A stretch of 64,000 bases of DNA. It comes from Candidatus Hermodarchaeota archaeon (GTDB taxonomy: Archaea; Asgardarchaeota; Lokiarchaeia; Sigyniarchaeales; SOKP01). Of this stretch, positions 1 through 64,000 are shown piece after piece (the first letter of the stretch is position 1; the number at the start of each line of letters is the position of its first letter). The stretch covers positions 54,799 through 118,798 of the forward strand of contig JBHLLP010000001.1 of assembly GCA_048885525.1 (NCBI GenBank). Direction: 5' to 3'. Made by a program: the position numbers and the translations under genes. The notes under the pieces are model-generated. The model made no database searches and was not told the DNA's origin. It saw only the letters and a program-made list of their open reading frames with translations.

Positions 1-1507
1 AATCTTTCATAGGAGCAAAAAATCTTAAGTATCTATCTCTCTCATCTAAGGAATAATGAAGTTCCTGAATCATTCTCTCATCTGTAGGTTTGACAGGACG
101 AATTTTTATTTTTTTTCCATTTTTGAGCTTTAAAAATGTTTCATACTTTTCGGGATAAATACTTATTCTTCCATCAATTGAAATGGGCAATTTTTGGTCT
201 GAATACACATATTTCCACTTTTTAGCATGCTCTAATAAATCTTCCCGAAAATCAGGATGAGCAATATTTATCATTTCAAGAACCCTTTCTCTGATACTTT
301 TTCCATAAAGATAAGCTATACCCCATTCAGTTACAATATAGTGAATATCTCCTCTTGTAATTACCACACCAGAACCCGGTTGAAGGTAAGGAACAATTCG
401 AGATACTAATGTACCGTCTTTTAACGTTGCAGTAGAAGGTAAAGTCATGATAGGTTTTCCATCTATCGATCTCCCAGCACCTCTGATAAAATCAACTTGA
501 CCTCCAATGCCGCTATAAAATCGGTGACCTAAAGAATCTGAATTCACCTGTCCTGTCAAATCAACACTTAGAGCTGCATTTATAGCTACTTGCTTATTGT
601 TTTTGCTAATTATATATGGATCGTTTGTGTAGTCACAAGGATGAAATTCAACCATAGGATTATCATCAACGAAATCATACAATCTTTTAGAACCCATTAC
701 AAAAGAGCAAATAATCTTATCTTTGTGAAGAATCTTTTTTTTGCATGTAATTACCCCTTCTTCAACAAGATCTACAATTCCATCCGAAAAGACTTCACTA
801 TGTACTCCTAAATCCTTCTTTTCAATTAATTCCTTGGTAACTGCATTTGGAATTTGACCTATTCCCATTTGAATTGTGGACTCATCTTCAATTAAGGAAG
901 CTGTAAATTTAGCAATTTTAATGGAAACATCATCGAGTTCACCATAACTAAATTCAATTATATCATGGTTGCTTAAGACAAAAGCATCAATATCATCCAT
1001 ATGAATAAAGGAGTCTCCTAAAGTACGTGGCATTTTTGGATTGATCTCGGCAACCACATATTCTGCTGATTCTGCAATTGGTTTGACAATATCAACATTA
1101 ATTCCATAACTACAGAAACCATATTGATCGGGTAGGCTTACTTGAATTAAAGCTGTATCCAAATGCATCATTCCAGATAAAAATAATTTTGGAATTTCCG
1201 AAAGAAACATTGGAGTATAATCGGCTTGACCAATCTCCACATATTTACGCAGTGATTTTCCAATAAAAAATGCATTATGCCGAAATAAATCTTCTATACC
1301 ACCTGCAGTCTCATAATAATCCAAATCACTGAGGCTAAGAAAATGTAATATCTCTACATCTGGAATTTTCAATCCAAGTTCAATTAATTTTTTAGTAAGA
1401 TCAATAGGTTCAGCGCAACCAGAATCGATAAAAATACGATTTCCTGATTTAATATATTTTTTAATTGCATCATCTAGGGATATTTGTTTTTCATTATATT
1501 TTTTCAT
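1..1507 (-). CDS. Acetyl-CoA hydrolase/transferase-family CoA-transferase with C-terminal GNAT-like extension (partial; 3' end runs off the left window edge, so it is absent from the ORF track)
   Basis: Own translation of the minus strand from ATG at 1507: MKKYNEKQISLDDAIKKYIKSGNRIFIDSGCAEP...QMGIGQIPNAV...YSGIGGQVDFIRGA..., the pattern of 4-hydroxybutyrate/acetyl-CoA transferases. After about 450 aa it continues into IKIRPVKPTDERMIQELHYSLDERDRYLRFF, a typical start of a GNAT acetyltransferase domain. The frame stays open to position 1. Confidence 0.8.
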   Translation of the reverse strand, partial: MKKYNEKQISLDDAIKKYIKSGNRIFIDSGCAEPIDLTKKLIELGLKIPDVEILHFLSLSDLDYYETAGGIEDLFRHNAFFIGKSLRKYVEIGQADYTPMFLSEIPKLFLSGMMHLDTALIQVSLPDQYGFCSYGINVDIVKPIAESAEYVVAEINPKMPRTLGDSFIHMDDIDAFVLSNHDIIEFSYGELDDVSIKIAKFTASLIEDESTIQMGIGQIPNAVTKELIEKKDLGVHSEVFSDGIVDLVEEGVITCKKKILHKDKIICSFVMGSKRLYDFVDDNPMVEFHPCDYTNDPYIISKNNKQVAINAALSVDLTGQVNSDSLGHRFYSGIGGQVDFIRGAGRSIDGKPIMTLPSTATLKDGTLVSRIVPYLQPGSGVVITRGDIHYIVTEWGIAYLYGKSIRERVLEMINIAHPDFREDLLEHAKKWKYVYSDQKLPISIDGRISIYPEKYETFLKLKNGKKIKIRPVKPTDERMIQELHYSLDERDRYLRFFAPMKD

Positions 1508-1910
1508 TAAGTCAGAAATATCTTGATTAGGAATTAACGGCAAATTATCACCATATAAACCTTTAATATATATGAATTAATTCTTATAGAATTTTAAATA
1601 TTTAATGAAAATAAATTAAAAAGGACATTTTATATTTTTAAAAGAAACCAGTAATCTATTTCTGTTTGAAAAAAGTTAAGATTTAAGCTTAAATATACTT
1701 TTTTTTGTGATTCTGTTTAATTTGATATTTTATAGAAAAAATTCAGTTTTTATATAAAAACAAAATTTTTCCATAAAAAATTTTCATTTTCTATAATAAA
1801 TATTTCAGATCAAACCCAGACACGATTTTAGAGATAAATAATCAATAATAAATATTTAATTACTTTCTAGAACTTATATTTCTATTATAAATGATTTTCT
1901 AAGATTTTAA

Positions 1911-2249
1911 ATGGGAAAAGATAAGGTTGAAATTGAAGATTTAGAGGCTTTCATTAATGGATTGAAAGATTCATTTGATACATTAGAAAATATTGATCCA
2001 ACCCAATCTAAGGGATTCCAAGCACAAATGGCAAAAGCTATTTCAGATTTAAGGTCTAAAAGAGCTGCAAAAATCGAACCTCTGCCAAAGCATATAGGCC
2101 ACTTCACTAAAGAAGATCTTAAAATTTATTTACTTAAGGAACTAGAATCTTTACAAGATCTTTTAGATTCTTCTGATTATAATAGGAGAAGAAAATTTGA
2201 ATTAGTAAAAAAGATTGCTCTATTAAGGGAGCAAGTAAACAATATGTAA
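1911..2249 (+). CDS. Hypothetical small charged/coiled-coil protein
   Basis: 112-aa ATG ORF 30 nt upstream of tatD-like gene. No recognisable motif. The antisense ORF 1907..2107 looks like a shadow. Confidence 0.45.
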   Translation: MGKDKVEIEDLEAFINGLKDSFDTLENIDPTQSKGFQAQMAKAISDLRSKRAAKIEPLPKHIGHFTKEDLKIYLLKELESLQDLLDSSDYNRRRKFELVKKIALLREQVNNM

Positions 2250-2279
2250 GTATTTTATTTTTTAAAATATTAAGAGGTT

Positions 2280-3041
2280 TTGAAAATACTCATTGATATA
2301 CATTGTCATGCTAATCTCTATTTAATGCTTGATGAAATCATTAAAGATGCCAAAAATGTTGGTGTTCAAAAAATAATCTCTGTTGGAATGAGTTTTATTA
2401 GTTTAGAAAGGATCTTAAAAATTTCTGATAACTATGATAATATATATCCTGCCTTAGGCATCCACCCAGAAGAAGTGAGGATGAATAAAAACATAGAAAG
2501 TCAAATAGACGCCGTAATGGATATTATCAAAAAAAATAAAGATAAAATTTGTGCCATTGGAGAAATCGGTCTTGATCATCATTTTATTAAAGAAAAAGAG
2601 TTATACCCACTTCAAAAGGATATTTTTGATAAAATGCTTTCATTAGCACAAGAATTGGAGTTACCTATTAATTTACATACAAAAGGAGCAGAAAAAATAA
2701 TTTTTGAAATGCTTCCATCATATAAGATCCCAAATATAAATATTCATTGGTATTCTGGACCTGAAAACTTTATGAAAGTTGGAATTGACCGAGGATATTA
2801 TTTCTCAATTACTCCCGCTATTAGTTATTCTCCAGCAGTGAAGAACACTGTTATGAAAGTTGATAATGAATTTTTATTACTTGAAAGTGATGGCCCCGTT
2901 AAATATACTGGAAAGATTGGTACACCAGCTATGATTAAAGATGTTTTAAATGCAATAGTTGAGCTAAAAAATATTGATTCAAGAGAATTAGAATTACAAA
3001 TCGAAAAGAACACTAAAAAGGTTTTCCCAAAAATCTTTTAG
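2280..3041 (+). CDS. TatD-family metal-dependent hydrolase (DNase)
   Basis: TTG start preceded by AAGAGG. Motifs DIHCH (HxH), GIHPEE, GEIGLDHH, NLHTKG, NIHWYSG and LLLESDGP match the TatD metal-ligand pattern. Confidence 0.85.
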   Translation: MKILIDIHCHANLYLMLDEIIKDAKNVGVQKIISVGMSFISLERILKISDNYDNIYPALGIHPEEVRMNKNIESQIDAVMDIIKKNKDKICAIGEIGLDHHFIKEKELYPLQKDIFDKMLSLAQELELPINLHTKGAEKIIFEMLPSYKIPNINIHWYSGPENFMKVGIDRGYYFSITPAISYSPAVKNTVMKVDNEFLLLESDGPVKYTGKIGTPAMIKDVLNAIVELKNIDSRELELQIEKNTKKVFPKIF

Positions 3042-3047
3042 TTCCAC

Positions 3048-4100
3048 TTATTTAGGTTTAATTGTTTTTTCAATTCCTTCCCAAAGACCAGAAAGATAAA
3101 CTGCACCAAGAGCACGATCATACAAACCATATCCGGGTCGGCCCTTTTCTCCCCAAATCATTCTTCCATGGTCTGGGCGGATTGCTCCAGTAAATCCTAC
3201 CTCTATAAGAGCTTTTATTACTTTGTACATGTTAACATCTCCGAATTCTGTAGGATGCTCAACTTCATGAAATTTATATTCACCAGTGCGTTTAATATTA
3301 CGGCAATGAACAAATGGAATACGGTTCATAGCACCAAATTTATATATACTTTTTATTAAATCTACCTTTGGATTAGCATTAAGTGTTCCTGTGCAAAAAG
3401 TTATTCCATTTGATGGGCTATCAATAATTTTTACAAAACGGTCCAGAGCAGCTTCATCAGTAATAATGCGTGGTAATTTGAATATAGACCACGGAGGATC
3501 GTCAGGATGAATTCCCATCCTCACATCAACCTCTTCTGCGATTGGAATAACTCTCTCTAAAAAATATTCCAAATTTGACCATAATATCTCTTTATTGATT
3601 TTGGAATAAGCATTTAGGAACTCTCCTAATTCCTTTTTTGTATAATGAGTTGCCCAGCCCGGAAGTTCTAATGAGTCTTTTTTTAAATCAACATTCTTTA
3701 ACTGATCATGGTTATAACTTAGAGTATTCGAACCATCAGAAGATAACATAGCAAGATCAGAACGTATCCAATCAAATACAGGCATAAAGTTATAACACAA
3801 TATTTTTATACCCAAAGAACCCATATTTCGGATGCTTTGACAGTAATTATCTATTAATTTATTGCGAGTTGAACGTCCGAGTTTTATATCTTCATGGATT
3901 GGGATACTTTCTATTACAGAAAAATTCAATCCTACTGTTTCAATCTTCTTCTTAAGTATATTTAATTTTTTAATTGGCCATATTTCACCTATGGGTATAT
4001 CATAGAGAGCTGAAACGATTCCAGTTACTCTAGGGATTTGCTTGATATAATTAAGTGGTATTGGATCACCATCTCCAAACCATCTAAAAGTCATTTCCAT
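3048..4100 (-). CDS. uxuA: Mannonate dehydratase
   Basis: N-terminus MEMTFRWFGDGDPIPLNYIKQIP and length of 350 aa are characteristic of UxuA. HPDDPP and xylose-isomerase-like TIM-barrel motifs are present. Confidence 0.9.
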   Translation of the reverse strand: MEMTFRWFGDGDPIPLNYIKQIPRVTGIVSALYDIPIGEIWPIKKLNILKKKIETVGLNFSVIESIPIHEDIKLGRSTRNKLIDNYCQSIRNMGSLGIKILCYNFMPVFDWIRSDLAMLSSDGSNTLSYNHDQLKNVDLKKDSLELPGWATHYTKKELGEFLNAYSKINKEILWSNLEYFLERVIPIAEEVDVRMGIHPDDPPWSIFKLPRIITDEAALDRFVKIIDSPSNGITFCTGTLNANPKVDLIKSIYKFGAMNRIPFVHCRNIKRTGEYKFHEVEHPTEFGDVNMYKVIKALIEVGFTGAIRPDHGRMIWGEKGRPGYGLYDRALGAVYLSGLWEGIEKTIKPK

Positions 4101-4149
4101 TTTCTTTTACCTTAATTTATTTCCATTAGGAATTATAATCTTTCTTTAA

Positions 4150-5004
4150 TTAAACTCCTGAATATGCAGAAAATCCCCCATCAACAGGAATCACAACTCC
4201 AGTAACAAAACTCGATGCTTTTTCATCAATTAACCATAACAAAGTTCCAATTAATTCTTTTGGCATTCCAAATCGTCCCATTGGAGTGTGTTGAAGAATT
4301 TTTTCCGCACGAGTATTAAAAGACCCATTTTCATTAGTTAAAAGTAAACGATTTTGTTCTGTTAAAAAAAAACCAGGTGCAATTGCATTAACTCGAATAT
4401 TTACTTTAGACATATGAACTGCTAACCATTGAGTGAAATTACTTATTGCTGCTTTAGCTGCGCTATATGCTGGGATTTTCGTTAAAGGGCGATATGCATT
4501 CATTGATGATATGTTAATAATAACTGCTCCTTTTTCATCTATCATTGTTTTTGCAAAAACTTGAGTTGATAAAATCGTCCCTATAAAATTCAAATTAAAA
4601 ATGAATGTGATACCCTCTTGTTCTAAATCAAAAAAAGTTAAACCCTTTTTTTTTTTTAATAAATCTTCTCTGGTAAGGTATTCATCTGATGTCGTACCTT
4701 TAGGGTGATTACCGCCTGCACCATTTATAAGTATACTCCATGTACCAAATTTCTCCGAAATAATTTTTTTAGCTTTTTTTAAACTCTCAAGATCTAAAAT
4801 ATCTGCCTTTATAGCAATTGCAACTCCTCCATCAATTATAATCTTTTTTGCAACTCTCTCAGCTGCTTCTTGATTTATATCAATAATAGCAACCTTTGCT
4901 CCACATTCTGCAAGTGCTTCTGAAAAAAGTCCACAAATCACTCCACCACCGCCAGTAATTACTGCAACTTTATCTTTTAAATTAATCTTTAAGGGTAGAT
5001 CCAT
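4150..5004 (-). CDS. Short-chain dehydrogenase/reductase, likely D-mannonate/fructuronate oxidoreductase by context
   Basis: Cofactor motif TGGGGVICG and catalytic YSAAK. Co-directional with uxuA, 49 nt upstream of it (YjmF-type arrangement). Confidence 0.8.
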   Translation of the reverse strand: MDLPLKINLKDKVAVITGGGGVICGLFSEALAECGAKVAIIDINQEAAERVAKKIIIDGGVAIAIKADILDLESLKKAKKIISEKFGTWSILINGAGGNHPKGTTSDEYLTREDLLKKKKGLTFFDLEQEGITFIFNLNFIGTILSTQVFAKTMIDEKGAVIINISSMNAYRPLTKIPAYSAAKAAISNFTQWLAVHMSKVNIRVNAIAPGFFLTEQNRLLLTNENGSFNTRAEKILQHTPMGRFGMPKELIGTLLWLIDEKASSFVTGVVIPVDGGFSAYSGV

Positions 5005-5091
5005 AATATTTTCACTAACTTTTTTTTATATGAATATTTTTAAGAAAAAAGTGAATAGTTACTTTCTAAGAAACTTTTGTATATGATAATA

Positions 5092-6114
5092 TTAGTTTTT
5101 TTCCATTAAGCTAATTATTTCTTCTGGTAGTTCTTTTTTATTTTTCATGCGATTTAACATATCTTTTACTTCAAAGATTGTATTTCCATAGATATGGAGA
5201 GAATTGCTAAAATCTAAATAATGACCAATAGAAATATCAAGTTGCTCAGCAACAAATTTTTGAATCCTAATCATCCCATTTACATTAGCTTCCCATGCCC
5301 TAAAGAGATCTCTGCTTCTCCAAGTTGTCTGCATAAGTAATTTTCCTTCTTTTATTCGCATATAGATTCTTTGAAGACATGGAGGATCAATATGAAATGG
5401 ATCAATTAAAGGTCTCCAAGTAATTGCTTGGGCTCTTCGTGAATATGGTCTTTCTCTTAATTTCTGTATTATATAATTTATTTGATTAATTCGGGGGAAA
5501 TCAATTAGTTCAATAGGAATTTTTTCAATTCTAATTTGTTCTGAAATTTTTTTATCTAAGTCAAATTCAACTCCATTTCTTAATTTCCAGATAGAGGCTT
5601 CAGGAGTAATCTTAACTTTTTCAGCTTTTAATAACTTTTGGTGATGTCTTACAGATTTTTCATTAATAATATTTAAATTATAATTTCTGTGAATACTATC
5701 TTCAAGAGAAAAAGGAGCATAATTAAAAAGTCTATCATGATATGAGTAAGGAAAGCTTACACCAGATTCACTTAATAAATTATCATTTACACCATTCATG
5801 ATTTCTTCAATATAACCACTTTGAATAGATCCAATTAAATAAGTATCAGCAATACACCCATATACTTCATAAGCATTACCATACTTTGATCTAATTTTCA
5901 TAACTTTATCTTTACGCATGATAGGACTGCTAAAGGGTTCAGTTATCTCAATCAATACTGTTGCATCTTTCGATGGAGGATCTTCACGATAATCATATTC
6001 AGTTTTTATGTTATCACCATTAAATAATACTCTTCCAACAGCAGATAGCCAAGCATCTCTAACATTTTTTTTCGAAATAAAGAAAACTTTTGCCATTTTT
6101 GAACGTTCTAACAA
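5092..6114 (-). CDS. Thymidylate synthase (ThyA)-family protein, divergent archaeal type
   Basis: Motifs RRAQAITWRPLIDP, DPPCLQRIYMRI (nucleophile Cys in PPC context) and TWRSRDLFRAWEANVNG parallel the ThyA R..WNP / PPCH / QRS.D..G..FN blocks. Alternative start is Met7 (MAKVFF, position 6096). Confidence 0.6.
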   Translation of the reverse strand: MLERSKMAKVFFISKKNVRDAWLSAVGRVLFNGDNIKTEYDYREDPPSKDATVLIEITEPFSSPIMRKDKVMKIRSKYGNAYEVYGCIADTYLIGSIQSGYIEEIMNGVNDNLLSESGVSFPYSYHDRLFNYAPFSLEDSIHRNYNLNIINEKSVRHHQKLLKAEKVKITPEASIWKLRNGVEFDLDKKISEQIRIEKIPIELIDFPRINQINYIIQKLRERPYSRRAQAITWRPLIDPFHIDPPCLQRIYMRIKEGKLLMQTTWRSRDLFRAWEANVNGMIRIQKFVAEQLDISIGHYLDFSNSLHIYGNTIFEVKDMLNRMKNKKELPEEIISLMEKN

Positions 6115-6380
6115 ATTATTTTAAACTTATATCGATATAGAGATTCTTTTATTACTAACTATTATTATTTATCTGTTAAATCTTTAATAAGACTCAATTG
6201 ATCGTTTTAAATTTTTATTAAGTATAAATACTCTTAATTTTTGATCATAAATTCTCCAAAATATTTAAAAAACCTAAATTTACATTATTTTATTAAAAGA
6301 ATATATTATTTTACTGTAATATTTATTTAGAAATTTAAAAATTAGGAGTTAAAAGATTATATAATTTTTGAGGTGATATT

Positions 6381-6554
6381 ATGGGTGGATTTGGTAAAAA
6401 ATTAAAGAAAGGGCTTGCTAAGGTAGCTGGTGGAATTGTTGAGGAAGTCACAGGTTCCGAAGCAGCAGGTAAAGGTGTAAAAAAAGCTGTTAAAAAGGGT
6501 AGCGTAAAAAAAGGGTTTAAGAAAGCAATTGAAGAAGCTACTGAAGATGATTAA
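6381..6554 (+). CDS. Small lysine-rich protein (57 aa), not in ORF track
   Basis: Own translation: MGGFGKKLKKGLAKVAGGIVEEVTGSEAAGKGVKKAVKKGSVKKGFKKAIEEATEDD. GAGGTGAT Shine-Dalgarno-like string ends 3 nt upstream of the ATG. Confidence 0.45.
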   Translation: MGGFGKKLKKGLAKVAGGIVEEVTGSEAAGKGVKKAVKKGSVKKGFKKAIEEATEDD

Positions 6555-6673
6555 ATAGATTTTTAAATTTAAAATTTCTTTAAATCTTTTTTATTTTTTA
6601 TTAACATCAAATTTTTATTAATTTATTTATTTTAAATTCTTAAATTAATTAAACTGAATGGTTTAGTTAAATT

Positions 6674-6964
6674 ATGAAATTAAAACTTGAATTTTCTCCT
6701 CCATTTAATGAAGTTACTAAAAATCTGTTTGAAACTCTTGAATTTGATAAAGAACTGACTTTAAATGAATTGATAGAATTTTTTGGACAAAAATTTGGAG
6801 ATAAATTTACAGATTTAGTCTGGGAAAAAGGAGAAAAAGGAAAATTTAACAAACTTCTTTCTATCATTATTAATGGGAGAAGCTATCAGCATGATAAGTT
6901 TTTAGAAACAAAACTGAAAGATGGAGACCAGATTGTTTTCATTTATATTTACTTTGGTGGATAA
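6674..6964 (+). CDS. MoaD/ThiS/SAMP-like ubiquitin-fold (beta-grasp) protein with C-terminal Gly-Gly
   Basis: 96 aa ending ...DGDQIVFIYIYFGG-stop. The GDxV...GG terminus and the size are typical of MoaD/ThiS/small archaeal modifier proteins. Confidence 0.7.
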   Translation: MKLKLEFSPPFNEVTKNLFETLEFDKELTLNELIEFFGQKFGDKFTDLVWEKGEKGKFNKLLSIIINGRSYQHDKFLETKLKDGDQIVFIYIYFGG

Positions 6965-6991
6965 CTGCATAAAAAAAGTTAAATTCCTTCT

Positions 6992-8023
6992 CTAAAGTAA
7001 AATTATTATCCAGATTCCAAATCCAGTTAATAATGGATTTAATATATTATCCGAAATAGTTTTTACATAGGCATCTATTAGCATAAATAATGAACTAGCA
7101 ACTAAACTCATTATAATAATTTTCTCAATAGTTATAGGCAACCATGGATAATATAATAACGATATAACAATAACAATAATGAATGTCGATAAACCACCAG
7201 CGATTAAGCCTTCAATTGTTTTTTTAGAATTTGTTTTAAGATAATGTCTCCCAAATTTTTTACCTATAATACATGCAACACCATCAGCGCCAGTAGTTAT
7301 TAAGGCGACAGCAGCAAAAACGGGAAAAGGTGCAAAAATGAAAGGCGAAAAGGATAAAACTAATGGTGTGGATGCTATAAAAGTATGTAATTCGTTCTGT
7401 TTCATATCTAAATACCACTTTCTAGCCCAGTTTGGAAGCATGTGATACTTATTCAATCGGGTAAGGTCTGCTACTTGAAACATAAAAACAAAGCCATAGC
7501 CAACAGTAATAATTAACCAATAAGAAAAACTGTAATTATCTAATCCCCAACGCGTTAAAATTCCAAGATTATCAAGGATGGTTCCTAATGTCCAAAAGAA
7601 AAAAATCACAAAACATGTGAATAAATGTAGAAATTTTCTTCCTAATTCACTTTTTATATCATCTACCCAGTTTTTATTGAATTCTCCACAAAATTTATTA
7701 TAATCTCTCTCTGCCATAATTTCAGGATTTTTTTTTGAAATAACGTCATTATATATTAATGTTATAGTCCAAATTCCTATTTCAATTAAAAAAAAGATAG
7801 ATGTAAAAAGCCATAAATAATTTAATGAATTTTGACTCAAATTAGGTGAATGAAATCGATACATAAAAGGAAACAGAATTCCTGCTAACAAAAATAGAAA
7901 TGCTAATAATAATTCATTGATAAATAAACGGTTTTCAATCTTAATTTTTCTATTTTTAAAAATATATAAAAAGGTTAAAATAAAATATCCGATGAAGATT
8001 AGGCTTGTAGGCAAAAAATACAT
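6992..8023 (-). CDS. Polytopic membrane protein, CTP-dependent polyprenol/dolichol kinase-like (cytidylyltransferase family 1)
   Basis: Multi-TM. C-terminal motif TTGADGVACIIGKKFGRHYLKTNSKKTIEGLIAGG resembles the D..A..G..G...KT.EG signature shared by dolichol kinase/phytol kinase/CdsA. Confidence 0.6.
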   Translation of the reverse strand: MYFLPTSLIFIGYFILTFLYIFKNRKIKIENRLFINELLLAFLFLLAGILFPFMYRFHSPNLSQNSLNYLWLFTSIFFLIEIGIWTITLIYNDVISKKNPEIMAERDYNKFCGEFNKNWVDDIKSELGRKFLHLFTCFVIFFFWTLGTILDNLGILTRWGLDNYSFSYWLIITVGYGFVFMFQVADLTRLNKYHMLPNWARKWYLDMKQNELHTFIASTPLVLSFSPFIFAPFPVFAAVALITTGADGVACIIGKKFGRHYLKTNSKKTIEGLIAGGLSTFIIVIVISLLYYPWLPITIEKIIIMSLVASSLFMLIDAYVKTISDNILNPLLTGFGIWIIILL

Positions 8024-8099
8024 ATTGTTAACCTTTAAAGGTGTATAATTTAAAAATTTTTACAGCTTCAGCTTTAGATAAAATCTATTTCACTACTCA

Positions 8100-9203
8100 T
8101 TAAAACCACTGTAAAACGAATGAATAATAATTAAAATTTAGAAAAAATCTCAAGAGCACATATGTTAAACTACAGCCAATAGGGATTAATAGATTATCAG
8201 ATAGTTTAATAGGTATATTTGTAAAGATATCAAAAATTAAAAAAATTAGTGACATAATTCCACCCCAGTAAACCCCAATAAAGAACAAGCAAATTATAAA
8301 GGTTGTTATCATTCCGGCTAATGTTCCTTCCCAAGTTTTTTTTTTATTCCATAGGATTCTACTACTTCCGAACCTTATACCAACTTGACTTGTTACCAAA
8401 TCACTAATAGAACTTATACCTAAAATTGTAAAAAATACCATTGGAGGACAAATAAATGCCGCAAACATTTGACCAATCGCAAAATAAAGATATGTGCCAT
8501 AACTTTCTCTTTCTTCATCAGAAAGATATAGTTTCGGGAAAATAGTAAAAGGGAAAGAAAAAAAGCGAGATTTACGCGCAAACTCATTAGCAAGCATAAA
8601 TAAACTCAATATATAGAAAAAGAAAAAGAGGAGATAATAAAACCACCCAAATGAAAACATAATATCCCTAATAGAATTTTGATCATTTATAATTTTTAGA
8701 TAGACTAATAACATATTATTTTCACGAGGAATCATTCCTGCTGAGGAACCAGAAAAGAATACAACTAAATATAATCCAATATACCATACTACTAAAAGAC
8801 CAATGAAAATTAAAACATGATTTACCTTTCGAAGAGTATCTTTTTTAGCTTTGCTCCAAATTTTTCTTTTTTGTTCCAACGTATTATTTAACTTCGAGAG
8901 ACCTTTTTTTACAGTTTTTTTACTTAAAGATGCTATCCCCGTAGAGATTATAATTAATACGCTTATCAAACCTAATGGAACCAATAAAGCAAAAATAAAC
9001 AAAGGAACTAATATAGCTGGAAATAATTTTTCCCGATTCATTAATAAAAGAAAAATAGCGATATGAACAAATACAAAAAATAGAATACCAAATCCAAAGA
9101 AGTTATTTAAAGTATCTGGTTTATATGAAAAATATAAATAATTAAAAAGAATAATAAAAAAAGAGAAAATGACTAATGAAAACCAGATTAGAAAGTATTC
9201 CAT
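8100..9203 (-). CDS. Paralogous polyprenol/dolichol kinase-like membrane protein
   Basis: Multi-TM. C-terminal SDLVTSQVGIRFGSSRILWNKKKTWEGTLAGM carries the same signature as the downstream neighbour (6992..8023). Confidence 0.6.
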   Translation of the reverse strand: MEYFLIWFSLVIFSFFIILFNYLYFSYKPDTLNNFFGFGILFFVFVHIAIFLLLMNREKLFPAILVPLFIFALLVPLGLISVLIIISTGIASLSKKTVKKGLSKLNNTLEQKRKIWSKAKKDTLRKVNHVLIFIGLLVVWYIGLYLVVFFSGSSAGMIPRENNMLLVYLKIINDQNSIRDIMFSFGWFYYLLFFFFYILSLFMLANEFARKSRFFSFPFTIFPKLYLSDEERESYGTYLYFAIGQMFAAFICPPMVFFTILGISSISDLVTSQVGIRFGSSRILWNKKKTWEGTLAGMITTFIICLFFIGVYWGGIMSLIFLIFDIFTNIPIKLSDNLLIPIGCSLTYVLLRFFLNFNYYSFVLQWF

Positions 9204-9367
9204 AATTTAAATAACCTAATTTATAATTGTAATATATTTGGTCTTAAAAATTAATTAAATCTATCGATTTTATGCTTCAATAAAATTATTAATTTTAAAA
9301 TAAACCTTATGAAAAAATTTACAAAATAACTGCTCTTATAATATGTTAGTCTTTAAATTCTAAGCAT

Positions 9368-9985
9368 GTGGGACCAAGTTTGAAAAAAATTATCTTAGCT
9401 TCTAAATCAATTGATCGGAGCGAATTATTTAGATTAGCAGAAATTCCATTTGAAAACTTTGTTACCAATGTTGATGAAGAAAAATATAAAAAATCTATTT
9501 CAGATGTGAATGAACTGGTAAAAGAACTTGCTAAAGTTAAAGCCTTATTTGCTAAAAAAAAATTAAATATTAGAAATGAAGATGCTATAATCGTTGCTGC
9601 TGATACTATAATAGAACTTGATGGAAAAATTATCGGGAAAGCTAAAAATGAAAAAGAAGCATTCGATATCCTCAAAAAAATGATGGGTAGAACACATAGG
9701 CTCATAACAGGAATTGCTATTACTGAAAGTAAAAACCCAAAAATAATTGTGGATTCAGATATTACATTAGTTGAATTTCTTCCACTTTCTGATAAAGAAA
9801 TAAGAGAATATATTAAAACTAACGAATGGAAGGGACGTGCTGGAGCTTATTCAATAAAAGATAAGGCAAGTTTGTTTATAAACAAAATAAATGGTTCTTC
9901 ATCTAATGTAATTGGCTTACCTATGCATAAATTATATCTGATAATGAGAAAAGAATTTCAATATAATTTATTTCAAACGGGGTGA
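9368..9985 (+). CDS. maf: Maf-family nucleoside triphosphate pyrophosphatase
   Basis: ILASKSIDRSELF, VDEE, AADTII and GRAGAYSIKD motifs match Maf. GTG start at 9368; a TTG at 9380 is also possible. Confidence 0.85.
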   Translation: MGPSLKKIILASKSIDRSELFRLAEIPFENFVTNVDEEKYKKSISDVNELVKELAKVKALFAKKKLNIRNEDAIIVAADTIIELDGKIIGKAKNEKEAFDILKKMMGRTHRLITGIAITESKNPKIIVDSDITLVEFLPLSDKEIREYIKTNEWKGRAGAYSIKDKASLFINKINGSSSNVIGLPMHKLYLIMRKEFQYNLFQTG

Positions 9986-9996
9986 TTTAAATTTTA

Positions 9997-10569
9997 ATGT
10001 CTGAGAAAATTAATATTTGTGTAGGCTCTTTAAATCCTACAAAAATTGAAGCTGTAAAGTCAGCTTTTTGTAGATATTATAAGAATTTTGAAGTTCAAAA
10101 TATTAAGGTACATTCAAAAGTATCAAATCAACCAATCGGATTTATAAATATTATCGATGGGGCAATTAATAGAGCTAAACAATCACTAAATTATATAATT
10201 GAAAGAAAAAAGATCTTCAATAATATTTTCGGTATTGGAATTGAAGCAGGGCTAGCCACAGTACCTTATACTAAATCAGGATTCATGGATTTTCAATTTT
10301 GTGCAATAATTGATGAACAGAAACACTTATCACTCGGTTCTGGTATTGCTTTTGAATATCCCAAGTTTATAGTAGAACAAGTTTTGCAAGATCCAGATAA
10401 AGAAATTGGTGAAATTGTAGGAAAACTTGCAAATAATGAAAATTTAAAAAATGAAAAAGGTGCAATAAGTTTTCTAAGTAAAAATTCAATTACAAGAACA
10501 GAAATCCTTACTCAAGCAGTAATTTGTGCGTTATTACCTTTCATTAATGAAGAATTATATAATGTTTAA
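9997..10569 (+). CDS. Inosine/xanthosine triphosphatase (YjjX/DUF84-type non-canonical NTPase)
   Basis: N-terminus ICVGSLNPTKIEAVKSAF and a size of about 190 aa are typical of YjjX-family NTPases. Lies 11 nt downstream of maf. Confidence 0.75.
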   Translation: MSEKINICVGSLNPTKIEAVKSAFCRYYKNFEVQNIKVHSKVSNQPIGFINIIDGAINRAKQSLNYIIERKKIFNNIFGIGIEAGLATVPYTKSGFMDFQFCAIIDEQKHLSLGSGIAFEYPKFIVEQVLQDPDKEIGEIVGKLANNENLKNEKGAISFLSKNSITRTEILTQAVICALLPFINEELYNV

Positions 10570-10607
10570 ATAACGAAAATGGAGAAATAGTTCTTGATTA
10601 TTTTCCC

Positions 10608-10778
10608 GAAAATTCTTTCCAAACTTTTAAATCTTCATAAAATTTCAGTATCTTTTCAAATTTGGAAATTTTATTCTCATAATAAGTACGATCAGCATAC
10701 TTTCTTTTAGATAACTCTTTTGCGGCTAAAATTCCACTTTTATAACGATTTATTTTTTCATCAATCACATTTTTTTTT
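10608..10778 (-). CDS. Possible small ORF (56 aa, GTG start)
   Basis: Own translation: (V)IDEKINRYKSGILAAKELSKRKYADRTYYENKISKFEKILKFYEDLKVWKEFSGK. No motif and no clear SD, so support is weak. Confidence 0.2.
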
Positions 10779-10850
10779 CATTTTTATTATTACTTAAAAC
10801 AAAAAAATATCGTGATAATATTGTATTAAAAAAATTGAAATCGAAGGATG

Positions 10851-11840
10851 TTAATTTAAAGTCATTATTTTTTCTAATTCATCTTCTTTGATGTTTAAAA
10901 TTCCTACTTCTGTTAATCTTTCAGTAAGTAAACGCCAATTTTTATCTTTTTTAAAAATTTGGTTAAATAAAACTAAAGCATCATTCAATCTGTTATTATT
11001 AGCTAAAGATATTGCTGTCCAATACTTCATTTCAAGATTTTCTGGAAACATTTCCATAGCAGCATTATATTCTTTAAGAGCTTCACCCATATCTCTATGT
11101 TCAATCGCAAGATCCCCATTATTCATATGTTCATATGCACGCCATACTTTCAATAATCTGCTTATTTCCTTTAAGGGTTCTATATGATCCTCTACTCTGA
11201 GATCAATCATGGGATCTTCCCATTTATTTTCTGGAGCCTCTCCACTAACTATTAATAAAGCAGCAGATTGCTTTCCTCGTATATCACCTCCAACTGATTC
11301 TGCTGCTTCTAAGCATTTAATTATTCGTTCTGGTAAAGGTAACCTATTATGCTTTTCATAAGCTTTCTTCATCGTAGGCCAGACTTTATCACAAAACATC
11401 ATATTTGCTTGAACAGAAAAATTATCACCCACTGCATGCCCTGCATACTTTATGCATTTTGAACCTGTATGCGTGGCAACTCTTCCTTGAGTATCTAGAA
11501 TGGCTACTTGCCTTAGATCTCTCCCGTCATCATCTGAAAGCAATATTTCAATAGCTTTTTGAGGAGATTTACCTTGTTTTAAAAGTTCAAGGCCTCTTAA
11601 TCCAAAAGAGACATTAACAAGTGATTGTGTAGCAACTACACCAGTACCAGCTTCACCCCACGAGACAATAGTCCCCACTGAAAACCAGTGACTTTGTACT
11701 CCGACTCCCATTTCACCAGTTTTGGGATCTCTAGCGACAATAGAATATGTATGAGCAAAAATCTTACTATTAGATTGATCATTTTTGTGAATCATATTTA
11801 TTAGACTAGCTTGAATATTAAATAAAGCTTTATTATTCAT
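10851..11840 (-). CDS. DUF1028-family Ntn-hydrolase-like protein with C-terminal helical repeat region
   Basis: HTYSIVARDPKTGEMGVGVQSHWFSVG matches the conserved (M)TFSIVARD...GVAV.S start of DUF1028 proteins. The C-terminal approx 100 aa look TPR-like. Confidence 0.75.
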   Translation of the reverse strand: MNNKALFNIQASLINMIHKNDQSNSKIFAHTYSIVARDPKTGEMGVGVQSHWFSVGTIVSWGEAGTGVVATQSLVNVSFGLRGLELLKQGKSPQKAIEILLSDDDGRDLRQVAILDTQGRVATHTGSKCIKYAGHAVGDNFSVQANMMFCDKVWPTMKKAYEKHNRLPLPERIIKCLEAAESVGGDIRGKQSAALLIVSGEAPENKWEDPMIDLRVEDHIEPLKEISRLLKVWRAYEHMNNGDLAIEHRDMGEALKEYNAAMEMFPENLEMKYWTAISLANNNRLNDALVLFNQIFKKDKNWRLLTERLTEVGILNIKEDELEKIMTLN

Positions 11841-11936
11841 ATTCTAAATCTTTTAATATTATGGAATAAAAAAAATTAAATTCTTTTATTATTTGGAATC
11901 TTTAATACAATTATTCAAAAAAAAAGATGATCTTAA

Positions 11937-12272
11937 ATGACAAAGAAGTATAAAAATGAAGGGCTAATGAAAGTTTTAGTAATTCTCGGTGCGTTAGTAG
12001 GATTAGTAACATTGATTTTAAGATTAGCAGGATTGGAAAGTTATGGATTAGTTGCTCCCTTAGTAGCTCTCGACATTATTATTGTTTTCATCATTGGTTT
12101 AGGTATTGTCATTATCACATTCTGGGTAGGATTTAAACCAAATGACCCAATTCCATTTCATTGGTTAATGTTAATAATACTTGCTATTCTTTTAGTAGTA
12201 TTTGGTGCTGGAATATGGAGTTGTGTATTGGTAATAATTGCAGCACTTATAGGTATAATAGAAGAGCTATAA
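11937..12272 (+). CDS. Small integral membrane protein
   Basis: 111 aa with three or four hydrophobic helices. No motif recognised. Confidence 0.5.
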   Translation: MTKKYKNEGLMKVLVILGALVGLVTLILRLAGLESYGLVAPLVALDIIIVFIIGLGIVIITFWVGFKPNDPIPFHWLMLIILAILLVVFGAGIWSCVLVIIAALIGIIEEL

Positions 12273-12327
12273 AATTATAAACTAAATTAATTTTTTATTT
12301 TTTTTTCTTGTTTTTGAAAAGAGTTTT

Positions 12328-13206
12328 TTAAGAACTTGCATTTTCTAGAAAATATTTAATAATTTTTTCAGCAATATTTATATCTGTAACTTTTTGTAAT
12401 GCTGTAAATCCCGGAATGGAATTGACCTCCAAAACAGTAAGCCCTTTTTCGCATTCTATTATATCAACTCCTGCAATTTCAGTTTTAGTTATATTTGCTG
12501 CCTTAATCGCAAGATTTTTCATATCACCAGTTAATTCTATAGGTTCAGCTCTCGCACCAGAATAGATATTTGTTTTCCAGCTATCGCCTACTCTATACAT
12601 CCCGGTGACAACCTCATTTCCCAATACTAAAATTCTAATATCTCGATTCCCATGTTCAACAAATTCTTGTAAATAAAAAACTTGATTCAACTGACCCAGA
12701 GAATAAATAATATTTTCAGCAAAAGCCCTATCATTCAATCTTGTTATTCCTATACCTTTAGAACCATACAGGGGCTTCAAGACACAATCTCCTCCTAATT
12801 CATCAAAAGCTTCTAAAGCTTTATGAGGATCTTCACAAATTACGGTCTTTGGAGTTGGAATATTATGATTTTCTAAAAAAACGGAAGTTAAAAATTTATC
12901 ACTTGCTATTTCTAAAGATTCTCTTGAATTAATCAATCTGACATCATATTCTTCTATAGCTCTTAGAATATCAAGCCTAAAAAAAATCTTTTGAGTAGCT
13001 GCGGCTCCAAAACCTCTTACAAGAGCAGCCTTAGGTTCGAGAGATTCAAATTGTTTGTAAAAATCCCGTTGAAAGCCTATTCCTACTTTAATCATTGAAG
13101 GGATAAAATAATGAGTATCATAACCACATTTTTTCAATTCATTAGTTAATATTTGAACTTCGGGGTCTTTAGAATTAGGAGTTATAATCATTGATTTCAT
13201 TTTCAT
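12328..13206 (-). CDS. RimK-family ATP-grasp ligase (alpha-L-glutamate ligase-like)
   Basis: ATP-grasp blocks CVLKPLYGSKGIGI, YLQEFV, RILVLG and AGVDIIE...LTVLEVNSIPGF. Size is 292 aa. Confidence 0.8.
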   Translation of the reverse strand: MKMKSMIITPNSKDPEVQILTNELKKCGYDTHYFIPSMIKVGIGFQRDFYKQFESLEPKAALVRGFGAAATQKIFFRLDILRAIEEYDVRLINSRESLEIASDKFLTSVFLENHNIPTPKTVICEDPHKALEAFDELGGDCVLKPLYGSKGIGITRLNDRAFAENIIYSLGQLNQVFYLQEFVEHGNRDIRILVLGNEVVTGMYRVGDSWKTNIYSGARAEPIELTGDMKNLAIKAANITKTEIAGVDIIECEKGLTVLEVNSIPGFTALQKVTDINIAEKIIKYFLENASS

Positions 13207-13281
13207 TTCACGAAAAAATAAATTACTTAATTAATCTATAGCACTAATTTTTAAATAAATTTAAGTTCATATAAAATATAT

Positions 13282-13902
13282 ATGAATTCAATGGATCCTA
13301 AAGACACTGAAAATGAAATTGAAAATCTCTCACATATATTAAGTAAGATTCAAACTCTATATTATAAAAAAAAAGAGCAACTCGAAGAATTACAATTAGA
13401 AATAAGTGAATTGAGAGAAGTTTTAAATTTCTTAAATTCATTGATATCTGGTAAATCATTTTACAGCGCAGACGAGTTTTACTCAAAATCACTTATCAAA
13501 AAAGGCGATGAATCAATTGAAGAACGATATTTTGTAGAGGAAGTTTCAAAAGAAAAGGTTGAAGGAACAAATATCAAAAGAAAGATATTTTCCAAAGGAA
13601 AGAATAAAGAGGATGAGTTGCTATGCATCTTAAATTTCTATGACTTTAATAGGGTTGAGATAAAAATTATCGATCCAGAAAAGCGTTTAATAAAGGAATC
13701 TTCTGAAGATTTTATCCGAATATTTATTAGAGGAGCTCTTATAAAAATCAAAGAAGAGAATCCAAATATGAGTTTAAAGTATGACTATTTTAAGAGTTCA
13801 GAGCTAATAGAATATATTATTATTACTAAATTAAAATCAATAAAGGAATATGATATAATAACTTCAAAAATGAGAGAGCTTTTAGCTAAAGAAGTCAAAT
13901 AG
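13282..13902 (+). CDS. Hypothetical protein with N-terminal coiled coil
   Basis: 206-aa ATG ORF. N-terminal heptad-rich segment KKKEQLEELQLEISELREVLNFLNSL. No known domain recognised. Confidence 0.5.
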   Translation: MNSMDPKDTENEIENLSHILSKIQTLYYKKKEQLEELQLEISELREVLNFLNSLISGKSFYSADEFYSKSLIKKGDESIEERYFVEEVSKEKVEGTNIKRKIFSKGKNKEDELLCILNFYDFNRVEIKIIDPEKRLIKESSEDFIRIFIRGALIKIKEENPNMSLKYDYFKSSELIEYIIITKLKSIKEYDIITSKMRELLAKEVK

Positions 13903-14086
13903 GATAACGAATTGTTATTTTAGCAATTATAACGTTAAATTACTGAGAAGAACTTATTTAAGATAAATGATTTCATTTGCAAAATATTATATTGAGATAA
14001 TATATTGTTTAATTAAAATGGGAAAAATTAATTATACAGCAATTCTTATTTATTTTAACTTAATTACCACATAGTGTCTAATAATA

Positions 14087-14899
14087 ATGGCAAAGAAAAA
14101 ATCTTGGTTACAAATGCCAAAAGTCCACTCGAAATTTCATGATGAAAAACTTGAAAGTGTTTTAATTGAAAAGTCTTTAGATTTTTTAACTGGTGAAAAA
14201 AGTGAAGCGCCCTCTTTTTTATTTCTTTCAGGAGCTTTTTTTGATGTAAAATCATTCGCTTATTCCGGATTAAGAGCTTGGAAAGGTGCTGTAAAACCAT
14301 CTGAAGATAATGGTGGGAGAAGACCTGTGTTGGAAGCTACTTTTGCATCATTATCTGTATATTTAAGTTCATTATTAGCGCTCCAAGCAGATTTTTATTT
14401 TGCATATGATGAAATTAAAGAGATCTTGTTAGAAAAAAAAAGAGAAGATCTCTGGACAATTGTCTCAGAGAAGTTGCCATTTATCTCTATCCCTCCAAAA
14501 GAAATGTATGGAACACAAGTATCTCCAATTTCTCCTTATTTTATAATTAAACAAGATGAAGAACTTACATTGGGAGAAATTTATCCTTCAGCATATTTAT
14601 CTCAAATTATAAGGAATATTAAAACAAGGTTTTTTGTTTTTTTCCAATACCAAGGATATTCTGCTTTTGGGTTTTTCAACACACTACCTGATCTTTCTAA
14701 ATTTGGATTTGAGGAACACGCTAAAGATTTTGATGGGGATCCTACAGCAGAGAATCTAATCAAATATTCAAAAAATGCAAAAAATGTTAAAGAAATATTA
14801 ATAGCACTTATTCACGCTCACAATAACGCTTTACTTGAACAATTTTTGATACCTGATTATGAATTATTATTAAATAAACTACTGGAGGGAGAAGCTTAG
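14087..14899 (+). CDS. Hypothetical protein, translationally coupled partner of the downstream small GTPase
   Basis: 270-aa ATG ORF. Its TAG stop (14897-14899) directly abuts the TTG start of the GTPase. No domain recognised. Confidence 0.55.
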   Translation: MAKKKSWLQMPKVHSKFHDEKLESVLIEKSLDFLTGEKSEAPSFLFLSGAFFDVKSFAYSGLRAWKGAVKPSEDNGGRRPVLEATFASLSVYLSSLLALQADFYFAYDEIKEILLEKKREDLWTIVSEKLPFISIPPKEMYGTQVSPISPYFIIKQDEELTLGEIYPSAYLSQIIRNIKTRFFVFFQYQGYSAFGFFNTLPDLSKFGFEEHAKDFDGDPTAENLIKYSKNAKNVKEILIALIHAHNNALLEQFLIPDYELLLNKLLEGEA

Positions 14900-15535
14900 T
14901 TGGTTAATATCGGTTTATTAGGAGATGTGTCTGTAGGAAAAACAAGTATTCTTCGTTTATTTGTTCGATATTTAAAGAAAGGAGATATAGAAAAGGTCAA
15001 AGGTGGAATAAAATGTTCTGTAGTTAAAGCTGATTTTTCTGGAGAAGCTACAGTTCCTGGAGGAGAGAAAGAAGATGCCTTAAATGAAAAGGAAACTAAA
15101 ACTATTCACCCTAATAGAATCGTATTTAGAGAAGATGAATCAAATAAAGCTCATACAATCTTTGCCCCTGGTGGAGATCGAGCTAGAGCCGTAGTTAAAA
15201 TGGGTATCATAACAATTTCTAGAATTGCAACCCAAATTATAGCAGTCTTTTCTCTTGATCGAGATCTACCAAATCAATTTGAATTTTTCAATGATGTTAG
15301 ATTTTTTCCCGATAAAATTTATGTTTGCATAAATAAAATCGATTTAGTTGAAGGAGATAAAGAGAAAAAACTAAATGAGGTAAAAAAGCAGATAAAAGAT
15401 TTTTTCGAAGCCCGAAAAATAGCCATTAATGAAACTTTTATAACATGTGGCGAAACCATTGAAGGATTTGAAGATGTTGAAACATACAATAATCAAGTCG
15501 CAGAAATGATTTTAGAAATTACTACAAAACATTAA
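14900..15535 (+). CDS. Divergent Ras-superfamily small GTPase (MglA-like G3 region)
   Basis: G1 GDVSVGKTS at residues 8-16, G3-region FAPGGDR (no DxxGQ), G4 NKID. The P-loop sits so close to the N-terminus that the TTG at 14900 is the only plausible start. Confidence 0.75.
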   Translation: MVNIGLLGDVSVGKTSILRLFVRYLKKGDIEKVKGGIKCSVVKADFSGEATVPGGEKEDALNEKETKTIHPNRIVFREDESNKAHTIFAPGGDRARAVVKMGIITISRIATQIIAVFSLDRDLPNQFEFFNDVRFFPDKIYVCINKIDLVEGDKEKKLNEVKKQIKDFFEARKIAINETFITCGETIEGFEDVETYNNQVAEMILEITTKH

Positions 15536-15548
15536 TCATTTTACTTCT

Positions 15549-16064
15549 TTAATCTCTCAATTTAAAAGCAATTTTTAAAAATAATTTCTCTAAATTGAGT
15601 AAATACCCTATTAATGGAGTTAGACTAACTATATTCAAGTTTTTTTCAAAAATTACAAATCCCATTTTTTCTAATTCTTTAACATCTTCCAGAACTCCTT
15701 TTTTCTTACGAATTTCTTTTATTTTTTGAAAATTAGTTACACCTTGGCTACTAAAAGAACTTATCAATATAGAAAATAATGTAGCTGCTAATCTAGGTTT
15801 TCCATCAAATGGATTAGCTGAGATAAGTTCAGTAGTTTCTGACTCAAATGATATATACCAGTAAGAATTCAGAGGATTAAATCTAACTTGAAGACCTAAA
15901 GGTTCAAGATAATTAGATAAGTTTTTAATTAAGTTTTGGAAATAAATGTTTTTATTTTTATCTTTAACATTTAAAGCATTAAGAATTTCATTTCTTGTTG
16001 CCCCTATTTGTGAGATATTGTCTTTCTTACTTAAATAATGCATTAATATACTCAATTCATTCAC
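15549..16064 (-). CDS. ScpB/KITE-like tandem winged-helix protein
   Basis: 171 aa with two wHTH-like halves (ILMHYLSKKD...GLQVRFNPLNSYWYISF and LAATLFSILISS...EIRKKKGVLEDVKELEKMGFV). Its start overlaps the kleisin stop by 8 nt. Confidence 0.6.
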   Translation of the reverse strand: MNELSILMHYLSKKDNISQIGATRNEILNALNVKDKNKNIYFQNLIKNLSNYLEPLGLQVRFNPLNSYWYISFESETTELISANPFDGKPRLAATLFSILISSFSSQGVTNFQKIKEIRKKKGVLEDVKELEKMGFVIFEKNLNIVSLTPLIGYLLNLEKLFLKIAFKLRD

Positions 16065-16728
16065 TTTTTATTCTATCCTCCTGTAAATATAAAAAATTCG
16101 TTTCTTTTTGATAATTTAATCTACCTAACTGGAGTAAGTGTAAGAGATATACAAAATATTCAAAAATTTTAATTTGATCTTCCTCACCATCAAAAATTTC
16201 ATCATAGGAACATGGTAATTTGTGTTTGATAGACTCAAAAAATGCGTCCATTTTCTCAGTGAACTTTTTGTCAAATATTTCCAATAAGAAGTTGGTTTTT
16301 ATATCAATTTTATCAATAGGTTCAATTGAAAAGAGGTCTTGTTTATCAGCAATTAGTCGCTCTATAGAATATTCAAGAAATTCCAATGAGAGTGTTTTGA
16401 TGGTGAAAGGTTTCATCCAACAATCTTCTAGCAATTCACTTATTTCGAAATCTTTAGGGTTTGTCTTTATGAAGTTTATAAATTTATCTTTGTTATCTAA
16501 ATAGCTTAAGTATATTTTTAATTCTTCAAATTTTTGACTAAGTAGTTTAAATGCACTTGTATACGTGATTGAATATTTATCAATGTTATAGATATTAAGA
16601 GAATCTTTTAAATTCTCAAAAATTGGGAATAATTCAACATCCAAAAGTGATAATTCTCCCGAAAGAACTTTTTTTTTAATATCTTCGATTTTTTTGTTTA
16701 TTTCTTTAGATAAATCTTGATGATCCAT
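16057..16728 (-). CDS. ScpA-like kleisin
   Basis: The C-terminal segment IKIFEYFVYLLHLLQLGRLNYQKETNFLYL resembles the kleisin C-terminal winged helix (FLALLEL..G.i...Q). Lies 9 nt downstream of the SMC gene. Confidence 0.6.
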   Translation of the reverse strand: MDHQDLSKEINKKIEDIKKKVLSGELSLLDVELFPIFENLKDSLNIYNIDKYSITYTSAFKLLSQKFEELKIYLSYLDNKDKFINFIKTNPKDFEISELLEDCWMKPFTIKTLSLEFLEYSIERLIADKQDLFSIEPIDKIDIKTNFLLEIFDKKFTEKMDAFFESIKHKLPCSYDEIFDGEEDQIKIFEYFVYLLHLLQLGRLNYQKETNFLYLQEDRIKSE

Positions 16729-16737
16729 TTTTAACCA

Positions 16738-19700
16738 TTACTTATTTTTTTTAACGATTTTTGGTTTAAATACCGAAGATATTTCTTTTTTACCTACTCT
16801 AGCAATCCCTATTAGCTTTTCGGCAAGTAAGAATAATGCATTTGAAGATTTTGGTAAAAACATAAACAATTGTATTGGGTTTTGTTCTAAAGTTGCTTTT
16901 ATTAGTTGATATGCTACTTCGGAGTTTTTTTCATCTAAAAACATGCCAGGTTCATCAAGTAAACACAAAGGAGAAGGTTTTATTTCTTGAAGAGATAAAA
17001 TTAAACAAATCGATATTAAGGAAACTTGGCCACCACTAAGGGCAGTAAATGATTTAAGTTGTTCCTTTGAAGTAGCTGCTTTAATATTAACGCCTAAATC
17101 TTCAAAATTTCCTGTTAACTCCAAAGAACAATAAGATTTTATTTGAGAATCGAGAAATTTTTGATTAACTCTCTTTTGTAAATTTTCAAGTAAACCACTG
17201 AATTTTTCATAGTATGTTTTCTCTATCTTTTTTTCTGCTTTAATTGCTGCTTTTACATCCTCTTCTAGATCTTCTTGATTTTTTGAGATTTCCTTAAGCG
17301 ATGATAATATCTGTTCTTTTTCAATCAAAATTGAATCGTCAATATCTAAATATTTAAGTAATCCCTTATCGATTCCAGTGATTTCTTTTTCAATATCTTC
17401 TATAGGACGAATTTTGATTAAATTTTTTAAAATTAAGGGACCTATTTCAGAATTAATTCGCAATAAATCGATTTTTTTTGAATTTAAATCTTGGATATAC
17501 GAATTCAATTTGATATTTTCTTGTTCAAAAGTTAATGTTATTTGAATAGATTTCCTTTCGATTTCACTTTTTTTAGTTTGAATTTGTGAAATTTCAACTT
17601 TTAGATTCGAAATCTTTTTTTCTATTGTTTCAAGTTCTTCTTCAATATTTTCTAATTGACGATATGTATTAAATGCTGTAGTATCTGCTTTTTGAAATGC
17701 TTCTTTCTTTGTCTCATAATCCTTTTGGATTAAATTCTTTTCCCTTTTTTGTTTAGCTAATCTATCTTTCACTTCTTTTAAGATGTTTGAATTTTCATTA
17801 GATTTCAAATCCCATTTTTTTTTATCCTCGTTAAGTAGTGCTAATTTTTTAGGAATCTCTTTTATCCTATCATTCCATTGAAAAAAATCTGGATCAGATT
17901 GAGATTTTAAATCTTTAATCTGATTTTCATATTTTTTATTTTCATCTTTAAGAAAATGATTAGATTTTTCTAAATTATGCATTTGATCATATAATTGGTT
18001 TTTCTTTGAAGTTATTCTTTGTTTTTGGTTAAAATTGTATAAAAGATCATTAAAAGATTCCTTTTTTTTAAATATTTCTTGTTGTTCAGTATTTGTTTTA
18101 GATTGTTCAACTTTTAATTCCGAAATTTTATCATTTAAATGCTTAACTTCAGTTTCTAGAATTTCGGATTGTTCTCCTTGTGTACCAGCACTTAATAATC
18201 CTTTCAATCTCTTTAAGTAAGGGGTTTCGTAAACATATTTATAAGATATTATTTGTTCACCTTTTAATGTAACACACTTTCCTTTGAAATTAAGAGTTTT
18301 ATAAATTTCTCTTCCTGAATGATAATCTTTTACAACAAGGCAATTTTTTATCGTCGAATAAATGACTTTTTTAATATCAATATCATTATCGATAATTTTA
18401 ATTAATTCTGCTAAATACCCTAAAACTCCATTGGCTGTTATAGTTATCATAGGTGTTATATCTACATTTTTGGGTAGATAGATATTGCAATATGCGTTGA
18501 ATTTTTCTTTTAGTCTCTTTAACAAATTAAGAGTATCCCAGTCTTCAGCAACAAAACTGTAGAGCAATTTTTCACCAAGAACAGATTCAATTGCATAACT
18601 CAACTCATCTTCATATTTTAAATAGTCTATAATCGGACCTTTAACTTTTAAACCTCTTTTTTTTATCTCATCTTTTAAAACTGATATATTTGATGGAAGA
18701 ATTACTCTCCGTTCTCTAAGTGATGCTTGTAAAATTTTTAACTTTTTCAATTTTTTAGATTTTTCTATCATTAGTTGATTTATTTCAGAAGAAAGTTGAT
18801 AGATTCTTATTGAAATCCTTTTCAGTTCCTTATCAAGCTGATTTAATAGATCTTTTGAAGGATTTTCTAGGAACCATTTGTTTTTTTCTAATTTATGCTC
18901 AATATCCTTAAAACTTTGAAAAAGTTGATTAATTTCATTATTAATAGATAGTATAGTTTTCTTATTCTCTTGAATTCTTAATATATTTTCATTTTTTTCT
19001 GAATTTAGTTGATTATATTTATCTAAAAGCTCTTTATTCTGAGTTATTTTTTTTAATAACTGGTTTTGTTCTATTATTAGTTTATCAATCTGTAAACTAG
19101 TATTATTACTCTCAACTTGTAATCTTTTATTTTCATTGCCTAAGCTTTCTTTTTGTTTCTTAAAATTATTGATAATCTTCTTAAACTCATTAATCTTTTC
19201 TGATAACTCATCTAACTCTTGTTTAACTAAAATTTTATCTTTCTGCCAATTTTGAATTTTTGTAATTAATTCTTGTTTTATATAATTTAGTTCTCCAACT
19301 TTCTCAGATAGGTGATTCATGTTTTTATGATGTTTTGAAATTTTATTAGATAAAAGTTCTATTTCTCTATCTGAAAATTCTTTTTTTCTTTTAATACCCT
19401 CTATGACTAATTCAACATTTTTTATTATATCTTCAATTTGGATAATTTCTTTTTCTAATTTGTCCTTGCTTGCCCACAATAGTTCATCGTTGAGTTTTTC
19501 CTTTATTTTCAATAATTCATTTTTTTGTTTTAAACGTTCTAATTTAGGATTTAATAATTCTAAACTAATATTTAATGTATTCCTTCTGCTTTTTAGAGAT
19601 TGAAGGTCTTTATTTAAATTTAAAATATCATTCTTTTGATGTAATATTTCTTCTCTCAAATCCTTTAATCCAATTCCCTCCTCTAGAAAAGAACATAATT

Positions 19701-20208
19701 CTGTAGGTTTCAGATTTTTAATTGAATCAATTTTCCCTTGACTTACAAAAGCAAATTGATTATCAGGATTAATATTAAAATCAGAAACTAATTTTTGAAC
19801 TTCTTGAACTGGTACTTTTCTGAATTCTTTATCAGACTTTCTCTGTATTTTGAAGAAGGGAGATTGTCCTCTAATTACATATCTTCTTATTTTAATTAAT
19901 TCATCCACGATTTGAACGTGAATTTCCACCATAGCATGATTTTGTCCATTTCTAATAAAATTCGCCCATTTCTTATATCGATCATCTCTTTCATTGCTCC
20001 CTAAAGCAAATTTAATGGCTTGAAATATTGAGGTTTTTCCACTCCAATTTGGTCCTACAATAATCACGAATTTAGATTTACCAAAATCCACTTCATCCTT
20101 CTGAAAAGATAAAAAATTTTCTAAAATAACTTTTCTAATAAAAATTCTAGAATTCTCTATATGAGATATTTCATTTTTTTTCAGGTTCGATTGAGATCGA
20201 GAAGCCAT
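16738..20208 (-). CDS. SMC-family ATPase, non-canonical head (SMC5/6-like features)
   Basis: 1156 aa. Walker A GPNWSGKTS, Q-loop VSQGKI, very long coiled coils, central hinge-like globular segment, signature LSGGQVSL, Walker B LCLLDEP. Lacks the canonical SMC R..M.DVIF.GS block after Walker A and has DRYKKWANFIRNGQNHAMVEIHV instead. Confidence 0.9.
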   Translation of the reverse strand: MASRSQSNLKKNEISHIENSRIFIRKVILENFLSFQKDEVDFGKSKFVIIVGPNWSGKTSIFQAIKFALGSNERDDRYKKWANFIRNGQNHAMVEIHVQIVDELIKIRRYVIRGQSPFFKIQRKSDKEFRKVPVQEVQKLVSDFNINPDNQFAFVSQGKIDSIKNLKPTELCSFLEEGIGLKDLREEILHQKNDILNLNKDLQSLKSRRNTLNISLELLNPKLERLKQKNELLKIKEKLNDELLWASKDKLEKEIIQIEDIIKNVELVIEGIKRKKEFSDREIELLSNKISKHHKNMNHLSEKVGELNYIKQELITKIQNWQKDKILVKQELDELSEKINEFKKIINNFKKQKESLGNENKRLQVESNNTSLQIDKLIIEQNQLLKKITQNKELLDKYNQLNSEKNENILRIQENKKTILSINNEINQLFQSFKDIEHKLEKNKWFLENPSKDLLNQLDKELKRISIRIYQLSSEINQLMIEKSKKLKKLKILQASLRERRVILPSNISVLKDEIKKRGLKVKGPIIDYLKYEDELSYAIESVLGEKLLYSFVAEDWDTLNLLKRLKEKFNAYCNIYLPKNVDITPMITITANGVLGYLAELIKIIDNDIDIKKVIYSTIKNCLVVKDYHSGREIYKTLNFKGKCVTLKGEQIISYKYVYETPYLKRLKGLLSAGTQGEQSEILETEVKHLNDKISELKVEQSKTNTEQQEIFKKKESFNDLLYNFNQKQRITSKKNQLYDQMHNLEKSNHFLKDENKKYENQIKDLKSQSDPDFFQWNDRIKEIPKKLALLNEDKKKWDLKSNENSNILKEVKDRLAKQKREKNLIQKDYETKKEAFQKADTTAFNTYRQLENIEEELETIEKKISNLKVEISQIQTKKSEIERKSIQITLTFEQENIKLNSYIQDLNSKKIDLLRINSEIGPLILKNLIKIRPIEDIEKEITGIDKGLLKYLDIDDSILIEKEQILSSLKEISKNQEDLEEDVKAAIKAEKKIEKTYYEKFSGLLENLQKRVNQKFLDSQIKSYCSLELTGNFEDLGVNIKAATSKEQLKSFTALSGGQVSLISICLILSLQEIKPSPLCLLDEPGMFLDEKNSEVAYQLIKATLEQNPIQLFMFLPKSSNALFLLAEKLIGIARVGKKEISSVFKPKIVKKNK

Positions 20209-20230
20209 ATTTCCCTCATTTTATAATTAA

Positions 20231-21466
20231 TTATTTACCAAAAGCTTGTTTTATTAGATCTACTCGCTTCTTAGCTTTTTCTAAATTTATTTGCGCCCTA
20301 TTTGGAGAATCATTTAAGATAAAAGGATAATTAGCTAACATCTTCATATCGTTATCTTCCAACGGCTCTTTTTTACTTAATTTGTCAATAATAAGTGTAA
20401 GTTCGGTATAATTCTTGGATGAGGCATTCTCATATAACTGATTTAGCATAAATTCTGAAATGCGAGTCTCCCGAATTTCATTCACAATGCCGGTAACATC
20501 CTCAGAGTTATCAATTTTATTACTTTTTTGAATAGAAATTATTTCCTTCTCTTGATTAGATTCTGTATTTAGATCGATTTTGGAATTCTTTTCTAAGCTT
20601 AGTGGAATGGAATTTGGTATATATTCTCCAGATACAATTAAATCGATTAAAATATCCGTTATTTCATTACTAGTCTCATTTAATTCCGAGTTCAAAAAAT
20701 GCTTGAATATCCCAACTTTCAATAGTTGTTTAATATCTTTTACTTCCCAATTTTCCGTGTAATTTACTATTTCGTTAATATCAAATACAATCTTAGTATT
20801 TTTTTCTAAAAAATCTTTTAATACTGTTTGGCGCTCAATTTTATTCAGTAATGGAATTTTAATAAAAAGATCAAATGCAGTATAGATTTTATTTGAAATA
20901 AGGTTAATATCTTGGATGTTATAATTAATCCATACTAAAACCAAATTCAAATCAGTAAATTTAAAATCAAAATTTCTACTCTGTTGAACCTCGAAAAACT
21001 TTTCTAATAAGTTTTCTCCAATTTTTTGCCTAAATTCTGTTTGCTGATTAATTAATAATAATCTCTTTTCACTAGTTTTATCCAGTTCAATTTCATCATC
21101 TTCTTTTTCTATTGATTGTGCAAAAGCTTCTAAAATTGAGATGAAACTCTTTACAAATTTGGTTGGAGATTTTAAAATCTCACTTTCTTCAAATTCAATT
21201 AGATCTAAGTAATAATTCTTAGTGATAAGTTTAATGTAGTCTATTATGTCTGTTCCGGGACTGGTATTAATCAAAATTGCTCCTCTTGGTTCTAGATAAC
21301 TATTTAAAATAGTATCTTCATGATTTGTTAATATCACCTTGAGAAAGTTAATAATATCATTATATTTATCTCTATAGAATATGTCCTCTTTCTTAATTCT
21401 AATTTCTGAAGGTCTAATTATCTTAAAATATCTAGAAAACTCCGGAATATCGTTTAAATCTTTCAT
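20231..21466 (-). CDS. Hypothetical protein with degenerate AAA+-like domain (first gene of SMC operon)
   Basis: EPRGAILINTSPGTDIIDYIKLI aligns by eye to AAA+ P.GiLLyGPPGTGKT with the Lys/Thr lost. RLLLINQQTEF sits at the Walker B position without DE. Ends 22 nt upstream of the SMC start. Confidence 0.5.
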   Translation of the reverse strand: MKDLNDIPEFSRYFKIIRPSEIRIKKEDIFYRDKYNDIINFLKVILTNHEDTILNSYLEPRGAILINTSPGTDIIDYIKLITKNYYLDLIEFEESEILKSPTKFVKSFISILEAFAQSIEKEDDEIELDKTSEKRLLLINQQTEFRQKIGENLLEKFFEVQQSRNFDFKFTDLNLVLVWINYNIQDINLISNKIYTAFDLFIKIPLLNKIERQTVLKDFLEKNTKIVFDINEIVNYTENWEVKDIKQLLKVGIFKHFLNSELNETSNEITDILIDLIVSGEYIPNSIPLSLEKNSKIDLNTESNQEKEIISIQKSNKIDNSEDVTGIVNEIRETRISEFMLNQLYENASSKNYTELTLIIDKLSKKEPLEDNDMKMLANYPFILNDSPNRAQINLEKAKKRVDLIKQAFGK

Positions 21467-21667
21467 TGAAAATTCTAATTTAATTCTTTGGTCTTTTTTT
21501 GAACATTATTTACATGACATTTTACACATATATATTTAGCGGTAGTCATAGTTAGCGATAACTAGACCCCCGACAAAAACCAAAAAGTTTATAAAAACGT
21601 ATTTCAAAAGAGAAAAATGAAAAGTGAATTTAATTTTTCATTCAAATTTAACTTTTTATAGATTTAT

Positions 21668-22117
21668 CTAAATTTTATCTAGAATAAATGATGGCAATCG
21701 GCCTTCATCTACCAAAATTCTTATTAAATTAGGCATACTATTCCATTGTCGAATAGAAAGGTTAAACTCTTCTTCTGTAATATCTTTTAATTGGGGAGCC
21801 CCAAAAGTTAGCATGCTAATAGAAGAGGTTATAAGATGTTTTACTTTTGTGCATGGGAACTCATTACATTGAGCACAACTATCAAACCCCTTTTCTCGTG
21901 CGCAAGGTCGGGCTTCACAATTCTTATCTGCTATTTTGTCTCCTTTACTCTTACAACCCTCACAATGAACATTCTCAGCAGTATAGTTTTCATGACCAAG
22001 ATATTTTCGCCAAGCTTCAACCATTTTTTGTCGAATATTAATATTATCTGATTGAGCAGCACATAAATAACAGTTATAACCACAATAACCTATTATTTTA
22101 TCATCATTTTGAGTCAA
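21668..22117 (-). CDS. Cys-rich DUF3795-like protein
   Basis: N-terminal GYCGYNCYLCAAQ followed by HCEGCKS, CEARPC and CAQCNEFPC. Same Cys pattern as ORF 36810..37238. Confidence 0.55.
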   Translation of the reverse strand: MTQNDDKIIGYCGYNCYLCAAQSDNINIRQKMVEAWRKYLGHENYTAENVHCEGCKSKGDKIADKNCEARPCAREKGFDSCAQCNEFPCTKVKHLITSSISMLTFGAPQLKDITEEEFNLSIRQWNSMPNLIRILVDEGRLPSFILDKI

Positions 22118-22230
22118 AAAATAACACCTCAGAGAGAAGAAGCAAATAATGTTTATAATTCTTATTGCCTATCTAGGTAATGTTTCTATATTAAGTCAAT
22201 TTAAAATATTATAGAAAATATCCAAATGTT

Positions 22231-22593
22231 TCAATAATTTTGATAAAATACTTCTAAACCTAATTCTTGATTTAATAATTTAATATAAAACTCAAACTGT
22301 TCATTAACAAGATCATAATGAGTGAATTTTCCCTTTTTGAAACTTCTAATGAGCCCAACACTCTCTAAAATTCGAAGATGATGTGAAATAGATGGTTGGG
22401 ATTTATCTAAGATTGCTTCTAGTTCACAAACGCAATGATCATTATTCTTTAATGCTGTAACTATTTTTAAACGTTCCTTATTTCCAAGAGCATAACAGAA
22501 TTCTAATATTTTTTCGAAGTTGTCGAAATTGTCTAAATTTTTTCCAAAATCTTGTAAATTTTGGAAGTAGGTATTAACATCAATTTTTTTCAT
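22231..22593 (-). CDS. arsR: ArsR/SmtB-family metalloregulator
   Basis: HCVCELEAILDKSQPSISHHLRILESVGLI has the ELCVC-type As(III) site plus the HTH. I place the start at ATG 22593 (MKKIDVNTYF, 120 aa) rather than the track start at 22704. Confidence 0.8.
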   Translation of the reverse strand: MKKIDVNTYFQNLQDFGKNLDNFDNFEKILEFCYALGNKERLKIVTALKNNDHCVCELEAILDKSQPSISHHLRILESVGLIRSFKKGKFTHYDLVNEQFEFYIKLLNQELGLEVFYQNY

Positions 22594-22711
22594 ATCAATA
22601 CAACTTTCAAGGGAGCCAATTATCTCAAGAGTCCGCTTTTTATTAATATTATCCACCCAAATTATTATAACTTTTTTGAGAAATATAATTAATGCACTTA
22701 TCAAACATTAT

Positions 22712-22733
22712 ATATTTATATTAATATAAATAT
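22712..22733. promoter_or_regulatory. Perfect 22-bp palindrome in the arsR/acr3 divergent intergenic region (candidate ArsR operator)
   Basis: ATATTTATATTAATATAAATAT is its own reverse complement. It lies 107 nt upstream of the acr3 ATG and 118 nt upstream of the proposed arsR ATG. Confidence 0.4.
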
Positions 22734-22840
22734 TTTATTAAACTTTTTAAATCCAAATATTTTTATTTGATGCATTTCATAAATATCTCAAACTGTATAA
22801 ATATAAAATACATAAAAAAACATAAAATTTTTGAAGATAG

Positions 22841-23902
22841 ATGAGCATTTCAGAAACAGAGGGATTATCAGTAACTCATGAAGAACAATCTAAAGATCTT
22901 GGATTTTTTGAAAAATATCTTACATTATGGGTCGCTTTATGCATTTTTATTGGAATTCTTTTATCTATTTATGTTCCAGAAATAAGTCAAGCGATCAATT
23001 CATTTACTATAGGTCAAATTTCTATACCGATTGGTATTTGCCTATTTTTAATGATGTATCCAGCAATGTTGAATTTGCAAGTTTCAGAGTTGAAAAAATT
23101 AGGTAAAAATCCCAAACCAATAATTCTCACGATAATATCTAATTGGTTAGTTGCTCCATTTGTAGGTCTACTTATGGCTCGTATATTTTTACAAGGTTAT
23201 GAGCAATTAGTTGTTGCTATCATATTACTAAGCTCAAGTCCATGCACCGCAATGGTTTTAGTATGGGGATGGATGGCAAAAGGCAATCAAGAGCAAAATG
23301 TAGTAAATACGAGTCTAAATACGATAACAATAATCTTTGGTTATGCTCCTATGGTAACATTATTAACGGGTATTCAGAATATTCCTGTTGATTGGGTACT
23401 TCTACTTATTTCAACATTAATTTTTATTGGACTTCCGTTATTTCTTGGAATAATTAGTAAAAGATTATTAATATCAGCTAAAGGTGAGGATTGGTTTAAT
23501 ACTACATATAGACCAATAGTTGGAAAAATCTCGATTATTGCCTTACTAACAACATTAGTGGTTCTTTTTTCTATGAATGGAGAAGTATTAATTAAGAATC
23601 CTGGTTACCTTTTATTGGTTTCCGTCCCACTCTTACTTGGATTCGTCATCGTTGTTGGTTACAACATCCTTATAACAAAGCTATTTAAATTAAAATATCG
23701 AGAAGCAGTCATAACAGTTATCATCGGTTCATCAAGTCACTTTGAAATTGCTATTGCTACAGCCATTGCTATGCCTGGTTATGGGATCGGGTCATTAGCA
23801 GCTTTGGGCACTACAATGGGATTATTTTGGGAAGTACCAGTAATGCTTTCGATTGTTTATTTAGGCAAATTCCTAAGGAAAAGAGGTTTTTGGAAATCCT
23901 AA
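22841..23902 (+). CDS. acr3: ACR3-family arsenite efflux permease
   Basis: N-terminus GFFEKYLTLWVALCIFIGILL, conserved SSPCTAMVLVW block, about 10 TM helices, 353 aa. Divergent from arsR. Confidence 0.9.
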   Translation: MSISETEGLSVTHEEQSKDLGFFEKYLTLWVALCIFIGILLSIYVPEISQAINSFTIGQISIPIGICLFLMMYPAMLNLQVSELKKLGKNPKPIILTIISNWLVAPFVGLLMARIFLQGYEQLVVAIILLSSSPCTAMVLVWGWMAKGNQEQNVVNTSLNTITIIFGYAPMVTLLTGIQNIPVDWVLLLISTLIFIGLPLFLGIISKRLLISAKGEDWFNTTYRPIVGKISIIALLTTLVVLFSMNGEVLIKNPGYLLLVSVPLLLGFVIVVGYNILITKLFKLKYREAVITVIIGSSSHFEIAIATAIAMPGYGIGSLAALGTTMGLFWEVPVMLSIVYLGKFLRKRGFWKS

Positions 23903-23978
23903 TATTTTTAATTATACATTAAATTATCAAATTAAGATAGGTATCTTGAAAAACTAAACAAAATTTTACTGAATAATA

Positions 23979-24158
23979 ATGAATGAAGAAAACATGGAAG
24001 AACAGATAGCCAATATAATAAAGGAAGCGATGAGTCAAATTTCTCATTCGAGTTGTGACCATTCAGAAACACATTGTAATAAAGATAGTCCCGATTATGA
24101 ACCCAAACATATTCATTGTGGAACTGATAGATGCAAAGGACTCCATCAAAATGATTAA
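23979..24158 (+). CDS. Small Cys/His-rich protein (59 aa), not in ORF track
   Basis: Own translation: MNEENMEEQIANIIKEAMSQISHSSCDHSETHCNKDSPDYEPKHIHCGTDRCKGLHQND. Lies 76 nt after acr3 and 3 nt before the next ORF. Confidence 0.35.
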   Translation: MNEENMEEQIANIIKEAMSQISHSSCDHSETHCNKDSPDYEPKHIHCGTDRCKGLHQND

Positions 24159-24161
24159 AAA

Positions 24162-24458
24162 TTGGATGTGATAAAGATTAGAGAAGAAGTGGAATTAAAA
24201 AAATTAAAAATAGATATTTACGTCCCATTAGATGCGTGTGCCTGTGAATGGGATAAGTTTATGAATCGCGTATTTGTTGAACTGACACCTTATATAAAAT
24301 ATATTGATTATGATACTAAGAATCTAAATTCAGAAGAAGCAAGAAAACTCAATCTACACAATAAATGCGTAGTTGTAGATGGAGAGAAAAAATTTTCCTC
24401 ATCTTTGTTTCTTAAAAAGGAATTACCAAATCTACTTAAAGCTAAAGGACTTATTTAG
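24162..24458 (+). CDS. Small thioredoxin-fold-like protein (ArsD / Thioredoxin_3-like) with CxC motif
   Basis: KIDIYVPLDACACEWDKF ... CVVVDGEKKF...KKELPNLL loosely follows the pattern of ArsD/redox-active disulfide proteins found in ars operons. Motif-level similarity only. Confidence 0.4.
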   Translation: MDVIKIREEVELKKLKIDIYVPLDACACEWDKFMNRVFVELTPYIKYIDYDTKNLNSEEARKLNLHNKCVVVDGEKKFSSSLFLKKELPNLLKAKGLI

Positions 24459-24491
24459 TCTTTAGATTATTTATTTTAAAATTTAATTAAG

Positions 24492-24848
24492 GTGATTGTA
24501 AGAATTAAAAAAATTAAATTAACGATTTTTGCACCAGATCCTGAAAATAAATTATCAAATGGGCTTGATTACAACCTAACTATAAATGAAAAAGGAACTA
24601 TTGTTGATCTCTTAACCACTTTAGATAAATATATCTATGAAAATCCTGAAAAGTCTATTTTTCCCATATATAAAGGGTTAATTCACTGTTATCTTCAGCT
24701 TATTTGGGATGCTGAAGAGAATGTAATTTATGAGGATTGTGCGGTAAATGCATATGGGCCAAATAAAGAATTTATGCCTTTACGCGAAGATATTAACTTT
24801 AACTTGTATTCTGATAGTGATATAACGATAGTAGTGCATGCAGATTGA
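24492..24848 (+). CDS. Hypothetical protein
   Basis: 118-aa GTG ORF embedded in an AAGGTGA string. No domain recognised. Confidence 0.4.
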   Translation: MIVRIKKIKLTIFAPDPENKLSNGLDYNLTINEKGTIVDLLTTLDKYIYENPEKSIFPIYKGLIHCYLQLIWDAEENVIYEDCAVNAYGPNKEFMPLREDINFNLYSDSDITIVVHAD

Positions 24849-25082
24849 TGAGCTGATGTTATGAAAGAACGATTGGATTATGGTAAATTTAAAAGAATTA
24901 TAATGAAAACTTATGGAAAAAACCATGAAAATTTTGCCCATTATTTTAAGACCCAAAGAAATAATTCTTAAGGTGAATGATACCTTTCAATAAATTCTAG
25001 TGAAAGGTTGACAATAGGATTGCCTCCTATGAAAATTAAATTTATTCGAAATTGTTGGATTTAACTCCTTTGGTATATTTTT

Positions 25083-25676
25083 ATGTTAGAAAAAGAAAGA
25101 CTATCCCTTGTAAGAAAATATTCAATTGAACACTCTGAAGAGGATGATATTCACGGATTTTTGCATGTTGAACGCGTTCTAAAAATATGTCTCCAATTAG
25201 GGAAAAAATTAAATGCTAATCTATTGATACTTGAAATATCGGCTCTACTCCATGATATTGGCAGAAAATTGAAAAAAAATTCAAGTTCTACTGAGAATCA
25301 TGCTGAATTATCTGCAGAGCTAGCTTTAAAATTCTTGAAATCTTATGATTTTAAACTCTCTCAAGAAGATTTTGATAATATAATTCACTGTATTAGATCG
25401 CATTCATTCTCAAATAATTCAAATCCTATAACTATTGAAGCAAAAATATTATCTGATGCTGATAAATTAGATGCTCTTGGTGCTATCGGTTTATATCGGA
25501 CTATAGGTTTTACTATAAAAAACCAAGGGGGAATAGAAGAAGTCATCAAACACTTAGAAAATAAAATCTTGAAATTAAAGGATCAAATGAATTTAGAAAT
25601 ATCAAAACAAATAGCAGTTAAAAACCATCAAGTCGTTTTAGATTTTTATAATAAATTAAAAGAAGAAAGATTATAA
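25083..25676 (+). CDS. HD-domain phosphohydrolase
   Basis: HGFLHVERV ... LLHDIGR ... SDADKLDALG is the typical HD-domain metal-ligand pattern. Confidence 0.8.
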   Translation: MLEKERLSLVRKYSIEHSEEDDIHGFLHVERVLKICLQLGKKLNANLLILEISALLHDIGRKLKKNSSSTENHAELSAELALKFLKSYDFKLSQEDFDNIIHCIRSHSFSNNSNPITIEAKILSDADKLDALGAIGLYRTIGFTIKNQGGIEEVIKHLENKILKLKDQMNLEISKQIAVKNHQVVLDFYNKLKEERL

Positions 25677-25694
25677 GAAAGAGTCATTAGAGTT

Positions 25695-25958
25695 TTAAAA
25701 TAATTGATAATAATATGGGAAATTGCTCTTCAGAACCCCATACAACAAAGATTTTATCATCAAGGGTACTGCTACATGTCTCGCAGCAACAATCCAATCT
25801 ATCCCAATATTATTTCCAGTTCTGCTTCCCTCTTTAAATTTAAAATACATTGTCATACCTAAATGATCTTGAATTTTTGTATCTTCAATTTTAATATCTT
25901 CTAAATCTGGGATAGTAAATTCTTTGATATCAAGATTAGGCTGTATTGGTTCCCTCAT
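25695..25958 (-). CDS. Hypothetical protein
   Basis: 87-aa ATG ORF downstream of and co-directional with the glyoxalase-like gene. No motif. Confidence 0.35.
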   Translation of the reverse strand: MREPIQPNLDIKEFTIPDLEDIKIEDTKIQDHLGMTMYFKFKEGSRTGNNIGIDWIVAARHVAVPLMIKSLLYGVLKSNFPYYYQLF

Positions 25959-26009
25959 TTTCTCAGAAGATAATTGTAAAGCAGCTCGAATTATTACTTC
26001 CTTCTTTAC

Positions 26010-26423
26010 TTATAAAGAATTCAAGGAGGAGATAAGTTTATATTGATCTTCCGATAGTTTATCTTTTACTACTTCGAAAAGCTCTAAAAGTACATTGTCC
26101 GGAGCTCCCGCCATTACATACTTCAAAGGACCAAAAATTTTTATTTCTTTAATAAATTGAAATCCTCTGTTTTTCATATGTGTAACTAAAGCTTCTAAAT
26201 CGTCGGTTTCAATCCCCAAATGATGAATGGCTCCACGTCCTTGGTCTTTTGGTGGTTGATCATAAAAATTAATTTTCGATGATCCAATTGATATCATTAC
26301 GTTTCTAGCACCTGCCATTTTCAAATCAAATAAAACTTTAGCTCCAAACATATCTTGATAAAATTTAATACTTTTATCAAGATTGGAAGTAAAAAGATGT
26401 GCATGATGAAGTGATGTTTTCAT
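26010..26423 (-). CDS. VOC/glyoxalase-family protein
   Basis: HHAHLFTSNLDKSIKFYQDMFG ... HHLGIETDDLEA ... matches the paired beta-alpha-beta-beta-beta VOC pattern. Confidence 0.8.
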   Translation of the reverse strand: MKTSLHHAHLFTSNLDKSIKFYQDMFGAKVLFDLKMAGARNVMISIGSSKINFYDQPPKDQGRGAIHHLGIETDDLEALVTHMKNRGFQFIKEIKIFGPLKYVMAGAPDNVLLELFEVVKDKLSEDQYKLISSLNSL

Positions 26424-26488
26424 ATTTCGACCTTTTCAATTTTTTCATTAATTTTATTATTTGAATAATTGGACTATATAAAAGTTTT

Positions 26489-27523
26489 TTAAAATCTTCT
26501 TGTTTTCTTTGGATATATTTGAAAAGGAGTACGTGCTTCTTCGGAAATCCATTCTACGTTTTCATTTATATGAGAAAGTGATCTCAATAAGTCAAAAGTT
26601 AGCCAACGTGTAGCTTTTGGATGTGAGATATATTCCCATAATCCATATTCTCCTCGTTCAGACTTTATGAATTCTATGAAATCACAAATCCGCTCATCAT
26701 CCTTACTAGCATCTACTCTCCAACAAAGATTTAATATATGAGCAATATCAAATTTAGCCATAAAAGTTATCCGTCCAAAAGACTTTTCTAATCCAATAAG
26801 ACGGGCAATCATGAAACCTACATTATTTCTTAATTTTGAATCAGTTCCAAGTATTAGATCTAGAGCTCGCTTAGCTTCATCACTTTTACTACGTTTAGGG
26901 TGATAAGCAAGACAGGTGAGAACTGCTGTCGTATTCGATCGGCACCCCCATCTTGAATGAGCAAGACGGCGATATCCAGCAATTCCTCCATAATTACCTG
27001 CAGATAAACCAACAGGCCATGCCCCATCTTCTAAACGTTGTTCCATTAACCATTCAAATGCTTTCTCAGTTCTTTCATCCGTTGAATATCCACACATAAC
27101 TAATCCTAGAAGTGGAATTGCAGTTTGAATAGGCATCATCTGATATCCAATTTCTTCATCAATTAACTGTTTCTTACCAGGCATTGGCCAAGAACCATCT
27201 TTTTGTTGTTTTGAAAACATAAATTCTGCAGCTCTCTGCACAACTGGATAAGACGAATCAAAGCCAAAATAACCTAATCTCTGTAATGCTATAGATGTTA
27301 TTTGAAGGTTATCACTGGTTGTAATTCGTTCTACCCCAAAAGAATCCCATGCTCCATTTTTTTTTTGGAGTTTAAGTAAATCTCTGACGAGGGAGTCTGA
27401 TTCTCTCATTTCTGATAATTCTTGAACTTCTTTTTCATCCTTGGAATGGTGTAATAATTCAGTTAATACCAAATATCGTAAACAAGGAGATGGATCAGTT
27501 AATAAAAGTGGAATCCATGTCAC
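26489..27523 (-). CDS. Prenyltransferase/squalene-cyclase-repeat (alpha/alpha toroid) protein
   Basis: Repeated Q..(D/N)G(A/S)W motifs: QKKNGAWDSF, QQKDGSWPMPG, RLEDGAWPVG, ERGEYGLWEY. The GTG start overlaps the stop of the 1629-aa UvrA-like gene (GTGA, 4 nt). Confidence 0.7.
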   Translation of the reverse strand: MTWIPLLLTDPSPCLRYLVLTELLHHSKDEKEVQELSEMRESDSLVRDLLKLQKKNGAWDSFGVERITTSDNLQITSIALQRLGYFGFDSSYPVVQRAAEFMFSKQQKDGSWPMPGKKQLIDEEIGYQMMPIQTAIPLLGLVMCGYSTDERTEKAFEWLMEQRLEDGAWPVGLSAGNYGGIAGYRRLAHSRWGCRSNTTAVLTCLAYHPKRSKSDEAKRALDLILGTDSKLRNNVGFMIARLIGLEKSFGRITFMAKFDIAHILNLCWRVDASKDDERICDFIEFIKSERGEYGLWEYISHPKATRWLTFDLLRSLSHINENVEWISEEARTPFQIYPKKTRRF

Positions 27524-30500
27524 AATCCTCCCTCCAATACTTTTTTTAAATAAGATGCGGTGGGTGTATTTAGTTCTGCAACTTCTTCGGGAGGACCTTT
27601 AGCAATAATTTGACCTCCTTTTGGTCCCGCTCCTGGTCCTAATTCAATAATCCAATCGCATGATGCTAACACATAAGGATGATGTTCAATTACAACTACA
27701 GTATGACCTCTATTAATTAAAAGGTGTAACACATCAATTAAATTAGACACATCCTCCATATGCTGTCCAATAGTCGGTTCATCTAAAATATAGAGCGTTT
27801 TTTTGTTGGATTTCTTCGATAATTCCTTCACTATTTTAAGTCTTTGAGCTTCACCTCCAGAAAGAGTACGAGCGGGCTGATTTAATTGCAAATAACCTAA
27901 ACCTACTTTCCTAGCATAATTTAATTTTGAATGAATTGTTTCAAAATCTTTAAACAATTCATAAGCTTCATCAATTGTTAAATTATTTATGTCTGGCAAC
28001 GAAACACCTTTAAAGTATATTCGCCAAGCTTCAGCAAGATAACCAGATCCCTTACAGCTTTCGCAAGTTTCAACAATATCAGGTAAAAATTTCATATCTA
28101 ATTTGATAAAACCACGTCCATTGCAAACGGAACATCTTTTTTTTAATCTTTTTTCATTTAATCTTAAAACCTTTGCATCTTCAGTCTCAGCAAAAATTTT
28201 AAGTATAGAAGGTTCTAAACCTAAGAATTTAAGAGGACTTCCAATTTTTGCTTTAGTTTGATCTACCAATATTGTTTGAGGTAAAGAGCCTTCAATCTTT
28301 TCATATTCCCCGGGATCAATAGGTTCTCGTGATACAGAAGTTGTATGTTTTATAGGCACTAAAGCTCTTCCCAATGTGTCAATTAGTAAAGTACTTTTTC
28401 CTGAACCTGAAACTCCACACAATCCAGTTAATGAACTGTGAGGAATCTCAACTAATTCACCTTTTAGGTTATGCTCTTTTGCTCCAAAAATCTTTAACCA
28501 TTTCTTTGGTTTTCGAGTCTTTCTTGATAATTTAAATTTCCTTTTTCCACTTAACCAGTCTCCCGTAATAGTATTAGATTTTATAACTTCTTCTAAAGTT
28601 CCTTTAGCTACAATTTCGCCACCGTTGGCTCCTGCTCCTGGTCCCATATCAATAATGTAATCAGCGAATTCTAAAAATAGAGGATCATGTTCTATTATAA
28701 TAATTGTATTGCCTTTATTTCGTAATTTAATTAGAACCTTTAATAATGCCATTAGTTCAGAAGGATGTAAACCCCTTGAGGGTTCATCAAGTAGAATAGT
28801 TAAAGACGTTAATTCACTCCCTAATAGTCCAGCTAATCGTACTCTCTGAGCTTCTCCAGCTGAAAGGCTCTCAGCAATGCGATTTAAATTAATATATCCT
28901 AATCCCGTTTTGATTAGAAATTCCAAACGAATCAAAATGACCTTAAGGCTATTTTTCACAAAATCTGGTATTTTATCTTCATTCTTTCCTTTTTTAAGAA
29001 TTTCAAAGAGTTCATTCAATGGAATCTCGCACATCTGTGGGATGTTATATCCATAAAGAGAGATAGCTAGATATTGAGGACGTAATTTCATTCCATGACA
29101 TTCATTGCATACTTCCTTATCTGTATAGGTCCCTCCTACATCCCAATCTCTTAACCAGTGCTCATAAAACCCTTTGAATTGAACTACTTTATTATAGATT
29201 TGTCCTTTTTTGTTTTCAAATTCTACATCTAAAGGTTCTTTTTCTCCAAATACAAATGCATTTTTTGCTAGTTCTGACATGTCATTCCAAGTTGTTGAAA
29301 ATGGATCAAAACCATAACGAGCTGCGAGAGCCTGAACTATATAATAACCCCCGTTATATGGTTTACATAGGTATCCTTTTGGAAAAAACCCGGGAGAGTA
29401 CATAGCGCCACTGCATAATGGTTTTTCAGGGTGAATTATTAATTTGTTTGGATTAGGGACTTGAAATGATCCTACTCCATGGCACTTAAGACAAGCTGCA
29501 GAATAATTTGTAGGTATGAAATGTCTTGGTTTTGCAAAAACTATTGAAGTATTACACTTCTTACAAACCCATTTTTCTTCTCTTTCCATCCACTGATTGC
29601 ATTTAGGACAAGTTCGCTTTCCCATATAAGAAAATATATTCGACAAATGGAGTATTATGTCTGTAGCCTTTCCTATAGTATTTCTGAGATTAAAATACCA
29701 TCCATGTATAATTTTTTCAGGGATAATTGATGCTGTTATACCTAAACCTTGAATATTTTCTACTAGAGCTTCAGTGCTTTCTTTTATACCTTGTCTTTCA
29801 TACATCGATAATGTTTCTAAATACCTACGTCGTGCTTCTGTTTCAAGTGTATCTATTATCAAACTGGATTTACCTGATCCAGAGACTCCTGTGATTACAG
29901 TTAATTTCTTTTTTGGTATTTTAACATTTACATTCTTTAAATTATGAATATGAGCATTTTGAATAATAATATTTTCTGAACTTTCTCGTTTCTTCTTTAC
30001 TTTTTCAATTAATGGTAAGGTTTTTTCCTCTTCTTTCAAAGCTCGAGCTGTAAGAGATGAATGTATATCCATAAATTCTTTTAACGAACCCTGATAAATT
30101 ATTTCTCCACCAGAAGGTCCAGAACCTGGACCAAGGTCTATAATCCAATCAGCAGCTCTTATAATGTCTATATTATGTTCAACTACAACTAAAGTTGCTC
30201 CATTTTGAATCAAGTTATTCAAAATTTTTAGTAACCCTGCTAAATCCTGGGGGTGCAATCCTGTTGAAGGTTCATCAAGAATAATTAAATGGTCCTTTAG
30301 AGTCTTTCTACCAAGGTATTTTGATAATTTAATTCGTTGAGCTTCACCCCCAGATAATGTTGGTGAGGGTTGGCCTAAAGAAAGATATCCCAAACCGATA
30401 TCATTAAGAGCTTTTAACATTTGATTTGCAGAATTTAGATCTCCAATAGATAATCGCTTCTCTTTATCTAAAATCTTAACAACCTCTGAAATTGGTATAT

Positions 30501-32409
30501 CATAGAATTCTGCAATAGAATATTCTTTATCTTCAAACTTAACTTTTTCAGTAAGAATCTCTTCAGAAAATCTCTGACCATTACAATCTGGGCAATCAAT
30601 CCAATTAGAAGGTAAATATCTCATTTTAATTTCAAGGGCACCCATTCCATTGCATGTTGGACATTGACCTTCTGGAGTATTAAATGAAAAATAAGTAGCA
30701 TTAAATCTAGTAGCCTTAGCAAACACTTTTCTAATAAGATCAGCTATCTTTGTATATGTAGCAGGATTTGATCTAGGATTTTTGCCAATGGGTCCTTGAT
30801 CTACCATTATAGGTTTAACATTTGGACCTTTTATTCCATCACAACCAATAGTTTCCTTTCCTTTTAATGTGGAAAATAATACATTTTCAACTAAAGTACT
30901 TTTTCCCGAACCAGATACGCCTGTGATGACCGTTAGACGATTTAAAGGGATCTTACAACTAATATTCTTCAAATTATGCTTTTTAGCATTCTCTACTGTA
31001 AGAAATAATTGAGGTTTAGGTCTATATTTGGGAATTTTTACTTTTTCTCTTGAACTAAAAAACTTACCTGTTGGTGTCTCTGCTTTCCATAACTCAGCAG
31101 GAGTTCCAGTAAATATGATTTCACCCCCATATCTTCCAGCTCCGGGACCGATATCAATCACATTATCTGCAGATAATGCAGCTTGCCGGTCATGTTCAAT
31201 ATAAATCACTGGACCCTCAAGATTGTGAAGTACTGGTAATAATCGTGCGACATCAGCGGGATGTTGACCAATCGTCGGTTCATCAAGTATATGTGTTATA
31301 TCCTCTAATTCACTTAATAATGCAATAGCTAGTCGAACTCTTTGAGACTCCCCTCTTGATAAAGTTGGAGAAACTCGATCTAACGTTAGATAGTCTAGAC
31401 CTACAGTCTTTAATGCAAGCAGACGTTTTTTGATTTCTTGTAGTAATCTATTTGTAATTGGTAATTCCTCTTTAGAGAAGTAAGTGATTAGTTCTCCCAC
31501 TGATTTTGTTAATATTTGGGAAAATAACATACCTTCCCAAGAAACATTAGATGCTAGTGGATGATATCCTGTTTTATTACATTCTTTACACCCTCTTCCC
31601 TTACAATGAGGACAATTTTTCTTAAAGTGTGTAGGTTCAAGCTCACCAAACCAATTGCCACATTCCACACATATAGGAACTCGAGAAATGATAGATTTTA
31701 CTGATTTTCCTTCAACAATTAATGAATTTGCCCCTAATGAGGAGATAGTTTTAACTATATTTCGAATCTCATTAATATTGCTGCTTGCGGTCACTTGACC
31801 AATTTGAATCTGAATATCATGAGATTCCTTTGGATTTAATTCTGTCCTTACAGGTTTTCCGTCAACTAAAACTGCTTCAAAACCAAATTCCTTCTTTAGA
31901 AGTTCAATTAAGGTTTGATGACTCCCTTTTATTTTTCTTACTAAAAGAGCAGAAATAATTAATGATTCTCTTTTTCTCAATCCATCTACTTTAGCGATAA
32001 TCTCGTCTTCTTTTAAAACAGACAAATTACTACCACATACATGGCATTTTCTATCACCAAATCTGGCATATAAAATCTTTAAAAGCGGAATAAGACCTAT
32101 TGCTGATGCTAAGATGGAATTTGGATTTCGATTAAGAACATTCTGTCCAAGAGCTATTGTAGGTCCTAGTCCAGTTATAGACCTTACTTTCGCAGGACTT
32201 AATTTTATTTCATCTTTACTAACTGAAAATGCTTCTAAAAACCTGCGACGAGCTTCCTTATACAATATGTCGAAAATAAGTGAAGTTTTTCCCGAACCAG
32301 AAACACCAGTTATCACCGTTAGCCCGTCTTTTATATCAACATCAACATTCTTTAAATTATGTTCCTCTGCTCCACGAATTTTTATCTCCATATTACTTCT
32401 AACATCCAT
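27520..32409 (-). CDS. Tandem-duplicated UvrA-like ABC ATPase (two complete UvrA units, four nucleotide-binding domains)
   Basis: 1629 aa. Four Walker A motifs (three GVSGSGKST/S plus one GLCGVSGSGKST), four signature motifs (LSRGESQR, LSGGEAQR, LSAGEAQR, LSGGEAQR) and multiple CxxC zinc modules. Each half starts with the UvrA-typical I..A.EHNLKN. Confidence 0.9.
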   Translation of the reverse strand: MDVRSNMEIKIRGAEEHNLKNVDVDIKDGLTVITGVSGSGKTSLIFDILYKEARRRFLEAFSVSKDEIKLSPAKVRSITGLGPTIALGQNVLNRNPNSILASAIGLIPLLKILYARFGDRKCHVCGSNLSVLKEDEIIAKVDGLRKRESLIISALLVRKIKGSHQTLIELLKKEFGFEAVLVDGKPVRTELNPKESHDIQIQIGQVTASSNINEIRNIVKTISSLGANSLIVEGKSVKSIISRVPICVECGNWFGELEPTHFKKNCPHCKGRGCKECNKTGYHPLASNVSWEGMLFSQILTKSVGELITYFSKEELPITNRLLQEIKKRLLALKTVGLDYLTLDRVSPTLSRGESQRVRLAIALLSELEDITHILDEPTIGQHPADVARLLPVLHNLEGPVIYIEHDRQAALSADNVIDIGPGAGRYGGEIIFTGTPAELWKAETPTGKFFSSREKVKIPKYRPKPQLFLTVENAKKHNLKNISCKIPLNRLTVITGVSGSGKSTLVENVLFSTLKGKETIGCDGIKGPNVKPIMVDQGPIGKNPRSNPATYTKIADLIRKVFAKATRFNATYFSFNTPEGQCPTCNGMGALEIKMRYLPSNWIDCPDCNGQRFSEEILTEKVKFEDKEYSIAEFYDIPISEVVKILDKEKRLSIGDLNSANQMLKALNDIGLGYLSLGQPSPTLSGGEAQRIKLSKYLGRKTLKDHLIILDEPSTGLHPQDLAGLLKILNNLIQNGATLVVVEHNIDIIRAADWIIDLGPGSGPSGGEIIYQGSLKEFMDIHSSLTARALKEEEKTLPLIEKVKKKRESSENIIIQNAHIHNLKNVNVKIPKKKLTVITGVSGSGKSSLIIDTLETEARRRYLETLSMYERQGIKESTEALVENIQGLGITASIIPEKIIHGWYFNLRNTIGKATDIILHLSNIFSYMGKRTCPKCNQWMEREEKWVCKKCNTSIVFAKPRHFIPTNYSAACLKCHGVGSFQVPNPNKLIIHPEKPLCSGAMYSPGFFPKGYLCKPYNGGYYIVQALAARYGFDPFSTTWNDMSELAKNAFVFGEKEPLDVEFENKKGQIYNKVVQFKGFYEHWLRDWDVGGTYTDKEVCNECHGMKLRPQYLAISLYGYNIPQMCEIPLNELFEILKKGKNEDKIPDFVKNSLKVILIRLEFLIKTGLGYINLNRIAESLSAGEAQRVRLAGLLGSELTSLTILLDEPSRGLHPSELMALLKVLIKLRNKGNTIIIIEHDPLFLEFADYIIDMGPGAGANGGEIVAKGTLEEVIKSNTITGDWLSGKRKFKLSRKTRKPKKWLKIFGAKEHNLKGELVEIPHSSLTGLCGVSGSGKSTLLIDTLGRALVPIKHTTSVSREPIDPGEYEKIEGSLPQTILVDQTKAKIGSPLKFLGLEPSILKIFAETEDAKVLRLNEKRLKKRCSVCNGRGFIKLDMKFLPDIVETCESCKGSGYLAEAWRIYFKGVSLPDINNLTIDEAYELFKDFETIHSKLNYARKVGLGYLQLNQPARTLSGGEAQRLKIVKELSKKSNKKTLYILDEPTIGQHMEDVSNLIDVLHLLINRGHTVVVIEHHPYVLASCDWIIELGPGAGPKGGQIIAKGPPEEVAELNTPTASYLKKVLEGGL

Positions 32410-34923
32410 TTAATTAAGATACGGACCAGTCTTGGATTTTTTATTCATTTTTATATCTGTTGAAGTACCTTCTGCGATAATCTTTCCTCCTTTAGGCCCT
32501 CCCTCAGGTCCTAATTCTATGATGTAATCGCAATATGAAAGAATCTCGGGATCATGTTCTATAATTATAACAGAATTACCTTCCCTAACTAATTTTTCAA
32601 GTAATTCCATTAGTTTTATTGCATCATAAAATGATAATCCAACTGTTGGCTCATCCAAAATATAAAGGGATTTCCCTTTTCTAACTTTTCCCAGTTCCTT
32701 TGCTAATTTTATACGTTGAGCTTCTCCCCCACTTAGAGTAGGAGCGGGTTGTCCAAGCTCAATATATCCCATTCCAATATCATCTAAAATATTAAGTACT
32801 TTTGAGATGCTTTCTTGTGTTTTAAATAATTCATTAGCTTCGTTAACAGTTATTCCAAGCACATCTGCTATGGATTTCCTTTTATACTTGATTTCTAATA
32901 TCTCTGGTTTATATCTTGATCCTTTACACTCTTTACAGGGGATTGTAAAACTTGTAAGGAATGAGACTTGAAGATCTTGAACTCCTTGCCCCTTACATGC
33001 TGGGCAACGTCCTCTGTCAGAATTATAGGAAAAGTGTCCTGTAGTAAATTTACGTTTCTTAGCTTCAGCAGTTTTTGAAAATAAGTTGCGTATCTTGTCC
33101 CAAATACCGATAAATGAGCAAGGAGTGGATGTTCGTACTCTCGATATAGGTTTTTGATTAACTACTATGACTTCATCAATATTTTCCCATCCCTCTACCT
33201 GTCCAAAGTATTCTAATAATCCTTCACCATTTTCTTCATTTTCTTCCTCTTCCCCATTAATACTTTTTTGTTTTCCTTTTCTTTTAACTCTTCTCTTAAA
33301 GTATGGTTTTAACAAAGGTACTAGTGTATCTAAAATAAGCGAGCTCTTACCAGAACCTGAAACACCCGCAACTCCTACCATTACGCCCAATGGTATTTTT
33401 ACTGTAACATTCTTCAGGTTATTTGTATTGGCATTACTTAATGTTATATATTTCGTAGTTCTATCAATATGCCTTAATGATTCAATTTCCTTTTTAGGCA
33501 ATTCTATTTGCCCTGCGAGGAATTGTCCTGTATATGATTCCTTAATCTGTTTAATGCCATCTAAAGCTCCTTGATAAACTATTTCACCACCATGAATACC
33601 AGCCCCGGGACCGATATCGATGATTTCATCAGCAATCTCAATAAACCGCTTATCATGCTCAACTACTATAATAGTATTTCCCAAATCCTTTAATTGCTGC
33701 AGTAGAGTAACTAATGAATCTTTTTCAAGCTCGTGCAAACTCATACTGGGTTCATCTAAAATATATATTAATGAGTCTAGACCTCCATCTAAATGAGTCA
33801 TAAGTGATAATCTTTGTAATTCTCCCCCACTAAGTGTTGGTAAAGAGCGGTGTAAGTGAAGATAGGAAAGTCCAACATTAACCATCCGCTTTAAACCTAG
33901 TTTTACATTATCAAGTATCGCTCTTCCTTGAGGTCTTTTTATATCTTCATCACTTAAATTATCGAAATGTTCTTGTAATTCATCAATAGTCATCATAGCT
34001 AACTCACCAATATGTTTTTCAGAGATTTTAATTCCTCGTGCTTCTTCATTAATTCTATATCCTTGACAATCTTCACATTTCTTCTTGGACATGTATTCCT
34101 TAGTAATCTTGTTCTTTCTATAATCACTCTTACCTTCAGTCATTGCACGTTCCATGTGGGGTATGATACCTTCAAATACACGTTCCAATTCTCCCTGAAA
34201 AGTCTTTGATTCCCACCAAAACTTTAACTTTTTACCCTTACTACCATATAGATATAAGTCTTTTATTTCCTGAGGTAAGTCCTTGTAGGGAGTATTCATA
34301 TTAAAATCAAAGAAATTAGGGAGTTGTTCTACGAATTTGATTTGATCGGCAAAACAACCAGAACCCGCTTTTGTAATCTGCATTAAAGTTCTACTATAAT
34401 CTTGAACGATCATTTCTTCAGTGAAATGCATCTCATATCCGCGACCCTTACAAGTTAAGCACATCCCTGAAGGTTCATTAAAGGAAAAATGCTTAATTTG
34501 CTTGCGATCCACAACCATCCCACATATGTCGCATTCGAGGGTTGATTGGTTCACTGGTTCTTTGCAAATAGGACATAAAAGGATACCTTGAGTAGCATAT
34601 AGCATCCTAATTAAACTATAAATCCCTGTTTTTGTACCAACTGTAGACCGGGGATTAAATACGCGTGTAGTCCTCTGTTCTACTGCCACGGTAGGACTTA
34701 ACCCTTCGATCATATCGAAAGGTTTTTCATCTTCAAACTTAGGTGGGAACCCAATAGATTGAAGATATCGATTCATTCCTTCATCAAATATAATATCAAA
34801 TGCCAAGCTAGACTTTCCCGATCCAGAAACACCTGTTATTAGGATCATCTTCCCTTTAGGAATATCGACATCTATATCTTTTAAATTATGAATTCTTGCT
34901 CCTCTTACCTTTATTATATCCAT
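32410..34923 (-). CDS. UvrA-like ABC ATPase lacking the UvrB-binding domain (class II / UvrA2-like)
   Basis: 837 aa. IKVRGARIHNLKDIDVDIPKGKMILITGVSGSGKSSLAFD, two signature motifs LSGGELQR / LSGGEAQR, and a C-terminal CPACKGQG...CKECKGSRY zinc finger. Only about 35 aa separate CPIC from FSFNEPSGMCLTCKGRG, where canonical UvrA carries the roughly 130-aa UvrB-binding domain. Confidence 0.9.
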   Translation of the reverse strand: MDIIKVRGARIHNLKDIDVDIPKGKMILITGVSGSGKSSLAFDIIFDEGMNRYLQSIGFPPKFEDEKPFDMIEGLSPTVAVEQRTTRVFNPRSTVGTKTGIYSLIRMLYATQGILLCPICKEPVNQSTLECDICGMVVDRKQIKHFSFNEPSGMCLTCKGRGYEMHFTEEMIVQDYSRTLMQITKAGSGCFADQIKFVEQLPNFFDFNMNTPYKDLPQEIKDLYLYGSKGKKLKFWWESKTFQGELERVFEGIIPHMERAMTEGKSDYRKNKITKEYMSKKKCEDCQGYRINEEARGIKISEKHIGELAMMTIDELQEHFDNLSDEDIKRPQGRAILDNVKLGLKRMVNVGLSYLHLHRSLPTLSGGELQRLSLMTHLDGGLDSLIYILDEPSMSLHELEKDSLVTLLQQLKDLGNTIIVVEHDKRFIEIADEIIDIGPGAGIHGGEIVYQGALDGIKQIKESYTGQFLAGQIELPKKEIESLRHIDRTTKYITLSNANTNNLKNVTVKIPLGVMVGVAGVSGSGKSSLILDTLVPLLKPYFKRRVKRKGKQKSINGEEEENEENGEGLLEYFGQVEGWENIDEVIVVNQKPISRVRTSTPCSFIGIWDKIRNLFSKTAEAKKRKFTTGHFSYNSDRGRCPACKGQGVQDLQVSFLTSFTIPCKECKGSRYKPEILEIKYKRKSIADVLGITVNEANELFKTQESISKVLNILDDIGMGYIELGQPAPTLSGGEAQRIKLAKELGKVRKGKSLYILDEPTVGLSFYDAIKLMELLEKLVREGNSVIIIEHDPEILSYCDYIIELGPEGGPKGGKIIAEGTSTDIKMNKKSKTGPYLN

Positions 34924-34938
34924 TTTTGACCCCCATTT

Positions 34939-35610
34939 TCATTCTATTTTTTGTAATATGTAAGTTGTACATTCAAAACCCGTGGGATTTTTTTTTACCA
35001 TATCGATTTCTGCTAAATGACGTTTAATTTCTTTAATATCGTCAATATTTTCATATTTATTACGCAACTCATTTACTTTCTTTTCTAATGGAGCGTAGTA
35101 TTCCTTCCACCAGCATTTTTCAGCCCATGGAATTTGCTTTAAAACATTAAAACCAAATTTTGGAAAATGTTTAAGCTTCTTATCTGCCCAATTATTAGCT
35201 TCACCTGAAATCAAATAACCATTTAACTTTAGTATTCTATTACATTCAGTTATAGCCTTCTTGAAATCAAGAAGATGTATAACCCCTTCTTCCCAAATGA
35301 TATCAAACGTCTCGTCTTCAAATTTTGTATCATATATTGAACGATTAAATATTTCTATTCTATCTGAAAGTCCTTCTTGCTTAATTTTATGATTAAATTT
35401 ATTTAATGAATCCTGATCAATATCTATACCAGTTATTTTTCCATTACTTAACTTAACCAACTCCAAGGAGGGCATTCCAGTACCACATCCAATGTCAAGG
35501 ATGCGTGGTTTATCTATCCTTGGGATGCTTTCAAATGCCATTCTAGTGTATTGTAGAAACACAGCTCGAAGTCCCTCAGCATTTAGTTCTTTTAGTATAT
35601 TTTCAACCAT
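34939..35610 (-). CDS. Class I SAM-dependent methyltransferase
   Basis: Motif I ILDIGCGTGMPSLEL and post-I acidic residue GIDID. 223 aa. Confidence 0.8.
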   Translation of the reverse strand: MVENILKELNAEGLRAVFLQYTRMAFESIPRIDKPRILDIGCGTGMPSLELVKLSNGKITGIDIDQDSLNKFNHKIKQEGLSDRIEIFNRSIYDTKFEDETFDIIWEEGVIHLLDFKKAITECNRILKLNGYLISGEANNWADKKLKHFPKFGFNVLKQIPWAEKCWWKEYYAPLEKKVNELRNKYENIDDIKEIKRHLAEIDMVKKNPTGFECTTYILQKIE

Positions 35611-35627
35611 TTTAAATCAAACCTCCC

Positions 35628-36797
35628 TTAAATTGCTTTTTTTACGGTTTCCCATGCTTTAGTTTCTAATTCCAACCATTCTTGAATACCCCAGTCAATC
35701 TCTGGAATTCGTTCTCTCCAAGCATCCGCCTCTTTTTTTGCCCCATCTAGCACTTTCTCACTCTCATTATTTAATTGTTTTAATTGCTTTTGATAATCTT
35801 TTTCTCCAGCTTCTGTAATTTTGTTACTTTTAAGGAATATTTCTCTAAGTTTACCCAAATTTGGAAGGTCATCTGGTAAAATGAGAGTTTCTAAGTCATG
35901 AATTTTTTTAACGATATCCCCAAATATATCTGAAGCTCTCAGAAGTCCATCATTATTCAACAATTCGCCTGCTTCCTTCAAGAAATCTCTATATAAAATT
36001 CTAAACATAGCCCCCCCAGTCCCGCCGGTTTCCATGTAAATGAACACACTTACTAAACCAAAAATTAAATTTTCATCAGTGAACTCAGTTCCCCAAGTAG
36101 GAAGCATTATTCTCCACTTTTGGAAGCCTGTTAATCCCATATTTTTAATGGGAGGATTATACATGAAATTTACATTTGCTTTTATAGCTGCTGGTATAAG
36201 CTCTTTCAAATCCTTAATCTTTTTTGGTAGGACTAACTCAACTAGTTTATTCTTTGCTGGAAACGGTGCATGCTTACTTCCTCTTGCTGCCTTTAGTTCT
36301 TCATAGGTCATAAGATGAGGATTTGCATATCTATCTGAGATATAAGCCATATTTTTCTCCTCATCTATTCCGTATGTTACAAATGTATGTGCTCCAAAAT
36401 GACCTGATTTTTCATTTGGAATGGGTGTTCCTTCTGCAAAAAAGAAAGGTAGATAAGCGAAGTCAACAAATGTAATTGCAGGTTGCTCTTTCTCTAATAG
36501 AGCCACTAAATTATTATGGGCTACATTTACAGATGCCGTTTCTGTTATTTTAACACTCCCTCCTAAACGATTTAGGACCCGTTCAAATACTTCAGTTTTT
36601 TTCACAGCTAATCCTAAAACCATTGGAAAAGGCATGCGTTTCATGTAAAAATAGAAGAATCCTAATCCAGAGCTTAAACCAACAATCATTGGTTCAGAAA
36701 GTTCAATATCATAGTATGCGAGCACTTTTCTAAGACTAGACATCTGGCAGTTTGCGCCTGCCATGTGTTTAAAATCATCGATTACTATTCTAACCAT
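35628..36797 (-). CDS. Papain-like (BtrH-N / peptidase C39-like) domain protein with DUF4872-like C-terminal domain
   Basis: Candidate nucleophile in HMAGANCQMSSLRKVL and candidate His in GHFGAHTFVTYGIDEE. The C-terminal block METGGTGGAMFRILYRDFLKE is shared with ORF 37250..38677. Confidence 0.6.
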   Translation of the reverse strand: MVRIVIDDFKHMAGANCQMSSLRKVLAYYDIELSEPMIVGLSSGLGFFYFYMKRMPFPMVLGLAVKKTEVFERVLNRLGGSVKITETASVNVAHNNLVALLEKEQPAITFVDFAYLPFFFAEGTPIPNEKSGHFGAHTFVTYGIDEEKNMAYISDRYANPHLMTYEELKAARGSKHAPFPAKNKLVELVLPKKIKDLKELIPAAIKANVNFMYNPPIKNMGLTGFQKWRIMLPTWGTEFTDENLIFGLVSVFIYMETGGTGGAMFRILYRDFLKEAGELLNNDGLLRASDIFGDIVKKIHDLETLILPDDLPNLGKLREIFLKSNKITEAGEKDYQKQLKQLNNESEKVLDGAKKEADAWRERIPEIDWGIQEWLELETKAWETVKKAI

Positions 36798-36809
36798 TTT
36801 ATTTTCCTC

Positions 36810-37238
36810 CTATTTTATATTTGGATTTATTTTCAATCCACATTCATAACATTTTGTATCATGTATACAAATCTCATCACCACATTCGGGGCAAGTATAT
36901 AGCTTTTTTTTTTCTTTGAGCCAAGACTCAACTCCAATTTCTTTAAGTCTCTTCAAATTTTTAATTGGACTAACATTGTACCTACTCACATAAGTATCAT
37001 CAATTTTCTTCAAATTATCACATGGGAATTTTTCACATTCATAACAGTATTCCAATTCCTTTTTCCTAATTGGGGGACAATCTCTTTTAATGAAAGAGCA
37101 ATTTTTATTACGGATTCTACAACCTAAACATCCATATTTAAGACCTTTTTCTTCCAAAAGATTTTTCTTCCTGATTAAATATGACCTACAGGCACCACAA
37201 TAAATTCCACAAGGTGCAGCTAAATTATTATCTATCAT
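36810..37238 (-). CDS. Cys-rich DUF3795-like protein
   Basis: APCGIYCGACRSY, GCLGCRIRNKNC, CYECEKFPC, plus C-terminal CPECGDEICIHDTKCYECG zinc-ribbon-like pairs. Confidence 0.55.
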   Translation of the reverse strand: MIDNNLAAPCGIYCGACRSYLIRKKNLLEEKGLKYGCLGCRIRNKNCSFIKRDCPPIRKKELEYCYECEKFPCDNLKKIDDTYVSRYNVSPIKNLKRLKEIGVESWLKEKKKLYTCPECGDEICIHDTKCYECGLKINPNIK

Positions 37239-37249
37239 TTGATTCTCAC

Positions 37250-38677
37250 CTAGTTTTTAATTTTTGATAATCTTGTGAATAATTCCTCTTCCTTAGTAAG
37301 AATATTAATCACAGTATTATGCAGTTCACCAAAATCCACATGATTAATACAATCATCTTTATATTCATCACCCGCATTCTTTAATGTTTCTGCGATCAGA
37401 GTCCAATTTTGAGCAGAATCACTAATTATGGGGATGCATTCTTCAATAATACCGAATTCATAAGAATTCCATGCCCTAGGACCTTCTTTAAGCTCAGGAT
37501 GGCTTAGTAATTCTTCTAAAAACTCTTTATAGAGCTTTCTGAAAGAACCCCCTCCAGTACCCCAAGTTTCAATGTATCCATGCATAAGCTCAAACATCAT
37601 GCGTCCTAAGGATATTTCATTTCCTTTTGAATTTGTAATAGTTTTATTTAATTTATCTCCCCATGTGAGTATAGAATTTGCAAACTGCTTCAAACCTTGA
37701 ATACCATTAGAATTCATTGAGGGTCGTAGCATGTTATTCACAACTTTTTGAATCGCTAACTTAACGCCTGCTGCTAAAGGTGGATGTTTACCATCAGCAC
37801 GACGTGTCATTGAGAATTGAGTATTCCCTGGATGCATAAACTTCGGTCCATAAGTCGAACTCCTCGCTGTCTTAAGGATATCAATTGGAACTTCTTGAAA
37901 ACCCTCAAATTCAGTGTCACCTATGTATGCAATTCCTATCTCCTCGTTATAACCCCCTAATACTACTGCATGCCCTCCAAAATGAGCCTCTTCCATCTCG
38001 TCATCAAAACCTTCATAAGGCATATAAGCGATATCTACTCTTAAAATAAGTGGAGTATTTTGTTTTAACATCCTCTTAGATTCCTCCCAAGCTTTATCTG
38101 TATTCGTGAATGATTGCTTTCTTAGTGTAATACCTAACAATCGACATGCAAGACTATTTGGTTCAATTGTACCTTGTTTTCCTCCTAAGAAGAATGGGAT
38201 ATCTGATTTGGGCATAAAGGAAACTTGTCCAGTAGTGTCAAAAAATCCAAATCCCAACGTTGCATCTAAGCCAAAAGCCATAGGTTCGGACATCGGAAAT
38301 CCATAAAACTCGAATAAATCCCTCAATGACGAGGATTCGCAATGAAAACCAATTCGATGTATTAAATTATTTATAATAATACCTTTATCTTGATTTATTC
38401 CTCTTTCCCTATCATGGGTGTTCCCATATATAATGCTTTCAGCATTATTATACCATTCATCTCTTTTCTCCTTTAGAAATTTCCTTTTTAATGGATTTGA
38501 ACCATAAATCTTATGACAATTAGTGCATAAGGGAGTTGCATTATTTTGATCATCTGGACCTCCTTCATTTTGAGGTATTATATGATGAATTTGGATAGTT
38601 TCTAATCTATGGCAAATAGAGCATCTATGAAAGGCTTTATTTCGAACTTCATTTTTTATTTTTTCACTAAATGGCAT
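37250..38677 (-). CDS. HNH nuclease domain fused to papain-like (BtrH-N/C39-like) + DUF4872-like domains
   Basis: N-terminal RCSICHRLETIQIHHIIPQNEGGPDDQNNATPLCTNCHKIY (CxxC...HH...N...CxxCH HNH zinc-finger pattern). Followed by GFHCESSSLRDLFEFYGF, AHFGGHAVVLGGYNEE and IETWGTGGGSFRKLYKEFLEE. Confidence 0.65.
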   Translation of the reverse strand: MPFSEKIKNEVRNKAFHRCSICHRLETIQIHHIIPQNEGGPDDQNNATPLCTNCHKIYGSNPLKRKFLKEKRDEWYNNAESIIYGNTHDRERGINQDKGIIINNLIHRIGFHCESSSLRDLFEFYGFPMSEPMAFGLDATLGFGFFDTTGQVSFMPKSDIPFFLGGKQGTIEPNSLACRLLGITLRKQSFTNTDKAWEESKRMLKQNTPLILRVDIAYMPYEGFDDEMEEAHFGGHAVVLGGYNEEIGIAYIGDTEFEGFQEVPIDILKTARSSTYGPKFMHPGNTQFSMTRRADGKHPPLAAGVKLAIQKVVNNMLRPSMNSNGIQGLKQFANSILTWGDKLNKTITNSKGNEISLGRMMFELMHGYIETWGTGGGSFRKLYKEFLEELLSHPELKEGPRAWNSYEFGIIEECIPIISDSAQNWTLIAETLKNAGDEYKDDCINHVDFGELHNTVINILTKEEELFTRLSKIKN

Positions 38678-38739
38678 ATTATCCTCATTTTTTTATTGTA
38701 ACTTTATTATTTAGATAATTGCTGTAAAATCTCAGCAAA

Positions 38740-39324
38740 TTATTTTTCTTTATAATCGTTGGGACCTATTTGTCTCCCGAATTTTTTAAGTTCTTCTAAA
38801 ACCCATTCTATAAATTTGATATCAGTTTCTAAGATCATTATTGGATGTTTAAACAAACCTGTTACATTAATTGGTAATTGGCTATTAACTTCTAGCATTT
38901 CCTCTAATTCTTTTTTATGTTTTTTGATTTTATTAAGTGAATAGTTGAAAACCTTCATCTGTTCCTCAAATGTTAAAACTGGAAACATAGAAAATGCCAC
39001 ATAAAAATCTTCATCATTTTTACCATAAAAATCACGTAAAACTTGCTCGATTTTGTTTTTCAATACCTCTGAGCCATAAGGGGTGATATTATATACCTTA
39101 ATCATCCGGTTATCAAGTTCTTCAATCCAAGACTGAACTAACCCATCTTTTTCAAGTTTTTTAAGAACTCCATATATAGAAGATGTCCCGATGCTTGTCC
39201 AGCCTCGCATCCCTCTATTTTCAATCTTTTCATCAATAATTTTTCCATGACATGGTTCCTCCGAGATCAAACCTAAAACAACAAAAGCTACATGACTTAA
39301 GTCATAGTTATTGTTTTCTGACAT
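38740..39324 (-). CDS. PadR-family transcriptional regulator
   Basis: VVLGLISEEPCHGKIIDEKI...TSSIYGVLKKLEKDGLVQSW is the PadR winged-helix signature. A C-terminal helical extension is present. Confidence 0.8.
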   Translation of the reverse strand: MSENNNYDLSHVAFVVLGLISEEPCHGKIIDEKIENRGMRGWTSIGTSSIYGVLKKLEKDGLVQSWIEELDNRMIKVYNITPYGSEVLKNKIEQVLRDFYGKNDEDFYVAFSMFPVLTFEEQMKVFNYSLNKIKKHKKELEEMLEVNSQLPINVTGLFKHPIMILETDIKFIEWVLEELKKFGRQIGPNDYKEK

Positions 39325-39363
39325 TCTATACGATATAATTTTTTTAATTATGTATTCAGATCG

Positions 39364-39377
39364 TTCTTATATAAGAA
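39364..39377. promoter_or_regulatory. 14-bp perfect palindrome upstream of padR-like gene (candidate operator and/or TATA element)
   Basis: TTCTTATATAAGAA is self-complementary and begins 40 nt upstream of the PadR ATG (39324). Confidence 0.3.
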
Positions 39378-39475
39378 TGATATGATAATAGAATATTTAA
39401 ATCTTATGCAAAAAAATGAAAAATGACAATAAAAAAAAATATTGAAACTAAATCTAAATTTTAATTTACAAATTC

Positions 39476-39501
39476 ATTTCTATTATTAATCTAATAGAAA
39501 T
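39476..39501. promoter_or_regulatory. Inverted repeat (10-bp arms, 6-nt spacer) abutting the start of the ICMT-like gene
   Basis: ATTTCTATTA-TTAATC-TAATAGAAAT has perfect arms and ends immediately before the TTG at 39502 (ATG at 39514). Confidence 0.3.
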
Positions 39502-40272
39502 TTGTTTTATCCTATGAAACAGGAATACCAAACCTTTTTAAATAAAGTACCTGCATTACGATCTTTAGGAAAAATTGTTCTTACTATCATATATATAATT
39601 AGTTTAATATTAATATCGATTCTATATTTCTTTTATTTAGATCCTATAATATGGTTCATGCCGATTGCAACCCAATCGCTTATGGCTGTGATTGTTGTCA
39701 TCATAGCATACATACATTTACAAAATGCAGAACACTATCGAAAAAAATATGGGGATCTAGCTTACCAAGCCTTTTTTTACCACTATATTATCCCATTATT
39801 AGTAAGTTGGTATGCTCTCTTTTTTCATCCTCTTTTTATTAGTGGAATCCGTTTGTTTCCTTTCCTAATATCAATTATTATGGCAATTATTTTCTTTATT
39901 TTTTTCATTCTAGTTACCATTCATATTGAACGAGCAGGATTTAAAATGATAACTCATGGAATGGATTTATATACTGTTTTTCCTGAAGAAACCTCTATCG
40001 TCCGAGGAGAGATCTATGGTTTTATCCGTCATCCTCTATATCTTTCCCTTACCTGTGGATGTTTTGCTTTAGCATTTATTGCTAATAATCTCATTGCTTT
40101 CTTAGCTGCAATCATTCAATTGATACCTTGTATTTTAGTGGCAAAAATGGAAGATAAGGAACTTATAAAAAGAGTTGGAGATGCTCATAGGGATTATATT
40201 AATTCTACACAAATAATTTTCCCATTTAAAAGAATTCTCGGCTTTCTTAAGCTTTTATTTTTCTTTAAATAA
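39502..40272 (+). CDS. Isoprenylcysteine carboxyl methyltransferase (ICMT)/phospholipid methyltransferase-family membrane protein
   Basis: Multi-TM with the family motif GFIRHPLYLSLTCG near the C-terminal third. The start may be ATG 39514 (MKQEYQ). Confidence 0.7.
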   Translation: MFYPMKQEYQTFLNKVPALRSLGKIVLTIIYIISLILISILYFFYLDPIIWFMPIATQSLMAVIVVIIAYIHLQNAEHYRKKYGDLAYQAFFYHYIIPLLVSWYALFFHPLFISGIRLFPFLISIIMAIIFFIFFILVTIHIERAGFKMITHGMDLYTVFPEETSIVRGEIYGFIRHPLYLSLTCGCFALAFIANNLIAFLAAIIQLIPCILVAKMEDKELIKRVGDAHRDYINSTQIIFPFKRILGFLKLLFFFK

Positions 40273-40336
40273 AATTTGGAGGTTAATTAGTACTATAATA
40301 AATTTTATAAAAGGAATACTTTAAGGTGATTAAAAT

Positions 40337-40669
40337 ATGGATATGAAAGAAATTTTGGAAAAATGTCAATTAACTGAAGAAGAAATGAAGGAGTTTTTAC
40401 ACTTAACCAAAAATCTAGACCATAAGGAAGATCATAGTCGCGCTTATAGAACTATGATGAATCAAACGAGGAGAGAACTATTGAAATTTATTGGAATCAA
40501 TATAAAAACATTTGATCAAATAAAAAAAAATTTTCAAGAAGAGGAAGATTTATTAAAATATCATTTAACAATGTTAGAACAACTATTTTACATCATGAAT
40601 ACAGAAAGCGGTTGGAAAGCAACCCCAAGAGGTATTGGTTTTTTGAAAAATGCGATAATGGGAGATTGA
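40337..40669 (+). CDS. Small winged-helix (ArsR-like) DNA-binding protein
   Basis: MNQTRRELLKFIGINIKTFDQIKKNF...LKYHLTMLEQ resembles an ArsR-type HTH. 110 aa. Confidence 0.45.
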   Translation: MDMKEILEKCQLTEEEMKEFLHLTKNLDHKEDHSRAYRTMMNQTRRELLKFIGINIKTFDQIKKNFQEEEDLLKYHLTMLEQLFYIMNTESGWKATPRGIGFLKNAIMGD

Positions 40670-40807
40670 GGTTTTGGTAAAGCTTACCTTTTTAATTTAA
40701 ATTTCTAGCACATTTATTCTTGATGCGATAAATAATCAGAATTAAAAATTTAAATCGATAAAATTGATTACTCTTCACTTCTGAAAATCTCAAAAAAATA
40801 ATTATAA

Positions 40808-42526
40808 TTAATCTGAAATTTTTATTTTTGGTCTTATTATGATATGTTCACATTTAGGACAGATTTTATAATAACGGTACTCTTGCATAGTGCTAAAAAA
40901 GTTTGATCCAAGGATACCTGCTGGTAAAATAAAAAGTGAAACTCCAAGAAAGGCTAAAGCTATTGTACAAAAACGACCACCTGTAGTAATAGCATAAACA
41001 TCACCAAATCCGGTAGTTGTAAATGTAATAATTCCCATCCATAATGTTGTAGGAATATCTGCAAATTTAGTTGGTTGAGCATTTCTCTCCATATAATATA
41101 TTAAAGTAGAAGCGAACATAAGAAATATCCAGCATAACATCACCGTAACTAAAAACTCTCTTTTTGTCTCTTTAAAAATTAACCGGGCCACTCTAAACAC
41201 ATCAATAAAATGCCCTATTTTAAATATAACTAACATCCTCAAAATTTGGAGATACAAAACTAAAATACGAACATGACTGAAAACAAACATTAGATATAAA
41301 GTAAAAAGAGTAATGATGTCTATAATAGCAATTGGGCGCAAAACATATCTTAACCTACCCCTAATAGGATCATTATATGTAGGATTTTTTGAAGCAACTA
41401 TACACCAAACTCTTAGGACGTATTCAATGCTAAATGTTATAATCGAAAATATTAATAAAGAATTTAATAAAAAATTAAGCTCTAATGATATTTCTGGGTT
41501 AGTTCCAATCATTATTGCTAATATATTTAGAGTTATAATGCTTAAGAAGAATATAAATACGACCTTTTGCCCTAATTTATTTGGAAATTTAAATTGAATT
41601 AACTTGTATATTTTCTTTTTATAGTTTCCCTTGGAAGGAATTTCCAAAGTTTTTTTTTTAATTTTCTGCTTTCTTAATTTTCTTATAAACTCAGATTTTT
41701 GAATAATAACTTTACAATTGGGACAAACCTCCGACGTAGGTTTCCTCTCTTCAAGTTCCTCGAGAAATCCCGATACGATAACACTCGCGGGTAACAAGAA
41801 TAATGTTATTCCTATAAAAGATATACTTCCTGATACTATTTTACCAAATGGAGTTAATGGTACAATATCTCCATAACCTATTGTAAAGAGATTTATTGCT
41901 GTAAACCACATGGCACCAAAAAGATTTGTTATTTTATCCGGCTGGGCTTCATGTTCAGAAATGTAAATTAATGTAGCCCCAAAAAACATCAAAATCAAAG
42001 AGAGCATTAAAGTAATTAATAATTCTTCTTTCTTGCGTTTTATAACCGCCAATATAATTTCAAAGGATCTAGAATAGCGAGTGAATTTAAAGAATACAAA
42101 TAACCGTAATAATCGTGCGATCTCCATCAATTCGTTAAAAAAAAAACTTATTAAAAAAAATATAAATGAAATCGCACTTAGAAAATCAATTATCCCCATA
42201 ATGCTTGTAACATAATTCAATCGTTTTGGAATGGAATCCTCATTTCTAGCTTTCTGATTATAACTCCAAACGCGAAGAGAATATTCTAATAAAAATGAAA
42301 AACCAGTTATACACGATAATAAAGTAAAAGCTATTTCTAATTGTTGCTGTAAATTTATATTAGTCTCTAATATAGCAATTGTACCATATAAAAGACTGGA
42401 AAAAATCAACCAAATTGCTATTATTTTTGCTGAAATAGTTTTTGTTTTAGGAAAACTCAGACTTCTGAGTACTTGTTCTTTTAAAATATTTACTTCAAAT
42501 TCTTTATTTGAATCCATAATTAACAC
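40808..42526 (-). CDS. Tandem two-repeat voltage-sensor-type K+ channel (2 x 6TM, two pore loops in one chain)
   Basis: Two selectivity filters (FTIGYGD and TTTGFGD). Each is preceded by an S4-like basic helix (IARLLRLFVFFKFTRYSR; LQILRMLVIFKIGHFIDVFRVARLIFK) and four more TM helices, and each is followed by a CPxC motif. Confidence 0.8.
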   Translation of the reverse strand: MLIMDSNKEFEVNILKEQVLRSLSFPKTKTISAKIIAIWLIFSSLLYGTIAILETNINLQQQLEIAFTLLSCITGFSFLLEYSLRVWSYNQKARNEDSIPKRLNYVTSIMGIIDFLSAISFIFFLISFFFNELMEIARLLRLFVFFKFTRYSRSFEIILAVIKRKKEELLITLMLSLILMFFGATLIYISEHEAQPDKITNLFGAMWFTAINLFTIGYGDIVPLTPFGKIVSGSISFIGITLFLLPASVIVSGFLEELEERKPTSEVCPNCKVIIQKSEFIRKLRKQKIKKKTLEIPSKGNYKKKIYKLIQFKFPNKLGQKVVFIFFLSIITLNILAIMIGTNPEISLELNFLLNSLLIFSIITFSIEYVLRVWCIVASKNPTYNDPIRGRLRYVLRPIAIIDIITLFTLYLMFVFSHVRILVLYLQILRMLVIFKIGHFIDVFRVARLIFKETKREFLVTVMLCWIFLMFASTLIYYMERNAQPTKFADIPTTLWMGIITFTTTGFGDVYAITTGGRFCTIALAFLGVSLFILPAGILGSNFFSTMQEYRYYKICPKCEHIIIRPKIKISD

Positions 42527-42689
42527 GCAAATTTTTAAAATTTCTTAAGTTTAAAGCCCTAGGATAAACTCAATACATTTGTGTTCATTATATTTCATCA
42601 AATAAATGTTTGATTAAATTTATATAATAACATCTTCTATTCATCTTTAACATCCAATTTATCTTAAAAAATTAAAGGTTGAAATTAAG

Positions 42690-43112
42690 ATGAGTGAGAC
42701 TAAAAAGAAAGATTCAAACGAATTATTAAATATTCTAATGATCATAATTGGACTTCTCTTTCTCTTTAAAGCTGTAATGGAATTTTTAGCTTGGGCGGAT
42801 ATTATTACACCATCATGGGCAGTTGATCCCGCAGTACTGTCTGTTTTTGGCGGACAAGCAACAGTTTCAACATTATTAGGATTTTGGTGTTTAGTAGCAG
42901 GTGTTGGGTTGTTTAGAGAAGAAGAATATGCATTGGGAATGGGACTGGTCGTATTAAGCATAATGGCAGCCTCAGGTATTATGACTATGATTTCATGGGT
43001 GGGAGGATCTTTTGATGTAGCATATTGGCCCAATTATTTAATAATAATTGCTACTATCGTCGGTGTCTTAGGATTTTTCTGGTTACTATTTACATATAAG
43101 AGATATGATTAA
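42690..43112 (+). CDS. Small integral membrane protein
   Basis: 140 aa with four hydrophobic helices. Preferred over the low-complexity antisense ORF 42659..43033. Confidence 0.55.
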   Translation: MSETKKKDSNELLNILMIIIGLLFLFKAVMEFLAWADIITPSWAVDPAVLSVFGGQATVSTLLGFWCLVAGVGLFREEEYALGMGLVVLSIMAASGIMTMISWVGGSFDVAYWPNYLIIIATIVGVLGFFWLLFTYKRYD

Positions 43113-43248
43113 ACTAACTATTTTTTGAATTTTAAATTCATAAATCTTTTTTTTTAAATATTTTATAACTTAATTTTTTTATAAATAAAATTGAAAAAAG
43201 AGGATTTTTTATATTAAACAAAGAAAATATTGAAAATCTTCAATTTGT

Positions 43249-43821
43249 ATGTCAAAAATATCCAATAATCAAGTTTTAGGAATTGTTGGTAGTCCTCGTC
43301 GAGGGGGTAACACCGAAATTCTAGTAGATGAAGTATTATCAGGAGCAGAAAATGCTGGAGCTATAATCAAAAAAGTAATATTAAATGATTTAAATATTAA
43401 TCCCTGTCAAGCGTGTAATAGTTGTTATAAAACAGGTAAATGTGTGCATAAAGATGATATGATTGAATTACTGGAGAACATGGAGGAAAGTGATATTTGG
43501 GTGCTTGGTACTCCTATATATTGGTGGGGACCCACAGCACAATTTAAACTTTTCTTAGATAGATGGTATTGTCCAAAACATCAAGATTTTAAAGGAAAAC
43601 AAGTTATTCTTGTAATTCCCTTTGAAGGAGGTCATCCGAAATATGCACGTCATACAATAGGAATCCTTACAGACGTTTTAGACTATTTAAGTATGGAACT
43701 ATTAGATACTATATTAGCTCCTGGGGTAGGTGCTAGAGGTAAAGTTCGCGAAAAAAGCGATATAATGAAAAATGCATATAAAGCTGGTCAAAAAGCCCTT
43801 ATAATGATAAAAACAACATAA
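43249..43821 (+). CDS. Iron-sulfur flavoprotein (Isf) / NADPH-dependent FMN reductase family
   Basis: GIVGSPRRGGNTE flavodoxin-like start and the compact cluster motif CQACNSCYKTGKC (Cx2Cx2Cx5C) typical of Isf. Confidence 0.8.
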   Translation: MSKISNNQVLGIVGSPRRGGNTEILVDEVLSGAENAGAIIKKVILNDLNINPCQACNSCYKTGKCVHKDDMIELLENMEESDIWVLGTPIYWWGPTAQFKLFLDRWYCPKHQDFKGKQVILVIPFEGGHPKYARHTIGILTDVLDYLSMELLDTILAPGVGARGKVREKSDIMKNAYKAGQKALIMIKTT

Positions 43822-43844
43822 TGATAATATTAGGTTTTAATTAA

Positions 43845-44507
43845 ATGCAATTAATTGAATTTCTTGAAAAAATTGAATGGTTAGAAAGTATACACCCTTA
43901 TGGAAGTGCGTGTATTAGAATTAATAATGAAAAAACTATTTACGTGGATCCAGCTAATTTATCTCAAGCTAATATGAAAAAAAAAGCCGACTTGATCCTT
44001 TTAAGTCATTCTCACGACGATCATTTCTCAATAGATACAATTAAAAATTTGAGGAAACCTTCAACTATTATAGTCTGTCCAAGTGATTGTGAAGAAGTAT
44101 TGATGCAAGAACATATTGAATTCAACATTTATACTGTAAAATCTAGTGAAACTTTAAAATTAAACAAAGTTAAAATTATAACAATTCCTGCCTACTCTAC
44201 ATCCGCACACCCAAAATCTGCTGGATGGATTGGTTATATTATAGAAACTAACGGTTTTCGTATTTATCATTCAGGAGATTCAGGTCTCATTCCAGAAATG
44301 AATAATTTAGAAAATATTGATATTGCATTTCTAACCGTAAGAGAACCTTATATGATGAGTCCAAAGGAAGTGATTCAAGCTATCGACGCTTTTAATCCAA
44401 AAATTTTAATTCCAATTCATTGGATTATGGAGGAAAAAGCAGATATAGATTATATTGTAGAAAATTCACCAAAGACTACAAAAGTAATAACTCTTAAGAT
44501 GAAGTAG
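43845..44507 (+). CDS. MBL-fold metallo-hydrolase
   Basis: LLSHSHDDHF (HxHxDH) plus a downstream HSGDSG motif. Confidence 0.8.
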   Translation: MQLIEFLEKIEWLESIHPYGSACIRINNEKTIYVDPANLSQANMKKKADLILLSHSHDDHFSIDTIKNLRKPSTIIVCPSDCEEVLMQEHIEFNIYTVKSSETLKLNKVKIITIPAYSTSAHPKSAGWIGYIIETNGFRIYHSGDSGLIPEMNNLENIDIAFLTVREPYMMSPKEVIQAIDAFNPKILIPIHWIMEEKADIDYIVENSPKTTKVITLKMK

Positions 44508-44644
44508 AATATTCTTAATATTAAAATTTACTCATTTTATAAAAACCAAGCGTTATGTAAAATAAAATTATTTAAATTATAATCGATGTAATAATAAATC
44601 CTCTTTCACTACTCTAATAATACATTAAATAATTGAGAAAAACT

Positions 44645-45139
44645 ATGGCAATCAAAGAAGGAGATATAATAAAAGTAGAATATATAGGCACTTTTGATGA
44701 TGGAAAAATATTTGACAGTACAGAATTAAACGGAGGTATCCCTTTAAAGTTTGAAGTAGGAGCTGGACAAATAATTCCTGGTTTTGATACCTCTGTAATA
44801 GGTAAAACAGTTGGAGATGAGTTTGATATTAGACTGGACCCTTCTGAGGCGTATGGTGAATATAGGGAAGGGATGATCCAATCTATCCCAAAGGATCAAT
44901 TTCCACAAGAACAAGAGCCAAAACCAGGGTTGATGATTTTATTATTAGGTCCACAAGGGCAATCGGTTCCTGCAACTATTAAAGAAGTTGTAGATGATAC
45001 TGTTACAATTGATTTAAATCATCCTATGGCAGGTAAAGTGCTAAACTTTAAAATTAAAATAATTGAAACTGGTTGTGAACCCGATCCTCCTCATGCTTGT
45101 GGTTGTGGGCATGATCATAACCATAGTCATAACCATTAA
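44645..45139 (+). CDS. slyD: FKBP-type peptidyl-prolyl isomerase, SlyD-like, with His/Cys-rich tail
   Basis: GDIIKVEYIGTFDDGKIFDST...GAGQIIPGFD...HPMAGKVLNFKIKI with tail PPHACGCGHDHNHSHNH. The ATG at 44645 is preferred over the TTG at 44633. Confidence 0.85.
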   Translation: MAIKEGDIIKVEYIGTFDDGKIFDSTELNGGIPLKFEVGAGQIIPGFDTSVIGKTVGDEFDIRLDPSEAYGEYREGMIQSIPKDQFPQEQEPKPGLMILLLGPQGQSVPATIKEVVDDTVTIDLNHPMAGKVLNFKIKIIETGCEPDPPHACGCGHDHNHSHNH

Positions 45140-45296
45140 TTAATTAGTCTAATAACAAAAATTTATGTAAAATTCTTTTTTTACCTTATTTTTAATATAT
45201 GGCAAAACAAAAGAATTAACAGAAACTCATTAAATTAAAATTTTTAATCTCATTTTGTAAACCATCATTGGAGTTTAAAATTATATTATTAGGAAA

Positions 45297-46715
45297 ATGA
45301 CCAAGGGGATAAGGACAAATTCAGAGAAATCATTCAATAGGATATTTTGGGATCTCTATTTGTTAAATGGATTTCAAAGCGTAGCATATGGAGCTATGAT
45401 TGTACTTGTAGTACCTCTTGCTTTAATCATTTGGCCAAATGATCCAGCTGATATTCATGCATTGGAAATGGGGCTTTTATATACGACTTTATCATGGAGT
45501 GGTTCTTTTGCCGGACTATTTTTTGGTAGATTGATTGATAAATACTCTCGAAAAAAAATCATCATATTTATTTCTTTATTCAGAGGATTTTCAATGCTAA
45601 TTTTAGGTTTTGCTCTTGAAGGCGGTGGATTTGAAACATGGCTTTATTTTTTTATATTAATATTTATTTTTGGCTTTTTTGCGGGAGGTTCATGGCCAGC
45701 TATAACCTCATTATCTAATGATGTAGTTCCACGAAATAATCGTTCTAGATTTTTTGGGGTTTATCAAATTGTACTTAATACTACAAATATAATAGGGTGG
45801 TTGATAGCAACGTTTTTAGTCCAAATTGGTCTTTGGAGGATCTTTTTTTGGGGTATTGGGTTACTCATTCTTCTTGGAGGTTTAATTTTTGCTCTTCATA
45901 ATGAAGAACCAAGAAGAGGTGCTCAACAAGAAGAACTATATGAAGTTCTTCAAGATGATTCCATAGAATATGATTTTCAAATAGATTTGAAAATGATGCG
46001 AAAGACAATGCTTAGTAAGACAAATGTTGTAGCTCTTATTGAAGGAATTTTTACTTGTATTCTTATGAGTAGTCTTAATTTTTTGATTTTAAATTATGTC
46101 CAGAATCCACCTTATAATTTAGCTCCATTTTCAATAGGCGTTTTTATGGTGTTATTTGGATTGACTGGGGGATTAGTAGGACAAATATTTTTAGCCAGAG
46201 TTAGTGACAAAATAGCCATTAAAAACCCGATAAGAAGATTGCCAATAATAGTTTTTGCTATAATAGGGGGGCTAATTACTTTTGCTCTTTTCTTTTTCTT
46301 TCCCTGGGTTCCGTTAAGCCCAGAACAAGGTAAGAACATTTTATATATCATGACTATACCCACAATGTGGTTGATGGGGGCATTATTTTTCACATCGAGA
46401 AGTATTTTTTCTCTTTATATTGTAAATCAAAGTCCAGTAATACAACAGATCAATTTACCCGAAGCACAGGGCCAAATAGTTTCTTGGAACCAATTTCTAG
46501 AACAGTTTGGAAGAGGAATCGGACCATTATTATGTGGTATTTTGTTAGCTTTTACAAGTACAAATTATCAAATAACGGTTTTGATTGTTTGTTTATGTAT
46601 ACTTCCTGGAGTAATTTTATGGATTTTAGCAATGAAATGGTTCCCAAGTGATAAGGAAAACATAAGAACTATTTTAGCTAATCGTGCTGAGATTTTAAAC
46701 TCTCAGAAGAAATAA
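45297..46715 (+). CDS. MFS-type transporter
   Basis: About 12 TM helices, with a GRLIDKYSRKK loop between TM2 and TM3 typical of the MFS motif A. Confidence 0.75.
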   Translation: MTKGIRTNSEKSFNRIFWDLYLLNGFQSVAYGAMIVLVVPLALIIWPNDPADIHALEMGLLYTTLSWSGSFAGLFFGRLIDKYSRKKIIIFISLFRGFSMLILGFALEGGGFETWLYFFILIFIFGFFAGGSWPAITSLSNDVVPRNNRSRFFGVYQIVLNTTNIIGWLIATFLVQIGLWRIFFWGIGLLILLGGLIFALHNEEPRRGAQQEELYEVLQDDSIEYDFQIDLKMMRKTMLSKTNVVALIEGIFTCILMSSLNFLILNYVQNPPYNLAPFSIGVFMVLFGLTGGLVGQIFLARVSDKIAIKNPIRRLPIIVFAIIGGLITFALFFFFPWVPLSPEQGKNILYIMTIPTMWLMGALFFTSRSIFSLYIVNQSPVIQQINLPEAQGQIVSWNQFLEQFGRGIGPLLCGILLAFTSTNYQITVLIVCLCILPGVILWILAMKWFPSDKENIRTILANRAEILNSQKK

Positions 46716-46917
46716 TATCCTAATTTGAGATATAAGAAGATATTTTTATCGCTAAATGATTATTCAAATTAAAAAATGTTAGGATCTATATATTTCTATA
46801 GAGATTTAATTCAATACTTACCAAAGGCTTAAAAATATTAAAATCAAATAAATTATAAAGTCATATTAAATCTATTCAAAATCTATTTGAATTGGAAAAT
46901 AAGGTGCGAAAAAATTT

Positions 46918-47700
46918 ATGATTTCTTTTATTTTACTTGGAATTTTTGGAACTTGGGTCTTAATTAACCGACTTAGTGAAGGAGGTAAAGTTGAAGGACA
47001 CCCACTTGGTATGCCACGAGGGACTATTAGAGGTCTTAGCACCATATTACTGGTAGCGTTTCCTTTTGGGTACATATTAAGTGGTAAAGATATCCCTAGT
47101 TTGATAGTAAATGTGATTTTTGTAGTAGTGGCTTTCTACTTTGAAGCAAGAAGAAGTGAGCATGAAAAAATAAAAAATATTGTTGATGAAATGAAAAGAC
47201 CCGATTATTATATCCAAGAGTCGACTAAGCAAAAAATGCCTTTATACTTACCTAAATATTCTGTTAGATTTCTTATAGTCTTGATGTTAATCATAACTTT
47301 AATTGCTAATTATCTTGGACCACGTGTTAATTTTGAAGTGACCAACACTATTTTTGACCTCTTAATAATAATAATATTATTTATCATTGGTGCTTCTTTT
47401 AGATCTATTTTAAATTCTCGAGAAAAGAAAAAAATGAAAAATCGAATTGCTAATATGGATGCTTCTCTTTCAGATGTCGAAATCATTGAAAAACTTATGG
47501 TAGAAGAAATTAGTTGGTGGAAACGAAAAGGAAGAAATATCCTCTCGGTTGTAATGTTTATAATAGTAGTAATTTCATTAATTTGTTTTTCTTTTGAATG
47601 GGATCTAACAATATTTAATATAACTGATCCTGATTATTCATTGACTCTCATAGGATTTTTATTATTGTTTATTAACGCATATTATGGTTTCAGAGATTAA
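46918..47700 (+). CDS. Integral membrane protein, unknown function
   Basis: 260 aa with six or so hydrophobic helices and a charged central loop. Confidence 0.5.
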   Translation: MISFILLGIFGTWVLINRLSEGGKVEGHPLGMPRGTIRGLSTILLVAFPFGYILSGKDIPSLIVNVIFVVVAFYFEARRSEHEKIKNIVDEMKRPDYYIQESTKQKMPLYLPKYSVRFLIVLMLIITLIANYLGPRVNFEVTNTIFDLLIIIILFIIGASFRSILNSREKKKMKNRIANMDASLSDVEIIEKLMVEEISWWKRKGRNILSVVMFIIVVISLICFSFEWDLTIFNITDPDYSLTLIGFLLLFINAYYGFRD

Positions 47701-47820
47701 AAATTATTCAAAAAATAATATGTAATTCTTTTTTATTTTTTTAATTCGTTATTCTACTAACTTAAAATTTAAGTAGAAAAGATATAATTTTTATTAATAT
47801 CAAGAACTTAAATAATTCAA

Positions 47821-48288
47821 ATGATAACGTTTGAAAAAGATGACAAAATTTTTAGTTATAGGGTAGTTGGAGTAGTTATTCATAATAATAAAGTACTTGT
47901 GCATAGAAATATTGTTGATGATTTCTGGTCCTTACCCGGAGGACGGTGTGAATTTTTAGAAGTTTCTATAGATACTCTGATAAGAGAGATGAAAGAAGAA
48001 ATCGGTGTTGAGATAAATATTATTAGACCTCTATATTTTGTAGAAAACTTCTTTAATTTTGAAGCAAAAGAATATCATGAAATATCTATTTTCTATCTTA
48101 TAGATTTTCTTCCAAATTCACGATTAGTTTTTGAGAATGATACATTTTATGGAAAAGAACTTAGATTAATTTTTAAATGGGTTAATATAAATCAATTAGA
48201 GGAATTGAGGTTATATCCTTTATTTCTACGTAAATCTCTAAAATCTATAAAAGAATATCCAGAACATATAATTAATCGAGATGATTAA
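47821..48288 (+). CDS. NUDIX hydrolase
   Basis: NUDIX box GGRCEFLEVSIDTLIREMKEEIGVE. Confidence 0.8.
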   Translation: MITFEKDDKIFSYRVVGVVIHNNKVLVHRNIVDDFWSLPGGRCEFLEVSIDTLIREMKEEIGVEINIIRPLYFVENFFNFEAKEYHEISIFYLIDFLPNSRLVFENDTFYGKELRLIFKWVNINQLEELRLYPLFLRKSLKSIKEYPEHIINRDD

Positions 48289-48361
48289 AAAAGATATAAT
48301 TAAAAGCAAATATATATGTAATAAGCTAATATCAAATTATTTTATAATTAGGAAATTAAAA

Positions 48362-49492
48362 ATGACTGATGTAAGTATAATAGAAGAATCTGACATATAT
48401 AGAAAATTACAACAACATTTAGATAAAATGCCTGTAGGATTCCCCTCTGTGAAATCAGGCGCAGATATACGTGTGTTAAAACATCTTTTTACTCCTGAAG
48501 AGGTAAAAGTTGCTATGTTTTTAAAATTTGGCTGGGATAGGGATTTAGAACCATTAGAAATTATTTACGAACGAGCAAAAGGCACGGGAATTTCCCTTGA
48601 CGAGTTTGAAAAGATTTTAGATAGAATGGCATCAAAAGGTTCAATTATGATCAAAAAAGAGGGAGGAAAAAAATATTATGGAAATGCTCTATTAGTAATA
48701 GGTATGTATGAGTTTCAAGTAAACAGGCTAACAAAAGAATTTATTAAAGATTTTGAAGATTACTACGTTCAGGGATGGTTACCAGAAGCATTTCGGGTAA
48801 AAGCTGCTCAAGTACGTACAATTCCCGTCGAAAAAAGTATAGAACTCGAACATAATGTAAGTAATTATGATAATATTACCAAGGTTCTTAATTCTTCAGA
48901 AGGACCATTCGCAATAATGAATTGTGTATGTAGGCAAGTAAAAGATATTTTAGAAGAACCATGTAAAGTTACTGATAGAAGAGAAGTTTGTATGGCATCG
49001 GGTATGATGGCTCAAGCAACTATTGATCTAGGGCGGGGACGGGAGATCACTAAGCAAGAAGCTTTCGAAATTTTGCAAAAGAACCAAGAGGAGGGACTTG
49101 TACTGCAACCAGATAATTCACAAATTTTCTCGTTCGTTTGTAGTTGTTGTAGTTGTTGTTGTGAAAACTTATCTAAATATGTCTTATTACCTAATCCCGC
49201 TGATGTGGTAATAGCAAATTATTATGCTGAAGCAGATCCAGATTTATGTACTGGCTGCGGTACATGTATAGAAATATGTCCAATGAAAGCGATAAAACTA
49301 AAAGATGAGATTTCCTCAATAAAGAGAAAAAGGTGTATAGGATGTGGTAATTGTGTAGCAAAATGTCCATCAGAAGCTATTCAAATGAAAAAAAGAGAGA
49401 GACAATTCACACCGTTTCCATCAATGGATGAACTATTTGATAAAATTATGCAAAGAAAAATCAGATTAAAAGAACAGAGTATTAAAAAGTGA
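48362..49492 (+). CDS. 4Fe-4S dicluster-domain protein with additional Cys-run
   Basis: CTGCGTCIEICP and CIGCGNCVAKCP ferredoxin motifs, with upstream CVCRQV and FVCSCCSCCCENL. The ATG at 48362 is preferred over the track start at 48281, which overlaps the NUDIX gene. Confidence 0.7.
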   Translation: MTDVSIIEESDIYRKLQQHLDKMPVGFPSVKSGADIRVLKHLFTPEEVKVAMFLKFGWDRDLEPLEIIYERAKGTGISLDEFEKILDRMASKGSIMIKKEGGKKYYGNALLVIGMYEFQVNRLTKEFIKDFEDYYVQGWLPEAFRVKAAQVRTIPVEKSIELEHNVSNYDNITKVLNSSEGPFAIMNCVCRQVKDILEEPCKVTDRREVCMASGMMAQATIDLGRGREITKQEAFEILQKNQEEGLVLQPDNSQIFSFVCSCCSCCCENLSKYVLLPNPADVVIANYYAEADPDLCTGCGTCIEICPMKAIKLKDEISSIKRKRCIGCGNCVAKCPSEAIQMKKRERQFTPFPSMDELFDKIMQRKIRLKEQSIKK

Positions 49493-49539
49493 ATTATAAA
49501 AATTGGCTTAAGAGGATATATAAATAATTATAAATTTAA

Positions 49540-50346
49540 TTATTGATTTCCTCGCATTTCTTTTCTAATAAATGGTTTTAAATTTTTACCCCTTATCCAG
49601 TACCATTCAAATAACTCTTTGATCCAATTTATAAAATCTTCATGATTATCTATTAAACATTGATTATAATCTATTTCACCATCTTTACTTAAGAAGAGTA
49701 TCGCACCTTTATCAGAAACTATCATTGAGATCTTGATTTCATCCAGAATTCTAATATTTTCCAACATTTCTCTAAAAAATATTTTTGGGTCTTCAAATAA
49801 TTTTGACCATCCATCAGGAATGTTATAGGATTTTAAAAGGTTTCTATTCACTATTGCTCTAATATTAAGTGATTGCTTTCTCATTTTATTCTCAGCTTCC
49901 TTTAATAATGATTTTTGATATTGATCTGTTATTGCGAAAAGAAACTCTTCAGAATCTTTCACTAGGTTTTCAAAAATTTCCATATTTTCCATAGTTTTAT
50001 TTCCAAATTCAACGGTTTTCAATTTTCCTAATTGAAATATAAGATGTACAGGAATGGAAGTTATATCGTGGCTATTTAGGAAATCTCTATGGTTTAAAGA
50101 TACTTCAAAAATATCCATCATTCGGAGAAAAATTTTTCCTATATTAGTTATCCTATATTCATTATTTATATCCTTAAGAATGAGATTTTTTTCTTCTAAT
50201 CTTTTTATATGACGAGAAACTTCAGATCCAGGAATATTTAAATCTTGTTGGAGCTGAAAGTGTCTTTTGCTATCAATATATAGACTTTTAAGCACATTAT
50301 ATCTATGCTTATTAGAAAATTCAAACAATAATTTGTTTACGTCCAA
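49540..50346 (-). CDS. wHTH transcriptional regulator with DUF1724-like C-terminal domain
   Basis: N-terminal ArsR-like HTH (HRYNVLKSLYIDSKRHFQLQQDLNIPGSEVSRHIKRLEEKNLI) and a roughly 180-aa C-terminal domain, as in archaeal DUF1724/FilR1-type regulators. Divergent from the acyl-CoA operon. Confidence 0.65.
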   Translation of the reverse strand: MDVNKLLFEFSNKHRYNVLKSLYIDSKRHFQLQQDLNIPGSEVSRHIKRLEEKNLILKDINNEYRITNIGKIFLRMMDIFEVSLNHRDFLNSHDITSIPVHLIFQLGKLKTVEFGNKTMENMEIFENLVKDSEEFLFAITDQYQKSLLKEAENKMRKQSLNIRAIVNRNLLKSYNIPDGWSKLFEDPKIFFREMLENIRILDEIKISMIVSDKGAILFLSKDGEIDYNQCLIDNHEDFINWIKELFEWYWIRGKNLKPFIRKEMRGNQ

Positions 50347-50628
50347 ATATAATCAACTTACAATCTTATTAATTATCCTTATAATAAAATCGCCTTGAGC
50401 TAAGATAATTTCAAATAATTTAAAATTATTCGTATCAATTTAATTAATTCATAAAAAATTAAATTAACTTTAATGTAGTTCTAATTTGTTATAAGGTTTA
50501 TTTTTAACTATTTTATGATAATTGTGCAAATTAATATTTCATAAAAATATAAAAAAGTAATTTTTTAATTGCAATCTAATTTAAATGAAAAATTGAGATT
50601 TAAAAATAAATAAAATTGGCGAACAAAT

Positions 50629-50928
50629 ATGTATGAAGAATTAGAATTACGAGCTTTAAAATTATTGGCGAAAAATTTTGAATATAATCAAGCTCTCCAT
50701 ATGGAAGCCCCTTTAATGGCTAAATTACTTGGAGTGAAAAATAAAGATATTCAACCAGTGTTAAGAGCTTTGGGAGATGCGAAACTAGCAAACCTTTATG
50801 AAGAAGGTGATAACATTAAATTAGCTAAAATTTCGTGGCAAGGATTAAATGAAATTGGTGAAGTTAAATTGAAATATGGAATGGGTAAGGATGCATATAA
50901 AAATTACAATGTGGAGGGGTATCGATAA
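50629..50928 (+). CDS. Hypothetical small protein (possibly wHTH), first gene of acyl-CoA operon
   Basis: 99-aa ATG ORF whose stop abuts the TTG start of the acyl-CoA dehydrogenase. Confidence 0.5.
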   Translation: MYEELELRALKLLAKNFEYNQALHMEAPLMAKLLGVKNKDIQPVLRALGDAKLANLYEEGDNIKLAKISWQGLNEIGEVKLKYGMGKDAYKNYNVEGYR

Positions 50929-52176
50929 TTGCCTTTTGATTACATGCCTTGGTGGGATAAAGAAACTAAAGAATTTGCTGACGAGGTCGAGAACTTCTGT
51001 GATACAGAATTGGTTCCTCGAACAACAAAGTTGTTAGAGCAAAATAAAGATCCTATGGATATACAATGGACTGCTTCAAAACTCTGTGTAGAAAAGGGTT
51101 TTCATCCTTTAATGGTTTTAGCAGAGGAAGAATATGGAGGACGCGATAAAGGATATTCTGGATATACAATCTTGAATGAAGAAATTGGGCGTTCAAATCT
51201 AAATGTTAATCCTTTATTAACTAGTGTTTTTGGAGCAGGTCCAGTGCATCTATTTGGAACTAACGCTCAAAAAAAGAAATTTTTAGAACCTATTGTAAAA
51301 GGAGAGAAATGGGCCTCCATCACAGTGACAGAACCCGATGTTGGTAATGATGCTGCTGGAATTCAACTTCATGCTGAAGAAGATAGTGATGAATGGGTTC
51401 TAAATGGCTGGAAGCGTTTTATAACTTTAGGTGCTCTTTCAGATTACCATATGCTTTATGCGAATACCGATCCTGAATTAAAACGTATTCACAGGCATCT
51501 TACAGCATTTCTTGTACCAACTAATACTCAAGGGATCACTATAGAAAAAATAAATCAACTTATTGGAGACGTTGAAATGGCAAATTCTGTGATAAGATAT
51601 CATGATGTGAGAGTACCAAAAGAAAACATGATATTAGATCCTGGAGATGGATGGACAGTCATGACAAGCGCATTAAATATTGAAAGATTAGGGATTGCAA
51701 GTGTAGTGGGTTCATCAAAAAATCTAATAGAAACAGCACGGGCTTATGGTCGTAGGAGAGTACAATTTGGATTACCTATTTCTCGTTATAACGGAGTTCA
51801 ATTAAGAATGGCAAACATCTCAATGAAAATGCATCTTATTAGAGTGTATATATATTATTTAGCGCATTTACTTGATACAGGGGAAGCGGATATGTTTACT
51901 TTTGCTCTTAAATCTTCAACAGCAAAGATATTTGGGACTCAATCCTTAACAGAAATGGCTTTAGATGCTCTTTTTATAGTCGGTGGAGATGGTTATCTTC
52001 AAGAAACTGGGATTGGGGGTATATTAAAAAATGGAGCATTAATGCAAATTGCAGGAGGATCAAATGATATATTGAAATTATTTATCGGTAGACAAGAATT
52101 CAAGCAAGATGTTGACGAACGTATGTTAACTCCATCTGTTAGAGGTCCAACAAAAGAGGAAGCAGACAAATTATAA
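50929..52176 (+). CDS. Acyl-CoA dehydrogenase (catalytic base at the IVD/LCAD-type position)
   Basis: ACAD blocks WASITVTEPDVGNDAAG, GDGW..M..ALNIERLGIAS and GGDGYLQE. The C-terminal MQIAGGSNDI has Gly where MCAD has the YEGT Glu. Confidence 0.85.
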   Translation: MPFDYMPWWDKETKEFADEVENFCDTELVPRTTKLLEQNKDPMDIQWTASKLCVEKGFHPLMVLAEEEYGGRDKGYSGYTILNEEIGRSNLNVNPLLTSVFGAGPVHLFGTNAQKKKFLEPIVKGEKWASITVTEPDVGNDAAGIQLHAEEDSDEWVLNGWKRFITLGALSDYHMLYANTDPELKRIHRHLTAFLVPTNTQGITIEKINQLIGDVEMANSVIRYHDVRVPKENMILDPGDGWTVMTSALNIERLGIASVVGSSKNLIETARAYGRRRVQFGLPISRYNGVQLRMANISMKMHLIRVYIYYLAHLLDTGEADMFTFALKSSTAKIFGTQSLTEMALDALFIVGGDGYLQETGIGGILKNGALMQIAGGSNDILKLFIGRQEFKQDVDERMLTPSVRGPTKEEADKL

Positions 52177-52199
52177 ATAATCATTGGAGGTAAATTTTA

Positions 52200-53000
52200 A
52201 TGTCAAAATATAAGGAAGTTAAGTTTGAAGTGAAAGAAGAGGTGGGGATAATAACTATAGACCGACCAGAACGAAGAAATGCACTATGTAGAGATGTTTG
52301 GGCTAGTATTGGTCAAATCTTATCAGACACTTGGGATGATATAAACGTAAGAGTTATAATTCTAACAGGAAATGACGATGAATATAAGGGTGGTCGTGCC
52401 TTTTCAGCAGGACTAGATATAAAAGAAATGTCCTCTACGGGTTTTAAGAATTTAGGAGATTTTTTAGGGATCTTACTCGATCCTTGTGAATTAATGGCAA
52501 GGTATCCGAAACCGATAATAGCAGCGATAAATGGTTATGCTTATGCTGGAGGTCTTGAACTAACATTATGGTGTGATTGTACTATTGCAGCTGATGATGC
52601 CGTAATGGGATTCTGGGAAAATCGGAGAGGTTTAGCAAGTGGTGTTGCATTCCTATTACTTCCTGAATTGATTGGAATGCGTTATACTAAAGAATTGCTA
52701 TTAACGGGAAAAATTATTTCTGCTGATGAAGCCTTTAGGATGGGTTTAGTTAATAAAGTAGTTCCTCACAACAACTTAATGAAAGCTGCGAGGGATATGG
52801 CAGACGAAATGAAAAAGGTTGCCCCCTTAAGCCATAAATGGACTAAAAAATGGTTTCAACAAGGATACCATTATACCAGAACTAGAGCAATAGGTAGTTT
52901 ATGGGAACCATTCCAAGAATTATTCCATAGCGAAGATGTTATAGAAGGTTTTACCTCTTTCATGGAGGAAAATAGAGAGCCTAAATGGAAGGGAAAATGA
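52200..53000 (+). CDS. Enoyl-CoA hydratase/isomerase (crotonase) family
   Basis: ITIDRPERRNAL, FSAGLDIKE and KPIIAAINGYAYAGGLEL motifs. Confidence 0.85.
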   Translation: MSKYKEVKFEVKEEVGIITIDRPERRNALCRDVWASIGQILSDTWDDINVRVIILTGNDDEYKGGRAFSAGLDIKEMSSTGFKNLGDFLGILLDPCELMARYPKPIIAAINGYAYAGGLELTLWCDCTIAADDAVMGFWENRRGLASGVAFLLLPELIGMRYTKELLLTGKIISADEAFRMGLVNKVVPHNNLMKAARDMADEMKKVAPLSHKWTKKWFQQGYHYTRTRAIGSLWEPFQELFHSEDVIEGFTSFMEENREPKWKGK

Positions 53001-53042
53001 AATCTTTTTTTATTTAAAATTAAAAGTTAAGAGGTATAAAAA

Positions 53043-53372
53043 ATGGCAGATGAAGAATTAGTAGAAGGTATTAAAAAAATGGTTAGTAAATTAGAGGACC
53101 CTGCGTATCAAGAAAGATTCGCAGATTTTAACAAAATATTACAATTCAATTTTACTGACACTAACAATTACTATCTTGTATTTAAGGATGCAAAATGTGA
53201 AATTAAAGAAGGTGAAATTGAAGACCCAGATATAACAATAACAACTCAAAGTGAAGTTATTATTGATATCATGGACGGCGAATTAAGTCCAACAAAAGCG
53301 TTTATGGGTGGCAAACTTAAAGCAAAGGGTCCTATGAAAGATATGCTTAAAATGCAAATGTTAATGAAGTAG
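53043..53372 (+). CDS. SCP2 sterol/lipid-carrier domain protein
   Basis: 109 aa ending in the typical SCP2 tail AFMGGKLKAKGPMKDMLKMQMLM. Confidence 0.8.
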   Translation: MADEELVEGIKKMVSKLEDPAYQERFADFNKILQFNFTDTNNYYLVFKDAKCEIKEGEIEDPDITITTQSEVIIDIMDGELSPTKAFMGGKLKAKGPMKDMLKMQMLMK

Positions 53373-53389
53373 AGGAGTAAACTTATTAA

Positions 53390-53400
53390 TTTTTTTTTTT
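53390..53400 (+). terminator. Oligo-T tract (11 T) between the SCP2 and second crotonase genes, a possible internal archaeal terminator/attenuator
   Basis: Uninterrupted T run read directly, 18 nt after the SCP2 stop. Archaeal termination commonly uses oligo-T. Confidence 0.25.
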
Positions 53401-53438
53401 CATTTAATATTAAGATAAGAATAAATTAGGTTTTTAAA

Positions 53439-54257
53439 ATGGAATTCAAATATCTTTTATTTGAAGTTAAAAACAATGTTGGTATTATTACTTTCAATAG
53501 AGAATATAAATTAAATGCTATAAATGGCAAAATGTTTGATGAAATCGGTGAAGCTTTAGACGAAATCACTACTAATAAAGATATTCGAGCAGCGATTATT
53601 ACTGGAAAAGGTCGCGCTTTTTCAACTGGAGGAGATTTTGATCAAGCAAGCCAGGGAATGGCAGGAGATGTAGATAGTGTGGAAGATGGAGGAAAAATGC
53701 AATCAGGAGAACTTGAAGTTGATGTTTCTCAAAAAAGAACAGTTTTAAAATTACAGAAAACACCTAAACCAATTATAGCTGCAATAAATGGGCTGGCATT
53801 AGGAGGAGGGTTAAATATCGCGATAAACTGTGATTTAATTTATGCTGCAGAAAATGCAGAACTTGGCACTTTTTTTATGAAAAGAGCGATTATTCCGGAA
53901 ATGTCTTCCACCTATATTCTCCCCAGATTAGTGGGAATACATAAGGCGAAGGAGTTGATCTTTTTCGGTGATAGATTTAGCGCTCAAGAAGCCTTAAAAA
54001 TAGGTTTAATCAATGGAGTATTTCCCGCTCAAAATTTCATGGATAAAGTTATGGAAGTAGCTGAGCGCTTAGCAAAAGGCCCTACTTATTCGATTGGATT
54101 AGCAAAATTAGCAATCAATAAACTTCTTGAAGATAAAACAATACAGGCTCTAGATAATGAAGCTGATGCATTATTCAAAGCATTTGATTCTGAAGATTTT
54201 ACTGAAGGATTATTAGCATTTTTTGAAAAAAGGGATCCTAACTTTTTAGGGCGTTAA
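53439..54257 (+). CDS. Enoyl-CoA hydratase/isomerase (crotonase) family, second copy
   Basis: ITFNREYKLNAI, FSTGGDF and KPIIAAINGLALGGGLNI, with C-terminal EGLLAFFEKRDPNF. Confidence 0.85.
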   Translation: MEFKYLLFEVKNNVGIITFNREYKLNAINGKMFDEIGEALDEITTNKDIRAAIITGKGRAFSTGGDFDQASQGMAGDVDSVEDGGKMQSGELEVDVSQKRTVLKLQKTPKPIIAAINGLALGGGLNIAINCDLIYAAENAELGTFFMKRAIIPEMSSTYILPRLVGIHKAKELIFFGDRFSAQEALKIGLINGVFPAQNFMDKVMEVAERLAKGPTYSIGLAKLAINKLLEDKTIQALDNEADALFKAFDSEDFTEGLLAFFEKRDPNFLGR

Positions 54258-54279
54258 TTAAATTTTTAATGATTAAAAA

Positions 54280-54702
54280 ATGAATGAGGAAAAAGCTAAA
54301 AGATTATTGATGATTTTCTCCTTGATTGGAGGAATTTATGAAATATTATTTGGGGTATTAATGATCTTTTTTATTATCCCGTTGTTGAATTTATTAGGAG
54401 CAAGTATTACACAATTAGAATTTCCAATTTTTTCTCAAACTGGAGGATTATTAGCTATAATTTTAGGTTTGATCTTGTCGTTCTCATCTCAAAATATCGA
54501 GAAATATTTGTTAAACATTATTTTAATAACGATCCTACGTTTTTTAATTCAAATAATAATTATTATTAATATAGTAATTATTCCTGAGATAGCAATAGGC
54601 TTGCTGTTATTTGGTTTAATGGATATTATATTTGCCTTAATTACAATTTACTTAATAAGAATTGCAAAATTATCCTTTAACATTTTTAAAGTTATAAAAT
54701 AA
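54280..54702 (+). CDS. Small integral membrane protein
   Basis: 140 aa with four hydrophobic helices. Its stop abuts the next gene's start. Confidence 0.5.
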   Translation: MNEEKAKRLLMIFSLIGGIYEILFGVLMIFFIIPLLNLLGASITQLEFPIFSQTGGLLAIILGLILSFSSQNIEKYLLNIILITILRFLIQIIIIINIVIIPEIAIGLLLFGLMDIIFALITIYLIRIAKLSFNIFKVIK

Positions 54703-55428
54703 TTGAGTCATCAAATTATGCAACCATATAAAATAATAAACGAAGTTTTAGCAGAAAATAGATCCTTTTTAATGGAACATGAAAGTAAGGATTTTCTTTC
54801 TTTATATGATATTCCTGTAGGAGAGTATAAGAATACAAAAACACAAAGTGAAGCTATAGAATTTGCAAACGAAATTGGTTATCCTGTGGTAGCCAAATTA
54901 ATGAGTCCTGATATAATACACAAAACAGATGCCAAAGTTATCAGGTTAAATATTAAATCGGAAGAGGAGTTGATTCAAGCTTATGAGGAAGTAATTGAAA
55001 ATGGTAAAAATTACAAATCAGATGCAAAAATTATTGGAGTTAATATCCAAAAAATGGTTAAAAATGGTATTGCTGAGATTATTATAGGCGGTATACGAGA
55101 TAAAAATTTCGGACCTGTTCTTATGTTTGGATTTGGAGGTATTTTTGTTGAAATCTTTAAAGATGTATCATATAGAGTTTGTCCAATCACAATGGAAAAT
55201 GCAAACAAGATGATCAGAAGTATTAAAGCTTTTCCCTTATTGAATGGATATCGTGGACACCCTAAGGGAGATATTGATCAAATTATTGATATCCTCTTAA
55301 AATGCTGCCATCTTTTATTAAAAAATCCTGAAATAGCCGAAATCGATTTAAATCCTGTTATTGTATTTGAGGTTGGCAAGGGAATAACGGTGGTAGATGC
55401 TCGAATTATTTTGAAGGAGGTCAATTAA
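54703..55428 (+). CDS. ADP-forming acetyl/acyl-CoA synthetase, beta (ATP-grasp) subunit
   Basis: LMEHESKDFLSLYDIPV...GYPVVAKLMSPDIIHKTD...EIDLNPV matches the pattern of the ACD beta / ATP-grasp_5 domain. TTG start at 54703 or ATG at 54718. Confidence 0.8.
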   Translation: MSHQIMQPYKIINEVLAENRSFLMEHESKDFLSLYDIPVGEYKNTKTQSEAIEFANEIGYPVVAKLMSPDIIHKTDAKVIRLNIKSEEELIQAYEEVIENGKNYKSDAKIIGVNIQKMVKNGIAEIIIGGIRDKNFGPVLMFGFGGIFVEIFKDVSYRVCPITMENANKMIRSIKAFPLLNGYRGHPKGDIDQIIDILLKCCHLLLKNPEIAEIDLNPVIVFEVGKGITVVDARIILKEVN

Positions 55429-55429
55429 G

Positions 55430-56890
55430 TTGTCAAAATTAATTGAATTTGAAGGATTTTTCAACCCAAAATTGGTTGCATTCTATGGAGCTTCTAATAT
55501 GATGCAAAAATTTGGCAGTATTCACCTTACAAATTTATTGTCTGCAGGATTTCAAGGTAAAGTGATTCCTATTCATCCAAAAGAAAAAAAAATCTTAGGT
55601 TTCAAAACCTATAAAAATATAAAAGACGTTCCCGAGCAAGTAGATTTAGCAGTAATGGCAATTAATCCAATGTTAATTAATAATGTTCTCGAGGATTGTG
55701 GCCAAAAAGGAGTGAAACATGTTATTATTTTATCTGGAGGGTTTTTGGAAGTAGGAAATAAAGATGCTCAAGATAAAATGAAAGAAATTGCTGAAAAATA
55801 TAATATTAAAATCATGGGCCCTAATTGTTCCGGTGAGGTGATTACCCCCACAGTGAATATAACTCATGTACCATGGCCTCCAAGAAAAGGTGGTGTATCA
55901 ATTGTCTCACAATCGGGAACATATGCTGTTCAGCCATTAATTGCGATCAGTTCAAAAATTGGATTAGGGATTTCAAAAATAATTTCTGTTGGTAATGAAG
56001 TTAATACCGATCTAGTTGATTATTTAGAAATTTTTGAAGAAGATGATGAAACTAAAGCAATTGGAATCTACTTTGAGGCAGTTAGGAGAGGAAAAGAATT
56101 CATCGAGTTGGTAGAAAGAATTAACAAGAAAAAACCAATAGTAATAATACCAATTGGTCAAACAGAAGCAGGAACACGATCAGCAAAATCTCATACAGCA
56201 GCAATCACATCTCCGGGTTATGTTATAGATTCAGTATGTGAACAAACAGGAGCAATAAAAGTCAAGAATAGTATAGATATGTTAAATTTACTTAATGCTT
56301 TCGATTCTCTACCACTTCCTAGAGGAAATCGAGTAGCTATATTAACATTGGGAGGAGGTCCAGGAACATTAATGTCAGATCTATTTGAAAATAATGGAAT
56401 GAATGTTCCAATGCTTAGTAAAGAATTACAAGAGAAATTAAAACCATGGATGCCAGAAACTGCATCAACAATAAATCCAATTGATTTAACATATTCAGAT
56501 GATATGCAAAATTTCTTAAATGTACTTCCAGAAATTCTATTAAAAAGCAATGAAATTGATTCACTCATTTTTTATGGTCTCATGGGGACTGAATATTTTA
56601 AGAACTTAGTAGATGTACCAGATTTTATGAGAGAACATGAGAGTGTCATCACCATGAGAAATTTTGGAGAAATGATGGAAGATTTCTTTATTGCACTTTT
56701 CGATGAGATTATTGAGTTTAAAGAGAAATATCAAAAACCTATTATTTTAACTTGCTATAACACTAGAGAAGAAAAATTTGTAACCTACTTACAAGATCAT
56801 GGAATTCCTGTTTATTATCCTGAAGAAGGAGTATGGACTCTCATAAGAATGTGGCAATATGCTAAATTTTTAAAATTAAAAGATGAGTAA
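55430..56890 (+). CDS. ADP-forming acetyl/acyl-CoA synthetase, alpha (CoA-binding/ligase) subunit
   Basis: FFNPKLVAFYGAS, VIPIHPKEKKILGFKTYKNIKDVPEQVDLAV, GPNCSG and the phosphohistidine context AKSHTAAITS. Confidence 0.85.
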   Translation: MSKLIEFEGFFNPKLVAFYGASNMMQKFGSIHLTNLLSAGFQGKVIPIHPKEKKILGFKTYKNIKDVPEQVDLAVMAINPMLINNVLEDCGQKGVKHVIILSGGFLEVGNKDAQDKMKEIAEKYNIKIMGPNCSGEVITPTVNITHVPWPPRKGGVSIVSQSGTYAVQPLIAISSKIGLGISKIISVGNEVNTDLVDYLEIFEEDDETKAIGIYFEAVRRGKEFIELVERINKKKPIVIIPIGQTEAGTRSAKSHTAAITSPGYVIDSVCEQTGAIKVKNSIDMLNLLNAFDSLPLPRGNRVAILTLGGGPGTLMSDLFENNGMNVPMLSKELQEKLKPWMPETASTINPIDLTYSDDMQNFLNVLPEILLKSNEIDSLIFYGLMGTEYFKNLVDVPDFMREHESVITMRNFGEMMEDFFIALFDEIIEFKEKYQKPIILTCYNTREEKFVTYLQDHGIPVYYPEEGVWTLIRMWQYAKFLKLKDE

Positions 56891-56907
56891 TTTTTCTTTT
56901 GGTTTTT
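56891..56907 (+). terminator. T-rich tract immediately after the ACD alpha stop (possible archaeal terminator)
   Basis: TTTTTCTTTTGGTTTTT directly follows the TAA at 56888-56890. Confidence 0.3.
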
Positions 56908-56932
56908 GTCTATATTTTTATACTATAACCCT

Positions 56933-57219
56933 TTAACTTTTTTTAATCATACGTGGGGTAGTACAATAAAATTTAACTTTTGGATATCCGAATGTAATTA
57001 CACCGACTTCTTTTCTCATATATTCGCTAACTTCATTATCCTTGGATTAATTTTCATTGACATATGAGTCCAACCATTCCAATATGTTCCTAAACCAAGA
57101 GGTTTTTCTGCTAATCTTCCGTAAATAATTACGTTCGCAATATTACGGGATTTAATGTCTAAATCCATGGAAGAATATACTAAAATAATGTGAGGTGTAT
57201 TTTCTTTGAGTTCTTTGTT
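56933..57219 (-). pseudogene. Nitroreductase-family gene remnant (C-terminal part only, frameshifted)
   Basis: Own translation gives ...IILVYSSMDLDIKSRNIANVIIYGRLAEKPLGLGTYWNGW...KLANI-stop. After a frame change it gives EVGVITFGYPKVKFYCTTPRMIKKS-stop. GLGT.W.GW and GYP......PR are nitroreductase C-terminal blocks. There is no N-terminal half and no start codon. Confidence 0.4.
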
Positions 57220-57299
57220 TTAATCCATATAGCAAATTATGTTTACAAATCATCTCAATTTTGGTATTATATTAAAGAAGAGCCGAATTATAACTAATT

Positions 57300-57437
57300 A
57301 TGCTGAAATGGTGTCATAAATGTGGGATGATTCGTTCAATGAAAGACTTAGTGCTATTAGAGAACGGAAATTATCTGTGTTTCTTATGCTGGAACGAGTT
57401 TAATAAAGAAAAAGATAAAAAATCAAAAGAGGAATGA
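57300..57437 (+). CDS. Possible small zinc-ribbon protein (45 aa), not in ORF track
   Basis: Own translation: MLKWCHKCGMIRSMKDLVLLENGNYLCFLCWNEFNKEKDKKSKEE, with two CxxC pairs spaced like a zinc ribbon. Confidence 0.3.
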   Translation: MLKWCHKCGMIRSMKDLVLLENGNYLCFLCWNEFNKEKDKKSKEE

Positions 57438-57461
57438 TTTATATATATTTTTTATAATTTA

Positions 57462-57683
57462 TTAATCATAAGAGATAAGAAATGTATATTTCTCAAGATT
57501 AAACTTCTTTATTTTTATCTCGTTGTTTTTTTCTTTTTTTGGAAAAAGAGGCATTTTGATTACTATTTTATATTTATCTAAGTAAAAATTATTATAAAAA
57601 ACATTCTCAAATTTATCCCAATCTATAAATTTTTGAATGGAAATCTGATTATTTTTTATTGTTGGTATTAAAGACATAGCCAT
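57462..57683 (-). CDS. Doubtful hypothetical ORF
   Basis: 73-aa low-complexity K/N/I-rich ORF in a long AT-rich spacer. No motif. Confidence 0.15.
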   Translation of the reverse strand: MAMSLIPTIKNNQISIQKFIDWDKFENVFYNNFYLDKYKIVIKMPLFPKKEKNNEIKIKKFNLEKYTFLISYD

Positions 57684-58069
57684 TTTTTTAATTTTTACAG
57701 AGATTTATTAAATTTTAATAAATGTGAACAATTTTATTTTTTAATACTTTTATAATGCTGTAATTGTTCCGAAATAACAAATAGATGGTTATTTCTGAAT
57801 GATAGCGTAAAATGGTACCATCTATATTATAATAAATTGTATATTTAAATGTTTCTTTAATATTATTTAAAGAAAGATTAATCGTTTAACATTAGCTATG
57901 AACTTCTTATTAATGAGAGTTTATTTTCCATGCGATTTTTTAATAATAATAACCTTTAATCAAGGTTTTCTTAAAATTAAAGACAAAATAGTACAAAATT
58001 GAAATCATTTTTGGATAAACTTTTTAAATCTGATTTTATTTAAATTTAAAAGAAATTTGGAAGTTAAAT

Positions 58070-60034
58070 ATGGAAACTGGCTTTTTTGGAAGAGTCTTAT
58101 GGATTAACCTTACAGAAGAGAATTTTAAAGAGGTAAAAATAAACAAAGAGATATATAGGCAATATCTCGGAGGATATGGGTTAGGTGTAAAATTAATTTA
58201 CGAAAAAATGCCTGCTAAATTAGATCCATTAGATCCTGAATCTGTCTTCGGATTTTTTCCAGGACTATTAACAGGAACTGCAGCACCATTTTCTGGAAGG
58301 TATATGGTAGCTGGCAAATCTCCACTTACGGGAACTTGGGGTGATTCTAATTCTGGAGGAATTTTTGGGCCAGAAATAAAAAAATGTGGATACGATGCTA
58401 TTCTTTTTAAAGGAATCGCCAATTCGCCTAAATATCTCTATATTACTGGGGATAATAAAGAAATTTTAGATGCTTCAAAAATCTGGGGTTTAGATATAAT
58501 TGCAACAGAAAAAAAATTGAAAGAAAAACATGGTAAATTTATTAAAACTGCAGCAATTGGAAAAGCTGGTGAAAATTTATCTCGTATTTCTGGAATTGGT
58601 AATGACAAAGGAAGAATTGCTGCTCGAGCGGGATTAGGGGCAATTATGGGTTCAAAAAATTTAAAAGCTTTAGTTTTAAAGGGGGATAGGAAGATTTCCA
58701 TTTACAACAAAGAAAAATTCTTAAAATTAATAAGATTTTATAATGAAAGCGGAACACATGAGGAACCTAACAAATTAATTCGATCAATTCTGAAAAATGT
58801 TCCAAGATTGGCTAAAACTATTCGTAGATTTAGAATTGGATTCACGGGGCCCCCAAAAATGATCCGAGAAATTTACAAATCTTTTGGAACTAGCGTTGGA
58901 AACACAATTTCAGCAGAATCAAATGATTCTCCAATAAAAAATTGGAGTGGAATCGGTATGTATGATTTTCCATTTAAAAAATCTAATAATTTATCTGCAA
59001 TAAAGATTCAAAAATATAAAATCAGAGAATATGGATGTTTTAGTTGTCCAGTTCAATGTGGTGGAATTTTAAAAGTACCAGAATTAGATCTAGATGAAAC
59101 ACACCTTCCAGAATATGAAACTTGTTGTTCATTTGGTGCCCTCTTACTTAATGATGATCTAATCTCAATATTCGAGTTAAATGAATTATGTAATCGCGCA
59201 GCAATAGATACGATATCTACAGGTGCTACTATCGCTTTTGCTATAGAATGTTTTGAAAATGGTATTCTAACTAAAAAAGATACTGATGGGTTAGAATTAA
59301 CATGGGGAAACTCAAAATCTATTGTTGAATTAGCTAAAAAGATAATAAACCGTGATGGAATAGGAGATATTTTAGCAGATGGATGTAAAATTGCGGCACA
59401 AAAAATAGGAAAAGATTCAGATAAATATGCGATAACATCCTTAGGTTCTGAAATTGCTATGCATAATCCAAGAGTTTTTCCTTCATTAGCTTTTACATAT
59501 AATTATGATCCAACTCCTGGAAGACATACTGCCGCAAGTATTGATTTTATTGACATTGGACCAATAAATAAATTTCAAAAGGGATTTAAACTACCAAAAG
59601 GGTGGAAAAAGAATGACAAGAAGAAACAAGAAGGTCAAAAATTAGTTACTGCCTTTCATCAAGTTCTTAGTAGTGTTGGGCTATGTATGTTTTCAACTTT
59701 GTTTGGATCATATCCTCTTATCGATCTGATTAATAATTTAACTGGATGGGATATTAAAGTTGACGAAATTATAAAAATTGGATTAAGAATTCAAACATTA
59801 CGTCAATCATTCACTTTACGGGAAGAGATAGACATTGCTAATAATAAATTACCCTATAGAGTTACTGGTCATCCTCCAGACGATAAAGGCCCAACAAAAG
59901 GTATATCAGTTGAATATGAAGAATTTTACCGAGGATTCTGTCGTGAAATGGGATGGAATCCTAAAAATGGATACCCTTTAATAGAAACTCTAAAAGATCT
60001 AAATTTGGATTTTGTTATAAAGGATTTATATTAA
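58070..60034 (+). CDS. aor: Tungsten-containing aldehyde:ferredoxin oxidoreductase family
   Basis: N-terminus GRVLWINLTEENFKEVKINKEIYRQYLGGYGLGVKLIY and the cluster/pterin region EYGCFSCPVQCGG. 654 aa. Confidence 0.9.
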   Translation: METGFFGRVLWINLTEENFKEVKINKEIYRQYLGGYGLGVKLIYEKMPAKLDPLDPESVFGFFPGLLTGTAAPFSGRYMVAGKSPLTGTWGDSNSGGIFGPEIKKCGYDAILFKGIANSPKYLYITGDNKEILDASKIWGLDIIATEKKLKEKHGKFIKTAAIGKAGENLSRISGIGNDKGRIAARAGLGAIMGSKNLKALVLKGDRKISIYNKEKFLKLIRFYNESGTHEEPNKLIRSILKNVPRLAKTIRRFRIGFTGPPKMIREIYKSFGTSVGNTISAESNDSPIKNWSGIGMYDFPFKKSNNLSAIKIQKYKIREYGCFSCPVQCGGILKVPELDLDETHLPEYETCCSFGALLLNDDLISIFELNELCNRAAIDTISTGATIAFAIECFENGILTKKDTDGLELTWGNSKSIVELAKKIINRDGIGDILADGCKIAAQKIGKDSDKYAITSLGSEIAMHNPRVFPSLAFTYNYDPTPGRHTAASIDFIDIGPINKFQKGFKLPKGWKKNDKKKQEGQKLVTAFHQVLSSVGLCMFSTLFGSYPLIDLINNLTGWDIKVDEIIKIGLRIQTLRQSFTLREEIDIANNKLPYRVTGHPPDDKGPTKGISVEYEEFYRGFCREMGWNPKNGYPLIETLKDLNLDFVIKDLY

Positions 60035-60066
60035 AGCCATATTTTTCTTTATAAAATTACTATCTA

Positions 60067-60552
60067 GTGGAATACATTATTATGAATGATACAAAACCTA
60101 TTGATTTGAATTCTTTTATAAAGACCACTGTGGTTAAAAATTACATAAAAGTAAGAGGAAAACATTCACCAATTTCAGAAATTGTCAATAAAGTTTCCAA
60201 ATCTTTATCAGTAAAAAAAATCTATGATTTGAGAGAAAGAGAAAATCATTTTTATGTTATAATAGTAAAAAATTATTCTAAGCATCCAAAATTAAGATAT
60301 TTCATAGCAATTTCATTAGCAAATAATAGTTCTGATTTATTAGTTCAACTCGCAAGAAACATAGCTGTCAGAAATGATTTAAAATTGATTCAATATTCAA
60401 TCTTTCCAAAGACCTTAAGAATTCAATTATTATTACTAAAAGAAATTAAAAAAGTTGAAGATTATGCTATCTTTATTGAAAAACTGAAAACTTTTAGAAA
60501 AGAATTTCGTACTAAACTCAGCAATTTAAGGAATTTAGTGGAAAATGAATAA
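60067..60552 (+). CDS. Hypothetical protein
   Basis: 161-aa ORF (GTG start) 32 nt after aor. No motif recognised. Confidence 0.4.
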   Translation: MEYIIMNDTKPIDLNSFIKTTVVKNYIKVRGKHSPISEIVNKVSKSLSVKKIYDLRERENHFYVIIVKNYSKHPKLRYFIAISLANNSSDLLVQLARNIAVRNDLKLIQYSIFPKTLRIQLLLLKEIKKVEDYAIFIEKLKTFRKEFRTKLSNLRNLVENE

Positions 60553-60642
60553 TTTTTAAGGATGAACATAATAATATTATTATCATAATAATTTTCATTT
60601 TAGAATCCGAAATACTTTAAACTTAAGAAAAGGTTAATAAAA

Positions 60643-62121
60643 ATGTCATTTAGAGAGAATACTGTAAAGATCGTCTCAACATTAGGTCCAGCTTCAAGTT
60701 CAAAGACGATGCTTAAAAATTTAATAGAAGCTGGAGTTGATATTTTTAGATTAAATTTTTCCCATGGATCTCATGATGAAAAACGAGAATTATTTAATAG
60801 AGTTAGAGAAGTAAGTGAATATACAGGAATATTAGCTGATATTCAAGGACCTAAAATCAGAGTGGGAAAATTTAAGGAAGATCAAGCATATAGCTTAAGT
60901 ATCGGTCAAGAAGTTAAAGTTTTTGAAAAAGATATTGAAGGTGATCAAAAACAATTTTCAGTTCCTTTAGAGGGTTTTCTTAAATCAATAAGAGTCGGAG
61001 ATGTATTCTTTGTAAATGATGGAATTATTAAAATTAAAGTCATCAGAAAAGAATCAGACCATATAGTAGGAGAAGTACTAGCTGGAGGCATGATCAGCAA
61101 CAGAAAAGGAGTCAATATTCCAACTGGAGAATTATCTCAAAGAGTTCCTACTGAAAAAGACATAGAAGATCTTAAATTTATTGCTGAAATGGATCCTGAA
61201 TATGTAGCAATTTCATTTGTAGCAAGTGGAGATGATGTCTTAAATGTTCGACGAATTCTTGAGAATTATGGAAATTCTAAAATAAAATTAATTTCAAAAA
61301 TCGAACGACCTATAGCATTAACTAATTTTGATCAAATCCTAGAAGTAAGCGACGGAATCATGGTTGCTAGAGGAGATTTAGGAGTTGAAATAGATCCGGA
61401 TAAAGTACCATTATGGCAAAAAGAAATGATATATAAAGCTAATCGAGAGGGAAAACCCATTATTGTAGCAACTCAAATGCTAGAATCAATGATCTCTAAT
61501 CCTATACCTACCAGAGCAGAAGCCAATGATGTATATAATGCTGTTATGGATGGAACTGATGCAGTAATGCTTTCAGCAGAAACTGCAATGGGAAAATATC
61601 CTATTAATTCTGTTCAATATATGAATCAAATTGCTAAAACTGCAACTGAAAATATGCCTAAAAGAATTCCTGATGAATATGATTCTGATCGATTAACTCA
61701 TACTCAAACTCTTGGACATGCTATACATTCTTTGGCATCAGAAATGCAAGAATTAAATTTTAGGGGGAAAATTTTGGTGATCACGAGGAGAGGTTATGGA
61801 GCTAGAATGATAGCGAAATATCGACCTCCTTTACCAATAATTGCAATAACACCACGTAAAAGAACAGCTAGAGAATTAAATCTAGTTTGGGCTGTTCAAG
61901 CTATTCAAATTGCAAATATTGATTTCTTCAATATGGATGCTGAAGAGATAATAGAGCAATCTGTTAAACTCGCCGTTGAAAATAAATTATTAGACGAGAA
62001 TGAGCATGTAATAATCTTATTGGTTTCAAGAAAATTTGAACGTAGAGGAAATTTGGTAGGTTTTTATTATGTTGGTGAAATTATCGAATCTAAATCTGAA
62101 AAAAAGAAATTGAATAATTAA
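60643..62121 (+). CDS. pyk: Pyruvate kinase
   Basis: KIVSTLGPAS, FRLNFSHGS, ISKIERP and MVARGDLGVEI motifs, followed by MLESM. 492 aa. Confidence 0.9.
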   Translation: MSFRENTVKIVSTLGPASSSKTMLKNLIEAGVDIFRLNFSHGSHDEKRELFNRVREVSEYTGILADIQGPKIRVGKFKEDQAYSLSIGQEVKVFEKDIEGDQKQFSVPLEGFLKSIRVGDVFFVNDGIIKIKVIRKESDHIVGEVLAGGMISNRKGVNIPTGELSQRVPTEKDIEDLKFIAEMDPEYVAISFVASGDDVLNVRRILENYGNSKIKLISKIERPIALTNFDQILEVSDGIMVARGDLGVEIDPDKVPLWQKEMIYKANREGKPIIVATQMLESMISNPIPTRAEANDVYNAVMDGTDAVMLSAETAMGKYPINSVQYMNQIAKTATENMPKRIPDEYDSDRLTHTQTLGHAIHSLASEMQELNFRGKILVITRRGYGARMIAKYRPPLPIIAITPRKRTARELNLVWAVQAIQIANIDFFNMDAEEIIEQSVKLAVENKLLDENEHVIILLVSRKFERRGNLVGFYYVGEIIESKSEKKKLNN

Positions 62122-62275
62122 ATTGAATTCTCAATGATTATTTAAACAATAAGGTTATTGAATTTTAACTAAATACTATATAAACTATTTTAAATTTTAA
62201 TAAGTTATAGATTTTTATTTACCAAATTAAAATCTATTATTATTAGAATTAAAAAAATGGATTGAGGTAAAAATT

Positions 62276-62704
62276 ATGAGTACTGAATGGAAACATGCAT
62301 CATGGGTATCCACTCTGGGAAAATGGGCATGGGTTTTGATAATAATAAATAGCATTATAGATATCATTTGGGGTCTTATTATCATAATTCCACTCGCGGT
62401 TCTACCATATGGTTATTTATTGATGGGTTACGGTATTTGGCTACTTTTGGGGGGAATTATAAATGCTTTAATCGCATTCTTTATTATATTGCCAAAATTC
62501 TCTAAAAAGTGCAGTGAAAGAGACTGGGATTCTCTATTAAATTGGGTTTTACCTATTGGCAGTTTAAGATTTCCATGGATGCTTTTATGGGGAATAATCC
62601 TAGAAATTTTTGGATATGGTTGGGGTGGGTTACCAGTATTAATTCCAGCAATTTTCTTATTATTCACTGGTCCAAAACGATATGAATGGTCATCTCAAAA
62701 ATAG
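62276..62704 (+). CDS. Small integral membrane protein
   Basis: 142 aa with four hydrophobic helices. The antisense ORF 62428..62667 is judged a shadow. Confidence 0.5.
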   Translation: MSTEWKHASWVSTLGKWAWVLIIINSIIDIIWGLIIIIPLAVLPYGYLLMGYGIWLLLGGIINALIAFFIILPKFSKKCSERDWDSLLNWVLPIGSLRFPWMLLWGIILEIFGYGWGGLPVLIPAIFLLFTGPKRYEWSSQK

Positions 62705-62723
62705 AGAACAAATTTCATCTATA

Positions 62724-62735
62724 TTTTTTTTTTTT
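62724..62735 (+). terminator. Oligo-T tract (12 T) after membrane-protein gene
   Basis: Uninterrupted T run 20 nt after the TAG at 62702-62704. Confidence 0.3.
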
Positions 62736-62825
62736 CATTGTTTAAAGAAATTTTTAGACTATTATTGTATTTATATAAATCTATTTTTTTAACTCTTGAA
62801 ATAATAAAAAATATCTAAGATTGAA

Positions 62826-63230
62826 ATGTATAATTCTTTCAAGAAATTTAATAATAAGATATATACAGGTATGAGAATAGGGAACTCTCATCATTGGAAT
62901 TACACTAATGGAAAATGGTATGAAACTAAAAAAGAACCTGATAAATGGAATTTCACATTTGAAAGTCTAAAAACAAGGATTAACCCAGCACCAATCAACA
63001 GTGGTGCTGACATCAATACTCAATTTCATTGGTATATAATTGCTGATCAAATTGCAACTAAAATTGATAACAATTCTTATATGACCTCAATGAATGGAAT
63101 TAAATTTAAAATTGGGCATAAGCGCCCCTATTGGAGAACTTTTAGTTATAATTACCCAAATCAAATAGGATATAAAGAAAAAGTAATTGAAATCTTAGAA
63201 CGAATTCTTTTTGAACTCAAGAATAAATAA
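62826..63230 (+). CDS. Hypothetical protein (Trp/Tyr-rich, soluble)
   Basis: 134-aa ATG ORF (KIYTGMRIGNSHHWNYTNGKWYETKKEPDKWNF...). No domain I can name. Confidence 0.45.
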   Translation: MYNSFKKFNNKIYTGMRIGNSHHWNYTNGKWYETKKEPDKWNFTFESLKTRINPAPINSGADINTQFHWYIIADQIATKIDNNSYMTSMNGIKFKIGHKRPYWRTFSYNYPNQIGYKEKVIEILERILFELKNK

Positions 63231-63271
63231 TTTCAAGAAGATGTATTCAAAAATTAAGGTGAAAATGTCGC

Positions 63272-63481
63272 TTAATTTGTATTTAAATATTTAATTTTTG
63301 GTTTTATATCGATATTTGGCTGATATTTGGTTTTGAAACAATAGCAATGACAACAATATAATTCAATATAATTACAATTCCAAATTTTAGTTAAGTAGTT
63401 GATATCTTTTGGACTACTATTTTTAATATAACTTTCATAATCCAGATCTTTTCCGCATCTAAAGCACTTTCTTGATCTCAT
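63272..63481 (-). CDS. Small Cys-rich protein (zinc-finger-like)
   Basis: MRSRKCFRCGKDL... and ...LYCCHCYCFK provide CxxC plus a CCxCxC cluster. 69 aa. Confidence 0.35.
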   Translation of the reverse strand: MRSRKCFRCGKDLDYESYIKNSSPKDINYLTKIWNCNYIELYCCHCYCFKTKYQPNIDIKPKIKYLNTN

Positions 63482-63502
63482 TTTTAAAAAAATACAATTG
63501 AT

Positions 63503-64000
63503 TTAAAATTGTTCATAATGAACAATCTTATCAATAGACTTTCTTTCTTTTACTTCACCTTTAGGTTTTACTGAATATCCTAGAGGTGTTAATCCCATTA
63601 CTTTATATTTTTTAGGTATTTTTAATGCTTCTTTAACCTCTTCTTCGTTAAATTGACCAATCCAACAAGTTGCTAAACCTTCAGCTGTAGCAGCTAAAAT
63701 TAAATGTTCAAAACAGATACCAAAATCAACACCATAATATTTTTCTCCATTTTTATTTACTCCAGATCCGCTTGTAGAAATGATCCCAACAATAAATATT
63801 GGGGCTTCTATAAATTTTTTTTCTTGTCCAACCGCTTTCCATACAGCTTTAATATTTTCAGGCTCTTTTACTACAATATAATGAACACCTTGCATATTAG
63901 CCCATGTTGGAGCCAGACGCGCAGCTTCTAAAATTCTATCAACTTTTTCTTTTTCTGGCATATCTGGTTTATAAACTCGAAAACTTCTTCGCCTTTTCAC
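63503..64000 (-). CDS. Nitroreductase-family protein (partial; N-terminus probably just beyond the right window edge)
   Basis: KRRRSFRVYKPD (RRS.R motif), ILEAARLAPTWANMQ, GLATCWIG and PLGY blocks. The ORF is open to position 64000. Confidence 0.8.
   Translation of the reverse strand: MKRRRSFRVYKPDMPEKEKVDRILEAARLAPTWANMQGVHYIVVKEPENIKAVWKAVGQEKKFIEAPIFIVGIISTSGSGVNKNGEKYYGVDFGICFEHLILAATAEGLATCWIGQFNEEEVKEALKIPKKYKVMGLTPLGYSVKPKGEVKERKSIDKIVHYEQF

Follow-up and report, generated by a model that had tools for sequence, protein, structure and literature searches.

UvrA paralogues that lack the UvrB-binding domain (UBD) are known, but to our knowledge a function has been established for only one of them, the drug-resistance protein Ecm16. 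Even in uvrA, uvrB, uvrC and uvrD mutants this protein makes cells resistant to echinomycin, and its action requires both its ATPase activity and its insertion domain (PMC9328131; PMC10192343). The class II proteins of known structure, D. radiodurans UvrA2 and Ecm16, are devoid of zinc module 1 (Zn1; PMC10192343), and the absence of this module is a trait of class IIa (PMC10192343; PMC9328131). A further subclass, class IIb (Marszalkowska et al., 2013), is named by way of citation in PMC9328131. In P. gingivalis, an operon with a uvrA paralogue protects against H2O2, and a uvrB mutant is unaffected (PMC3747172).

The locus considered here is that of an Asgard archaeon and lies in a window of 64,000 nucleotides (the whole stretch of DNA that was analysed). 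An 837-aa open reading frame at 32410-34923 had been marked in the first-pass annotation; this is confirmed, on the minus strand, and the product (A2) carries the following features:

[quoted passage not shown]
34522..34575, minus strand: Zn1 knuckle of A2, C117-P-I-C120, 10-residue linker, C131-D-I-C134, aligning with the two CxxC pairs of Zn1 in T. maritima and E. coli
34066..34461, minus strand: zinc module 2 (C155/C158 and C283/C286) around the 124-aa insertion (DNA-binding) domain, located by PF17755 and the CxxC positions
33211..33303, minus strand: family-specific loop, Lys/Arg-rich and then Glu-rich, residues ~541-571 in NBD-II, predicted to be disordered and falling in a gap of the class I alignment
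32926..33006, minus strand: zinc module 3 (C640/C643 and C663/C666), the C-terminal zinc finger of NBD-II

A2 belongs to the UvrA superfamily, as its tandem ABC motifs and its fold make plain. The motif set is complete: Walker A (residues 31 and 520), signature (LSGGE, 364 and 730), Walker B (LDEP, 389 and 756) and H-loop (EH, 422 and 789) each occur twice, and these ATPase motifs are invariant across 28 homologues. The protein scores 850.5 bits against TIGR00630 (cutoff 729.8) and 881 against the stricter NF001503 (cutoff 1147). The AF2 model (mean pLDDT 81.6) has a UvrA fold; Foldseek matches it to B. stearothermophilus UvrA (2r6f, E=2.7e-79, TM 0.80), and the top 39 matches are UvrA proteins without exception. 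In the charged loop of NBD-II the pLDDT falls below 50 over residues 547-571, and the loop is also part of the family consensus. Homologues of A2 show 74-86% identity over more than 100 Asgard protein clusters, the gene occurs in about 68 species-level genome loci, and it is the best-conserved gene of its operon. Protein clusters P0001 and P0291 are identical to the A2 of the window and to the neighbouring double UvrA (D, described below), respectively.

The UvrB-binding domain had been reported as missing from A2, and indeed PF17760 gives no match to the protein. Residues 2-131 pair with residues 24-156 of C. thermocellum UvrA, and from about residue 131 the alignment continues with residues from about 270 to 956, so that residues ~157-269 of the C. 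thermocellum protein are skipped. Ten residues lie between C120 and C131, compared with 129 in E. coli UvrA; at the site of this linker, inside Zn1, class I UvrA bears its ~129-aa UvrB-binding domain. The reading of Zn1 itself has to be revised. Its halves had been placed about 35 aa apart, with CDIC counted as an extra cysteine pair between them. CDIC (C131/C134) aligns with the second CxxC of Zn1 (T. maritima 'MCPVCG', E. coli C253/C256), and therefore it is CPIC and CDIC that form the two halves, with 10 residues between them. FSFNEPSGMCLTC does not belong to Zn1 but supplies the first half of zinc module 2; its partner half is C283/C286, and the module begins at FSFN...CLTC. The insertion-domain-like region is retained, as had been stated: FEGIIPHMERAM...CEDCQG occupies residues 250-288, and PF17755 (insertion/DNA-binding domain) matches residues 196-274 (E=5.6e-17). 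The zinc cysteines are invariant in 28 homologues (12 of 12), and the Zn1 knuckle is modelled with a pLDDT of 85-92. The UvrB-binding domain would appear to have been excised precisely between the Zn1 halves, leaving a 10-residue zinc knuckle behind. [quoted passage not shown] Retention of the knuckle might mean that some contact surface is preserved in A2.

The assignment of A2 to class II (UvrA2) stands in so far as the UvrB-binding domain is absent and the insertion domain kept, but it does not extend to the characterised class IIa proteins. All four Zn1 cysteines (C117, C120, C131 and C134) are invariant and aligned with class I Zn1, and A2 is closer to class I than to class IIa in both sequence and structure. 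Whole-protein bit scores are 675-679 for class I (C. thermocellum and B. stearothermophilus UvrA), compared with 504 for 2vf7 and 424 for 7sh1; identity in Foldseek is 39-42% to class I, and 34% and 30% to DrUvrA2 and Ecm16, respectively. The whole-library search of representatives ranked summed multi-domain scores, with double UvrAs filling the list and single-unit relatives not shown directly. In the nearest-unit comparison, for which proteins were split into UvrA units and reduced to a collinear core of 597 columns, A2 is 47% identical to E. coli UvrA, its nearest neighbours are class I-type units, and Zn1-less units are not among the 30 nearest. Judged by its sequence, A2 is a class II protein in architecture only. 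It looks like a separate lineage outside the DrrC/Ecm16/UvrA2 group, and class IIb may cover such Zn1-retaining proteins without a UvrB-binding domain. The A2 family would then represent a separate route to the UBD-less architecture, with the Zn1 knuckle kept and a class I-like core.

The operon reads PadR, BtrH-like, DUF3795 and methyltransferase, all upstream of A2 and on the same strand, with spacers of 11-65 nt in the window. Two complete Asgard chromosomes, CP070831.1 and CP070695.1, have the operon as well. The members of the cluster, with the number of loci in which each is found, are:

39347..39394, unstranded: imperfect palindrome (24+24 nt, 75% complementarity) spanning the TATA-like region that precedes padR
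38740..39324, minus strand: 194-aa PadR-family regulator, first gene of the cluster (50 of 54 loci)
37250..38677, minus strand: 475-aa BtrH_N + DUF4872 protein with an N-terminal HNH nuclease motif (BtrH part in 52 of 55 loci)
36810..37238, minus strand: 142-aa Cys-rich DUF3795 protein, CGIYCGAC and three further Cys clusters (49 of 63 loci)
35628..36797, minus strand: 389-aa BtrH_N + DUF4872 protein, second copy (14 of 60 loci)
34939..35610, minus strand: 223-aa class I SAM methyltransferase (UbiE/ArsM-like), 15 nt upstream of A2 (49 of 67 loci)
26010..26423, minus strand: 137-aa glyoxalase/bleomycin-resistance (VOC) family protein, last gene of the cluster (14 of 42 loci)

The palindrome is a candidate operator and a lead only; in such AT-rich DNA it may have arisen by chance. 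Adjacency of a BtrH-like gene and A2 also occurs in one Bathyarchaeota-labelled and one Heimdallarchaeota locus, where the identity of A2 is 57-58%. The window and some 1.1 Mb of sequence flanking the orthologues contain no uvrB, uvrC or class I uvrA, and an efflux pump is no constant member of the A2 operon. PDB sequence searches with the BtrH-like (BtrH_N/DUF4872) and DUF3795 proteins returned no solved homologue.

By analogy, the most likely role of A2 would be that of a UvrB-independent sensor of DNA lesions or ligands in a genotoxic-stress operon. That this UvrA-type ABC ATPase without a UvrB-binding domain serves an inducible operon of the genotoxin/xenobiotic-stress kind seems moderately probable. 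A2 would be a functional, DNA-scanning ABC ATPase of the UvrA type, forming a head-to-head dimer by analogy with UvrA, UvrA2 and Ecm16. The PadR-headed operon would constitute an inducible genotoxin or xenobiotic-stress module, in which the ATPase A2 binds DNA and protects or flags it, and then hands off to the operon enzymes, which would act on the offending compound or adduct. For this purpose the BtrH-like product is taken as a papain-fold acyltransferase/hydrolase and the methyltransferase as one of the small-molecule type. Because BtrH_N/DUF4872 and DUF3795 have no solved homologue, the detoxification reading rests on family names. The very high conservation of A2 is at least as compatible with a housekeeping role on DNA as with a response to xenobiotics, and perhaps more so. 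Furthermore, since UvrABC is attributed to Asgards in a review (PMC12993045), an indirect link between A2 and UvrB, for example via D, is possible.

UvrA-like genes serve as markers of DNA-intercalator clusters (PMC10413001), and the operon could be read as such a cluster: its enzymes (the BtrH-like acyltransferases, the methyltransferase, a prenyltransferase/cyclase-like protein and the Cys-rich protein) would make a DNA-binding metabolite, and A2 would shield the producer as DrrC and Ecm16 do. BtrH-type proteins are biosynthetic acyltransferases, in butirosin (NF053550) and, as DarH, in aryl-polyene/dialkylresorcinol clusters (PMC3949708), and a bleomycin-resistance-family protein belongs to the cluster. 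However, its 13 kb contain no NRPS, no PKS, no terpene synthase with catalytic motifs and no recognisable precursor peptide. The cluster is near-universal and highly conserved over about 68 species, whereas specialised-metabolite clusters are patchy, and the PadR repressor at its head is typical of stress/detoxification operons. Given also that A2 is no closer to the DrrC/Ecm16 group than to class I, self-resistance of a producer is very unlikely.

An anti-virus defence system related to MADS, in which mad3 and mad8 resemble UvrA half-proteins and mad2 a methyltransferase, comes into view through PADLOC, which matches A2 to mad3 (E=1.7e-78) and mad8 (E=4.9e-31) and the methyltransferase to mad2 (E=2.5e-18). 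In the window, a BtrH-like gene bears a fused HNH nuclease motif, which would be in keeping with such a system. Yet the E. coli UvrA control scores 342 bits on mad3 (E=1.6e-102), compared with 263 bits for A2. Because a genuine UvrA scores higher on the same models, the matches amount to generic UvrA/ABC similarity, and A2 as a specific mad3/mad8 component was rejected after this control. The mad2 match is confined to the SAM-binding core, the other MADS components are absent, and the HNH part of the 475-aa protein is unique to this genome among the loci compared. Moreover, the operon is conserved and syntenic, whereas defence islands are variable. A defence function of this kind is extremely improbable, and the inducible stress operon is retained as the preferred reading.

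Behind A2, in the same transcription direction and with almost no spacer, lies a double UvrA, as the first-pass annotation had noted. It is accompanied by a partner gene:

27520..32409, minus strand: double UvrA, D; longest open reading frame 1629 aa, conserved start at 32391 giving 1623 aa
31672..32034, minus strand: UvrB-binding-domain-like segment of the D N-unit, residues 126-246, between C122/C125 and C247/C250
26489..27523, minus strand: 344-aa protein of squalene-hopene-cyclase-like type (alpha/alpha toroid repeats), whose gene overlaps the stop of D by 4 nt

The stop codon of A2 (TAA, 32412-32410) does abut an ATG at 32409, but D is unlikely to begin there. The start that is conserved across the orthologous loci compared is MEIKIRG, which corresponds to M7 of the window's reading frame and lies 18 nt past the A2 stop. 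At the position of the window's ATG-GAT-GTT, several D orthologues carry in-frame stops, and the called orthologues have 1623 aa. Coupled translation, which had been deduced from the abutting ATG, loses its basis, that codon being unconserved among orthologues. The suggested complex of three UvrA units (A2 and the two units of D) is unlikely in an obligate form because in Chloroflexi D and its toroid partner are found with no A2 or other 837-aa-type gene; D is also missing next to A2 in 29 of the 54 loci with enough downstream sequence. The squalene-cyclase-like gene always accompanies D in the loci compared. D is part of a separate two-gene cassette with this protein, placed behind A2 in about half of the lineages.

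Of these two domains, the N-unit of D has only the UvrB-binding domain, its insertion domain having been lost; in the C-unit the UvrB-binding domain is gone, whereas Zn1 and the insertion domain are still there. The N-unit segment matches PF17760 (E=1.1e-7, 32 bits, cutoff 23), is modelled by AF2 with an alpha/beta pattern at a pLDDT of 87-93, and has 3uwx_A (UvrA from the UvrA-UvrB complex) as its best Foldseek match. Against PRK00635, D scores 889 bits, below the cutoff of 3054. The best 150 cluster representatives are nearly all double UvrAs of about 1550-1960 aa, among which units without an insertion domain or a UvrB-binding domain are common. The particular combination of D, an N-unit with the UvrB-binding domain but no insertion domain and a C-unit with Zn1 and the insertion domain but no UvrB-binding domain, is found in that sample in its own family only (P0244, 53% identity; P0270, 43%).

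The sets of these domains in A2 (insertion domain only), the D N-unit (UvrB-binding domain only) and the D C-unit (insertion domain only) are complementary, and A2 and D might jointly be the UvrA of the organism, a split sensor for nucleotide-excision repair. The single UvrB-binding domain of D would recruit UvrB, the insertion domains of A2 and the D C-unit would sense the lesion, and the domain losses would reflect complementary subfunctionalisation. The tight adjacency of both genes on one strand is consistent with this, as are the confident UBD-like fold in the N-unit, whose best match is the UvrA of a UvrA-UvrB complex, and a rough neighbour-joining tree, without support values, that sets A2 beside the D C-units. 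Class I shows asymmetric UvrA2-UvrB1 complexes and an interplay of insertion domain and UvrB-binding domain (PMC11985968), and UvrABC is reported in Asgards (PMC12993045). Against it, D is not beside A2 in more than half of the loci (29 of 54), and Chloroflexi have D and the toroid partner without A2. The identity between A2 and the D C-unit is only 33%, by distance A2 is in fact nearer to E. coli UvrA, and no uvrB or uvrC is linked in the window or the 1.1 Mb of orthologous flanks. A division of labour between A2 and D is thus considered unlikely, and A2 as a UvrB-independent sensor is preferred.

A more far-reaching scenario, distinctly unlikely as it stands, is that A2 with the BtrH-like, DUF3795 and methyltransferase proteins forms a DNA-adduct or DNA-ligand pathway of Asgard and neighbouring sediment archaea that does without UvrB and UvrC, and that the 'UvrB-binding' domain of D docks the co-translated toroid protein and not UvrB. 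If this were true, D and the toroid protein would be an autonomous, horizontally mobile two-gene cassette for DNA surveillance common to Chloroflexi, Bathyarchaeota and Asgard archaea. The pair of D and the squalene-cyclase-like protein is in any case an unstudied two-gene cassette spread over the bacterial and archaeal domains. The A2 family is highly conserved, with fixed operon partners, in the archaea closest to eukaryotes, and it offers a defined system for asking what UvrA does when it is unable to call UvrB. Present annotations call these genes either 'excinuclease ABC subunit UvrA', which overstates a role in UvrABC repair, or 'hypothetical protein', which is uninformative.

Among the known systems, class I UvrA (E. 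coli, B. stearothermophilus, C. thermocellum, T. maritima) is the group most similar to A2 and shares with it the tandem NBD-I/NBD-II core, the three zinc modules, the insertion domain and the C-terminal zinc finger. Unlike class I UvrA, A2 has the 10-residue linker in place of the ~129-aa UvrB-binding domain between the Zn1 halves and a charged loop of ~21 aa inserted in NBD-II, and it is encoded in an archaeal PadR operon rather than near ssb, uvrB or uvrC. Like the class IIa proteins (D. radiodurans UvrA2, 2VF7; Ecm16, 7SH1; DrrC), A2 is devoid of the UvrB-binding domain and keeps the insertion domain, Zn2 and Zn3. It is also of similar size (about 800-840 aa), and the alignment with DrUvrA2 runs end to end (4-836 vs. 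16-837). In contrast to class IIa, A2 is archaeal, lies outside any biosynthetic cluster and keeps all four Zn1 cysteines. The tandem-fused UvrAs (PRK00635 type, ~1800 aa) resemble D in having two complete UvrA units in one polypeptide; D differs from other double UvrAs in its own domain combination and in the squalene-cyclase-like gene that is always next to it. The P. gingivalis operon PG1036-PG1037-pcrA, co-transcribed and from an anaerobe host, presents, like the A2 operon, a second UvrA paralogue with accessory genes. Its partners are a zinc-finger protein and a PcrA helicase, whereas those of A2 are the PadR, BtrH-like, DUF3795 and methyltransferase proteins. Ecm16, which has been shown to work without UvrB, UvrC and UvrD, is the working model used for A2, although A2 is closer to class I.

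A2, the 837-aa UvrA paralogue encoded on the minus strand from 34923 down to 32410, is a class I-like UvrA from which the UvrB-binding domain (UBD) alone has been lost, conserved across Asgard archaea. The first-pass annotation had reported this loss; the observation is real and its interpretation right in part, two corrections being needed, in the zinc modules and at the start of the following gene. By motif scan A2 is a complete UvrA, with two copies each of Walker A, the LSGGE signature, Walker B and the H-loop, and it scores 850 bits against TIGR00630 (cutoff 730). Pfam detects the insertion (DNA-binding) domain PF17755 (E=5.6e-17), bearing out its retention, and gives no match in A2 to the UvrB-interaction domain PF17760. 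In alignment, A2 residues 2-131 correspond to 24-156 of the class I UvrA of C. thermocellum and the sequence from ~131 to residues ~270-956, leaving ~113 residues of the latter unmatched; A2 4-836 aligns with D. radiodurans UvrA2 16-837 in one unbroken stretch. The AlphaFold2 model (mean pLDDT 81.6; residues 110-140 at 85-92) has at the UBD site a short hairpin alone, with no additional domain, so that the structure-prediction check proposed for the linker reveals no UBD fold, and its top Foldseek matches are exclusively UvrA structures (TM 0.80 to 2r6f). The ATPase and DNA-binding apparatus (insertion domain, zinc module Zn3) is intact. Relative to class I UvrA, NBD-II carries an inserted loop of ~21-30 residues (A2 ~541-571, window 33211-33303, minus strand), rich first in Lys/Arg and then in Glu; it is predicted to be disordered and occurs throughout the Asgard family. 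A 135-aa ORF antisense to A2 (33167-33574, plus strand) is most likely spurious.

The zinc ligands locate the excision. In E. coli UvrA, Zn1 is formed by C120/H123 and C253/C256 (halves 129 residues apart), Zn2 by C277/C280 and C406/C409 (125 residues) and Zn3 by C740/C743 and C763/C766. The A2 counterparts are C117/C120 and C131/C134, just 10 residues apart, C155/C158 and C283/C286 (124 residues), and C640/C643 and C663/C666. In a focused search with A2 residues 93-182, 'CPICKEPVNQSTLE' aligns with the first of the two CxxC pairs in T. maritima Zn1 and 'LECDICG...FSFNEPSGMCLTC' with T. maritima 'LMCPVCG...FSFNSPYGACPNC'. Given this alignment and the E. coli ligand spacing, the CDIC pair, previously taken as extra, is the second half of Zn1, and FSFN...CLTC forms the opening half of Zn2. 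The UBD is thus cleanly excised from within Zn1. All 12 zinc cysteines are invariant across 28 homologues, one of them just 47% identical.

By architecture (UBD lost, insertion domain retained) A2 belongs to class II, as proposed, but it is more similar to class I UvrA than to the class IIa proteins D. radiodurans UvrA2 and Ecm16. These structurally characterized class II proteins also lack zinc module 1 (PMC10192343; PMC9328131), whereas A2 retains it. Scores against A2 are 679 bits (Foldseek identity 42%) for C. thermocellum UvrA and 675 bits (39%) for B. stearothermophilus UvrA, both class I, vs. 504 bits (34%) for D. radiodurans UvrA2 and 424 bits (30%) for Ecm16; identity to E. coli UvrA over 597 collinear core columns is 47%. 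Among the 30 nearest neighbors outside its own family on this core there are no typical Zn1-less units, and P0259 is the sole UBD-less one. This 794-aa protein (47% identity) is the nearest non-Asgard single-unit relative among the matches listed. Its gene lies directly 3' of another single-unit UvrA-like gene (849 aa) on a bacterial contig (L084, 7436-12385), the two being separate paralogues with no fusion. UBD-less units that keep Zn1 are also present in ~1650-aa double UvrAs, so the A2 architecture is uncommon rather than unique. A rough neighbor-joining tree without support values places A2 beside the C-units of the family of D, the double UvrA encoded directly 3' of A2, and apart from most Zn1-less units; this grouping may serve as a lead.

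A protein identical to A2 is on record from a MAG labeled Candidatus Hodarchaeota. The next 119 clusters among the matches listed (74-86% identity, about 830-840 aa) come from MAGs labeled Promethearchaeota (formerly Lokiarchaeota), Thor-, Hermod-, Hod-, Odin- and Heimdallarchaeota, and clustering at 50% leaves essentially one representative. A family-specific motif scan, with one genome per species, yields 68 Asgard-type loci. The public label is plain 'excinuclease ABC subunit UvrA', which does not reflect the domain loss. A literature search found no paper dealing with the family or its operon, which is undescribed so far. The operon genes in the window are separated by 0-65 nt, save one 4-nt overlap:

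Gene cluster around A2, in cluster order
39324-38740, minus strand: padR, first gene
38677-37250, minus strand: HNH-BtrH_N-DUF4872 gene
37238-36810, minus strand: DUF3795 gene
36797-35628, minus strand: BtrH_N-DUF4872 gene, second copy
35610-34939, minus strand: SAM methyltransferase gene
34923-32410, minus strand: A2
32409-27520, minus strand: double UvrA (D)
27523-26489, minus strand: squalene-cyclase-like gene
26423-26010, minus strand: glyoxalase/bleomycin-resistance family gene

Window proteins were compared with the 68 loci by tblastn, counting loci with sufficient flank. On the same strand upstream of A2 lie PadR (50/54 loci), a BtrH-like gene (52/55), DUF3795 (49/63) and the methyltransferase (49/67); a second BtrH-like copy occurs upstream in 14 of 60 and a VOC protein downstream in 14 of 42. 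A2 is the best-conserved gene (63-85% identity, vs. 45-64% for PadR), and the BtrH-like-A2 pair is also retained on the Bathyarchaeota-labeled contig and the Heimdallarchaeota chromosome that carry the two most distant loci. Purifying selection on A2 is strong and the PadR-headed operon is fixed. That this gene set is a biosynthetic cluster with self-resistance is improbable.

The first BtrH_N/DUF4872 protein carries a fused HNH nuclease motif (CSICH...HHIIP...N...CTNCH), which occupies the first ~100 aa of its 475-aa ORF (38380-38677, minus strand). By tblastn this motif is absent from the other loci of the 68, where orthologues match the BtrH part alone, and it may represent the insertion of an HNH element or a fusion specific to this lineage. 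The DUF3795 protein (36810-37238, minus strand), whose gene adjoins the methyltransferase gene or A2 on the upstream side in its 49 loci, has CGIYCGAC (Cx3Cx2C) near the N-terminus and three more Cys clusters, suggesting that it binds either Fe-S clusters or several zinc ions. A 24+24 nt imperfect palindrome (39347-39394, 75% complementary) lies over a TATA-like sequence some 25-70 nt 5' of padR; it is a possible PadR operator, but the DNA there is rich in AT and the palindrome may have arisen by chance. G+C is 0.33-0.35 over the operon (26000-38000) vs. 0.25-0.31 in most flanking windows, which may mean that conserved proteins constrain the composition or that the region is of foreign origin. 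Elsewhere, at 16738-21466 (minus strand), a gene for a 1156-aa SMC-like protein (SMC_N and hinge) precedes a 411-aa ORF with no Pfam match.

The TAA stop of A2 (32412-32410) directly abuts an ATG that opens the 1629-aa D ORF (32409 down to 27520, minus strand), an arrangement earlier taken to imply coupled translation. The abutment is present in the window, but comparison of A2/D junctions across orthologous loci carrying D shows that this ATG is not conserved: no start codon occurs at that position elsewhere, and in-frame stops follow it in several loci. Closer orthologues share the start ATG-GAA-ATT-AAA (MEIKIRG), about 13-25 nt past the A2 stop; in more divergent ones the spacing, from alignment, is about 50-85 nt. 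Given this start and called orthologues of 1623 aa, the true spacer in the window is most likely 18 nt. The two genes are very likely co-transcribed; strict stop-start coupling is not supported.

In the N-unit of D, the Zn1 halves (C122/C125 and C247/C250) are 121 residues apart and PF17760 is matched at E=1.1e-7, exceeding the cutoff. Its AF2 model (mean pLDDT 86.1) has an alpha/beta domain at residues 120-240 (87-93), with 3uwx, UvrA of a UvrA-UvrB complex, as top Foldseek match. The Zn2 halves (C266/C269 and C274/C277) are just 4 residues apart, so the insertion domain has been lost. The C-unit, with Zn1 C934/C937 and C949/C952 (11 residues) and Zn2 C973/C976 and C1101/C1104 (124 residues), has the layout of A2 at only 33% identity. 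The D polypeptide therefore carries a single UBD and a single insertion domain, whereas a class I UvrA dimer has two of each. Public labels of the family (P0291, P0295, P0297 and others) are 'hypothetical protein', 'AAA family ATPase' and 'ATP-binding cassette domain-containing protein', and miss these losses.

Of the 54 loci in which at least 1.5 kb is available past A2, 25 have D within 200 nt of its 3' end. In Asgard loci the squalene-cyclase-like gene, which overlaps D by 4 nt and encodes a squalene-hopene-cyclase-like toroid protein (alpha/alpha) of ~345 aa, accompanies D in 21 of 22 cases and never occurs there without it. D-family proteins (55-57% identity) are also found in Chloroflexi and Bathyarchaeota, and two Chloroflexi contigs show the pair again, the squalene-cyclase-like gene (346-347 aa) coming next after D and overlapping it by 4 nt, with no A2, PadR or BtrH-like genes nearby. 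Since the pair occurs there without the other operon genes, D and the toroid gene appear to form an autonomous two-gene cassette (window 26489-32409, minus strand; L085 9001-14927; L086 1867-7790), and its place behind A2 is a secondary juxtaposition. The juxtaposition is possibly meaningful, and a split sensor in which A2 works together with D is conceivable, if rather unlikely. This cassette, common to Asgard and Chloroflexi and thus cross-domain, is the less expected outcome. In nine loci without D (L002 6630-7646 and eight more) and in none with it, a distant prenyltransferase-like homologue (22-27% identity) occurs upstream, with the BtrH-like gene on one side and DUF3795 on the other; a toroid protein of one kind or another may therefore be present almost throughout.

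Asgards took up bacterial UvrABC according to a recent review (PMC12993045). By tblastn, neither the window nor 1.1 Mb of flanking Asgard sequence yields a uvrB or uvrC homologue, and all sufficiently large window ORFs are assigned to other families. A role in anti-virus defense, to which PADLOC matches of A2 to MADS models might point, is very improbable: E. coli UvrA outscores A2 on the same models, so the matches are generic and the MADS identity was dismissed. We lean towards a UBD-less A2 acting without direct UvrB recruitment in an inducible response to genotoxic compounds or adducts, a reading drawn from the PadR repressor, the small-molecule-type methyltransferase, the papain-fold BtrH-like enzymes and, in some genomes, the VOC/bleomycin-resistance protein. 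By analogy with class I UvrA, UvrA2 structures and Ecm16 experiments, A2 would dimerize and clamp duplex DNA, its insertion domains would tell distorted or ligand-bound DNA apart, and turnover would be ATP-driven with no direct recruitment of UvrB. The uvrA-paralogue operon of P. gingivalis provides a precedent for such a uvrB-independent role in stress.
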